31,988 nucleotides of DNA from Desulfobacteraceae bacterium. Lineage in GTDB: Bacteria > Desulfobacterota > DSM-4660 > Desulfatiglandales > HGW-15. The stretch covers positions 1-31,988 of the forward strand of contig JASFEQ010000005.1 in assembly GCA_050124735.1 (NCBI GenBank), written 5' to 3'. A program made the translations under genes and the position numbers. The number at the start of each line of letters is the position of its first letter. Position 1 is the stretch's first letter. Below the pieces are notes generated by a model that saw nothing but the letters and a program-made list of their open reading frames with translations, did not search any database and had not been told where the DNA came from. This document shows positions 1 to 31,988 of the stretch, in pieces.

Positions 1-283
1 CAGAGTTGTACCGAGGCTCTGGTTACCGAGGAACCGGATGACCGAATCGGTCACGTCCGGATCTGTGGGGGGAGCGGCTGGGCAACCGCCGCTTCTACCC
101 GGACGATAAGTATCATTGAAAAACCCCCGATTGCATGTTGCTTCTATAAATCGCTCTTGCAGCCCGTCTCCGAAAGCTTGCTTATACTATTCCTAAGCTT
201 TAATTTCATCTCCAGGATAGATCGTAATCATGCGCCCTCTAATAAGAGGGATTTCAGATCAAGTATGTCCTTAAAGATAAGGT

Positions 284-1321
284 TTATCCCGGTGGGGGCA
301 GAGAATTTACAGCGTCTTTAAGGGGGGACAGGTGTGGATCCTTGAGGTCTTCAAGGAGATGCTGAAGTGATTTCAAAGCGGGGGAAATATAGTCCTCAAA
401 ATGAGGCTTTCCTTGCACTTTGCTCAAGAATGAAAATGCGCCGAGTATCTGTAGGTTTCTCTGGATCGCCAGATAGGGGAAGTATTTCTTTAAGGGTTCG
501 ACGAGCCGGGATTCATACTTACCTAGGAACCGCACATAGTGCTGAAAAGTCTCATCTCGTTCGTATGAAGACAATCCCGTATAAGGATCGATAAGAAGGG
601 AGGCCAGGTCATAGGCCAGGGGACCGAGTCGCCCTCCCTGCCAGTCCAAAATCCCGATCTTCCCTTCTCGGACCATGATATTTCTTGACTGGAAGTCACG
701 GTGAAGAAAGTAATGGTCGTCGGCCTTTGAAGCGATTTCAACCAGATGATTGAAGGGGGCTTCCAGTTCAGGCCAATCCTTTTTTAGGCCAAGGTATTTG
801 TGAAGGAAAGCGTCTTTAAAATAATTTGCTTCATAATGTTGCATGACGAATGGATCGTATCTCTCAGTCTGGCAGCACCACTCCGTATTAAAACCTTCTG
901 CCCCTTCCGTCTGGAGTCGAAAGAGGATTTCAATGACCCTCTCATAGATTGAGACCCTGTCCTCTTTGAGCGATGCAGATTCCTGCAGGCTGGCATTCCC
1001 AAAATCATCCATGATGAACCAACCGTTGGTCAGATCAAAGCGGTGAATTTCAGGCACCGGTAAATCTTTCTGTAAGAGATGTCGGCCAATCATGAGATAG
1101 GCCACATTTTCTCGCTTTGCAAAGCCATCGGTGGGGGCATTTTCCATGGCTATGAAGCTGGTGTGGGACTGAGGGGAGAGGCGCCAGAAGAGCCTTTTAG
1201 AGCCATCACTGGGAAGAGAATGGAACTGGAGGTCCTCAGCGGGAAGTCCCACATCTTTAAGGAAAGTGGCGATAAATTCTGCAAGTTCCGGTTCAGGCCC
1301 GTCCATAGTGTTAATTCTCAA
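284..1321 (-). CDS. Aminoglycoside-phosphotransferase-fold sugar kinase, AmgK/MurK-like (anomeric MurNAc/GlcNAc kinase candidate)
   Basis: 345-aa ORF. It has an APH-type catalytic motif 'LHRDFQSRNIMV' and Brenner-like 'IGILDWQG'. There is a 4-nt ATGA overlap with the downstream nucleotidyltransferase, which is the AmgK-MurU arrangement. Confidence 0.7.
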   Translation of the reverse strand: MRINTMDGPEPELAEFIATFLKDVGLPAEDLQFHSLPSDGSKRLFWRLSPQSHTSFIAMENAPTDGFAKRENVAYLMIGRHLLQKDLPVPEIHRFDLTNGWFIMDDFGNASLQESASLKEDRVSIYERVIEILFRLQTEGAEGFNTEWCCQTERYDPFVMQHYEANYFKDAFLHKYLGLKKDWPELEAPFNHLVEIASKADDHYFLHRDFQSRNIMVREGKIGILDWQGGRLGPLAYDLASLLIDPYTGLSSYERDETFQHYVRFLGKYESRLVEPLKKYFPYLAIQRNLQILGAFSFLSKVQGKPHFEDYISPALKSLQHLLEDLKDPHLSPLKDAVNSLPPPG

Positions 1322-2259
1322 TAGGTTTCTTCGATCAAATCTCGATCGACGGTTCTGAAGGAAGTCACTACACTATCGATGACCTTTGTATCCCTTCGCA
1401 CCCTCACTTCGTCCCAGAGTATTGATCGCCTTATTTCCACATCCTCTTCCAAAGTGGTTTTTTCACCGATCACGGCCCAGTCCTCCAGCTTGGTTGAGTC
1501 GTCTATCTGGCAGTCAGGTCCTACGGAGAAAGATTCTTTATCTAATAAATCTCTGTTGGCCTGCATGTAGTTCTCCACGGTTCCCATATCACGCCAATAA
1601 TGGCCAGTCGTTAGTAGAGATCTAATGGATCTTCCCGATTGAATCAGTTCTCGGTAACAATCAATGATATCTGAAAACACCCGATCCGGGATGTGGGTCA
1701 ACAGATCAGGGTCCATGATGTGTATGCCAGTAAAGGCAAATCGTCCCTGAGCGCCCCAGGCAGAAATATCTGTGACAAAGCCATTGTCGTCTATCTGAAT
1801 CTGGTTGTAAGGCGTGCAGTCATGAAGGATCAAGGTGACGAGGCCTCCTAACTTTTTGTGTGATTCATAGGCTCGGCTGAGGTTGATATTTGTAAGGATG
1901 TCGCTGTTTATGACAATGAAAGGATCATCACCCCAGAAATCTTCCGTATTCTTGATTCCCCCCCCTGTACCCAGAATCTCGGGCTCAACGCGGACCTGGA
2001 TTTCCAATCCAAAAGGCCTGCCCCCATCCAAATAATCGACGATCTGCCGGTAGTGATGGTGGGCATTGACCACGATCTGATCAATTCCATGTTTCTTGAG
2101 GTACTCAATGACCCAGCCAATAATGGGCTTATTCACCACAGGCATGAGTGCCTTGGGTTTCTTATCAGTCAGGGGACGTAGGCGCGTTCCCAGCCCTGCA
2201 GCTAGTATCATGGCCTTCATTAGAAACCGTTCAGTAAGAGATGGGTTCTCATATATCAA
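1318..2259 (-). CDS. Sugar-1-phosphate nucleotidyltransferase (MurU/GlmU-like) with C-terminal hexapeptide-like tail
   Basis: 313-aa ORF. The N-terminal 'MILAAGLGTRLRPLTDKKPKALMPV' is the G-x-G-T-R-L nucleotidyltransferase signature. The start overlaps the stop of the kinase (coupled). Confidence 0.7.
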   Translation of the reverse strand: MIYENPSLTERFLMKAMILAAGLGTRLRPLTDKKPKALMPVVNKPIIGWVIEYLKKHGIDQIVVNAHHHYRQIVDYLDGGRPFGLEIQVRVEPEILGTGGGIKNTEDFWGDDPFIVINSDILTNINLSRAYESHKKLGGLVTLILHDCTPYNQIQIDDNGFVTDISAWGAQGRFAFTGIHIMDPDLLTHIPDRVFSDIIDCYRELIQSGRSIRSLLTTGHYWRDMGTVENYMQANRDLLDKESFSVGPDCQIDDSTKLEDWAVIGEKTTLEEDVEIRRSILWDEVRVRRDTKVIDSVVTSFRTVDRDLIEETY

Positions 2260-2462
2260 ATCCCTCTTGGAGTGGATCCTAAGGTGACACCCCTATTCCA
2301 AAATCTGCTCCAGGTGTTTGTACGCGGTTGTTTCGTACTCATTATAAATCATTGATGGACAAGTCAACGAAAACTTGGCGTAAGAAGAAAAGGGTATGGC
2401 GGGCGGATGGGTCCTAGGCGATGGTGGGGGTCTATTGTAGCATGTGGAAAAGGGATTCAGAA

Positions 2463-3011
2463 TTATGGATTTTTCTTCTCTTTCTTGCCTAGGCGCTGTC
2501 TTTGTTTGTATGCTTCAATTTCATCTTTCAACGCTGTGACCTGATTTGACGTGCCAGCAAATAGGGCGGTTCGGGTTTTTACAAGTACCTTTTTATCCAG
2601 TTCCTCAAGGGACTTTTTGAGCGTCTCCATACCCTTCTCAACCTGCTTTTCCCGGAAGAGCTCGTGCGCCTTATCGATCAAAAAGAGGGGTTGCATTAAC
2701 CTTTCGTTTTGAATACGGTCAAGGGCCTCATCCAGGTTGGAGTACGTCTTTGCAATGGACTTGCGGGTGTAACTAAGCTCCTCACGAATCCCTTCAAGCG
2801 CCTCGCGCGCCATTCCTATCTTTATACCAGGATTGGTGTTCTTTTTCTTGGCAAATTTGAGAGCCTGTTTGACGGCCTTGCGAGCCTGTTTAATGCCTTT
2901 ACGCACTTCCTTTGCCTTTTCAAAATAATCTACAGTACCTTTAAGAATATCATCATGAACCCTTATCAGGCTAAGGGGTAATCCATCCCTTTTATATCGA
3001 AATGTTGCCAT
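2463..3011 (-). CDS. Hypothetical Lys/Glu-rich coiled-coil protein
   Basis: 182-aa ORF. There is a strong SD (GGAGCAGG) about 6 nt upstream of the ATG. No recognisable catalytic motif. Composition is phasin or structural-like. Confidence 0.5.
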   Translation of the reverse strand: MATFRYKRDGLPLSLIRVHDDILKGTVDYFEKAKEVRKGIKQARKAVKQALKFAKKKNTNPGIKIGMAREALEGIREELSYTRKSIAKTYSNLDEALDRIQNERLMQPLFLIDKAHELFREKQVEKGMETLKKSLEELDKKVLVKTRTALFAGTSNQVTALKDEIEAYKQRQRLGKKEKKNP

Positions 3012-3284
3012 TGATCCTGCTCCTCATTCTTAAGAATTGACTGCCTTGCGCAGCTTATAAGGTAAGCTAGAATACCCCTAATTTACCGTACCCTGAATAG
3101 GCCTGAGGCATCCGCCGCTAATTTCCCTTTCCTAAAATTAGACCAAGATTTTAAATTTTTTTCAAGGACGAAGTCCTGCTCTCATTTTACACCCCTGCAG
3201 GGTGTAATCAAAGTCGGGTCCTTTAGGCCTCCGGCTCGTAGAGCCTCCGCCTCGTAGAGCCCGCATTATTTACCCTGGGAAGCG

Positions 3285-3668
3285 TTATTTTGATATGCTT
3301 TCACCCTCTTCACGTTCCATTGAATTACTCAGTCTCTTAGGGCTTTCAGTGTCTTCGACCTCCGTGAAGATCATCTCTAAGTCGCCTGACTCCAAATGAT
3401 CACGTATTCGTAGAAAGGCCGCCCTTCGCTCTTCCTCTTCTCCCCACTTGAAGATCATACTCTGGTCTAATTCGCCTCTGTGCTCTTTAATCCTTCTTCT
3501 TTCTCTACCGCTTCGTCTCTCAGGGATGTGGAGGGTATAGGAAAATCTTCTCCGGTCAATCCCTAATCGTCTGCCTCCCCGGTCGCTCAGAAAGAAAGGC
3601 GAGACCTCCACTTTTGCCTTCTTGACCCCTCGTTTTTTCTCGGTGCCCATGTTTCTTCTCTTTTTCAT
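3285..3668 (-). CDS. Hypothetical Arg/Glu-rich small protein
   Basis: 127-aa ORF with a GGTGAGG SD 7 nt upstream of the ATG. It is extremely charged, with motif 'DRRRFSYTLHIPERRSGRERRR'. No family recognised. It overlaps an alternative 112-aa ORF that I reject. Confidence 0.3.
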   Translation of the reverse strand: MKKRRNMGTEKKRGVKKAKVEVSPFFLSDRGGRRLGIDRRRFSYTLHIPERRSGRERRRIKEHRGELDQSMIFKWGEEEERRAAFLRIRDHLESGDLEMIFTEVEDTESPKRLSNSMEREEGESISK

Positions 3669-4008
3669 AAGATAACCTCACCCAACGAGGGCCGAAAAAG
3701 CACCTCCGCCGCCATCCTAGCCACCAATAAGACATGGAATTGAGGTCACAATGGCCAAGGTTTGATTGATGAGGGGGCGATTTTGGAGTGAGCCAAAATT
3801 GAAGATAAACAATTTGCGTGCCAGAATTTGATTCCTTTGCGTGCGCTCCAGAAAGAAAGGCAACTGCAAGGGCAGAGTGCGTCTCGTAAATCACTATCCT
3901 GTTGATTTTTCAATGAATAGTTCTGTGTAGAAGGGGTGTGTTAAGTCAGGGAAAAGAATTCTCAAGGAATAGGCTTTAGGCGGATTTCAAGAATGGAGTA
4001 CAGAAAAG

Positions 4009-4031
4009 TGTGCATATGTGCACATTTTTTT
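4009..4031. terminator. Intrinsic-terminator-like hairpin (TGTGCA-TATG-TGCACA followed by T7), possibly bidirectional
   Basis: A perfect 6-bp stem with a 4-nt loop, then TTTTTTT on the plus strand. There is an A-tract before it and CTTTTCT after it on the minus strand. No annotated gene ends here. Confidence 0.4.
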
Positions 4032-4075
4032 GTGCGACAGGAGCAAAATTCCATAAAATACGGACCCTTGTCTAT

Positions 4076-4104
4076 TTGACAGAGTAGCGAATTTATCTTA
4101 TATT
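4076..4104 (+). promoter_or_regulatory. sigma70-type promoter for nagZ (-35 TTGACA, 17-bp spacer, -10 TATATT)
   Basis: A near-consensus hexamer pair about 70 nt upstream of the nagZ ATG. Confidence 0.45.
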
Positions 4105-4175
4105 AACTCAAAAAGATTAATTTTTAGTAAATTGAATTGTACATTGCAAAAGGAATATAATCTTTCTTTGGCAAA

Positions 4176-5276
4176 ATGAAAAAGAAAGGGGAGACGGCAT
4201 CTTTGAGCACAACACTTGATCTTTCCGAGCTTGACGCGAAAATCGGTCAACTTTTCATGATAGGATTACCTGGCCCTCAATTGGACGAGGGCACAGAGGC
4301 CTTGCTCCAGGATTACAATTTGGGTGGGGTCATCCTCTTTTCGCGGAATATTGAGGACCCGATCCAACTGACCAAGCTTTGCCTGGACCTTCAGGATGCG
4401 GCAATGGAGCACCACGGCCTTCCCCTTATCCTCGCCGTTGACCAGGAAGGGGGCAGAGTTGCCCGGCTGAGAGAGCCCTTCACCCAGTTCGCCGGAAATA
4501 CGGCCATCGGGCAGGATGCAGAACCCGAAAAGAAAGCTGAGGAATTTGGCCGCATCACGGCAAAGGAAATGAAAATGGTCGGGCTTAATATGAATCTTGC
4601 CCCAGTGGTGGATGTGCAAAGAGGGGAGCCCGAGAAGCATCTTGCAGGGCGGACCTTTGGAGAGGATTCTGCCATAGTGGCCCTGCTCGGCAGGACCGTG
4701 GTGAGATCTCTCCAGGGAAATGGGATCATGTCCGTGGCCAAACATTTCCCGGGCCTAGGCGGTACCCGCCTCGATCCCCATGTTCATCTGCCCAGAATAG
4801 AGTTGGATATGGAAGAGATGGAAGAGGTGAATCTTCCCCCGTTCCAGGCGGCCATAAACGAAGGCGTTTCAGGCATCATGACTTCCCATGCCATCTATCC
4901 CGCATTAGATACGGAGCGACCTGCCACGCTTTCGCCGCGCGTATTGAACCAGCTCTTGAGGGAAAAGATGTGTTTTGAGGGACTGATCATCACGGATGAC
5001 CTGGAAATGGGGGCTATAGCCGAACATTGGGGTGTGGCTCAAGGGGCCACAGCCGCCTTTGAAGCGGGGGCAGACATACTGCTTATCTGCAAAGATCAGA
5101 AATATGTCCTGCAAAGCCTGGAACTCATCCGAGGCAGAGTGCTAAGGAATGAGATATCCTTCCAGAGACTGAATGCCTCATATGAGCGGATTATGAGAGT
5201 GAGGTCCACACTGCTGGACCGCAAGGAGTGGATATCCATGGGGAATGTGAAGCGGTATTTCAAGTTAAGTGCCTAA
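4176..5276 (+). CDS. nagZ: Beta-N-acetylhexosaminidase NagZ (GH3), peptidoglycan recycling
   Basis: 366-aa ORF. It has the GH3 N-terminal domain motifs 'KHFPGLGGT' and 'DPHVHLP', plus 'LILAVDQEGGRVARL'. Confidence 0.85.
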   Translation: MKKKGETASLSTTLDLSELDAKIGQLFMIGLPGPQLDEGTEALLQDYNLGGVILFSRNIEDPIQLTKLCLDLQDAAMEHHGLPLILAVDQEGGRVARLREPFTQFAGNTAIGQDAEPEKKAEEFGRITAKEMKMVGLNMNLAPVVDVQRGEPEKHLAGRTFGEDSAIVALLGRTVVRSLQGNGIMSVAKHFPGLGGTRLDPHVHLPRIELDMEEMEEVNLPPFQAAINEGVSGIMTSHAIYPALDTERPATLSPRVLNQLLREKMCFEGLIITDDLEMGAIAEHWGVAQGATAAFEAGADILLICKDQKYVLQSLELIRGRVLRNEISFQRLNASYERIMRVRSTLLDRKEWISMGNVKRYFKLSA

Positions 5277-5310
5277 AGTGAGCTAAAGTAACCCGCCTAG
5301 CATCACTCAT

Positions 5311-8300
5311 TTACATGCCCAGAGCCTGCTTTGCCATGCGCCTAACGTTCGGATTCGGATCGTTACGATATTCTTCAAGGAGCGCGCTGGCGCGGTCACT
5401 TTTGATCTTTGAGAGCACATCCAGGGCCAGTATCTTAAATGACGGGCTCTCCTCTTTCATGGCCAGATGGACCGAATCGATAGCTTCATCCTGAAAAAAA
5501 GCAATCGAAAGCACGGTAGCATCCCTGACCTCAAGATAGGGATCATTGAGAAGGGCGATCAATTCGGGAAGGGCAGACTTCTCATTCATCTGCCCCAGAG
5601 AAAAGGCGGCAGTCTTTCTCAAGGCGGGTTGGGGATCACTGAGATAAGGCATTAGTCTCTTGGCGGCAGATGGGGATTGACGAAATTCCCCGGTCCATTT
5701 CTCAAGGGTGAGCCGTAGCTCCTGAAGATGATCGAAGACGAAATGGACATACTCCTCTAGGGTGTCTCCTTTTTCCTTCTGCAAGCTCATGTGCTCATAT
5801 TGCTTGTGGGTCTGGTAATCAATGGGAACGGCACTGGACAAGACAGACAAGACCCGGAGGGCATTTTCGCCATCTAACAAGTAGCCCCTGATGAGACTTG
5901 GGTCATTCTTTTCTAGGGTCTTCACGACAGCCTGCTTCATGGGCTGCAAGACCTGAAGACGCCTTTCATCCAAAATCTCTCCGATGGCTCTTATTGCTGC
6001 AGACTTCACCCTCCAGGAGGGATCCTCTAAGGCTTCAATGCAGCTCTTTAGAGCCTTTGAATCCTTGAGTTGTCCCAAGAAGTAAAGCGCCCTGGATTTG
6101 ACGAGAGGGTCCAAAGCGTTTTTGACTTGGATCAAGGCTGGGACTGCGTGGTAGGCATGCACTGCGAAGAGTTCGTTCATCAAGCGAAGACTCAGGACGT
6201 CCGGGGTGTTGAGCCGTTCAACCATAAAAGGCACCGACTTAGATCCTTCAAGTCCGAGGAGTCTGTCTTGGGCCTCCACAGGGATCTTCCTCTCCAGGCC
6301 CCAGTGCGAAGCCACAGCGAGTGTCATTTCCATGTCTTCAGGATAGGGCACCGTTTCAGCCTTGGCCATTAAACCCGCGAGACGCCTTTCTTCTTTGACC
6401 CTGATCTCTTCGGCAACCGTGTTCCCAGGGGGGGGCGCCGCTGGCAGGAGGATATTCAAACCGCTAATACGTCCATTGTTCTCATCAATGCCCACGGCCC
6501 ATCGAGACGCACTCCAGACAGAATTGTCCGTCCCGTTTTTGGAGTACCTGTCTTTGCCGGCCGCATCAATAAAAAGGCCAATACCCCCGGCCCTCCTGCC
6601 CTGCGTGAGGCCTCCAACGGCCATGCCGGTGTTCGTATCATACCCATCATACCCAGAGTTATCCACAAAGATGCCTACACCATTGGCTTCCGAAGCACCC
6701 ATGGAGAGCCAGTTGGAGACATAGGTGTCGTTCCCGGCCTCATTGACCAGAATGCCAACACCGTAATCATGACCACAGCCCTGAGATACACCCCAGGAAA
6801 AAGTATGGTCGTTACCGCGGACGTCCATTAGGAGACCAAAAGAGAAATGAATCCCTGCACCTTGGGAGTAACGACGGGCGATATAGGTATCCTTTCCCTC
6901 CTGATCATACAGAATACCCATGCCCATCCAGTAGGAAGACCCCTGGCCAAAATATTGGCATTGATAAAAGTCGTTACCTGCTCTGTCCGCAAGCAGTGCC
7001 AATCCTCCACCAGAGAGGTTTCGTATTCCCCAAGCAAAGCCCTGAGAGAAGCTTTGGTTCATGCCCGGTTCTCTCGGATCGGGAGCTCTCGTGCCAGACA
7101 AGTATTTGTCGTTTCCCTCGATGTCAGAAAGACATGAGATGCCCTGCACTCCAGAGTGGGCCTGACCGGAGTGCTGGCACTGATAAGTGTCTTCACCCGC
7201 CAGATCCACAATGCCTGCCCAGCCGAACCAGGATGCAGCCTGCACGAATTCATTTCCAAGGTAGCTGTCTATGCCTCCGGCATCCATGAGCAGACCGATT
7301 CCAAAGAGACTCGCTCCCTGGGAGAAGTTGTGCGCCTTGTAGAAATCGTTTCCTTGCAGGTCGAACAATATTCCTATCCCCCAAAACCCCGCCCCTTGTG
7401 TCAAATCCTCTCCTATATAGTGATCGTCTCCATCCAGATCGAGGACGACCGAACACTTTCCATGCCTACCAGATGCAATTTTTCCCCTGTAAAGATCATT
7501 GCCACCAAGATCGATGACCAGACTTGCTTCGTGGTGGTGTATATCTGATCCCACTCCCCCAATAATTACCCTTCCAAGCGTTGTGGTAAAGGAGAGGGAC
7601 TCTACCCCCTTTTTCCAATCATCCGTTGAAGTCAAGAGCTCTCTTGCTCTGCCTAACGAGGTCAAGAGAATAATACCTGCTTTGAGTATCTCTCGCGTAT
7701 TCACGTTTCCAGCAATATTTATGGTTCTTCTCAATTCTTTGAATTTGGTCCGTTCGACAACGGTTTTTTCAAAGTCCTTTCCTGAAACGTGTTCTGGATA
7801 GAGGTACTTTTCAAAGTCATTCATCTGTTTGGGCGTGATATCATCATTAATGCCATCAAGGATCATCTCAGCGGTATACACAGCGTCAAGAATCTGAATG
7901 ACCGCTTCCCTCAACGGTTCGGGGAGATGTGATGGAACCAAATGGCTTTGAGGTCTTTGCAAAGGGAGGGGCTCAGATAGGGTTATATCACTCAGCCGAG
8001 ACAACGCCTTGAGCCATAATACCGGATCATCAGCCACCTGTAAAAGATGTTTAGCCGTCTGCTGGGCTTCCTTTGGCGCTTCTAAAGGTTTTTCCATCCA
8101 TCTCGAGAAACGATCAAAGGCAAGGGGCGCTTCATAGAGATCTGGTCGAACGGAGAGATCGCCTCGGTTCATGGCGATGACTTGCAAAGCCTCGTCCAGA
8201 AGGGACATATTTTTGACAGGTGCGGCGGATGAAATGCAAGGGGAAAGGGCAGAGGGGTGTCTCATGAAAGGAAGGCACAAAATCAAAACAATTAGGAAGG

Positions 8301-8334
8301 CCTGATGGTATTTCAAGATGCTTTTGGTGAACAT
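5311..8334 (-). CDS. Large secreted repeat protein with an N-terminal signal peptide, a roughly 13x tandem ~26-aa beta-solenoid-like repeat array and C-terminal PBS-lyase-type HEAT repeats
   Basis: The ORF track gives 5311..8352 with a GTG start. ATG 8334 (MFTKSILKYHQAFLIVLILCLPF...) has GAGGG upstream and a signal-peptide-like hydrophobic core. Repeat consensus is [IL]L.D..GND.Y......SQGA....G[IV]G, spanning about 6490-7525. HEAT-like 'LPELIALLNDPYLEVRDATV' is at the C-terminus. Confidence 0.8.
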   Translation of the reverse strand: MFTKSILKYHQAFLIVLILCLPFMRHPSALSPCISSAAPVKNMSLLDEALQVIAMNRGDLSVRPDLYEAPLAFDRFSRWMEKPLEAPKEAQQTAKHLLQVADDPVLWLKALSRLSDITLSEPLPLQRPQSHLVPSHLPEPLREAVIQILDAVYTAEMILDGINDDITPKQMNDFEKYLYPEHVSGKDFEKTVVERTKFKELRRTINIAGNVNTREILKAGIILLTSLGRARELLTSTDDWKKGVESLSFTTTLGRVIIGGVGSDIHHHEASLVIDLGGNDLYRGKIASGRHGKCSVVLDLDGDDHYIGEDLTQGAGFWGIGILFDLQGNDFYKAHNFSQGASLFGIGLLMDAGGIDSYLGNEFVQAASWFGWAGIVDLAGEDTYQCQHSGQAHSGVQGISCLSDIEGNDKYLSGTRAPDPREPGMNQSFSQGFAWGIRNLSGGGLALLADRAGNDFYQCQYFGQGSSYWMGMGILYDQEGKDTYIARRYSQGAGIHFSFGLLMDVRGNDHTFSWGVSQGCGHDYGVGILVNEAGNDTYVSNWLSMGASEANGVGIFVDNSGYDGYDTNTGMAVGGLTQGRRAGGIGLFIDAAGKDRYSKNGTDNSVWSASRWAVGIDENNGRISGLNILLPAAPPPGNTVAEEIRVKEERRLAGLMAKAETVPYPEDMEMTLAVASHWGLERKIPVEAQDRLLGLEGSKSVPFMVERLNTPDVLSLRLMNELFAVHAYHAVPALIQVKNALDPLVKSRALYFLGQLKDSKALKSCIEALEDPSWRVKSAAIRAIGEILDERRLQVLQPMKQAVVKTLEKNDPSLIRGYLLDGENALRVLSVLSSAVPIDYQTHKQYEHMSLQKEKGDTLEEYVHFVFDHLQELRLTLEKWTGEFRQSPSAAKRLMPYLSDPQPALRKTAAFSLGQMNEKSALPELIALLNDPYLEVRDATVLSIAFFQDEAIDSVHLAMKEESPSFKILALDVLSKIKSDRASALLEEYRNDPNPNVRRMAKQALGM

Positions 8335-8425
8335 TTTACCCTCAATGCACACCCCTGTGGGGCCCGGATTACTTGCTGCCTCTTATTATCATTTTGGATT
8401 GGAAGTTCCAACTCAATTTATTTTT

Positions 8426-8454
8426 TTGACATTCATCGGCGGGCTTACTATTGA
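8426..8454 (+). promoter_or_regulatory. Candidate sigma70 promoter for the SSF transporter (-35 TTGACA, 17 bp, -10 TATTGA)
   Basis: A hexamer match 50 nt upstream of the ATG at 8505, which has a GAGGTGA SD. Confidence 0.3.
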
Positions 8455-8504
8455 AGTTGAAAGGGCACGCGCTCAGGTGAACTCTTTTTTGCTCGAGGTG
8501 ACGT

Positions 8505-9974
8505 ATGAATTTGGTGATCGACCTGATTATCATCGTTGCATATTTCGGCATCATGCTTCTTGTGGGCTGGCGGAGCCGGCTTCAGTCAGCTGAGTGCTAC
8601 TGGGTGGCTGAGCGTAGGTACCCAACGGCAAGGATAACCCTATCTCTTGTGGCGACCATCTTTGGAGCCTCTTCTACCATGGGAATCATTGGCCTGGGCT
8701 ATTCACGTGGCCTGACCGGTGCCTGGTGGTCCCTGGTGGGAGGCATCGCCTTGATCCCCTTTGCCCTCATTTTGGCTTCCCGCGTTCGCAACCTGGAGGT
8801 CTATACGCTGCCTGACATCCTGAAAAACGCCTATGGCGAAAGGGTTGCAATGCCTGCAGGACTCATGATTGCAGTTGCCTGGTGCGGCGTCATTTCAGCC
8901 CAGTTAATTGCAGCGGGCAGACTCTTGGAGGGTCTCTTCTCTCTGGATTCCCAACTCGCCCTGGCCATGGTGGCCATTGTCTTCATCCTTTATACGTATT
9001 GGGGCGGGCAGCTTTCGGTCATTAGGACCGATTTTTGGCAGTTCCTTCTCTTTATGGGGGGATTTCTTATTGCCCTGATATTCTTGGTGACGTCACAGGG
9101 AGCCATATCCACCCTCTGGAAAAACGTTCCGACAGAGCATCTAAGCTTCCCAGTCTCTTCCACTTTTGGTTGGTATGAAGTCCTGGTTTTCTACCCTCTC
9201 ATTGTGGGCCTGCCCTATCTGGTGGGTCCGGACATCTACTCGAGGATCCTGTGTGCCCAAGACGATCAGATCGCCCGCATATCTGCTTTTCAGGCAGCCC
9301 TGATTGTCATACCCCTTTCCTTTCTGCTTGCCTTGTTCGGTTTGGCGGCCAGGGCCCAATTCCCCGGGATTCCCGCTGAGACCGCATTACCCCATACCTT
9401 AAACGTGCTCATACCCATCGGACTTAAAGGCCTGATCGCAGCAGGATTCCTGGGTGCCATTATGTCCTCTGCCGACACCTGCCTTATTTCCGCCTCCACC
9501 ATCATGACCCTAAACGTGATCCATCCATTCCGTAAGGCATCCCAAGAAAGTCATCTAAAAACGACCCGAATCACAGTTCTCGTCGTGGGCTTTATCGCGT
9601 GGCTCATCGCCAGTCAGCAGAAAGGAATCATCTCTTCGCTCCTCTTGGGCTACACGGTCTTTGTGGGTGGGGTTGTGATACCGACCCTTGCCACATTTGT
9701 TCGCGAACGCTTCAGAATTACATCACAAGGTGCGCTTTGGGCGGTTATCCTGGGGGGTGGCTCTGCTATTTTGGGAAAGCTGAAGGGGGGAGCGATCATG
9801 AAAGGCATACTGACGAGTCATGGTCAGGAATTTTTCGAGATGGTCCTGGGTAGTCATTACCTGAGCATTTTACCCATAGTAGTCTCGCTCTTGGTTATAG
9901 TAGGTGTAAGTCGAATGACGAGACGAAACAGGGGGGAGGAATCTACGGCAAACGGTCCTCTCGACGCCTTCTGA
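8505..9974 (+). CDS. Sodium:solute symporter family (SSF) transporter
   Basis: 489 aa with about 13 TM segments. The N-terminus 'IIVAYFGIMLLVGWRS' and Gly/Ala-rich helices are typical of the SSF family. Substrate is unknown. Confidence 0.75.
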   Translation: MNLVIDLIIIVAYFGIMLLVGWRSRLQSAECYWVAERRYPTARITLSLVATIFGASSTMGIIGLGYSRGLTGAWWSLVGGIALIPFALILASRVRNLEVYTLPDILKNAYGERVAMPAGLMIAVAWCGVISAQLIAAGRLLEGLFSLDSQLALAMVAIVFILYTYWGGQLSVIRTDFWQFLLFMGGFLIALIFLVTSQGAISTLWKNVPTEHLSFPVSSTFGWYEVLVFYPLIVGLPYLVGPDIYSRILCAQDDQIARISAFQAALIVIPLSFLLALFGLAARAQFPGIPAETALPHTLNVLIPIGLKGLIAAGFLGAIMSSADTCLISASTIMTLNVIHPFRKASQESHLKTTRITVLVVGFIAWLIASQQKGIISSLLLGYTVFVGGVVIPTLATFVRERFRITSQGALWAVILGGGSAILGKLKGGAIMKGILTSHGQEFFEMVLGSHYLSILPIVVSLLVIVGVSRMTRRNRGEESTANGPLDAF

Positions 9975-11121
9975 AAGTCCTTCGATTCCCTTCTGGAGGG
10001 GTTCTATCCCGGCCCTTAAGCATCAGGACAACAATCAGCGCGATAATGAGTGCAGCCTGGAACAGACCGAGGACGGCTTCGATAAACCTTTGGTTCATTA
10101 TGATAAGGGCACTAAATCCCAGGCAGGTGGACATGGTGAGGATCATAAAGACCGTTTCCTTCCGGGCAAACCCCATAAAGAGCAGCCGATGATGCAAGTG
10201 ATCTTTGTTGACACAGGTTAATAGTTCAAGAAAGTTTTTGGCTTGGCCGTTCTTAAGCCGTGACAGGTTCACATAGATCATATCAAAGATGAGAATACCA
10301 AATATGAGGATCGGGGCTGCCAAGGAGACGAAGTGGCTGGTATTGGACCATTTTCCCAAGACGGCCAATCCAGCCAACGTAAATCCCAAGAAGGTGCTAC
10401 CCGCATCCCCTAGAAAGAGGAGGCCCGATTCTCCGAATCTGAAGTTGTAGGGGATAAACCCGGCACAGGCTCCCAAAAGGGCAACTGCAAGCCAACCCAG
10501 TGCAGCCTGATCCGTCTTGAACGCGATGAGTCCCAAGAAGAGGGCAGTCACTATACAGATGCCGGATGCCAGGCCGTCAATTCCATCAAAAAAATTCAGT
10601 GCGTTTGTCAACCCCACGATCCAAAGCACTGTTAAGGGAATATTGATAAAAGGGGCCCAAAATTCGTGATAGAAGAAGGTAAGCTGGATATCTCCCCAAA
10701 TGATCACCAAAAGAGAAATCAGGATCTGTAAGATAAACTTGAGAAGGGCAGGCAAGGGGCGGATATCATCCCAGAGGCCCATAGTAAAAATCAGGGTGGC
10801 GCCCAGTAAGAGAATTTTCATTCTGGGAAGAAATACGCCATTTAACAACAAAGAGGCGCAAAAGGCGAGGTAAACGGCCAAACCACCGAGGAGTGGTGTG
10901 GGTCTGTGGTGTATCTTTCTCCAGTCAGGCTTGTCCAAAATATTCAGCTTCAGGGCGAGTGACCGGCAAAAGGGGGTGAAGAAATAGGCCGCTAGGAAGG
11001 AAAAGATGAATATGTACTGCCACCTCAGACCAGAATCAAAGTAAAATCTCCTGACCCAAGGGCAGGATAAAAAAAGGAGGAAAAACGCGATGAGGGCATA
11101 CCAAATGATTCTAGGTCGCAA
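9943..11121 (-). CDS. WecA/MraY-family (GT4-polyprenyl-phosphate) phospho-N-acetylhexosamine-1-phosphate transferase
   Basis: It has 'NALNFFDGIDGLASG', the 'LWDDI' DD motif and 'LGDAGSTFLG'. The track ORF extends to 11253, overlapping the upstream gene by 140 nt. An in-frame TTG at 11121 immediately after that gene's stop is the more likely start. Confidence 0.7.
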   Translation of the reverse strand: MRPRIIWYALIAFFLLFLSCPWVRRFYFDSGLRWQYIFIFSFLAAYFFTPFCRSLALKLNILDKPDWRKIHHRPTPLLGGLAVYLAFCASLLLNGVFLPRMKILLLGATLIFTMGLWDDIRPLPALLKFILQILISLLVIIWGDIQLTFFYHEFWAPFINIPLTVLWIVGLTNALNFFDGIDGLASGICIVTALFLGLIAFKTDQAALGWLAVALLGACAGFIPYNFRFGESGLLFLGDAGSTFLGFTLAGLAVLGKWSNTSHFVSLAAPILIFGILIFDMIYVNLSRLKNGQAKNFLELLTCVNKDHLHHRLLFMGFARKETVFMILTMSTCLGFSALIIMNQRFIEAVLGLFQAALIIALIVVLMLKGRDRTPPEGNRRTFRRRREDRLP

Positions 11122-12292
11122 CTGTAATCCCCTTCCTGGCCAGGAGCTCACGGTACAGCTTTTCAATGGACTGTACCATGACATCGGCACTGAATTGATC
11201 CTTAATTCTCTTCCGCCCTTCTCTTCCCAATTTCCTGGCAAGCCCTTTGTCACTGAGCACTTTTTCTAAAGCGTCAGCCAGCTCCCTTGCATCTCCAGGG
11301 CGTACCAAAAGACCGTTGATGCCTTGATCGATCAGGTCTGGGATGCCTCCCACGCGGCTGGCCACCACAGGTTTTTCCATGGCCATGGCCTCCAGAATGA
11401 CCCTGCCCATGCCCTCAAAAAAGGAGGGCAGCACAGCCACGTCAAAGGTGGCGATGATTTCAGACACATCCATCTGAAAGCCTGTGAACAGCACAGACTC
11501 ACGCAGGCCGTTATTATCTACCATTCTAAATAGTTCATCGTATAGATAGCCTTCACCCACGATAACCAGTTTGGCATCCTTGATTTTCTCCTTCAGCAAC
11601 TTGAAGGCCTCTATGAGAACGGTATGTCCTTTCCCTTCCCAGAGTTTGGACACTATCCCCACAACAGCCTCTTCTTGCTTTAGCGCCCACTTGCTCCTGA
11701 TCCGATCTTTCTCTCCACTTTTCACAGGATGGAATTTATCAACCTGGATGCCACTGTAGATTTTTGCAATCTTCTCCTCACCAACAATGTGATCCTTCAA
11801 GGCCCAGTCAATGAGAGGCTGGGATATAAAGATCATTTTGTCACACCAGTGGGATCCCAACCGTTCCAAATTTCTAAATAGAACCTGCCGCCAACGAGGT
11901 TCTTCATCATGAAAGGCAAAACCATGAACGGTATGGACGATAACAGGGACATCCGCCAATTTGGCAGCCAAGCGGCCCAGGAATCCGGCCTTGGAGTTGT
12001 GGGTGTGCACGATGTGGTAAAAATTCCTCCTGAGAAAAGCGGTCAGATCCAGGAGGGCCAAAGTGTCCTTAAAGGGATGTAAGGGTTGGACCATGTTTTT
12101 GAATGGCCTGACCTCCATATGGTTTTCCTGCACGAATGGGATCAATTTTCCACCAGGTGCACATGCCAGCTCCACCTCATAGAGGTTCCTGTCCATCCCC
12201 TGCATGCTCAGAAAAGTATTGATACCGGATCCGCTTACTATGGGCAGGGTGTGTATGTGAAGAACTTTAATCATGATCATAGGCGGCCTCAT
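11111..12292 (-). CDS. GT4 family (GT-B) glycosyltransferase
   Basis: Has 'EGMGRVILEAMAMEKPVVASRVGGIPDLI' (E-x7-E GT4 motif) and 'VHTHNSKAG'. The start could be M1, M5 or M7 (12292/12280/12274). Confidence 0.8.
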   Translation of the reverse strand: MRPPMIMIKVLHIHTLPIVSGSGINTFLSMQGMDRNLYEVELACAPGGKLIPFVQENHMEVRPFKNMVQPLHPFKDTLALLDLTAFLRRNFYHIVHTHNSKAGFLGRLAAKLADVPVIVHTVHGFAFHDEEPRWRQVLFRNLERLGSHWCDKMIFISQPLIDWALKDHIVGEEKIAKIYSGIQVDKFHPVKSGEKDRIRSKWALKQEEAVVGIVSKLWEGKGHTVLIEAFKLLKEKIKDAKLVIVGEGYLYDELFRMVDNNGLRESVLFTGFQMDVSEIIATFDVAVLPSFFEGMGRVILEAMAMEKPVVASRVGGIPDLIDQGINGLLVRPGDARELADALEKVLSDKGLARKLGREGRKRIKDQFSADVMVQSIEKLYRELLARKGITVAT

Positions 12293-12403
12293 GCCGCTTC
12301 CAAATCCGAAATCCGAATTTCGTGCTTTGGTCGATGATCGTTAGGACGTTCGATCAAATCCAAAGCACTTTGAGCTCACTGTCTATAAACTACCTGCGGT
12401 AGT

Positions 12404-13204
12404 CTAATGGGGTCTTCTCCCTCTCAGGCTGTCGTACGTCTCGGAAATTTTGTGGGCCAACTTGTCTAGGCTATACTCCCGAATATATTTCCAACTCTTC
12501 TTGTCTTTGAAAAAGAGATAGGTTCTGGATACCTTGGTGAGGAAAATATTGAAGTCGTCATCATCAACCTGTATTCTTCCAATGGCGTAAAGGTCTGGTT
12601 TTCTATGGGTGGGACACTCTGTGAGAAAGGCCTCGTATCCCTCAGCTATCAGGAGATCACGAATCGCAGGTTCAGGAACCCCTTCTTTTACGCCGAAGTA
12701 GCGGATCTCTTCTCCCAGCTTGTCTTCCAAAATTTTCTTGTACTCAACGATATGCTCTCTAACCACATCTTCCGGAATATCATTGACATTCCAGGCGGCA
12801 TCTTCATAGGCCCCTATGATTATATCATTTCTTCTGAGTTCTTTCAGGTTGCCCCAGGACAGATAATCGACCTTTGTCGTCCCCATAGTCGTAGATGTTC
12901 CCACTTTTGAAGGAGAAATGAGTATGGTAGCTGGGTATTGCTTTTGGATGAGGATGGGAAAGACGTTTTCATAGAACTCCTGGTATCCATTATCAAAGGT
13001 GAGAGAAATGGGGCGCCCATTTTCCAGGCTCTTCTTCCTTTTCATGTAAAAAATCGCATCATCTATGGAAAGGAGTTGAAAGTTATTTGCGGTCAGATAT
13101 TCTATCTGTTTTTGAAAGGCATCGATGGAGAGCCACAGCCTGTAGGCATCCGGATTCTGACTCACGTTCTGATACTGGATTATGGTAAGTTCTTTTAGCC
13201 TCAT
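12404..13204 (-). CDS. Polysaccharide deacetylase (CE4, NodB homology), cytoplasmic
   Basis: Has 'ISLTFDNGYQEF' (TFDDG-type motif 1). There is no signal peptide. It is the first gene of the glycan operon. Confidence 0.7.
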   Translation of the reverse strand: MRLKELTIIQYQNVSQNPDAYRLWLSIDAFQKQIEYLTANNFQLLSIDDAIFYMKRKKSLENGRPISLTFDNGYQEFYENVFPILIQKQYPATILISPSKVGTSTTMGTTKVDYLSWGNLKELRRNDIIIGAYEDAAWNVNDIPEDVVREHIVEYKKILEDKLGEEIRYFGVKEGVPEPAIRDLLIAEGYEAFLTECPTHRKPDLYAIGRIQVDDDDFNIFLTKVSRTYLFFKDKKSWKYIREYSLDKLAHKISETYDSLRGRRPH

Positions 13205-13606
13205 TCGATGGTTGAGCGGATAATGGGATGTTGATGATTTAAGAATTAATTATTTTAAACCATTTCAACAAAATATTTCAACATAAAGTGCAATATATAA
13301 AAATTAACTAAACAGTAAATGATCATCATATGGAGATTCAGCCCACAAATAGTGCACCGAAATGGATCATTTTGGTTAAGGATTGAAATGATTTCGTGTA
13401 TGAAGACATTCTGTTGGTCTCTGCTATACGAGGGCTCAGAATATGACAAGCCTGGTTGTTGACCGCACAAAGGAATTTATCTATACATTTCTGTATGGCA
13501 AATGGGGATAAAACTACAAAATTGTAGCAAGTCAATTTTGCCCTTTTCATATCGCTATGAACTATAACTATTTGAATATTATATAGAAATCCCTTGTTTG
13601 TCCTTA

Positions 13607-13621
13607 TGGCACTATGATTGC
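13607..13621 (+). promoter_or_regulatory. sigma54 (-24/-12) promoter TGGCAC-N5-TTGC upstream of glnA copy 1
   Basis: Exact GG-N10-GC with a TGGCAC / TTGC consensus match. It lies about 190 nt upstream of the ATG. A GGTGC...GCACC inverted repeat follows in the leader. Confidence 0.55.
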
Positions 13622-13808
13622 TTTAGATGGAAATAAGTAATATGGTGCTATCAAGCATCTCGCAAAGGATAGGGGCACCAAACCTCACATGAGGCATTAA
13701 GTCATTTGGAAAGCGGTGAGGTCGATATAAAGTTTCGGTTTGCCCATATGGGATTTTAGGTGACCACTTCACGCATTAAGATTTTTTGAATTAGAAGGAG
13801 GGAATGAA

Positions 13809-15140
13809 ATGCTAATATGCCAAACACTGGAGGATGTCAGGGAGATCGTAAAGGACAGAGATATCAGTTTTATCCAGTTCTGGTTCACTGATGTCTTGGG
13901 GGTGCTCAAGAGTTTTGCCATAACCCCATCCGAGTTAGAGGAGGGGATGACGGAAGGGATGGGCTTTGACGGATCTTCCATCGAGGGATTCGCCCGGATT
14001 CAAGAAAGCGATATGATCGCCAAACCAGACCCCACCACGTTTCAGTTGGTGCCATGGAGGGTGGGGGATCGCCCCGTGGCCCGCATGTTCTGCGATATTT
14101 TAAACCCTGACGGAACGTCATACGAGGGGGATCCTCGTTACGTGTTTAAGAGACTTCTGAATAAAGTGGCGGAGCAGGGTTACACCTCTTATATGGGGCC
14201 AGAACTGGAATATTTCTATTTCAAGGATCATAAGTACACGGAGATTATAGATGAGGGCGGCTATTTTGATTCCCGTCCCCTTGATCTGGGAAGCGACCTG
14301 AGAAGGGATACCATCTTTGCCCTTCAATCCATGGGGATCGATGTGGAGTATAGCCATCATGAGGTTGCCCCCAGCCAACATGAGATAGATCTGAGGTATG
14401 ATGAAGGTCTCAGGATGGCTGACAAGACGCAGACATACCGCGTGGTGGTCAAGGAGATAGCCCGTAAGCATGGTGTGTATGCCACGTTCATGCCCAAACC
14501 CATCTTTGGGCAGAACGGGAGCGGCATGCATACCCATCAGTCCCTTTTCAAAGGAGATCAGAATGCCTTTTATGATCCTAAAGATAAATACAATCTTTCA
14601 GACATGGCCAAACACTACATCGCCGGGTTGATACATCATGCCCCAGAGATTACCGCAGTAACCAACCAGTGGGTAAATTCTTATAAGAGGTTGGTTCCGG
14701 GTTATGAGGCCCCGGTCTACGTGTCATGGGCCAGAAGAAACAGGTCAACCATGATCAGGGTTCCCATGTACAAACCGGGCAAGGAGAAGGCCACCAGGAT
14801 TGAATTTCGTTCGCCCGATCCTGCATGCAACCCCTATCTAGCCTTTGCTGTCATGCTGGGTGCTGGTTTAAGTGGCATAGAGAAGAAGCTGGAACTGCCG
14901 GATCCCATTGAGGAGGACATCTTTGAGATGAACCCTGCTGAACGAAGGGCACATGGCATTACGGATTTACCAGGCAATCTTTATGCAGCTACACTGGAAA
15001 CAGAGAAGAGCGAATTGGTCAGAGAGGTTCTGGGGGAACATATTTTCAATAAGTTTATTGAAAACAAAAAGATTGAATGGGATTCCTACAGGACCCACGT
15101 GAGCCAATTCGAAATCGACAAGTATCTGCCTGTGTTGTGA
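13809..15140 (+). CDS. glnA: Glutamine synthetase type I-alpha (443 aa, no adenylylation loop insert)
   Basis: Has canonical GS motifs 'DGSSIEGF', 'KPIFGQNGSGMHTHQSL' and 'NRSTMIRVP'. A strong AAGGAGGG SD lies 6 nt upstream. Confidence 0.9.
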   Translation: MLICQTLEDVREIVKDRDISFIQFWFTDVLGVLKSFAITPSELEEGMTEGMGFDGSSIEGFARIQESDMIAKPDPTTFQLVPWRVGDRPVARMFCDILNPDGTSYEGDPRYVFKRLLNKVAEQGYTSYMGPELEYFYFKDHKYTEIIDEGGYFDSRPLDLGSDLRRDTIFALQSMGIDVEYSHHEVAPSQHEIDLRYDEGLRMADKTQTYRVVVKEIARKHGVYATFMPKPIFGQNGSGMHTHQSLFKGDQNAFYDPKDKYNLSDMAKHYIAGLIHHAPEITAVTNQWVNSYKRLVPGYEAPVYVSWARRNRSTMIRVPMYKPGKEKATRIEFRSPDPACNPYLAFAVMLGAGLSGIEKKLELPDPIEEDIFEMNPAERRAHGITDLPGNLYAATLETEKSELVREVLGEHIFNKFIENKKIEWDSYRTHVSQFEIDKYLPVL

Positions 15141-15147
15141 TCAGACA

Positions 15148-15182
15148 CCCTGAACGGACAATCAGGGCTTTCAGGTCTTTTT
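15148..15182 (+). terminator. Candidate intrinsic terminator after glnA (CCCTGA...TCAGGG / CCTGAA...TTCAGG then TCTTTTT)
   Basis: A hairpin with a T-run 8-40 nt after the stop. Confidence 0.4.
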
Positions 15183-15210
15183 CAAACCCTACTCTTGCCT
15201 CCGCCGGCTT

Positions 15211-16662
15211 TTACAAAAAGGCTTTGTGTATTATTTCCCTCACCTTTTTGGCGTTGGCTTTGCCCTCGGTCTTCTTCATCACCTGCCCGATCAAAAAATC
15301 TATCGGATGGGCCATTCCCTCTTTTATTTTCTTCACGGCTTCAGGATTTTCTGACATCACCTCATTCAAGACTCTCTCCAGGCGCTCTTGATCCTGAATG
15401 GGCCTTAAGCCTCTTTTATTTATGATAGACTCAGGATCTTCTCCCGTTTCAAACATAATTTCCAAAACCGTTCTACCGATTTGGTCTGTGATATCGCCCC
15501 TTGAGATCAGATTGATAAGGATGGAAAACTCTTTTGGAGGGACAGCACATTTCTCTATGGTGATGGCGGCATCATTGAGGAGTTTAAAAAGATCCTTGAT
15601 CATCCAGCTACTCAGCCTGACCCTGTCATCACAAAAGGCGGCGCAACGCTCAAAAAAGTCCGACACGTTTCTATCCTTTGTCAAGATAAGGGCGTCTTTC
15701 TTAGAGATTCGGTAATCCTTAATGATACGATTCACCTTTTGATCAGGCAGTTCCGGCATTCCCTCTTGGATCTGTTCAACAAATCCCTGGTCAATCTCGA
15801 ATTCCACCAGATCAGGGTCTGGGAAATATCTGTAATCTGGCGCGTCTTCCTTGCTCCGCATAGATACGGTTATTTTCTTCTCCTCATGGAAAAGCCTGGT
15901 CTCCTGGGAGGGCTCTTTACCGGAGTGGAGAATTTTCAATTGCCTTTTGACCTCATATTGCAGTGCTTCCATGATGAATTTGAAAGAGGCCATATTTTTT
16001 ATTTCGGCGCGATTGCCGTAATCCAGGGCCCCCTCCGGACGAATGGATATATTCACATCACAACGAAACTGGCCCTTCTCTATAATGCAATCACTTATCC
16101 CTATATAGATTAATGTCTGCCTCAGTTTTTCAAGGTAGGCTCGAGCCTCGTTCACCGAGCGTAAAGGGTTACGTTCATGATCGGTAACGATTTCAAGGAG
16201 CGGCACACTGGATCTGTTGTAATCCACAAGACTGTAATCTGATGCCTCAAAGGAACTGGCTGAATGCACCAACTTTCCTGCGTCCTCTTCTAGATGAATT
16301 CGCTTGATTCCCACAGCATAAGGACGGCCCTCATCATTTTGAATTTCCAGGTATCCATTTTCGCAAAAAGGCCGCTCATATTGGGAGATTTGATACCCTT
16401 TGGGAAGATCGGGGTAGAAATAGTTTTTGCGAGCGAACCGAGATCGTCTATTAATCGTGCAATTCATGGCTACACCGGCACGGATGGTATGTTCAACGGC
16501 CCTTTTGTTTAGGACAGGGAGTGCCCCGGGCTGCCCAGTACAGACAGGGCAGATATGCGTGTTTGGAGGTGCTCCATTTTCCACCGCGCAGCCGCAAAAC
16601 AGCTTTGTCTTTGTCTTCAATTCCACATGGGTTTCAAACCCAATGATAATCTCGTAATCCAT
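15211..16662 (-). CDS. gatB: Asp-tRNA(Asn)/Glu-tRNA(Gln) amidotransferase subunit B
   Basis: The N-terminus 'MDYEIIIGFETHVELKTKTKLFCGC' is diagnostic. 483 aa. Confidence 0.9.
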   Translation of the reverse strand: MDYEIIIGFETHVELKTKTKLFCGCAVENGAPPNTHICPVCTGQPGALPVLNKRAVEHTIRAGVAMNCTINRRSRFARKNYFYPDLPKGYQISQYERPFCENGYLEIQNDEGRPYAVGIKRIHLEEDAGKLVHSASSFEASDYSLVDYNRSSVPLLEIVTDHERNPLRSVNEARAYLEKLRQTLIYIGISDCIIEKGQFRCDVNISIRPEGALDYGNRAEIKNMASFKFIMEALQYEVKRQLKILHSGKEPSQETRLFHEEKKITVSMRSKEDAPDYRYFPDPDLVEFEIDQGFVEQIQEGMPELPDQKVNRIIKDYRISKKDALILTKDRNVSDFFERCAAFCDDRVRLSSWMIKDLFKLLNDAAITIEKCAVPPKEFSILINLISRGDITDQIGRTVLEIMFETGEDPESIINKRGLRPIQDQERLERVLNEVMSENPEAVKKIKEGMAHPIDFLIGQVMKKTEGKANAKKVREIIHKAFL

Positions 16663-18105
16663 TTATGCGCGCCCCGCAAACTTCTCATAGGCATATCCCA
16701 CCCTGAGCACCATCTCCTCGTCAAATGGTCTTCCAATAATCTGGAGACCAACGGGCAACCCATCCACCATTCCACAGTTTACGCTCATTCCGGGCAGTCC
16801 GGAAAGGTTCAAAGACACCGTGTAAATGTCCACAAGATACATTTGCAGGGGATCGGCCATCTTTTCCCCCAGTCTAAAAGGCAGACAGGGTGAGACAGGG
16901 GTGATCATACAGTCTACTCTTTTGAAGGCCTGATCAAAATCCTTTTTGATAAGGGCCCTTGCCTCCTGAGCCTTTAAATAATAGGCGTCATAGTAACCCG
17001 CAGAAAGGACATAGGTCCCCAGCATGATCCTCCTCTTCACTTCTGTACCAAATCCCTCGCTCCTCGTCTCCTGATACATGTTCAGCAAGTCAAGGATCTC
17101 TTCACTGGATCTGAAACCATACTTGACGCCGTCATACCTGGCCAGGTTGCTGCTTGCTTCAGCCGTCGCTATGAGATAATAAGCGCTGATTGCGTAACGG
17201 GCGTGGGGTAAGGATATATCAATGATCTCGGCTCCTTTTTCCTTGAACAATTCGACAGCCCGCATAATCTGATCTTTAACATGGGGATCCAGACCTTCAA
17301 TAAAGTACTCCCCTGGAAGACCTATTTTGATACCCTCCACGCCTTGCCTCAGGGAACGCAGGAAGTCAGGCCTTTTGATATCAGCAGAAGTGGTATCCAT
17401 TTTGTCATGTCCGCAGATGACGTTCAGAAGCAACCCGCAATCTTCAACGGTGCGACCAAGGGCCCCTATTTGATCTAACGATGATGCATAGGAAATCAAA
17501 CCGTATCGGGAGACTCTGCCGTACGTGGGTTTTATCCCCGCAACACCGCAATAAGCGGCCGGCAGACGGATAGAGCCCCCGGTATCCGATCCCAAGGCAA
17601 GGACCGTTTCCCCTGAGGCGATTGCGGCCGCAGACCCACCGCTACTACCCCCTGCTACGCGTTCCAGATCCACAGGGTTGTGAGTAGGTCCGAAGGCGCT
17701 ATTTTCGCAGGAGGAGCCCATGGCGAATTCATCCATATTGGTTTTTCCGATGAGCACAGCGCCAGTTTGCAGGACCTTTGCCGCCGCGGTCGCATCATAA
17801 GGAGGGATGTAGTTTTCCAAAATCTTTGATCCACAAGTCGTTGGTATGCCTTGCGTACACATATTGTCTTTGATGGCAATGGGTATCCCGTTCAAAAGAG
17901 AAACCCTCTTATTTTCTCGAAACCTCCTGTCCGCCATGTCGGCCTGTTTCAGGGCTATTTCAGGGGTTACCATAATAAAGGCATGAATAGCGTCCTCTTT
18001 TTCATCAATCCTTTTGAGCACAGACTCCGTGATCTCGTGAGAGCTTACCTCGCCTTTCCGAAGCATTCTTGCCAATTCTGTGGCACTATGATCGCACAAC
18101 TGCAT
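16663..18105 (-). CDS. gatA: Asp-tRNA(Asn)/Glu-tRNA(Gln) amidotransferase subunit A (amidase signature)
   Basis: Has the amidase signature 'GGSSGGSAAAIASG'. 480 aa. It directly abuts gatB. Confidence 0.9.
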   Translation of the reverse strand: MQLCDHSATELARMLRKGEVSSHEITESVLKRIDEKEDAIHAFIMVTPEIALKQADMADRRFRENKRVSLLNGIPIAIKDNMCTQGIPTTCGSKILENYIPPYDATAAAKVLQTGAVLIGKTNMDEFAMGSSCENSAFGPTHNPVDLERVAGGSSGGSAAAIASGETVLALGSDTGGSIRLPAAYCGVAGIKPTYGRVSRYGLISYASSLDQIGALGRTVEDCGLLLNVICGHDKMDTTSADIKRPDFLRSLRQGVEGIKIGLPGEYFIEGLDPHVKDQIMRAVELFKEKGAEIIDISLPHARYAISAYYLIATAEASSNLARYDGVKYGFRSSEEILDLLNMYQETRSEGFGTEVKRRIMLGTYVLSAGYYDAYYLKAQEARALIKKDFDQAFKRVDCMITPVSPCLPFRLGEKMADPLQMYLVDIYTVSLNLSGLPGMSVNCGMVDGLPVGLQIIGRPFDEEMVLRVGYAYEKFAGRA

Positions 18106-18108
18106 GTT

Positions 18109-20277
18109 CTAGCCTTCCAAGATCTTTGGGACTTTAAAGTAGCTGGATTCCTCGTTCGGTGCATTTGCCATCAGGGATTCCGCTTCACTTGATTTTCTCG
18201 GTTCGTCCTCTCGCCACACGTTCTTCATTTCCAAGACGTGGCTCATGGGCTCCACATTTTCCGTATCTAACTCTTGCAGCGCCTCAAAGTGTTCCAACAC
18301 GGCATTTAACTCCTTCTGATAGGCGTCTGCCTCCGGATCGGTGATTTTCAAGCGAGCAAGCTTTGCCACATGCTTCACCTCGCCTATGGAAATTCTTTCT
18401 AACTCTGCGAGAGGACGCCCAACCGCATCTTCTTGTGCCGCCCCTCTCAATCCTATTACGGGTCTTCCCGCAATACCGGCAGAGCCCAAACCCAACTCCT
18501 TGAGCTGTGATCTGTCCACAGGAGAAGGTGCCAGGGTCAATGGACACAGGGCACTCCGATTCTTAGGAAAAGCGATCACATCTCTGATGGATGCTGTTTT
18601 CAAGATCATCGCAATGACCCTGTCTAGGCCAAGGGCAAGGCCGCCGTGCGGTGGGGCACCGTATTCCAAGGCTCTCAGAAAGAACCCGAACTTGGTCTCC
18701 ACCTCCCCAGGGCTCAACCCTAAGGCCCTGAAGATCTTATCTTGGACTTCCATCTCATGAATACGGATACTACCCCCGCCCAGTTCCTCTCCATTTATGA
18801 CCAAGTCGTAGGCCCTGGAATTCAGACCCAGCAATTCCTCCTCGTTTGTGGAATCGAAATCGGTCCGATCAGGCATGGTGAAGGGATGATGCTGGGAGCC
18901 CAACCTTCCATCCTTGCGTTCAAAGAGGGGGAAGTCGGTCACCCATATGGGGCAATAGCGATCTTCAGGGATCAGCCCAAGCCTTTCAGCCACGTGAAGG
19001 CGTAGGCTACAGAGGGCCTTGTCCATAAGTTCCACGGAGGCATCGGCAATCATCATGATGACATCACCATCCTCAGCGTTGAAGCGTTCTCTGATTGCCT
19101 CTTGCTCGGTCGGAGAGAAAAACTGGGCAATGTTTGACTCCAGATTCCCATTAATCACTTTCATCCAGGTCATCCCTTTTGCCCCAAATGAAGGGACAAT
19201 CTTTAGAGCGTATTCATTTTGGAGGACATTCTTGCTTAATCTACCCGCCATACCCTTCACGCAGAACCCCTTGATCTGGCCACCCTGCCCAATGACCTGA
19301 CGGAAAATCGTGTAGCCGGTATCTTGAACAATGTCCGTCACCTCTTCGAAGGACATGTCAAAGCGTGTATCCGGGCAATCGGTGCCATAACGACCCATCG
19401 CCTCCCTGTAAGTCATCCGTGGAAAGGGGCTGGGCACGCGGATCCCTCCCAGGGCAAACATCCGGACGGTTAGCGCTTCTATGACGTCATAAATGAATTC
19501 CTCATCGATGAAGGCGGCCTCCATGTCCAATTGTGTAAACTCCGGCTGCCTGTTGGGTCTTAGATCCTCATCACGAAAACACCTCGCTATTTGAAAGTAG
19601 CGGTCCAAGCCGCTCATCATGAGAATTTGTTTGAAGAGTTGAGGAGACTGGGGAAGCGCATAAAACTTACCCTGATGGACCCGACTGGGGACCAGATAAT
19701 CCCTGGCGCCCTCAGGCGTGCTCTTCGTCAGGAAGGGTGTTTCGATTTCGGTGAAGCCGAGCTCGTGGAAATAGTCACGAATGCATTTCATGATCTCGTG
19801 TCGTTTGATGAAGAGACCCTGAACAGAGGGACGCCGAAGATCCAGGTATCTGTATTGCAACCTGAGTTCTTCGTCCACATTTTCTGGGCTGGACTGGATC
19901 TCTTCCCCAAAAACCATGGCTTTTTCAGAGATCAGAAAAGGCAGGATTTTTGCTTTAGAGAGTATCTCAAGCTCTGTGGCGAACACTTCCACATCTCCCG
20001 TCTCCAGATTGGGATTTTCCGTTCCCTTTTGCCTACGTCCCACCTTTCCTCGCACCTCCACCACGTACTCTTCTTTTAGCGTGGTGGACCTTTCGTAGCT
20101 TTCCTTGTTCACATGGGGATCGAAAACGACCTGCACGATCCCCCGGATGTCCCGCAGATGAATGAACAGCAAGTTCCCATGGTCTCGAATGGCGTCCACC
20201 CAACCCATGAGCAGTACATCTCTTTCCATATCAGAGGTCCTCAAGGACCCACAGTAAACCCTATCTCTCCACTTCAT
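18109..20277 (-). CDS. aspS: Aspartyl-tRNA synthetase with in-frame C-terminal GatC domain (AspS-GatC fusion)
   Basis: 722 aa. Residues 1 to about 595 are AspRS ('GWVDAIRDHGNLLFIHLRD', class II motifs, 'AFPKN'). A Gly/Ala/Arg linker follows. The last roughly 95 aa, 'RISIGEVKHVAKLARLKITDPE...VEPMSHVLEMKNVWREDE...NAPNEESSYFKVPKILEG', are unmistakably GatC (about 18112-18400). Confidence 0.85.
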   Translation of the reverse strand: MKWRDRVYCGSLRTSDMERDVLLMGWVDAIRDHGNLLFIHLRDIRGIVQVVFDPHVNKESYERSTTLKEEYVVEVRGKVGRRQKGTENPNLETGDVEVFATELEILSKAKILPFLISEKAMVFGEEIQSSPENVDEELRLQYRYLDLRRPSVQGLFIKRHEIMKCIRDYFHELGFTEIETPFLTKSTPEGARDYLVPSRVHQGKFYALPQSPQLFKQILMMSGLDRYFQIARCFRDEDLRPNRQPEFTQLDMEAAFIDEEFIYDVIEALTVRMFALGGIRVPSPFPRMTYREAMGRYGTDCPDTRFDMSFEEVTDIVQDTGYTIFRQVIGQGGQIKGFCVKGMAGRLSKNVLQNEYALKIVPSFGAKGMTWMKVINGNLESNIAQFFSPTEQEAIRERFNAEDGDVIMMIADASVELMDKALCSLRLHVAERLGLIPEDRYCPIWVTDFPLFERKDGRLGSQHHPFTMPDRTDFDSTNEEELLGLNSRAYDLVINGEELGGGSIRIHEMEVQDKIFRALGLSPGEVETKFGFFLRALEYGAPPHGGLALGLDRVIAMILKTASIRDVIAFPKNRSALCPLTLAPSPVDRSQLKELGLGSAGIAGRPVIGLRGAAQEDAVGRPLAELERISIGEVKHVAKLARLKITDPEADAYQKELNAVLEHFEALQELDTENVEPMSHVLEMKNVWREDEPRKSSEAESLMANAPNEESSYFKVPKILEG

Positions 20278-20347
20278 AAAAATGTCCTAAAATCTCATCA
20301 GGAAATTTCCAGCCCATTGATATCAAAGGCTTTTACGCAAACCAACT

Positions 20348-20376
20348 ATTTTAGTTGATTACGTGATGACAATCAA
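20348..20376 (-). promoter_or_regulatory. Candidate sigma70 promoter for the aspS-gatCAB operon (-35 TTGATT, 17 bp, -10 TAAAAT) embedded in the inverted repeat AGTTGATT-N10-AATCAACT
   Basis: The hexamers read on the minus strand. The palindromic arms overlap the -35 and -10 hexamers, which is operator-like. Confidence 0.3.
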
Positions 20377-20856
20377 CTGCATTTTCTTATCAGATTTGAA
20401 TTTCTGCGTTACCCTCATCCCCCGCCCTGTTAAATTCTTGCTACGCGAGACGGCGAAGCCGATTTAACAGGGCAAGTCACTGCGGCGTACTTCTATTTAC
20501 GCCTCATTCTTCAGGATTTGTCCGCGCTTCGCTTGGACTCCCCACCCTGTGGGCGGGTCCCCAGTTTCGTCCCGCAGCAAAGCCTGCGGGATGGACATTT
20601 CCCATCAGACTCTCAGAAGTCGGTTTTTCGACAGTCTTGTTGGGATGTGTGCCCCATGAGTATTCATCAACAGGGGACGTGCAACCAGGGCCTAATCCTA
20701 ATAAAGGCGGGCAAAAGGAGAAAGACAAAAAATACATTTTTGTATAAAAATAAAAAGCTTTTTACAAAATTGTATTATGTTGGAATACACACATGGGGGT
20801 CCTTTTTTCGTTCTATGTGCTTGATACTACGTAAATTTTAAAGAATTCTATTCAAA

Positions 20857-20871
20857 TGGCACACCGCTTGC
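20857..20871 (+). promoter_or_regulatory. sigma54 promoter TGGCAC-ACCGC-TTGC driving the PII gene and probably the downstream nitrogen cluster
   Basis: A perfect -24 TGGCAC / -12 TTGC with a 5-nt spacer, 37 nt upstream of the ATG. An AT-rich IHF-like tract (20700-20800) lies upstream, with GGAGG 10 nt before the start. Confidence 0.6.
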
Positions 20872-20907
20872 TCTAAAGGTCTTCAACTCGACGGAGGTAT
20901 TCAAGCC

Positions 20908-21246
20908 ATGAAGTACGTTATAGCCATGATTCAGCCCCATATACTGAATGATGTGAAACAGGCACTGTTTGATAATGAGATTTACAGCATGACGGTCAGT
21001 AATGCATTGGGGTGCGGCAATCAGATGGGTTACACGGAAACCTACAGAGGCGTGATGCAGGAAGTGAACCTTCTGAAAAAGGTGAGACTTGAGATTGCAG
21101 TGAATGACGATTTTGTGGAACCCACCATTGAAGCGATCATCAAGGGATCAAGGTCAGGAAATATGGGAGACGGAAAGATCTTCGTGCTGGATCTCCCTCA
21201 ATGTATCAGGATAAGAACCCTCGAAAGAGGGACGAAGGCCATATAA
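20908..21246 (+). CDS. PII nitrogen regulatory protein (GlnB/GlnK family), T-loop lacks Tyr51
   Basis: 112 aa. '[18 protein letters not shown]' and '[20 protein letters not shown]' match the PII B-loop and C-terminus. The T-loop reads '[17 protein letters not shown]', so the uridylylation-site Tyr is replaced. Confidence 0.85.
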
Positions 21247-21370
21247 ACCCCGGAGTGATGGAGCACTGGAGTATTGGAATAAGGAAAAGGAAGACATTTT
21301 TTCTTCTAGTTCCATCACTCCTATACTCCATTACTCCAATACTCCAAAGCTCTGTTAAGGAGGTCTAGCG

Positions 21371-22636
21371 ATGTTAGGTGTATGGATTGGAATTGCTGTC
21401 ATAGCGGTACTGATTATTTTGGCTTTTATTAAAGCGAACCTGAGGATTTGTCATCCAAATGAAATCCTCGTCTTTTCAGGTAGGAAGAGGAAACTAAAAG
21501 ATGGAACAGTTGTGGGATACAGGGTGATCAAAGGAGGTCGTGGTCTCAAAATTCCCATCATTGAATCGGTAACCCGGTTGCCTCTGACAACCATCCCCAT
21601 CGACCTGGAGCTTTCAGGAGCACTTACCAGCGGAATCATTCCTATAAACCTTCAAGCAATGGCCAATGTGAAGATAGCGGGCAGCGAGGAGGAAGGCCTA
21701 TCCAATGCACTGGAGAGGTTCTTGGGAAGGAACATTACTGACATTTCGCAGATCGCCAGGGAAAACCTGGAGGGTAGTTTACGAGGAGTGCTCGCCACTT
21801 TAACCCCAGAGGAAGCGAATAACAATAGGCTCGAGTTTTCGGAGAAAGTGGCACAACAGGCAAGAAGTGATCTTAGGAATCTCGGCCTGGTCCTTGATAC
21901 CTTCAAGATCAAACATATCTCTGACAACGAAGGGTACTTGGAGGCGATCGGAAGGAAAAAGAACGCCGAGGTCAGAAGGGATGCCAAAATTGTTGAAGCC
22001 AACGCGGAAGCTGAGGCGATGCTGGTGGCTGCGGAAGCGAAGAAAAAGGGAAGAGTGGCAGAGCATGAGGCAGATGTCAGCATCGTGGAGGCAGAAAACA
22101 AGCTTCGCGTGAGACGGGCGGATTTGGCTGCAGAAGCTCACAGGTTTGAAGCCAGAGCCAATGTGGCCGGTGAGATCGCGCGGATAGAAGAGGAACAGAA
22201 ACTGGAAGAGCAACGGGTTGAGATGAACAAACACAAATATGAAGCAGATGTGGTTGTCCCTGCTCGAGCGGAAAAAGACGCCATGGAATTAAGGGCCATG
22301 GGTAAAGCAGCCAATATCATTGAAGACGGCAAGGCCATGGCAGAGGCCGTGAGATCCATGCGACAAGAGTGGGAGAAGGAAGATACGAGAGATCTCTTCC
22401 TGATCCAACAGCTACCCGACATCTTAGATAAGATAACTCGTGTGGTCGCTGAGAATCTATCTATTGATAAGGTGACCATAGTGGATAGCGGCAACGGCAG
22501 CGGTGTGCCGGCGTATGTCCACGGCGTGACGGGTTCTATCGTCTCCATATTCGAGCAGATAAAAAATGCCACAGGCCTGGACATTCCCGAAATCCTTCAA
22601 GCCAGAGGCAAGGGCACCGGGGAGTTCACAGGCTAA
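21371..22636 (+). CDS. Flotillin-like SPFH/band-7 membrane protein
   Basis: 421 aa. It has an N-terminal TM helix, an SPFH core, and a long Ala/Glu-rich coiled-coil ('EANAEAEAMLVAAEAKKKGRVAEHEADVSIVEAENKLRVRRADLAAEA'). Confidence 0.8.
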   Translation: MLGVWIGIAVIAVLIILAFIKANLRICHPNEILVFSGRKRKLKDGTVVGYRVIKGGRGLKIPIIESVTRLPLTTIPIDLELSGALTSGIIPINLQAMANVKIAGSEEEGLSNALERFLGRNITDISQIARENLEGSLRGVLATLTPEEANNNRLEFSEKVAQQARSDLRNLGLVLDTFKIKHISDNEGYLEAIGRKKNAEVRRDAKIVEANAEAEAMLVAAEAKKKGRVAEHEADVSIVEAENKLRVRRADLAAEAHRFEARANVAGEIARIEEEQKLEEQRVEMNKHKYEADVVVPARAEKDAMELRAMGKAANIIEDGKAMAEAVRSMRQEWEKEDTRDLFLIQQLPDILDKITRVVAENLSIDKVTIVDSGNGSGVPAYVHGVTGSIVSIFEQIKNATGLDIPEILQARGKGTGEFTG

Positions 22637-22675
22637 TTTCCTCACTCTGCCTTCCCTCGAGGAGACCATGTCATA

Positions 22676-22768
22676 ATGTCATTGCGAGGGAGTGTAACGA
22701 CAGAAGCAATCTCATAAGACATCGAAAACAACGAGATTGCCACGCTCCCTTTGGTCACTCACAATGAC
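22676..22768. repeat. Intergenic palindromic repeat element, copy 1 (GTCATTGCGAGG...GCAATCTC-N-GAGATTGCCACGC...CACAATGAC)
   Basis: It shares ordered conserved blocks with 27337-27455. It contains the internal hairpin GCAATCTC/GAGATTGC and imperfect terminal inverted repeats. Confidence 0.5.
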
Positions 22769-22833
22769 CAAAAGGGGATTGCGACACAGCCTCATAAGGG
22801 TGAGGGCGGGGTGGGGGTGAGAGGAGGAGATTC

Positions 22834-24162
22834 ATGTCAATCAGAACCAAAAGAGATGTGATGAAGATTGTCAAAGAAAGAAATGTAAGTTTTATCCAGA
22901 TCTGGTTTACAGATATCTTGGGAATATTAAAAGGTTTTGCCATTGCACCTTCGGAACTGGAAAGTGCATTGACAGAGGGGATGGGTTTCGATGGCTCCTC
23001 TATCGAGGGGTTCGCCCGGATCGAGGAGAGCGACATGATTGCAATGCCCGATCCTTCAACCTTCGGATTCCTTCCTTGGCGGCCAAAGGAGCGGCCCGTG
23101 GCCCGCATGTTCTGCGATATCCTGCAGCCAGATGGGTCCCATTATGAGGGGGACCCACGGTATGTTCTAAAGCGTGTGTTACAGAGGGCCGCTGACAAGG
23201 GTTATAAACTCTATTTGGGCCCTGAACTGGAGTTCTTCTACTTTGCAAACAATGAGAAACCGGAGACAATCGATAAGGGTGGGTATTTTGATACCAGACC
23301 TCTAGACCTTGCAAGCGACCTGAGGAGAGACACCATTTTCACGCTTCAGGAAATGGGCATACAGGTGGAATACAGCCACCATGAAGTGGCCCCCAGTCAG
23401 CACGAGATTGATTTGCGTTATGATGAGGGGCTGAAGATGGCGGACAATACCATGACCTACCGGGTGGCAGTCAAAGAGATCGCCCGCAAACATGGATATT
23501 ATGCGACTTTCATGCCCAAGCCCATCTTTGGAGAAAACGGCAGTGGCATGCACACACATCAATCCCTTTTCAGAGGCGATATCAACGCCTTTTATGAGCC
23601 CAGTGATCAGTACCATCTCTCCGATATCGCGAAATCATACATCGCAGGTATCTTGAACCACGCCCGAGAGATAACAGCAATCACTAACCAGTGGGTCAAC
23701 TCATACAAGCGACTGGTCCCCGGTTACGAAGCACCGGTCTATATCTCTTGGGCGCGGCGCAATCGCTCAGCAATGGTAAGAGTCCCCATGTACAAACCGG
23801 GCAAAGAGCAGGCGACCCGTATTGAATATCGCTCGCCCGATCCGGCCTGCAATCCTTACCTCGCATTTGCTGTGATGTTGGCTGCGGGACTGAAAGGGAT
23901 AGATGACAACTACTCGCTTCCTGACCCGGTAGAAGAGGATATCTACGAGATGGATGAGGCAGCAAGGGAAAGGGCTGGCATTATCTCTTTGCCTGGAAGC
24001 CTCTTTGAAGCGGTTCAGGAGCTTGAGAAGAGTGAATTGGTTCGAGAGACACTTGGAGACCACATCTTCAACAAGTTCATCGCAAACAAGAAGATCGAAT
24101 GGGACCGATACCGCATACATATCAGCGGGTATGAAATTGAGAACTATTTCCCAATTCTCTAA
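22834..24162 (+). CDS. glnA: Glutamine synthetase type I-alpha, second paralog (442 aa, about 75% identical to the first)
   Basis: Has the same GS motifs ('KPIFGENGSGMHTHQSL', 'NRSAMVRVP'). A GAGGAGGAG SD lies upstream. Confidence 0.9.
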   Translation: MSIRTKRDVMKIVKERNVSFIQIWFTDILGILKGFAIAPSELESALTEGMGFDGSSIEGFARIEESDMIAMPDPSTFGFLPWRPKERPVARMFCDILQPDGSHYEGDPRYVLKRVLQRAADKGYKLYLGPELEFFYFANNEKPETIDKGGYFDTRPLDLASDLRRDTIFTLQEMGIQVEYSHHEVAPSQHEIDLRYDEGLKMADNTMTYRVAVKEIARKHGYYATFMPKPIFGENGSGMHTHQSLFRGDINAFYEPSDQYHLSDIAKSYIAGILNHAREITAITNQWVNSYKRLVPGYEAPVYISWARRNRSAMVRVPMYKPGKEQATRIEYRSPDPACNPYLAFAVMLAAGLKGIDDNYSLPDPVEEDIYEMDEAARERAGIISLPGSLFEAVQELEKSELVRETLGDHIFNKFIANKKIEWDRYRIHISGYEIENYFPIL

Positions 24163-24185
24163 ATCCCCTCGCCTGCGCCCTCGCG

Positions 24186-24233
24186 GGATTCGCCTGCCCG
24201 TCCCGGGCCGGTACGGGCCGGGGAGGCGAATCC
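24186..24233. other. GC-rich extended hairpin (GGATTCGCC...GGCGAATCC with internal CGGGCCGG repeats) downstream of glnA2
   Basis: 9-bp perfect outer arms enclose GC-rich imperfect inner pairing. It is probably a transcript-stabilising or terminator structure, or a REP-like element. Confidence 0.3.
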
Positions 24234-24331
24234 GATGGCGGACGGGCGAGAGCAATGGCGGGCAGGCCTCTATTCCCCTTTACAAAGAGGGAAGATTAAG
24301 GACTCACTCTGCGGAAATGAAAGACAATGTT

Positions 24332-24352
24332 CCCCCCTTTGCTAAAGGGGGG
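24332..24352 (+). terminator. Hairpin CCCCCCTTT-GCT-AAAGGGGGG, weak terminator candidate
   Basis: A 9-bp stem with a 3-nt loop. The T-tail is weak (AATTTTGG). Confidence 0.3.
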
Positions 24353-24412
24353 CAGGGGAATTTTGGAACAGATTGACCATGGATGATGTGAGTTCGAATT
24401 GTGGAGTTGGAT

Positions 24413-25141
24413 ATGGCAAAAAGATTTCTCACTTTTCAACATATGCCCTGGGAAGGACCAGGTATCCATCTCCTGCGATCTGCCAAAAGGTGGGGAGTCC
24501 AGCTGGAGGTGATTGAGGTATGGCGTCAGCCCATTCCCGATCTTGCCCCTTATGACGCTTTGATTGTCCTAGGCGGCGAGCCCAATGTGAATCAGGAAGC
24601 GAAGTACCCTTTCTTGAGCGCTGAAAAAGCGGCTATCCGACAATCCATTGCTGAAGACAGACCTTACCTTGGTTTTTGCCTGGGTCACCAATTGCTTGCT
24701 GATGCCTTGGGGGCCAATGTGGGGGATAATTTCTGCCGCAGTGTGGGATTCATTGAAGGGCAGGTTACAAAAGAAGGGAGCCAACACCCCCTATTGCGGC
24801 GTCTTCCACAAACCTTTCCCCTGTTCAAGTGGCATACTCAGACCATCTTACCGCCCGTGCCCAAACACATTGAGGTTTTGGTTACATCGTCGGAATGTCT
24901 GGTGGAGGCAATTTCGGTAACCAAAAGAGCGCATATCGTTGGCTTGCAGTTTGATAATCACGCGGCTACCCGTGTGAATGTGACCAAATGGCTGAAAGAG
25001 GATAGCAAGTGGGTCTCGCATTCGCCGAGTTTCAACCCTTCCAAGGTGTTAACAGACGCAACGCTGCTGGAAAGGCCAGCGGGAGAGCAATTTGAGGTAC
25101 TTTTCGGCAACTTTATGAGGTTGGTCTTAGGCCCAGATTGA
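24413..25141 (+). CDS. Class I glutamine amidotransferase-like protein (stand-alone GATase1)
   Basis: Has 'YLGFCLGHQLL' (nucleophile Cys elbow) and 'VGLQFDNH' (His region). The track ORF starts at GTG 24401. ATG 24413 with GGAG 6 nt upstream is preferred. Confidence 0.7.
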   Translation: MAKRFLTFQHMPWEGPGIHLLRSAKRWGVQLEVIEVWRQPIPDLAPYDALIVLGGEPNVNQEAKYPFLSAEKAAIRQSIAEDRPYLGFCLGHQLLADALGANVGDNFCRSVGFIEGQVTKEGSQHPLLRRLPQTFPLFKWHTQTILPPVPKHIEVLVTSSECLVEAISVTKRAHIVGLQFDNHAATRVNVTKWLKEDSKWVSHSPSFNPSKVLTDATLLERPAGEQFEVLFGNFMRLVLGPD

Positions 25142-25209
25142 TCTAAATCATACTCATCGGTCTCATGGTAGGGGCGGGGTGAGGACAAAGAAACAGGAGG
25201 CTATCACAA

Positions 25210-26592
25210 ATGGCAAAGAAAATTTTGATCACGACTTTTATCGCCTTACTGGTGTTTGGATGCATGGTGCATGTTGCAATGGCTGAAAACCCAACTGAGG
25301 CCCCCACGTCTGCTCAGGAAGTATGGTCTGACAAAAGTGTGGCAATCGATACGGGCTGGACCCTTTTTGCAGCCGTCCTGGTCATGTTCATGCAGGCTGG
25401 TTTTGCCATGCTTACAGCGGGGTTCTCACGCTCCAAAAATGCCGGGAACATGTTAATGAAAAACCTCATGGATTTCTGTTTTGGAAGTATCGCTTTTTGG
25501 GCCATAGGGTTTGGTTTGATGTTTGGGGCAGGTAATTTTCTGTTTGGTACGAGCGGCTTTTTCCTCACTGACTCTGGTGGAACATTTTCTGCTTTGAGCT
25601 GGAGCAAGGTCCCCTTGGAATGCAAGTATTTTTTCCAGCTGGTTTTTTGTGCGACTGCCGCCACCATTGTGGCCGGGGCCATGGCAGAGAGGACGAAGTT
25701 TGTGGCCTACATCTTCTACAGCATCGCAATCACCGCGATCATCTATCCCATTGTGGGACATTGGATTTGGGGGGGTGGCTGGTTAGCCGAGTTGGGCATG
25801 TGGGATTTTGCGGGATCCACTGTGGTCCATTCCACAGGAGGCTGGCTTGCACTAAGCGGTGCCATCATGCTGGGGCCAAGGACGGGCAAGTACGCTGCTG
25901 ACGGCTCTTCAAATGCTATCCCTGGTCACAATATTCCCTTGGCCGCATTAGGGACGTTTATTCTCTGGTTCGGATGGTTTGGGTTTAATCCTGGAAGCAC
26001 CATGGCACTCGTCCCCGAAATCGCACATATTGCTGCCGCGACCAATATTGCTGGTGCGGCAGGGGGAATAGCGGCCATGATCGCAGCCTGGTGGATGTTT
26101 AAGAAGCCCGATGTGAGTATGGCCCTCAATGGCGTCCTCGGCGGTCTGGTCAGTATTACAGCCTCCTGTGCTTTCGTATCTTTAGGCAGTGCCATATGGA
26201 TCGGCATTGTGGGAGGCGTCTTGGTCGTACTAGCCGTATACTATATTGATCAGTTTCTGCATGTGGACGATCCGGTGGGAGCGATCGCTGTTCATGGGGT
26301 CTGCGGGTCTTGGGGGACACTGGCCCTGGGTCTGTTTGCCCAAGACAAATTCTCTCCAGGAACAACGGGCAACGGCCTCTTTTTTGGGGGAGGGGTGAAG
26401 CTGCTTGGCGCTCAGGCCCTTGGGGTTATCTCCGTGTTTGCTTGGAGTATGGCAATCGGATTCCTCCTGTTTTATGTGATCAAGAACCTGGTGGGTTTGC
26501 GTGTGAGCAGAGACGAAGAACTGCGCGGGCTTGACATTGATGAACACGGTATGGAGGCTTATCCCGGATTTTCCATCTTTACCACCCAGTAA
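25210..26592 (+). CDS. amtB: Ammonium transporter (Amt family) with signal peptide
   Basis: 460 aa. It has Amt signatures 'DFAGSTVVHSTGGW' and 'GAIAVHGVCGSWGTLALGLF', with 11 TM segments after a cleavable leader. An AGGAGG SD lies upstream. Confidence 0.9.
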   Translation: MAKKILITTFIALLVFGCMVHVAMAENPTEAPTSAQEVWSDKSVAIDTGWTLFAAVLVMFMQAGFAMLTAGFSRSKNAGNMLMKNLMDFCFGSIAFWAIGFGLMFGAGNFLFGTSGFFLTDSGGTFSALSWSKVPLECKYFFQLVFCATAATIVAGAMAERTKFVAYIFYSIAITAIIYPIVGHWIWGGGWLAELGMWDFAGSTVVHSTGGWLALSGAIMLGPRTGKYAADGSSNAIPGHNIPLAALGTFILWFGWFGFNPGSTMALVPEIAHIAAATNIAGAAGGIAAMIAAWWMFKKPDVSMALNGVLGGLVSITASCAFVSLGSAIWIGIVGGVLVVLAVYYIDQFLHVDDPVGAIAVHGVCGSWGTLALGLFAQDKFSPGTTGNGLFFGGGVKLLGAQALGVISVFAWSMAIGFLLFYVIKNLVGLRVSRDEELRGLDIDEHGMEAYPGFSIFTTQ

Positions 26593-26705
26593 AAAACCCT
26601 TGACAAAGTGGCCTGAAATAATAAGGTAAATAATGGGATTCCGCACAAAGGTGTACGGAGGTTTTCCAGGCAATCTGACAAAGGCGTCTATCTTCTACGG
26701 GAAGG

Positions 26706-26725
26706 AAGGCGCCTTAATTTTTTTT
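26706..26725 (+). terminator. Intrinsic terminator after amtB (palindrome AAGGCGCCTT followed by T8)
   Basis: A GC-rich self-complementary decamer immediately followed by 8 T. Confidence 0.5.
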
Positions 26726-26883
26726 GCGCAAAGGCGGCTGAACGGGAGAATCTGCTGGGTTTTTTGCTTGGATTAATAATATATTGTATTTGATATATCG
26801 GATATGCTAAGTTGATAAGTGCCCGGTTTTACCCATCCTGGGAGAATCTGCAAAAGATATTCTAGAAAGGAATCAGCACAGAA

Positions 26884-27306
26884 ATGACAGCTTCAAAGGG
26901 CCCTATTTTGGCCCTGTTCTACTGCCAGAATACGCCTGGTAGCACCGAAAAGGAGAGACAGGCCCTGGAGGAGAAGTATGGGGCGTCCCTGCGCCTCTTC
27001 CCCATTCCCTGCAGCGGGCGGTTGGATCCTCTTCACCTCTTGAGAGCGCTTGAGGAATTTGCCGACAATGCCTATCTCATCAGCTGTCCCGAGGGGGCTT
27101 GCCGATATTTTGAGGGAAATCGGCGGGCAAAAAAGCGTGTGGAAAGAACGCAACAGATTATCGAGGGGATTGGTCTGGAGAAAGAGCGGGTTGGGCTCAT
27201 TGTCAGGTCAAAAGAGGATTGCAGGCCCCTTGCAAAGCTGGCAGAGGAGATAGTGGATTTGACCTCCAAACTGGGCCCCTCGCCCGTGCACAAGAAGGCT
27301 GCATAG
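26884..27306 (+). CDS. mvhD: MvhD/FlpD-like iron-sulfur protein (methyl-viologen-reducing hydrogenase delta-subunit domain)
   Basis: 140 aa. 'ILALFYCQNTPG', 'FPIPCSGRLDP' and 'AYLISCPEGACRYFEGNRRAKKR' match the FlpD/MvhD Cys pattern. Confidence 0.7.
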   Translation: MTASKGPILALFYCQNTPGSTEKERQALEEKYGASLRLFPIPCSGRLDPLHLLRALEEFADNAYLISCPEGACRYFEGNRRAKKRVERTQQIIEGIGLEKERVGLIVRSKEDCRPLAKLAEEIVDLTSKLGPSPVHKKAA

Positions 27307-27336
27307 CAAAGGAAGAACTGACGTCCTGACAACCAT

Positions 27337-27455
27337 GTCATTGCGAGGAGTCCCGCGGGGGCGGGACGACGGAGCAATCTCAAAGAGGACGAGATTGCCA
27401 CGCCTTTTCCCGAAGGGACTCTCGTCCCATCAGGACGCAGCGGGCTCGCAATGAC
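27337..27455. repeat. Intergenic palindromic repeat element, copy 2 (perfect 11-bp TIR GTCATTGCGAG / CTCGCAATGAC)
   Basis: It has the same block order as copy 1 and an internal GCAATCTC-AAAGAGGAC-GAGATTGC hairpin. Confidence 0.5.
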
Positions 27456-27506
27456 CTTTAGAAGGAGCCTAACGAGTCTGTAGGAATCAAGAAGGAGAGA
27501 GAAGTT

Positions 27507-28175
27507 ATGATTACAGCAGAACAAAAACCCATTGACGAAATCAGGGAGATGATCGCCCCCTACAAGAAAATCTTGGTCTTGGGCTGCGGCTCCTGTGTGG
27601 CCGAATGTGCTGCGGGAGGCGAAAAGGAGACCGGTGCATTGGCGTCCATACTGCGCATGGCCACCAAGATGGAGGGAGGGGATGTGCTTATTGAGGAAAA
27701 AACGCTGGATCGTCAATGCGTGAAAGATTTTGTTATAGAGTTGGACGATATCATAGAGCAATACGACGCCGTTGTCTCATTGGGCTGCGGAGCAGGAGTC
27801 CAGGCCGTGGCAGATATGTTTCCTGAGATTCCCATCATACCGGCCCTGGATACGGAATTTTTGGGTGAGACCAGGGATCAGGGATTGTGGGTGGAGAACT
27901 GCCTCGGTTGTGGGGACTGCATGCTCTATTTTTTTGGCGGCGTATGTCCTCTTGCACGTTGTTCAAAGCAACTCCTCAACGGCCCCTGTGGCGGATCCAT
28001 GGAAGGTAAATGTGAAGTGAACCCTGAAGTTCCATGCGCCTGGCAGGTGATTATCGACAGATTATCTTCCTTCGACGCCCTTGAACGGCTTGAGTGGGTT
28101 TACCCGCCAAAGGATTGGACCAAGAAGCAGGGCAAGGGACCAAGAAAGATCATCAGGGAGGATCAGCAAAAGTGA
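27507..28175 (+). CDS. metV: MetV-type protein (methylene-THF reductase C-terminal domain; Cys-rich FeS/Zn)
   Basis: 222 aa. It has 'LVLGCGSCVAECAAGG', 'CLGCGDCML' and the hallmark 'LLNGPCGGS'. An AAGGAGAG SD lies upstream. Confidence 0.75.
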   Translation: MITAEQKPIDEIREMIAPYKKILVLGCGSCVAECAAGGEKETGALASILRMATKMEGGDVLIEEKTLDRQCVKDFVIELDDIIEQYDAVVSLGCGAGVQAVADMFPEIPIIPALDTEFLGETRDQGLWVENCLGCGDCMLYFFGGVCPLARCSKQLLNGPCGGSMEGKCEVNPEVPCAWQVIIDRLSSFDALERLEWVYPPKDWTKKQGKGPRKIIREDQQK

Positions 28176-28180
28176 AAGAT

Positions 28181-29098
28181 ATGAGCAACCTGAAAAAGGT
28201 ACTTGAAAAAGGAGAGTTTGCAGTGACCGGGGAGTGTGGTCCTCCCAAGGGTGCGGACCCCGATGCAGTGCTCAAAAAGGCAGAGCTATTGAAAGATAAG
28301 GTGGATGCCATAAATGTGACCGACAACCAGACGGCCATCGTACGCATGTCAAGTCTGGCTGCCTGTAGCCTTTTGAGATCGGCGGGGTTGGATCCTGTGC
28401 TGCAGGTGGTGGTCAGAGACCGGAATCGGATTGCTCTCCAGTCTGACATATTGGGGGCCTCCGCCGTTGGGATCCGCAATGTACTCTGTCTCTCGGGCGA
28501 CCATCAGGGTTTTGGCAATCAACCCCAGGCCATGGGTGTATTTGATCTGGACTCTATTCAGTTCGTCAGTGTGGTGAAGAATATGCGGGACGAAGGGACC
28601 ATTCTGGGGGGTGAGCCCCTGAGCAAGGCCCCGGAACTCTTTATTGGCGCAGCCGCAAACCCCTTTGCCGATCCGCTCTCCTTCAGGGTCGTTCGACTGG
28701 CCAAGAAGATCAACGCGGGAGCCGATTTTATCCAGACCCAGTGCGTATATAATCTGGATAGGTTTGAGGAATGGATGAAGATGGCAAGGGATAAGGGCCT
28801 CACGGATAAAGCCTTCATCCTTGGAGGTGTGACACCTCTGAAGTCCCCTGGCATGGCAAAGTATATGAACAAAAAGGTGGCGGGCATGGACGTCCCGGAC
28901 GAGATCATAAAAAGAATGGAGAGTGTACCCAAAGAAAAGCAGAGAGAGGAGGGTATCCAGATCTGTGTGGAAACCATTCAGCAGTTAAAAGAGATGGCGG
29001 GCGTCAAAGGCGTGCATATCATGGCCATTGAATGGGAAGAAGTAGTTGGTGAGATAGTGGAGAAAGCAGGGCTTCTGCCAAGACCCGCCTTTTCGTAG
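28181..29098 (+). CDS. metF: 5,10-methylenetetrahydrofolate reductase (acetogen/anaerobe-type MetF)
   Basis: It has 'FAVTGECGPPKG', 'INVTDNQTAIVRMSS' and 'VLCLSGDH' (TIM-barrel MTHFR family). The track ORF starts at 28094, overlapping metV. The in-frame ATG 28181 immediately after the metV stop gives a 305-aa MetF. Confidence 0.8.
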   Translation: MSNLKKVLEKGEFAVTGECGPPKGADPDAVLKKAELLKDKVDAINVTDNQTAIVRMSSLAACSLLRSAGLDPVLQVVVRDRNRIALQSDILGASAVGIRNVLCLSGDHQGFGNQPQAMGVFDLDSIQFVSVVKNMRDEGTILGGEPLSKAPELFIGAAANPFADPLSFRVVRLAKKINAGADFIQTQCVYNLDRFEEWMKMARDKGLTDKAFILGGVTPLKSPGMAKYMNKKVAGMDVPDEIIKRMESVPKEKQREEGIQICVETIQQLKEMAGVKGVHIMAIEWEEVVGEIVEKAGLLPRPAFS

Positions 29099-29333
29099 CC
29101 GAAAAGGAAGTCCGAAGTCCCAATAACCAAATGACAAGGAATTTTCAAATTTCCAAGATTCCAAGAGTGAAAACATATTCTTGTTGTAGTTCTATCTAAG
29201 AAATCAAAAGTTTTAAATGTTTTTAATATTTGGGGATTTGGAAATTGGGATTTTCTGGTCACATAAGCAGTTATAAAGTGGCTGCATAGGTTGAGTTCAT
29301 TAACGAGAATAGCAGGTAATTGAGGATTTAGAG

Positions 29334-30731
29334 ATGCCTTCCAAATACGTGATACACACGAAGCCGACTCCCCATCGATTCAAGGAGATTACGGAGTCCG
29401 GGATCATTGCCTGGGAAGAGGGCTGTCTCAAGTGTGCCGTCTGTGTGAAAAAGCAATGTGTCTATGGGGTATATGATAATCGGGGCCTTGATGGCCACCA
29501 GATGATTGACTCTATCGACAACCAATGCATGAACTGTTTCAGATGTGTTCAGGGATGTCCCAAGGAACTTATCCATAAATCTCTCAACCCTGAATATAAA
29601 GCCCTTGGAGATGCCCACTGGACACCAGATGTTATTGCCAGATTGTGGTATCAGGCGCAGAGTGGCAAGATTCCTGTCTCTGGTGCAGGCTATCCAGGGC
29701 CTTTTAGTGGCCCTGGTTTTGACGCCATGTGGACGGATATGTCCGAGATCGTTCGGCCCACCAGAGACGGTATCCACGGTCGGGAATACATTAACACTGC
29801 CATTGATCTGGGCAAGACACCAAGGCATCTCACTTTTGACGAAAACGGTGATCTGAAGGGTGATGTGCCGGTTTTCATAGATGTTCCCCTTCCCATCATC
29901 ATGAGAGTTCCCACTTTTGGTGCCCTGAGTGACAAGACTATGAAGGGGTGGGCCATGGCGGCCAAACGTCTGGGAACACTGTTTGCCTTGCCCGAGGATT
30001 TAATAACAAAGGATTTGGCGGACTTCAGGCCCCACCTCATCCCGCTCATTTCACCAGGGCCCATGGATCTGGAGAAACTGGGAGACGGCATAAGACTGGT
30101 GGAAATATCTTGGAAAGAGGACTGGGTAGAGACCTTCCACACAATAAGGAGATCGCATCCATCTACCTTGATATCTGTCCGTGTGCCTCTGACTGAGGAC
30201 GCGAAAGAAAAGGTCCTATCCCTTGTAAGGGAAGGCGTTTCAATTGTTCACTTGGAGGGTAGTTACCATGGCAGGGCCATGGATGACGAGTCCCTGTTTG
30301 TCAAGGAAGCGATCCGATCCGTGCATTTGGCCCTGGTGGAAGAAGGTGTGCGAGATGAGACCAGCCTATTGGTAAGCGGCGGTCTTGCCATGGCCGAGCA
30401 TGTGGCGAAGTCTATGATCTGCGGGGCAGATGCGGTTTTTATTGATTTCCCCATACTCATTGCCCTGGAGTGCAGGATGTGTCGTCGGTGCACGAAAGGG
30501 CTGTCCTGTCCAGTAGAAATAGACCAGGCCCCGTCGACCTGGGTCGCCTCACGCGTTGTTAACCTCTTGGGCGCGTGGCACAACCAGATCCTGGAAGTGA
30601 TGGGTGCTATGGGGATAAGGGAGGCACGTCGCTTGAGGGGAGAGGCAGGCCGTGCCATGTTCTTCGAAGACCTGGATGAGGCCACATTTGGATCTATGGG
30701 AAAGGTTGAGGAGGGATACGAACTTGACTAA
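29334..30731 (+). CDS. Glutamate-synthase FMN-domain-family protein with N-terminal 2x[4Fe-4S] ferredoxin domain, catalytic motifs degenerate
   Basis: 465 aa with 'CLKCAVCVKKQC...CMNCFRCVQGCP'. It is homologous to the downstream ORF throughout ('HWTPDVIARLW', 'LVSGGLAMAEHVAKSMICGADAV...ALECRMCRRC'). It lacks the GEGG, QGAKPGxGG and GGTGAAP motifs. Confidence 0.75.
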   Translation: MPSKYVIHTKPTPHRFKEITESGIIAWEEGCLKCAVCVKKQCVYGVYDNRGLDGHQMIDSIDNQCMNCFRCVQGCPKELIHKSLNPEYKALGDAHWTPDVIARLWYQAQSGKIPVSGAGYPGPFSGPGFDAMWTDMSEIVRPTRDGIHGREYINTAIDLGKTPRHLTFDENGDLKGDVPVFIDVPLPIIMRVPTFGALSDKTMKGWAMAAKRLGTLFALPEDLITKDLADFRPHLIPLISPGPMDLEKLGDGIRLVEISWKEDWVETFHTIRRSHPSTLISVRVPLTEDAKEKVLSLVREGVSIVHLEGSYHGRAMDDESLFVKEAIRSVHLALVEEGVRDETSLLVSGGLAMAEHVAKSMICGADAVFIDFPILIALECRMCRRCTKGLSCPVEIDQAPSTWVASRVVNLLGAWHNQILEVMGAMGIREARRLRGEAGRAMFFEDLDEATFGSMGKVEEGYELD

Positions 30732-31988
30732 CCACAAAGGTTTTCAATTTCCAGTGGCGAAGGGCGCACCGTCGCGTTTCCGAAACCCTATCGGAAAATA
30801 TCGGCTGGATCGCTCAAGCGACTGCATTGCCTGCGGCAAATGTGTGGAAGTGTGTCCTTATGGGGTTCACGTCATGAAGAGGGGCCATGTCCTGGTTAAA
30901 CATCATTACCGTTGTGTTGGGCCAGATTGCCCCACCCCTTGTTATGAAGAATGCCCGGTCCAGGCCCTTTCTTTAAAGAGGAATCCCACATTTGATGCCA
31001 TGGGAGATTTTCGGTGGACCCCAGACCTTCTGGCCAGCACCTGGCACATGGCTGAAACGGGTGAGGTGCCACCAGGCGGTCTTGAATACAAGATAGGAGA
31101 CTCAGATGGCGGTTTTGACAAATTGCGTCTCATCTATCCTCCCAAAGAAACCGTGAAAGACACCTTAGATCTGCCAGATAAGGACGTAGATGTGGGTGTG
31201 GAACTGAACAGGCTTAATGATAATGCCCACAAGATCAGAATAGAGGTCCCCTTTTATGGCGGAGGGATGTCCTATGGTTCCATAAGCATCACCACCATGC
31301 TGAGCAGGATTAAGGCCGCCGCCGCTTTAGGTACCTTTTGCTGTACCGGGGAGGGCGGATATCCAGATGAGCTAAAACCCTATGACGACCATGTGATCAC
31401 CCAGGTGGCCACAGGCCTGTTTGGGGTCAGAGAGGAAACCATACAGCGGGTGAAAATTGTCGAATTCAAGTATGCTCAGGGGGCCAAGCCCGGTCTCGGA
31501 GGACACCTCCTGGGGGACAAGGTGACCCCGGGCGTGGCCCGCATGCGCGAAGCAGTGGTTGGGTATCCCTTATTTTCCCCCTTTCCTTTTCATAGTGTCT
31601 ATTCAGTGGAAGATCATAAAAAGCATGTGGATTGGATAAAGGCGATGAGTCCACAAGCGCTGGTATCGGTCAAGGTCTCCACGCCCACTGACGTGGATAT
31701 GGTGGCTGTGGGAAGTTATTATGCTGGCGCTCATATCATTCATTTGGACGGAAGCTATGGTGGCACTGGCGCGGCTCCTGATATCGCCAAGAAAAATATC
31801 GCCATGCCCATCGAGTATGCACTTCCCAAGGTCCATCGGTTTTTGCAGGAGGAAGGTGTGAGAGACAAGATAACGGTGATTGCCAGTGGAGGCATTAGAA
31901 CACCCCATGATGTGGCCAAGATCATAGCCCTTGGGGCTGACGGGGTCTGCACTGGAACCGCGGATCTGGTGGCCTTGGAGTGTATCCG
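30724..31988 (+). CDS. Archaeal-type glutamate synthase GltB2-like FMN subunit with N-terminal ferredoxin domain (3'-truncated by window end)
   Basis: An open frame to the window edge is not in the ORF track. It has 'CIACGKCVEVCPYG...CPTPCYEECP', 'CCTGEGGYPDE', 'YAQGAKPGLGGHL', 'HLDGSYGGTGAAP' and 'IASGGIRTPHDVAKIIALGADGV'. The TTG at 30724 with GAGGAGGG 8 nt upstream is preferred over GTG 30754. Confidence 0.75.
   Translation, partial: MTNHKGFQFPVAKGAPSRFRNPIGKYRLDRSSDCIACGKCVEVCPYGVHVMKRGHVLVKHHYRCVGPDCPTPCYEECPVQALSLKRNPTFDAMGDFRWTPDLLASTWHMAETGEVPPGGLEYKIGDSDGGFDKLRLIYPPKETVKDTLDLPDKDVDVGVELNRLNDNAHKIRIEVPFYGGGMSYGSISITTMLSRIKAAAALGTFCCTGEGGYPDELKPYDDHVITQVATGLFGVREETIQRVKIVEFKYAQGAKPGLGGHLLGDKVTPGVARMREAVVGYPLFSPFPFHSVYSVEDHKKHVDWIKAMSPQALVSVKVSTPTDVDMVAVGSYYAGAHIIHLDGSYGGTGAAPDIAKKNIAMPIEYALPKVHRFLQEEGVRDKITVIASGGIRTPHDVAKIIALGADGVCTGTADLVALECI

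What the first reader, a model, noticed from the sequence alone, without database searches (positions are those of the whole stretch)
18109..20277. GatC fused in-frame to the C-terminus of aspartyl-tRNA synthetase, heading an aspS(gatC)-gatA-gatB operon
**Seen in sequence**
- The 722-aa ORF is a full-length class II AspRS.
- It continues through a roughly 30-aa Gly/Ala/Arg linker into about 95 aa that align almost residue-for-residue with GatC (EVKHVAKLARL...VEPxxHVLEMKNVWREDE...NAP...VPKILE).
- gatA and gatB follow immediately.
- No separate gatC exists in the window.

**Inference**
- This physically hard-wires the transamidosome (non-discriminating AspRS plus GatCAB).
- It implies Asn-tRNA(Asn), and probably Gln-tRNA(Gln), are made by the indirect route.
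- A covalent AspRS-GatC tether would be a natural experiment on transamidosome architecture.
- It sits next to a glutamine synthetase gene, the amide donor.
Basis: partly seen in the sequence, partly recalled or inferred. Interest (0 to 1): 0.7.

Follow-up and report, generated by a model that had tools for sequence, protein, structure and literature searches.

The report
Natural AspRS–GatC fusion heading gatAB operon
One gene really does encode aspartyl-tRNA synthetase joined by a floppy linker to the small GatC subunit of the tRNA amidotransferase, which probably ties the two enzymes that make Asn-tRNA into one particle; the fusion is conserved in hundreds of sulfate-reducer-type genomes and a sister family is already catalogued, so it is real but not new.

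Summary
Window 18109-20277(-) is one uninterrupted 722-aa ORF. It holds a complete bacterial-type AspRS (residues 1-597, with OB, class II core and GAD domains), a 31-aa linker, and a full-length GatC (629-721; TIGR00135 104 bits, cutoff 47). Canonical gatA and gatB follow, 3 nt and 0 nt apart.

It is not an artefact. All 74 related genome loci with an intact 5' end keep one open frame of 703-724 aa, apart from one N-masked read-through artefact. The linker is hypervariable, at 11% identity and 16-33 aa long. No internal start codon is conserved.

The AspRS carries the His33/Gly85 pair seen in non-discriminating enzymes from P. aeruginosa and M. tuberculosis.

Most likely function: an (AspRS-GatC)2·GatA2·GatB2 particle, a covalently tethered, tRNA-independent Asn-transamidosome. 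This is inferred, not shown.

It is not novel in kind. NCBIfam NF009460 (PRK12820) already describes a "bifunctional AspRS/GatC". The window protein aligns end to end but scores below that cutoff (992 against 1379). It is a sister subfamily that pipelines name only "aspartate--tRNA ligase". I found no paper on the fusion.

Whether Gln-tRNA is made indirectly, and whether asnS, glnS or a second gatC exist in the genome, cannot be tested from this window.

The parts
18109..20277 (-). aspS-gatC fusion gene: a 722-aa ORF, with its TAG stop at 18109-18111
   Evidence: The exact protein is NCBI MGD9318460.1, named 'aspartate--tRNA ligase'.
18487..20277 (-). AspRS module, residues 1-597: a complete bacterial-type class IIb aspartyl-tRNA synthetase
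   Evidence: NF001750 scores 756 bits against a cutoff of 443. [quoted passage not shown]
19960..20217 (-). OB-fold anticodon-binding domain, residues 21-106. It contains His33 (20179-20181) and Gly85 (20023-20025), the pair seen in non-discriminating AspRS.
   Evidence: PF01336, E 7e-17. The RDHG and KGTENPN motifs align with P. aeruginosa 4WJ3_M (RDHGG, PEGARNPN) and M. tuberculosis 5W25. E. coli and T. thermophilus discriminating enzymes have Leu at the first position, and E. coli has Lys at the second, where T. thermophilus has a gap. His33 is kept in 75 of 75 fusion proteins and Gly85 in 60 of 75.
18556..19875 (-). Class II catalytic core, residues 135-574, with the GAD insertion domain at residues 325-421 (19015-19305)
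   Evidence: PF00152 matches 1-308 of 308, E 6e-116. PF02938 matches 1-94 of 95, E 1e-18.
18394..18486 (-). Inter-domain linker, residues 598-628 (31 aa, rich in Gly, Ala and Arg)
   Evidence: This is the least conserved segment. Identity to the window is 0.11 for residues 601-620, against 0.5-0.9 elsewhere. Length is 16-33 aa, median 31, in 63 type-1 relatives. It is always open and in frame. AF2 pLDDT is below 50 there, but the model is poor overall.
18112..18393 (-). GatC module, residues 629-722, with a free C-terminus
   Evidence: TIGR00135 matches 1-93 of 93 at 104 bits, cutoff 47.1. PF02686, E 2e-22. It aligns to the GatC chains of 3H0L, 2DF4, 4WJ3 and 3KFU.
16663..18105 (-). gatA, the glutaminase subunit, 480 aa. 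Its ATG lies 3 nt after the fusion's stop codon, preceded by a GGAAGG Shine-Dalgarno-like sequence.
   Evidence: TIGR00132 scores 631.9 bits against 481.1. The catalytic residues Lys79, Ser154 and Ser178 are present. Sequence.
15211..16662 (-). gatB, the kinase/transamidase subunit, 483 aa. It starts directly after the gatA stop.
   Evidence: GatB_N and GatB_Yqey domains. NF004012 scores 631.7 bits against 338.
13809..15140 (+). Context: glnA1, type I glutamine synthetase, convergent with gatB across a 70-nt gap
   Evidence: TIGR00653 scores 548.5 bits against 429. Orthologues at more than 70% identity lie beside the operon in 10 related loci.
20908..21246 (+). Context: P-II nitrogen regulator, divergent from aspS-gatC across a 630-nt intergenic region. 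Further nitrogen-assimilation genes follow: glnA2 22834-24162, ammonium transporter 25210-26592, and a glutamate-synthase-like gene 29334-30731.

Best explanation
The gene encodes a genuine covalent fusion. A complete bacterial-type AspRS with a GAD domain, probably non-discriminating, is joined through a disordered linker of about 31 residues to a full-length GatC.

GatC is the small subunit that wraps the GatA-GatB interface (established knowledge of GatCAB structures). Its N-terminus is tethered here and its C-terminus is left free. The fusion should therefore still assemble with the translationally coupled GatA and GatB.

AspRS is a homodimer, so the product would be an (AspRS-GatC)2·GatA2·GatB2 particle. 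That is an Asn-transamidosome whose synthetase and amidotransferase are held together permanently and at 1:1, whether or not tRNA is bound.

In such a particle, Asp-tRNA(Asn) made by the AspRS module would be handed to the tethered GatB active site. There it would be amidated with ammonia released from glutamine by GatA, before it can reach EF-Tu.

**Shown:** the domain architecture, the conservation of the open frame, the synteny, the hypervariable linker, the lack of a conserved internal start, and the His33/Gly85 residues.

**Inferred:** assembly with GatAB, aspartylation of tRNA(Asn), and channeling.
For: **The architecture is real**
- Domain matches are full length and above the curated cutoffs for aspS, gatC, gatA and gatB.
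- The 120 best protein clusters (68-100% identity, about 720 aa) all carry the four Pfam domains.
- 256 genome stretches encode relatives, from Desulfatiglandales, Desulfobacterales, strain NaphS2, Syntrophales, Syntrophorhabdus, Omnitrophota and Nitrospirota.
- 74 of 74 loci with an intact 5' end keep an open frame of 703-724 aa, apart from one N-masked artefact.

**The linker behaves as a tether**
- It is the only unconserved segment, at identity 0.11.
- It varies from 16 to 33 aa in multiples of a codon and is polar and small-residue rich.

**The product is the fused protein**
- The ancestral GatC Met is replaced by Lys or Arg in most members.
- The nearby conserved Val is a GTG codon in only 10 of 63 Val codons, so no internal start is conserved.

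**Operon structure**
- gatA follows in 60 of 62 type-1 loci and gatB in 51 of 52, mostly with spacers of 1-8 nt.

**Non-discriminating-type residues**
- His33 is invariant and Gly85 is present in 60 of 75.
- Both match the PDB chains labelled Asp/Asn ligase and differ from E. coli and Thermus discriminating AspRS.

**Stoichiometry**
- Chain counts for 4WJ3 fit one GatCAB per AspRS monomer in the bacterial-type complex. There are 4 GatC chains, and 5 AspRS chains across 4WJ3 and 4WJ4.
- The fusion would impose the same ratio.

**Why a tether would matter**
- M. tuberculosis ND-AspRS and GatCAB do not associate without tRNA(Asn).
- H. pylori needs the adaptor Hp0100 for a tRNA-independent complex (PMC8406222).
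- Bacterial-type transamidosomes are dynamic (PMC3367201).

**Repeated origin**
- An independent fusion with the same gene order exists in the cultured clostridial isolate Acetoanaerobium noterae.
- Its AspRS part groups with unfused enzymes.
- It is the only GatC detectable on that 2.63-Mb replicon.
Against: - There are no biochemical data for any member. I found no paper on the fusion in the searchable library.
- I could not test whether a linker of up to about 31 residues (14 in the type-2 subfamily) can span from the AspRS C-terminus to the GatC N-terminus in the 4WJ3 geometry.
- The AF2 model was too poor to use: mean pLDDT 65, with parts of the catalytic core below 50.
- The His/Gly signature for relaxed tRNA specificity rests on my recollection of mutagenesis in P. 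aeruginosa AspRS (Bernard et al. 2006) and on the comparison. It is not a validated predictor.
- A close relative has a truly separate gatC, so the tether is dispensable in this lineage. In L083/L084, GatC is 66% identical and GatA 77%.
- One metagenome contig (L081) has a TAA exactly at the junction.
- If the organism lacks GlnRS, an obligatorily AspRS-bound amidotransferase would also have to serve Glu-tRNA(Gln). That may be awkward and is untested.
Confidence: 0.75

Rival explanations
1. Assembly or sequencing artefact: a missed stop or frameshift between separate aspS and gatC genes.
For: Broken versions exist in public data. L085 is a long-read contig with indels, and L082 has an N-gap inside the linker. 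L081 has a single G-to-T change that gives TAA at the junction. Errors and variants at this locus therefore occur.
Against: - 74 of 74 independent loci are open across a linker that shares only about 11% identity.
- 30 members at >=90% identity come from separate NCBI, JGI and ENA assemblies, most at exactly 722 aa.
- The fusion also appears in isolate genomes: strain NaphS2, Syntrophorhabdus UI and Acetoanaerobium noterae.
- A random 31-codon stretch stays stop-free only about 23% of the time, so repeated openness across diverged linkers implies selection.
Confidence: 0.01
2. The gene is fused, but the working proteins are separate. Internal translation initiation near the GatC start, or proteolysis in the linker, would release free GatC, so that GatCAB acts as a normal free enzyme.
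For: - In the window the Val634 codon is GTG, preceded by the purine-rich AGGCGAG.
- A NaphS2-like subclade retains ATG at the ancestral GatC start.
- The L081 variant with TAA at the junction would need such re-initiation to make GatC.
- In the M. smegmatis GatC-GatA fusion mutant, a minor unfused band was seen (PMC7541841).
Against: - The start-capable codon is not conserved. GTG occurs in 10 of 63 Val codons, and the residue at GatC position 1 is mostly Lys or Arg.
- The linker is hypervariable, with no conserved cleavage motif.
- Persistent selection for an open frame across the linker has no explanation if the fusion had no function.
Confidence: 0.1
3. The fused AspRS is an ordinary discriminating enzyme, and GatCAB here serves mainly or only Gln-tRNA(Gln) formation. 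On this view the fusion reflects co-regulation or gene-order accident rather than channeling of Asp-tRNA(Asn).
For: - Many deltaproteobacteria encode AsnRS and asparagine synthetase together with GatCAB (PMC4206432).
- A relative with unfused gatCAB has AsnA-like and AsnB genes next to it.
- Specificity cannot be read reliably from sequence.
Against: - His33 is invariant and Gly85 predominant, as in the Asp/Asn ligases of P. aeruginosa and M. tuberculosis and unlike E. coli and Thermus discriminating AspRS.
- UniProt's name for the Syntrophorhabdus member is Aspartate--tRNA(Asp/Asn) ligase.
- A fusion arose at least twice, with AspRS specifically and not with GluRS or any other partner.
Confidence: 0.1
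4. The C-terminal GatC-like domain has been co-opted for another role, such as AspRS regulation or tRNA binding. The real GatC would then be encoded elsewhere in the genome.
For: In the type-2 subfamily the C-terminal domain has diverged so far that no GatC model matches it at E<=1e-5. There it is paired with a catalytically dead GatA-like protein. The module can therefore drift in function.
Against: - In the window's subfamily the domain matches the GatC equivalog end to end, well above cutoff.
- It is followed within 3 nt by canonical gatA and gatB.
- No other gatC lies in the window.
- None is detectable in the 2.63-Mb A. noterae replicon that carries an analogous fusion.
Confidence: 0.04

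Closest known systems
NCBIfam NF009460 / CDD PRK12820, 'bifunctional aspartyl-tRNA synthetase/aspartyl/glutamyl-tRNA amidotransferase subunit C'
   Same: It has the same architecture and aligns end to end: window residues 1-721 against model positions 18-723 of 723, 991.8 bits. In a neighbour-joining tree the AspRS parts of both groups form one clade, apart from 45 unfused AspRS representatives.
   Different: - The window protein scores below the curated cutoff of 1379, and so does Syntrophorhabdus at 1249.8.
- The members closest to the model that I examined (type 2, L070-L080) have a fixed 14-aa linker.
- Their C-terminal domain has diverged so far that, in the one member scanned (L079), no GatC model matches at E<=1e-5. 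They also have a GatA-like partner that lacks the catalytic triad.
- The window's type 1 has a canonical GatC, GatA and GatB and a linker of about 31 aa.
Pseudomonas aeruginosa Asn-transamidosome (PDB 4WJ3; Suzuki et al. 2015, cited in PMC8762117)
   Same: It has the same components: a bacterial-type AspRS with a GAD domain and the His/Gly anticodon-domain residues, plus GatCAB. The window AspRS matches 4WJ3_M at E 3e-150, and its GatC matches 4WJ3_C. The apparent ratio is one GatCAB per AspRS monomer.
   Different: There the enzymes are separate polypeptides bridged by tRNA(Asn). Here GatC is covalently attached to the AspRS C-terminus, so association would not depend on tRNA.
Engineered GatC-linker-GluRS fusion used to crystallise the Thermotoga maritima Gln-transamidosome (PDB 3AL0 chain C)
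   Same: It is a single polypeptide that joins GatC to the misacylating synthetase through a linker. The window's GatC region matches that chain at E 1e-8.
   Different: It is artificial, the partner is GluRS rather than AspRS, and the order is reversed: the GatC C-terminus is joined to the synthetase N-terminus. The natural fusion tethers the GatC N-terminus and leaves its C-terminus free.
Mycobacterium smegmatis GatC-GatA fusion mutants (PMC7541841)
   Same: GatC is covalently fused to a pathway partner by loss of a stop codon, and the cells remain viable.
   Different: That is a laboratory-selected mutation that blocks the GatC C-terminus. It is predicted to disturb the GatB hairpin and raises mistranslation. 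The natural AspRS-GatC fusion leaves the C-terminus free and is conserved by selection.
Helicobacter pylori Hp0100-dependent, tRNA-independent Asn-transamidosome (Silva et al. 2013, as cited in PMC8406222)
   Same: It is a device that holds ND-AspRS and GatCAB together without tRNA. The expected functional outcome is the same.
   Different: It uses a separate adaptor protein rather than a covalent tether, and there is no sequence relationship.
Deinococcus GlnRS-YqeY fusion (NCBIfam NF011291; PMC1865053)
   Same: It is another natural fusion of an aminoacyl-tRNA synthetase with a module of the tRNA-dependent amidotransferase, namely the GatB tail.
   Different: The synthetase and the module both differ. 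That fusion improves tRNA binding in the direct pathway and does not recruit the amidotransferase.

Membership tests
Bacterial-type aspartyl-tRNA synthetase (class IIb) | N-terminal OB-fold anticodon-binding domain | tested here: met
   PF01336 over residues 21-106, E 7e-17
Bacterial-type aspartyl-tRNA synthetase (class IIb) | Complete class II catalytic core, with a score above the aspS equivalog cutoff | tested here: met
   PF00152 matches 1-308 of 308. NF001750 scores 756 against 443, and TIGR00459 scores 693 against 374.
Bacterial-type aspartyl-tRNA synthetase (class IIb) | GAD insertion domain, which separates the bacterial from the archaeal type (PMC4206432) | tested here: met
   PF02938 over residues 325-421, model positions 1-94 of 95
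Non-discriminating AspRS | Anticodon-domain residues of relaxed-specificity enzymes: His at the P. aeruginosa H31 position and Gly at the G83 position. The role of these residues is recalled from Bernard et al. 2006, which I did not re-read. | tested here: met
   His33 and Gly85 align with 4WJ3_M and 5W25. E. coli has Leu and Lys, and Thermus discriminating AspRS has Leu. His is kept in 75 of 75 and Gly in 60 of 75 family members.
Non-discriminating AspRS | Aspartylates tRNA(Asn) about as well as tRNA(Asp) | not testable with these tools
   This needs an enzyme assay or complementation of E. coli trpA34.
Non-discriminating AspRS | Genome lacks AsnRS, or lacks AsnA and AsnB | not testable with these tools
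   Only 32 kb is available. None of these genes lies in the window.
GatC (TIGR00135 / PF02686) | Full-length match above the curated cutoff | tested here: met
   TIGR00135 matches 1-93 of 93 at 104 bits in the fusion and 109.7 bits for the isolated domain, cutoff 47.1. PF02686 scores 79 against 23.
GatC (TIGR00135 / PF02686) | Encoded with gatA and gatB | tested here: met
   gatA starts 3 nt downstream and gatB follows directly. This order holds in 60 of 62 and 51 of 52 relatives.
GatC (TIGR00135 / PF02686) | Binds and stabilises the GatA-GatB heterodimer | not testable with these tools
   This needs co-purification or a structure of the complex.
NF009460 bifunctional AspRS/GatC (equivalog) | End-to-end alignment to the model | tested here: met
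   Residues 1-721 against model positions 18-723 of 723
NF009460 bifunctional AspRS/GatC (equivalog) | Score at or above the curated cutoff of 1379 bits | tested here: not met
   The score is 991.8 bits. The protein is therefore a related subfamily, not a member of the equivalog as curated. Public records name it only 'aspartate--tRNA ligase'.
Asn-transamidosome | ND-AspRS and GatCAB both present | tested here: met
Asn-transamidosome | tRNA(Asn) with the U1-A72 pair recognised by GatCAB | not testable with these tools
   The window contains no tRNA gene.
Asn-transamidosome | Physical complex that channels Asp-tRNA(Asn) | not testable with these tools
   This is inferred from the covalent link only.

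The most novel reading that the evidence does not exclude
In this lineage the fused GatC would be the only GatC. Every GatCAB molecule would then be permanently bolted, 1:1, to an AspRS dimer.

That would be a constitutive, tRNA-independent transamidosome of about 375 kDa. It would be a third assembly solution, beside tRNA scaffolding and the Hp0100 adaptor.

If GlnRS is absent, the same particle must also amidate Glu-tRNA(Gln).

The clade would then also be the starting point of a derived form (type 2) in which the tethered amidotransferase has lost its glutaminase.
Probability: 0.3. Interest if true: 0.55.

Novelty: new member of a known kind. Interest (0 to 1): 0.33.

Why it matters
Misacylated Asp-tRNA(Asn) is toxic if it escapes to the ribosome. 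Known bacteria prevent this with transient, tRNA-dependent complexes or with an adaptor protein.

A conserved natural fusion offers a ready-made system for three questions:
- Does permanent tethering improve channeling and fidelity?
- How does the amidotransferase reach the tRNA acceptor end while anchored?
- How does one anchored enzyme serve both Asn and Gln routes?

There is also a practical annotation point. This subfamily falls below the curated model's cutoff and is named only 'aspartate--tRNA ligase'. Genomes carrying it will therefore look as if they lack gatC, which can mislead pathway reconstructions. The finding itself is an ordinary member of an already catalogued architecture.

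Tried and rejected
**Structure prediction**
- I ran AlphaFold2 on the fusion with a 56-sequence alignment. Mean pLDDT was 65.
- The linker and the GatC tail were below 50, but so were the core segments 109-152 and 176-249.
- Low confidence is therefore not specific to the linker. I did not run fold searches or draw geometric conclusions.

**Literature**
- Eight full-text searches and several targeted reads found no description of a natural AspRS-GatC fusion.
- Four papers are not held: the P. aeruginosa transamidosome (PMC4299244), GatCAB evolution (PMC2366055), the H. pylori anticodon-domain mutants (PMC2654173), and the PNAS DOI of the first.
- Prior mention in closed-access literature therefore cannot be excluded.

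**A wrong guess**
- I guessed that PRK12820 came from Geobacter. Geobacter has a separate gatCAB operon (PMC2700814).

**Short 'stand-alone GatC' hits**
- The GatC-only search returned short hits, and I inspected four.
- L082 is broken by an N-gap, L085 by long-read indels, and L081 by a TAA variant.
- Only L083/L084 is a true separate gatC.

**RNA and promoter scans**
- Rfam and tRNA scans of the window found nothing.
- Promoter and terminator matches around the operon were no more frequent than in shuffled sequence.

**Genome-wide checks**
- I could not search for asnS, glnS, asnB or a second gatC or aspS across the genome.
Full report
**1. The observation**

The ORF listing gives a single 722-aa ORF at 18109..20277 on the minus strand. 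A 480-aa ORF (16663..18105) and a 483-aa ORF (15211..16662) follow on the same strand.

Pfam finds four domains in the 722-aa protein:
- OB-fold anticodon-binding domain, residues 21-106.
- Class II core, 135-574, covering the whole model.
- GAD domain, 325-421.
- GatC, 645-716.

NCBIfam adds that the aspS equivalog is passed (756 bits, cutoff 443). The gatC equivalog TIGR00135 is matched from its first to its last position over residues 629-721 (104 bits, cutoff 47.1).

The AspRS part runs to the natural C-terminus of solved AspRS chains: query 6-597 against Thermus 1EFW 4-575 of 580. The last ~93 residues align full length to GatC chains of solved GatCAB structures.

Between the two lies GSAGIAGRPVIGLRGAAQEDAVGRPLAELER, 31 residues. 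The DNA shows no stop or frame change across it. The TAG stop of the fusion is followed 3 nt later by the gatA ATG, which is preceded by GGAAGG.

The downstream proteins pass the gatA and gatB equivalog cutoffs. GatA keeps its Lys79/Ser154/Ser178 triad. tblastn of the AspRS and GatC modules against the window finds no second copy even at E<=10.

**2. Artefact or real gene?**

Searching 5.8 billion proteins, the 120 best clusters (68-100% identity) all carry the same four Pfam domains. Nearly all are about 720 aa long, with a range of 699-753.

A scan of one genome per species found 256 stretches that encode relatives. The best 80 were fetched. They come mostly from Desulfatiglandales and Desulfobacterales MAGs. 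They also include strain NaphS2, Syntrophorhabdus aromaticivorans UI, Syntrophales, Omnitrophota and Nitrospirota bins.

I re-derived the reading frame from DNA in each locus. All 74 loci with an intact 5' end have one uninterrupted frame of 703-724 aa. The single 1029-aa case (L069) is read-through of a masked N run.

The window's own 90% cluster has 30 members from separate NCBI, JGI and ENA assemblies, most of them exactly 722 aa. An assembly artefact is excluded.

**3. Anatomy and what it implies**

*Linker.* Identity to the window is 0.5-0.9 in 20-residue bins along the AspRS and 0.4-0.56 along GatC. It drops to 0.11 for residues 601-620. Linker length varies from 16 to 33 residues (median 31) in 63 'type-1' relatives. 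Its composition is dominated by E, G, A, K, S, R, T and P. This is the signature of a flexible tether kept open by selection, not of a folded domain.

*No separate GatC product.* The residue aligned with the first Met of free GatC is Lys or Arg in most members (AAG, AGG or AGA, one change from ATG). Only a NaphS2-like subclade keeps ATG. The conserved Val five residues on is a GTG codon in just 10 of 63 Val codons. No internal start is conserved, so the fused polypeptide is the intended product.

*Free C-terminus.* The tether is at the GatC N-terminus. This contrasts with the laboratory GatC-GatA fusion of M. smegmatis. There the blocked C-terminus is predicted to disturb the GatB hairpin, and mistranslation rises (PMC7541841).

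*tRNA specificity.* The anticodon-binding domain reads RDH33G and KG85TENPN. P. aeruginosa (4WJ3_M) and M. tuberculosis (5W25), both deposited as Asp/Asn ligases, have His and Gly at these positions. E. coli has Leu and Lys, and the Thermus discriminating AspRS has Leu. His33 is invariant in 75 of 75 fusion proteins, and Gly85 is present in 60 of 75. That these two residues control tRNA(Asn) acceptance is my recollection of P. aeruginosa mutagenesis (Bernard et al. 2006). I could not re-read that paper.

*Synteny.* gatA follows the fusion in 60 of 62 type-1 loci and gatB in 51 of 52, usually with spacers of 1-8 nt.

**4. Mechanism**

AspRS is a homodimer, and GatC binds one GatA-GatB pair (established knowledge). 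The fusion should therefore give (AspRS-GatC)2·GatA2·GatB2.

Chain counts in the PDB table fit one GatCAB per AspRS monomer in the bacterial-type P. aeruginosa complex. They fit one GatCAB per AspRS dimer in the archaeal-type Thermus complex. The fusion thus fixes the stoichiometry already used by bacterial-type enzymes.

In characterised bacteria the two enzymes do not bind each other directly:
- M. tuberculosis ND-AspRS and GatCAB associate only with tRNA(Asn).
- H. pylori forms a tRNA-independent complex only with the adaptor Hp0100 (PMC8406222).
- The H. pylori particle is dynamic, possibly because of the GAD domain (PMC3367201).

A covalent tether is a third way to keep the amidotransferase beside the synthetase, so that Asp-tRNA(Asn) is converted before it is released. 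Assembly, tRNA(Asn) charging and channeling are all inferred.

**5. Evolution and distribution**

In a library clustered at 50% identity, the whole Desulfobacterota-type fusion family collapses to one full-length representative (P0167, 710 aa, 58% identity) plus a fragment. Every other top hit is an unfused AspRS of about 590 aa at 50% identity or less.

A neighbour-joining tree of the AspRS part places all these fusions in one clade, apart from 45 unfused representatives. The tree has no bootstrap, so it is a rough guide.

Acetoanaerobium noterae is a cultured clostridial isolate. Its 700-aa AspRS-GatC, also followed by gatA and gatB, groups with unfused enzymes. The fusion therefore arose at least twice. 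On that 2.63-Mb replicon the fused copy is the only GatC that tblastn detects at E<=1. The same search finds GatC of Listeria, Staphylococcus and Bacillus at 35-42% identity.

The tether is not indispensable. One close relative (L083/L084) has a free 112-aa gatC with a linker-like N-terminal extension. Its GatC is 66% identical and its GatA 77% identical to the window's proteins. One metagenome contig (L081) has TAA in place of the window's GAA626, exactly at the junction.

**6. Comparison with what is known**

The best NCBIfam hit is NF009460 (PRK12820), 'bifunctional aspartyl-tRNA synthetase/aspartyl/glutamyl-tRNA amidotransferase subunit C'. It aligns end to end but scores 991.8 bits, below the cutoff of 1379.

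The architecture is therefore already catalogued. The window protein belongs to a sister subfamily that the model does not capture. Sources name it 'aspartate--tRNA ligase', 'aspartyl-tRNA synthetase' or, once, 'aspartyl-tRNA amidotransferase'.

Geobacter, which I first suspected as the source of the model, has a separate gatCAB (PMC2700814).

PDB 3AL0 chain C is an engineered GatC-linker-GluRS protein made to crystallise the Thermotoga Gln-transamidosome. It is an artificial precedent in the opposite orientation.

I found no paper that describes the natural fusion. Several key closed-access papers could not be read.

**7. What the window cannot tell**

The window contains no tRNA gene and no Rfam match. 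It contains no asnS, glnS, asnA or asnB.
- Whether Gln-tRNA(Gln) is also made indirectly.
- Whether another AspRS or GatC exists in the genome.
- Whether tRNA(Asn) has the U1-A72 pair.

The neighbourhood is a nitrogen-assimilation cluster: two type I glutamine synthetases, P-II, an ammonium transporter, a class I glutamine amidotransferase and a glutamate-synthase-like gene. A glnA1 orthologue sits beside the operon in 10 related loci. This fits a glutamine-consuming enzyme but proves nothing further.

**8. Verdict**

The finding is real, correctly described and mechanistically sensible. It is a conserved, widely distributed and already catalogued architecture that has not been studied biochemically. 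I rate it a new member of a known kind, with interest about 0.33.

The most unexpected thing I met lies outside the window: the type-2 loci in which the tethered amidotransferase has a GatA-like subunit without any catalytic residue.

Noticed in passing
L070-L080 (for example L079: fusion 6001-8115, GatA-like 8131-9354, GatB 9351-10778): This is a second subfamily of the fusion, found in Syntrophales, Syntrophorhabdus aromaticivorans UI, Omnitrophota and Nitrospirota bins. It has a fixed 14-aa linker and a very divergent GatC-like tail, which in L079 (the one member scanned) matches no GatC model at E<=1e-5. In all 11 loci it is followed by a GatA-like protein of about 400 aa that has lost the whole amidase triad: Lys79 is Gln, the GGSSGGS loop with Ser154 is deleted, and Ser178 is Glu. 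The substitutions are conserved (QPN, TDxMGE), so this is a pseudo-enzyme rather than a pseudogene. In L079, the one checked, the adjacent GatB passes the GatB equivalog cutoffs. This may be a glutaminase-less amidotransferase, perhaps using free ammonia, tethered to AspRS.
   Followed up: partly
L081 1-402 (JGI metagenome 3300041075, contig Ga0452204_109335): A close relative (GatC 87% identical by tblastn, GatA 87%) has TAA where the window has GAA (Glu626), exactly at the linker-GatC junction. AGGGGTGAG and GTG follow it. This is either a natural split variant that re-initiates GatC or a sequencing error. It is seen on one contig only.
   Followed up: partly
L083 1044-8339 and L084: A relative has an unfused gatC-gatA-gatB. 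Its 112-aa GatC has an N-terminal extension, MKSKRKDYRGPSLKESQ, that resembles a linker remnant, which suggests gene fission. The operon is flanked by a glnA1 orthologue (84% identical). It is also flanked by a 410-aa protein related to asparagine synthetase A (NF005054, 140 bits, below cutoff) and by an AsnB-type asparagine synthase.
   Followed up: partly
L086 4968-10062 (NZ_CP154629.1, Acetoanaerobium noterae DSL2): A cultured clostridial isolate has an independently derived 700-aa AspRS-GatC fusion followed by gatA and gatB. The record is a 2.63-Mb replicon labelled as a plasmid in PLSDB, with only 4 annotated features.
   Followed up: partly
window 13809-15140 and 22834-24162, with 20908-21246, 24401-25141, 25210-26592 and 29334-30731: Two paralogous type I glutamine synthetases of 443 and 442 aa lie about 9 kb apart and bracket the operon. 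With them are P-II, a class I glutamine amidotransferase, an ammonium transporter and a glutamate-synthase-like gene. An SPFH/flotillin gene (21371-22636) sits between P-II and glnA2.
   Followed up: no
L015 2549-3145; L016 and L037 downstream of the fusion: In L015 gatB appears directly after the fusion with no gatA between them. In L037 no gatA or gatB was found in the ~6 kb downstream. In L016 the locus ends within 100 nt of the fusion, so it says nothing about gene order. These are exceptions to the otherwise constant gene order.
   Followed up: no
P0334 (WP_242839696.1) against P0331 (WP_038002239.1), Syntrophorhabdus aromaticivorans: A 586-aa 'aspartate--tRNA ligase' is 95% identical to the first 583 residues of the 705-aa fusion. 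It ends before the AspRS C-terminus and the GatC-like tail. It could be a truncated annotation or an unfused variant in another assembly.
   Followed up: no
window 26884-29098: An MvhD-like gene is followed by a two-part methylenetetrahydrofolate reductase (a DUF5981 C-terminal protein plus MTHFR). This arrangement is typical of Wood-Ljungdahl-pathway anaerobes.
   Followed up: no

What the first reader, a model, noticed from the sequence alone, without database searches (positions are those of the whole stretch)
26884..31988. mvhD-metV-metF followed by two tandem ferredoxin-fused GltS-FMN-domain paralogs, one catalytically degenerate: candidate new redox module
**Established knowledge**
- MvhD-MetV-MetF is the core of acetogen-type methylene-THF reductases.
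- These normally recruit HdrABC or RnfC as electron-input modules.

**Seen in sequence**
- No hdrABC is present in the window.
- The operon instead continues into two roughly 465-aa paralogs of the archaeal GltB2 type (2x[4Fe-4S] ferredoxin plus FMN TIM-barrel).
- The second paralog keeps every FMN/2-oxoglutarate motif (GEGG, QGAKPGLGGHL, GGTGAAP, ASGG).
- The first has lost all but the SGG and the C-terminal Cys cluster, which points to a catalytic plus pseudo-enzyme heterodimer.

**Inference, two alternatives**
- A GltS-like flavo-FeS pair is the electron-input module of an undescribed MTHFR complex.
- Or MvhD/MetV/MetF-like proteins serve as the missing electron-donor module for an archaeal-type (GltD-less) glutamate synthase inside a sigma54 nitrogen regulon.

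I have not seen either arrangement described.
Basis: partly seen in the sequence, partly recalled or inferred. Interest (0 to 1): 0.75.

Follow-up and report, generated by a model that had tools for sequence, protein, structure and literature searches.

The report
Glutamate synthase wired to methyl-folate enzyme
The window holds five of the six genes of a widely conserved but apparently undescribed operon, in which a split glutamate synthase lacking its usual NADPH subunit sits next to an iron-sulfur relay and a methylene-tetrahydrofolate reductase that probably supplies its electrons.

Summary
Positions 26884-31988 encode MvhD, MetV, MetF and two full-length ferredoxin-fused GltS-FMN paralogs.

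- **Paralog B** keeps every FMN and 2-oxoglutarate motif.
- **Paralog A** has lost GEGG and GGTGAAP and carries a 44-residue deletion of the QGAKPG loop. It keeps all three Cys clusters.
- **Sixth gene.** The window ends just before it. This gene, F, fuses a class-II glutamine amidotransferase to a GXGXG domain. It follows B in the closest relative and in nearly all others.
- **Conservation.** At least 574 species-level genomes carry paralog A (Desulfobacterota, Nitrospirota and others). Of 57 loci with enough flank, all have MvhD, 55 have A-B-F and 55 have MetF in the cluster.
- **Donor module varies.** When MetVF is absent, Hdr or NuoEF-like genes usually follow instead. In Chloroflexota a D-lactate-dehydrogenase-like module is fused directly to A. 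One 3016-aa protein joins that dehydrogenase, A, B and F in a single chain.

Best reading: B+F form a GltD-less glutamate synthase. A, an iron-sulfur-only pseudo-subunit, and MvhD form the electron relay. MetVF is the donor module, probably oxidising methyl-THF. The architecture is well supported. The donor identity is inferred. I found no prior description.

The parts
26884..27306 (+). MvhD/FlpD-like [2Fe-2S] electron-transfer subunit (140 aa)
   Evidence: PF02662, E 2.4e-22. Matches MvhD chains of Mvh-Hdr structures at 5.8e-16. Present at the 5' end of the cluster in 57/57 complete related loci.
27337..27455 (.). Palindromic intergenic repeat element between mvhD and metV. It is not a coding part of the system.
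   Evidence: Perfect 11-nt inverted termini, GTCATTGCGAG...CTCGCAATGAC. RNA fold -61.3 kcal/mol, z -5.5. A second copy lies at 22678-22768.
27507..28175 (+). MetV, the Fe-S subunit of acetogen-type MTHFR (222 aa)
   Evidence: PF12225, E 1.8e-34. All 13 Cys are invariant in 66/66 cluster-linked homologues.
28172..29098 (+). MetF, the flavin TIM-barrel methylene-THF reductase / methyl-THF dehydrogenase. The start is either GTG 28172 (308 aa, overlapping the metV stop as in relatives) or ATG 28181 (305 aa).
   Evidence: PF02219, E 4.6e-39. Best NCBIfam match is the MTHFR half of PRK08645, 234.7 bits. Catalytic and folate motifs E.GPPK, LSGD and TQ are kept in 66-68 of 69 homologues.
29334..30731 (+). 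Paralog A: a pseudo-GltB2 (465 aa). It has an N-terminal 2x[4Fe-4S] ferredoxin domain, a degenerate FMN-type TIM barrel and a C-terminal CxxCxxCx5C cluster. Proposed role: Fe-S electron adaptor.
   Evidence: AF2 gives a confident TIM barrel for residues 155-375. Foldseek matches GltS, glycolate oxidase and IMPDH barrels. There are 6734 homologues at E<=1e-3 among 8000 scored candidates, and the 120 best listed are 66-91% identical. An invariant 45-residue block, G111-I153, is specific to A.
30724..31988 (+). Paralog B: the catalytic GltB2-type subunit. It has a 2x[4Fe-4S] ferredoxin domain and a GltS FMN/2-oxoglutarate TIM barrel. It is truncated by the window end, which removes roughly 75 C-terminal residues including the CxxCxxCx5C cluster.
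   Evidence: PF01645, 262.5 bits. A full-length orthologue matches the Azospirillum GltS alpha FMN domain at 7.5e-52, with QGAKPG, the Arg of ArxR and SPxPxH conserved. All motifs are present in 49/49 orthologues.
20857..26592 (+). Upstream nitrogen-assimilation genes on the same strand. They are context and are not shown to be co-transcribed. The sigma54-type site is at 20857-20872, PII at 20908-21246, a Band7/flotillin gene at 21371-22636, GlnA at 22834-24162, a class-I GATase at 24401-25141 and Amt at 25210-26592.
   Evidence: Pfam and the sigma54 consensus search. The same order is seen in L001, L002 and the P0123 contig.

Best explanation
The window holds the first five genes of a conserved six-gene operon for a GltD-less, split ('archaeal-type') glutamate synthase with a new electron-input arrangement.

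**Proposed roles**
- **B** is the catalytic FMN/Fe-S subunit that reduces 2-iminoglutarate.
- **F** is the gene just beyond the window. It fuses a class-II amidotransferase to a GXGXG domain and delivers ammonia from glutamine.
- **A** is a duplicated GltB2 that has lost the substrate motifs and probably the FMN site. It keeps three Cys clusters and serves as an Fe-S adaptor bound to B.
- **MvhD** ([2Fe-2S]) links A to an exchangeable dehydrogenase module.
- **MetVF** is that module in this organism and in most relatives.

**Proposed reaction**
MetVF runs as a methyl-THF dehydrogenase. Electrons pass from methyl-THF to the MetF flavin, then through the MetV Fe-S clusters, MvhD, A, the B Fe-S clusters and FMN, and finally to 2-iminoglutarate. 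The net reaction is CH3-THF + 2-oxoglutarate + Gln -> CH2-THF + 2 Glu.

**Shown versus inferred**
- Shown: gene content, motif loss in A, conservation of the cluster, module swapping and fusions.
- Inferred: physical complex formation, the role of A, and the direction of electron flow with methyl-THF as donor.
For: 1. **Domains and motifs.**
2. **F follows B.** It does so in the closest relative, L090, where A is 91% identical, the B gene region about 95% identical in DNA, and F follows B after 22 nt. It also does so in L001 and L002.
3. **Breadth and conservation.** At least 574 species-level genomes carry A. Of 57 loci with enough flank, 57 have MvhD, 55 have A-B-F (one with B split), 50 have MetV-MetF directly upstream of A, 4 have MetV-MetF directly after F, and 1 has MetF only. 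Linkage therefore survives rearrangement and spans phyla.
4. **MvhD belongs with the GltS genes.** It stays with A-B-F when MetVF is absent, and Hdr-like genes then follow F in L047, L056 and L065 (with NuoE/F in L056). L034 has both a MetF and Hdr-like genes.
5. **Natural fusions.**
   - A-B fusions of about 990 aa exist, one of them preceded by an MvhD gene.
   - A GlcD/LctD-like FAD dehydrogenase with Fer4 is fused to A and followed by B and F, with overlapping stops, in a Chloroflexota MAG.
   - One uninterrupted 3016-aa ORF joins dehydrogenase, A, B and F.
   - In every case A sits between the donor module and B.
6. **MetVF looks functional.** MetF keeps its catalytic Glu, Asp and Gln motifs, and MetV keeps all 13 Cys.
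7. **Context.** Neighbours are glutamine and ammonium genes: GlnA, PII, Amt, CarAB, HisF and GATases.
8. **Thermodynamics (my own knowledge, not computed here).** CH2-/CH3-THF is about -200 mV and pyruvate/lactate about -190 mV. Both are mid-potential couples, able to reduce 2-oxoglutarate+NH4+/Glu (roughly -0.1 to -0.14 V) but not NAD+.
Against: - No biochemical data exist for any member.
- MvhD's only established partner is HdrA, and Desulfobacteraceae encode many unlinked HdrA/HdrL-MvhD sets (PMC2702500). An Hdr encoded elsewhere could be the true input.
- Purified MetVF enzymes are known as reductases that take electrons from ferredoxin or dyes (my recollection of the acetogen literature). 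They are not known as physiological dehydrogenases.
- Some genomes carry another glutamate synthase near the cluster: a canonical 1527-aa GltB in L005, a partial one in L043 and a second split-type set in L045. This system is therefore not the only GOGAT, and its physiological niche is unknown.
- One complete genome has the five genes without F nearby (L004).
- Operon structure in the window is unproven. There are gaps of 200 and 235 nt before metV and A, and no promoter was identified.
- Whether the genome has a second, Wood-Ljungdahl-linked metF could not be checked.
Confidence: 0.5

Rival explanations
1. Hdr-dependent, possibly electron-bifurcating system. MvhD docks an HdrABC/HdrL complex encoded elsewhere in the genome. 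That complex supplies electrons from NAD(P)H, formate or H2. Both MetVF (reducing methylene-THF) and the A-B-F glutamate synthase are exergonic acceptor branches, as MetVF is in the Moorella HdrCBA-MvhD-MetVF enzyme.
For: - The mvhD-metV-metF gene order matches the Moorella cluster, and co-localisation of hdr genes with partner genes is not required for function (PMC6085437 and PMC5736913).
- Hdr-like genes, with NuoE/F in L056, directly follow F in L047, L056 and L065. They flank the cluster in L034 and L035.
- Desulfobacteraceae carry many HdrA/HdrL-MvhD loci.
Against: - No Hdr gene is present in the window or within 10 kb in about 50 of 57 complete loci.
- The Chloroflexota and 3016-aa fusions work with a simple dehydrogenase and neither MvhD nor Hdr. 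The A-B-F core therefore does not need Hdr.
- Two high-potential acceptor modules on one relay have no known precedent.
Confidence: 0.22
2. Two separate enzymes that are only co-regulated. One is an MvhD-MetVF methylene-THF reductase for C1 or methionine metabolism. The other is a ferredoxin-dependent A-B-F glutamate synthase that takes electrons through its own ferredoxin-like domains. They are kept adjacent for common nitrogen or amino-acid control.
For: - Both A and B carry their own 2x[4Fe-4S] ferredoxin-like domains, which could accept electrons from soluble ferredoxin.
- Intergenic gaps of 200-235 nt separate mvhD, metVF and A-B in the window.
- L069 has MvhD-A-B-F with no MetVF or Hdr nearby.
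Against: - MvhD segregates with A-B-F, not with MetVF, when the order changes.
- MetVF stays linked in two different positions and as two sequence clades that are only about 45% identical.
- Donor-module fusions to A show that A receives electrons from an attached dehydrogenase.
Confidence: 0.18
3. The GltS-like pair is the electron-input module of a methylene-THF reductase. For example, B oxidises glutamate and passes electrons through A, MvhD and MetV to MetF.
For: - MetF, MetV and MvhD are all intact.
- Five genes occur without F in one complete genome (L004).
- At physiological glutamate/2-oxoglutarate ratios, glutamate could be a fair reductant (my own estimate).
Against: - F, with an intact-looking class-II amidotransferase (CGVTG, HQRYPTKG and HNGDF motifs) and a GXGXG domain, is conserved next to B in 55/57 loci. 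It has no role in glutamate oxidation.
- The neighbourhood is ammonium assimilation.
- Variants lacking MetVF altogether keep MvhD-A-B-F.
Confidence: 0.06

Closest known systems
Split 'archaeal-type' glutamate synthase (separate GltB1 amidotransferase, GltB2 ferredoxin+FMN and GltB3 GXGXG proteins; no GltD)
   Same: B has the GltB2 architecture with every FMN, 2-oxoglutarate and cluster motif. F supplies the amidotransferase and GXGXG functions. No GltD is found in the window or in the flanks of relatives.
   Different: - GltB1 and GltB3 are fused into one protein of about 890 aa with a conserved propeptide of about 33 residues before the Cys.
- A second, catalytically dead GltB2 paralog (A) is always present.
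- MvhD, and usually MetVF, are part of the cluster.
- None of the six proteins reaches a specific NCBIfam model.
Moorella thermoacetica HdrCBA-MvhD-MetVF methylene-THF reductase (type III MTHFR of acetogens)
   Same: The same MvhD-MetV-MetF trio in the same order. MetF is of the acetogen/PRK08645 type. MvhD acts as a [2Fe-2S] connector.
   Different: HdrABC is absent here. The partner is a glutamate synthase core. MetVF is proposed to run in the oxidative direction as the donor rather than as the acceptor.
Bacterial NADPH-glutamate synthase (GltB alpha + GltD beta)
   Same: The same chemistry is expected at the FMN site. The B domain matches the alpha-subunit FMN domain at 7.5e-52. In both, electrons reach the synthase site through a chain of Fe-S clusters supplied by an accessory subunit (review PMC8097209).
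   Different: There is no GltD and no FAD/NADPH subunit. The Fe-S relay is built from a degenerate copy of the catalytic domain plus MvhD. The alpha-subunit domains are split and re-fused differently.
F420-dependent glutamate synthases of methanogens and ANME (GltS domains with FrhB-like modules)
   Same: They follow the same principle: a GltD-less GltS core whose electron-input module has been exchanged for a lineage-specific dehydrogenase (mentioned in PMC9012536).
   Different: The donor module is different (an FrhB/F420H2 module versus MetVF, Hdr or a GlcD-like dehydrogenase). No pseudo-GltB2 adaptor or MvhD has been reported there, to my knowledge.

Membership tests
Glutamate synthase, split archaeal type | FMN/2-oxoglutarate TIM-barrel domain (PF01645) with the GEGG, QGAKPG.GG and GGTGA(A/S)P motifs | tested here: met
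   Paralog B scores 262.5 bits on PF01645. The motifs are present in 49/49 orthologues. It matches the Azospirillum GltS FMN domain at 7.5e-52. Paralog A fails this feature: 1/82 sequences have the motifs and the loop carries a 44-aa deletion.
Glutamate synthase, split archaeal type | Cys cluster for the [3Fe-4S]/[4Fe-4S] centre next to the FMN domain | tested here: met
   CxxCxxCx5C is present in 82/82 A and 49/49 B orthologues. In the window's own B the motif lies beyond the window end. It is seen in L090 and L001.
Glutamate synthase, split archaeal type | Class-II (Ntn) glutamine amidotransferase domain with a nucleophile Cys | tested here: inconclusive
   It is not in the window. In the closest relatives the next gene, F, has GGCGVTG, HQRYPTKG and HNGDF motifs, but only weak GATase_6, GlmS and PurF matches (3.4e-5 to 3.6e-9). 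The Cys follows about 33 residues, so processing would be required.
Glutamate synthase, split archaeal type | GXGXG (GltB3) domain | tested here: met
   PF01493 scores 59.1 bits in F of L001. F follows B in L090, L001, L002 and 55/57 complete loci. The window itself ends before it.
Glutamate synthase, split archaeal type | Glutamine- and 2-oxoglutarate-dependent glutamate formation | not testable with these tools
   This needs an enzyme assay.
NADPH-glutamate synthase (GltBD) | GltD-type FAD/NADPH small subunit | tested here: not met
   No such gene is in the window or in the 10-kb flanks of L001, L002 and L090.
Acetogen-type MTHFR (MetVF) | MetF (PF02219) with the catalytic Glu, Asp and Gln, plus MetV (PF12225) with conserved Cys | tested here: met
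   The motifs are present in 66-68 of 69 MetF sequences, and 13 Cys are invariant in 66/66 MetV sequences.
Type III MTHFR (HdrABC-MvhD-MetVF) | HdrA, HdrB and HdrC encoded with MvhD-MetVF | tested here: not met
   No Hdr gene is in the window. Hdr-like genes are adjacent in only 5 of the 84 related loci examined (L034, L035, L047, L056, L065).
Type IV MTHFR (RnfC2-MetVF) | RnfC-like NADH-binding subunit | tested here: not met
   No RnfC- or NuoF-like ORF is in the window.
Hdr-type flavin-based electron-bifurcating complexes | HdrA bifurcating flavoprotein in the complex | tested here: inconclusive
   It is absent from the window and from most loci. MvhD, its usual partner, is always present, and an unlinked HdrA cannot be excluded.

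The most novel reading that the evidence does not exclude
This would be a previously unrecognised class of glutamate synthase. In it, an A-B-F core accepts electrons directly from exchangeable mid-potential dehydrogenase modules instead of from NAD(P)H, ferredoxin or F420H2. A is an Fe-S-only pseudo-subunit, B is the catalytic FMN subunit and F is the amidotransferase-GXGXG protein.

- In Desulfobacterota and Nitrospirota the module is methyl-THF oxidised through MetVF and MvhD.
- In Chloroflexota it is a 2-hydroxyacid oxidised through a fused GlcD-like domain.
- In a few lineages Hdr or NuoEF takes this place.

In organisms that use the Wood-Ljungdahl pathway, this would tie nitrogen assimilation to the methyl branch. 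It would also give MetVF a physiological electron acceptor in the oxidative direction.
Probability: 0.4. Interest if true: 0.85.

Novelty: new variant of a known kind. Interest (0 to 1): 0.77.

Why it matters
- **Open question on the electron donor.** The donor of GltD-less glutamate synthases is poorly defined outside the F420 enzymes. The physiological redox partner of MetVF-type methylene-THF reductases is also unresolved. This operon links the two questions and makes both testable with a single purification.
- **Breadth.** The operon occurs in at least 574 species-level genomes. These include sulfate reducers, syntrophs and Nitrospirota that dominate anoxic sediments. A new reductant for ammonium assimilation would therefore change metabolic models of these groups.
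- **A reused pseudo-enzyme.** Paralog A is a clear case of a pseudo-enzyme conserved as an electron-transfer adaptor. It is about 50% identical across phyla and has an invariant 45-residue block.
- **A design rule.** The swapping of donor modules (MetVF, Hdr/NuoEF or a GlcD-like dehydrogenase) shows how redox enzymes can be re-wired.

Tried and rejected
- **Exact look-up of paralog A.** It is not on record, so the window's own contig could not be extended. Close relatives were used instead (L090, L001, L002).
- **Sigma54 promoter upstream of mvhD or A.** None was found. The perfect sites lie only before PII and the second glnA.
- **Sigma70 and terminator scans.** The counts did not differ from shuffled sequence, so they were uninformative.
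- **AlphaFold2 model of A.** The TIM barrel is confident, but residues 1-153 score below pLDDT 50. The invariant G111-I153 block therefore could not be interpreted, and FMN binding could not be judged structurally. Foldseek returned only generic FMN TIM-barrel matches.
- **PDB sequence searches.** No solved MetV homologue and no structure of an A-like protein were found.
- **Literature.** Eight full-text searches combined MetV, MetFV, MvhD, HdrABC, GXGXG, glutamate synthase and Desulfobacter. None returned a description of this linkage. The hits concern the Moorella-type MTHFR, HdrL (an HdrA-GltD fusion) or F420-GltS.
- **Artefact of annotation or chance adjacency.** I considered and rejected this, because linkage holds in two gene orders and across phyla.
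- **The cluster as the only GOGAT.** I rejected this, because a canonical GltB lies next to it in L005 and L043.

Full report
**1. What is in the window**

On the + strand, positions 26884-31988 encode five proteins.
- MvhD/FlpD, 140 aa (PF02662).
- MetV, 222 aa (PF12225).
- MetF, 305 or 308 aa (PF02219).
- Paralog A, 465 aa. It has a Fer4 dicluster, and only the C-terminal half of PF01645 matches (72.9 bits).
- Paralog B, which starts at TTG 30724 and is cut by the window end. It has Fer4 and PF01645 at 262.5 bits.

A's stop overlaps B's start by 8 nt. Upstream on the same strand lie PII, a Band7/flotillin protein, GlnA, a class-I GATase and Amt.

The rest of the window holds a second GlnA, GatB, GatA, an AspRS-GatC fusion and cell-envelope genes. 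It holds no Hdr, NuoEF, RnfC or GltD gene.

**2. The two paralogs**

Profile-profile alignment of 82 A and 49 B sequences gives full-length homology: probability 100% and 27% identity.

A has these changes relative to B:
- GEGG is replaced.
- A 44-residue stretch containing QGAKPGLGGHL and the SPxPxH segment is deleted.
- GGTGAAP has become YHGRAMD.

A keeps SGG/GADAV, the C-terminal CxxCxxCx5C motif and the eight N-terminal Cys. Motif counts across relatives agree: the catalytic motifs occur in 49/49 B sequences and 1/82 A sequences, while the Cys motifs occur in 82/82 A sequences.

B's orthologue aligns to the FMN domain of Azospirillum GltS alpha at 7.5e-52, with the 2-oxoglutarate-binding Gln, Lys and Arg positions conserved. 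A reaches only 9e-4.

A is not decaying. Median pairwise identity is 0.50 for A against 0.68 for B over the same 49 loci. A also has an invariant block, G111-I153, with no counterpart in known families.

AlphaFold2 gives a confident TIM barrel for residues 155-375 of A and low confidence for the N-terminal 153 residues. Foldseek returns GltS, glycolate oxidase and IMPDH barrels.

**3. The operon continues beyond the window**

The closest relative found is L090. Its A is 91% identical, and its B region is about 95% identical in DNA. It continues 22 nt after B with a gene of more than 838 aa that is 87% identical to the 889-aa protein following B in L001 and L002.

This protein, F, has two parts.
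- An N-terminal class-II amidotransferase-like domain. Its motifs are GGCGVTG, HQRYPTKG and HNGDF, and its matches to GATase_6, GlmS and PurF are weak.
- A C-terminal GXGXG domain (PF01493, 59 bits).

B plus F therefore supply all three functional parts of a GltS alpha subunit.

**4. Conservation**

A scan of one genome per species found at least 574 genomes encoding an A relative. They include Desulfobacteraceae, Desulfatiglandales, Desulfomonilaceae, Syntrophales, Syntrophorhabdia, Desulfarculaceae and Nitrospirota, with single Leptospirales and Latescibacterota hits.

In a tblastn synteny table of the loci fetched up to that point, 57 had enough flank on both sides.
- 57 of 57 have MvhD.
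- 55 have A-B-F, one of them with B split.
- 50 have MetV-MetF directly upstream of A.
- 4 have the order MvhD-A-B-F-MetV-MetF. Their MetVF clade is only about 45% identical to the window's.
- 1 has MetF alone.
- 2 have no MetF (L056 and L069).

Close MetF homologues (83-95% identical) sit in the same cluster. The cluster-linked MetF keeps the catalytic Glu, Asp and Gln motifs in 66-68 of 69 cases. MetV keeps 13 invariant Cys.

Frequent neighbours are GlnA, PII, Amt, CarAB, HisF and GATases, which are genes of ammonium and glutamine metabolism.

**5. The donor module is exchangeable**

Where MetVF is missing from a locus with enough flank, MvhD-A-B-F is usually followed by one of these:
- HdrC-, HdrB- and a 1016-aa HdrA/HdrL-like protein (L047);
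- HdrC and HdrB (L065, where the contig then ends);
- a membrane NarI-like/Fer4 protein, a CCG protein, an HdrA fragment and NuoE- and NuoF-like proteins (L056).

L034 and L035 combine MetF or MetVF with such Hdr-like genes. L069 has neither module.

MvhD therefore belongs with the GltS genes, and MetVF or Hdr are alternative partners.

A search of 1.8 billion representative proteins with A found 1010 relatives, including natural fusions.
- A-B fusions of about 990 aa, one of them preceded by an MvhD gene.
- Proteins of about 1200 aa made of a GlcD/LctD-like FAD dehydrogenase, a Fer4 dicluster and A. In a Chloroflexota MAG this protein is followed, with overlapping stops, by B and F, and there is no MvhD or MetVF.
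- An uninterrupted 3016-aa ORF with the order dehydrogenase, A (without motifs), B (with motifs), F.

In all architectures A lies between a dehydrogenase module and B.

**6. Mechanism**

The parsimonious reading has four parts.
- B+F is a GltD-less glutamate synthase.
- A is an Fe-S-only adaptor derived from the catalytic subunit, and it probably pairs with B.
- MvhD connects A to a separate donor module.
- In this window that module is MetVF.

The fused alternative is a 2-hydroxyacid dehydrogenase, a class that works as an electron donor. The Hdr/NuoEF alternative is also an input module. For both reasons I infer that MetVF donates electrons by oxidising methyl-THF.

From my own knowledge, the methylene-/methyl-THF couple is about -200 mV and pyruvate/lactate about -190 mV. 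Both are too positive to reduce NAD+ but negative enough to drive reductive amination of 2-oxoglutarate, which glutamine hydrolysis pulls further. This gives the three variants a common logic.

The direction of flow, the physical complex and the cofactor content of A are inferences. Nothing here is biochemical.

**7. Rivals**

- *An unlinked Hdr supplies electrons, and both MetVF and the GltS core are acceptors.* MvhD's canonical partnership with HdrA and the Hdr-containing variants support this. The Hdr-free fusion enzymes, and the absence of Hdr near most clusters, argue against it.
- *Two merely co-regulated enzymes, with ferredoxin feeding A and B directly.* The intergenic gaps and L069 are compatible with this. 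MvhD staying with A-B-F, and the retention of MetVF in two different positions, are hard to square with it.

**8. Caveats**

- Some genomes encode a canonical GltB or a second split-type set next to the cluster. This is therefore an additional GOGAT, not the only one.
- One complete genome has the five genes without F nearby.
- No promoter was identified for the operon. Perfect sigma54 sites occur only before PII and the second glnA.

**9. Comparison and novelty**

The closest known systems are:
- the split archaeal glutamate synthase;
- the Moorella HdrCBA-MvhD-MetVF reductase (PMC6085437, PMC5736913);
- bacterial GltBD (PMC8097209);
- the F420-dependent GltS (PMC9012536).

None of them has a pseudo-GltB2 adaptor, an MvhD partner or a MetVF link. 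Eight full-text searches found no description of this arrangement. NCBI's curated models name A only 'glutamate synthase-related protein', and JGI calls it 'ferredoxin'.

I class it as a new variant of a known kind, namely a glutamate synthase with a new modular electron-input system. It would rise in interest if methyl-THF is shown to be the reductant.

Noticed in passing
window 27337-27455 and 22678-22768: An intergenic element of about 119 nt with perfect 11-nt inverted termini (GTCATTGCGAG...CTCGCAATGAC). Its RNA fold is -61.3 kcal/mol, z -5.5. A second pair of termini lies between the flotillin gene and glnA. The motif gives 5 matches against 0.56 expected. It looks like a REP/MITE-type repeat.
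   Followed up: partly
window 20857-20872 and 13607-13622: Two perfect sigma54 consensus sites (TGGCAC-N5-TTGC). One is 36 nt upstream of the PII gene. The other is about 190 nt upstream of a second glnA (13809-15140), which is 74% identical to the glnA at 22834-24162.
   Followed up: partly
window 18109-20277 (-), with 16663-18105 (-) and 15211-16662 (-): An aspartyl-tRNA synthetase is fused at its C-terminus to GatC (722 aa). GatA and GatB follow on the same strand. The fusion is conserved in L001 and in the P0123 contig.
   Followed up: no
window 24401-25141: A stand-alone class-I glutamine amidotransferase (PRK07053-like) lies between glnA and amt. A homologue sits directly upstream of mvhD in the distant loci L039, L040, L053, L066 and L079, so it may be an accessory of the system.
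   Followed up: partly
L047:8219-13066; L056:15563-21226; L065:6766-7937; L034:11409-15431; L035:2-4219: In these loci the MvhD-A-B-F cluster is adjacent to Hdr-like genes.
- HdrC, HdrB and a 1016-aa HdrA/HdrL-like protein.
- Or a membrane NarI-like/Fer4 (QmoC-like) protein, a CCG protein and an HdrA-like protein.
- NuoE- and NuoF-like proteins as well, in L056.

This may be an electron-bifurcating or quinone-linked version of the enzyme.
   Followed up: partly
L089:5883-14933; L088:8001-15867; L086:264-4690: A single 3016-aa ORF fuses a GlcD/D-lactate-dehydrogenase-like domain, paralog A, paralog B and the amidotransferase-GXGXG protein. In a Chloroflexota MAG the same set is split into three overlapping genes. 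The substrate of the dehydrogenase is unknown: D-lactate, glycolate or D-2-hydroxyglutarate.
   Followed up: partly
L005:11446-16029; L043:17082-18941; L045:14299-19497: Another glutamate synthase lies within a few kb downstream of F. L005 has a canonical large GltB (1527 aa) and L043 a partial one. L045 has a second split archaeal-type set. These genomes therefore have at least two GOGAT systems side by side.
   Followed up: no
L007, L008, L016, L019, L025, L032, L034, L046 (HisF); many loci (CarA/CarB); L001:20447-21398: Genes for other glutamine-dependent enzymes recur just downstream of the cluster: HisF, carbamoyl-phosphate synthase and a PurF-like GATase. Together they form a glutamine-use neighbourhood.
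   Followed up: no
window 21371-22636: A Band7/flotillin-like gene sits between PII and glnA. The same position is occupied in L001 and the P0123 contig, which is an unusual member of a nitrogen-assimilation gene row.
   Followed up: no
window 5311-8352 (-): A 1013-aa protein whose only Pfam matches are HEAT/PBS-lyase-type repeats in its C-terminal third. Its function is unknown.
   Followed up: no
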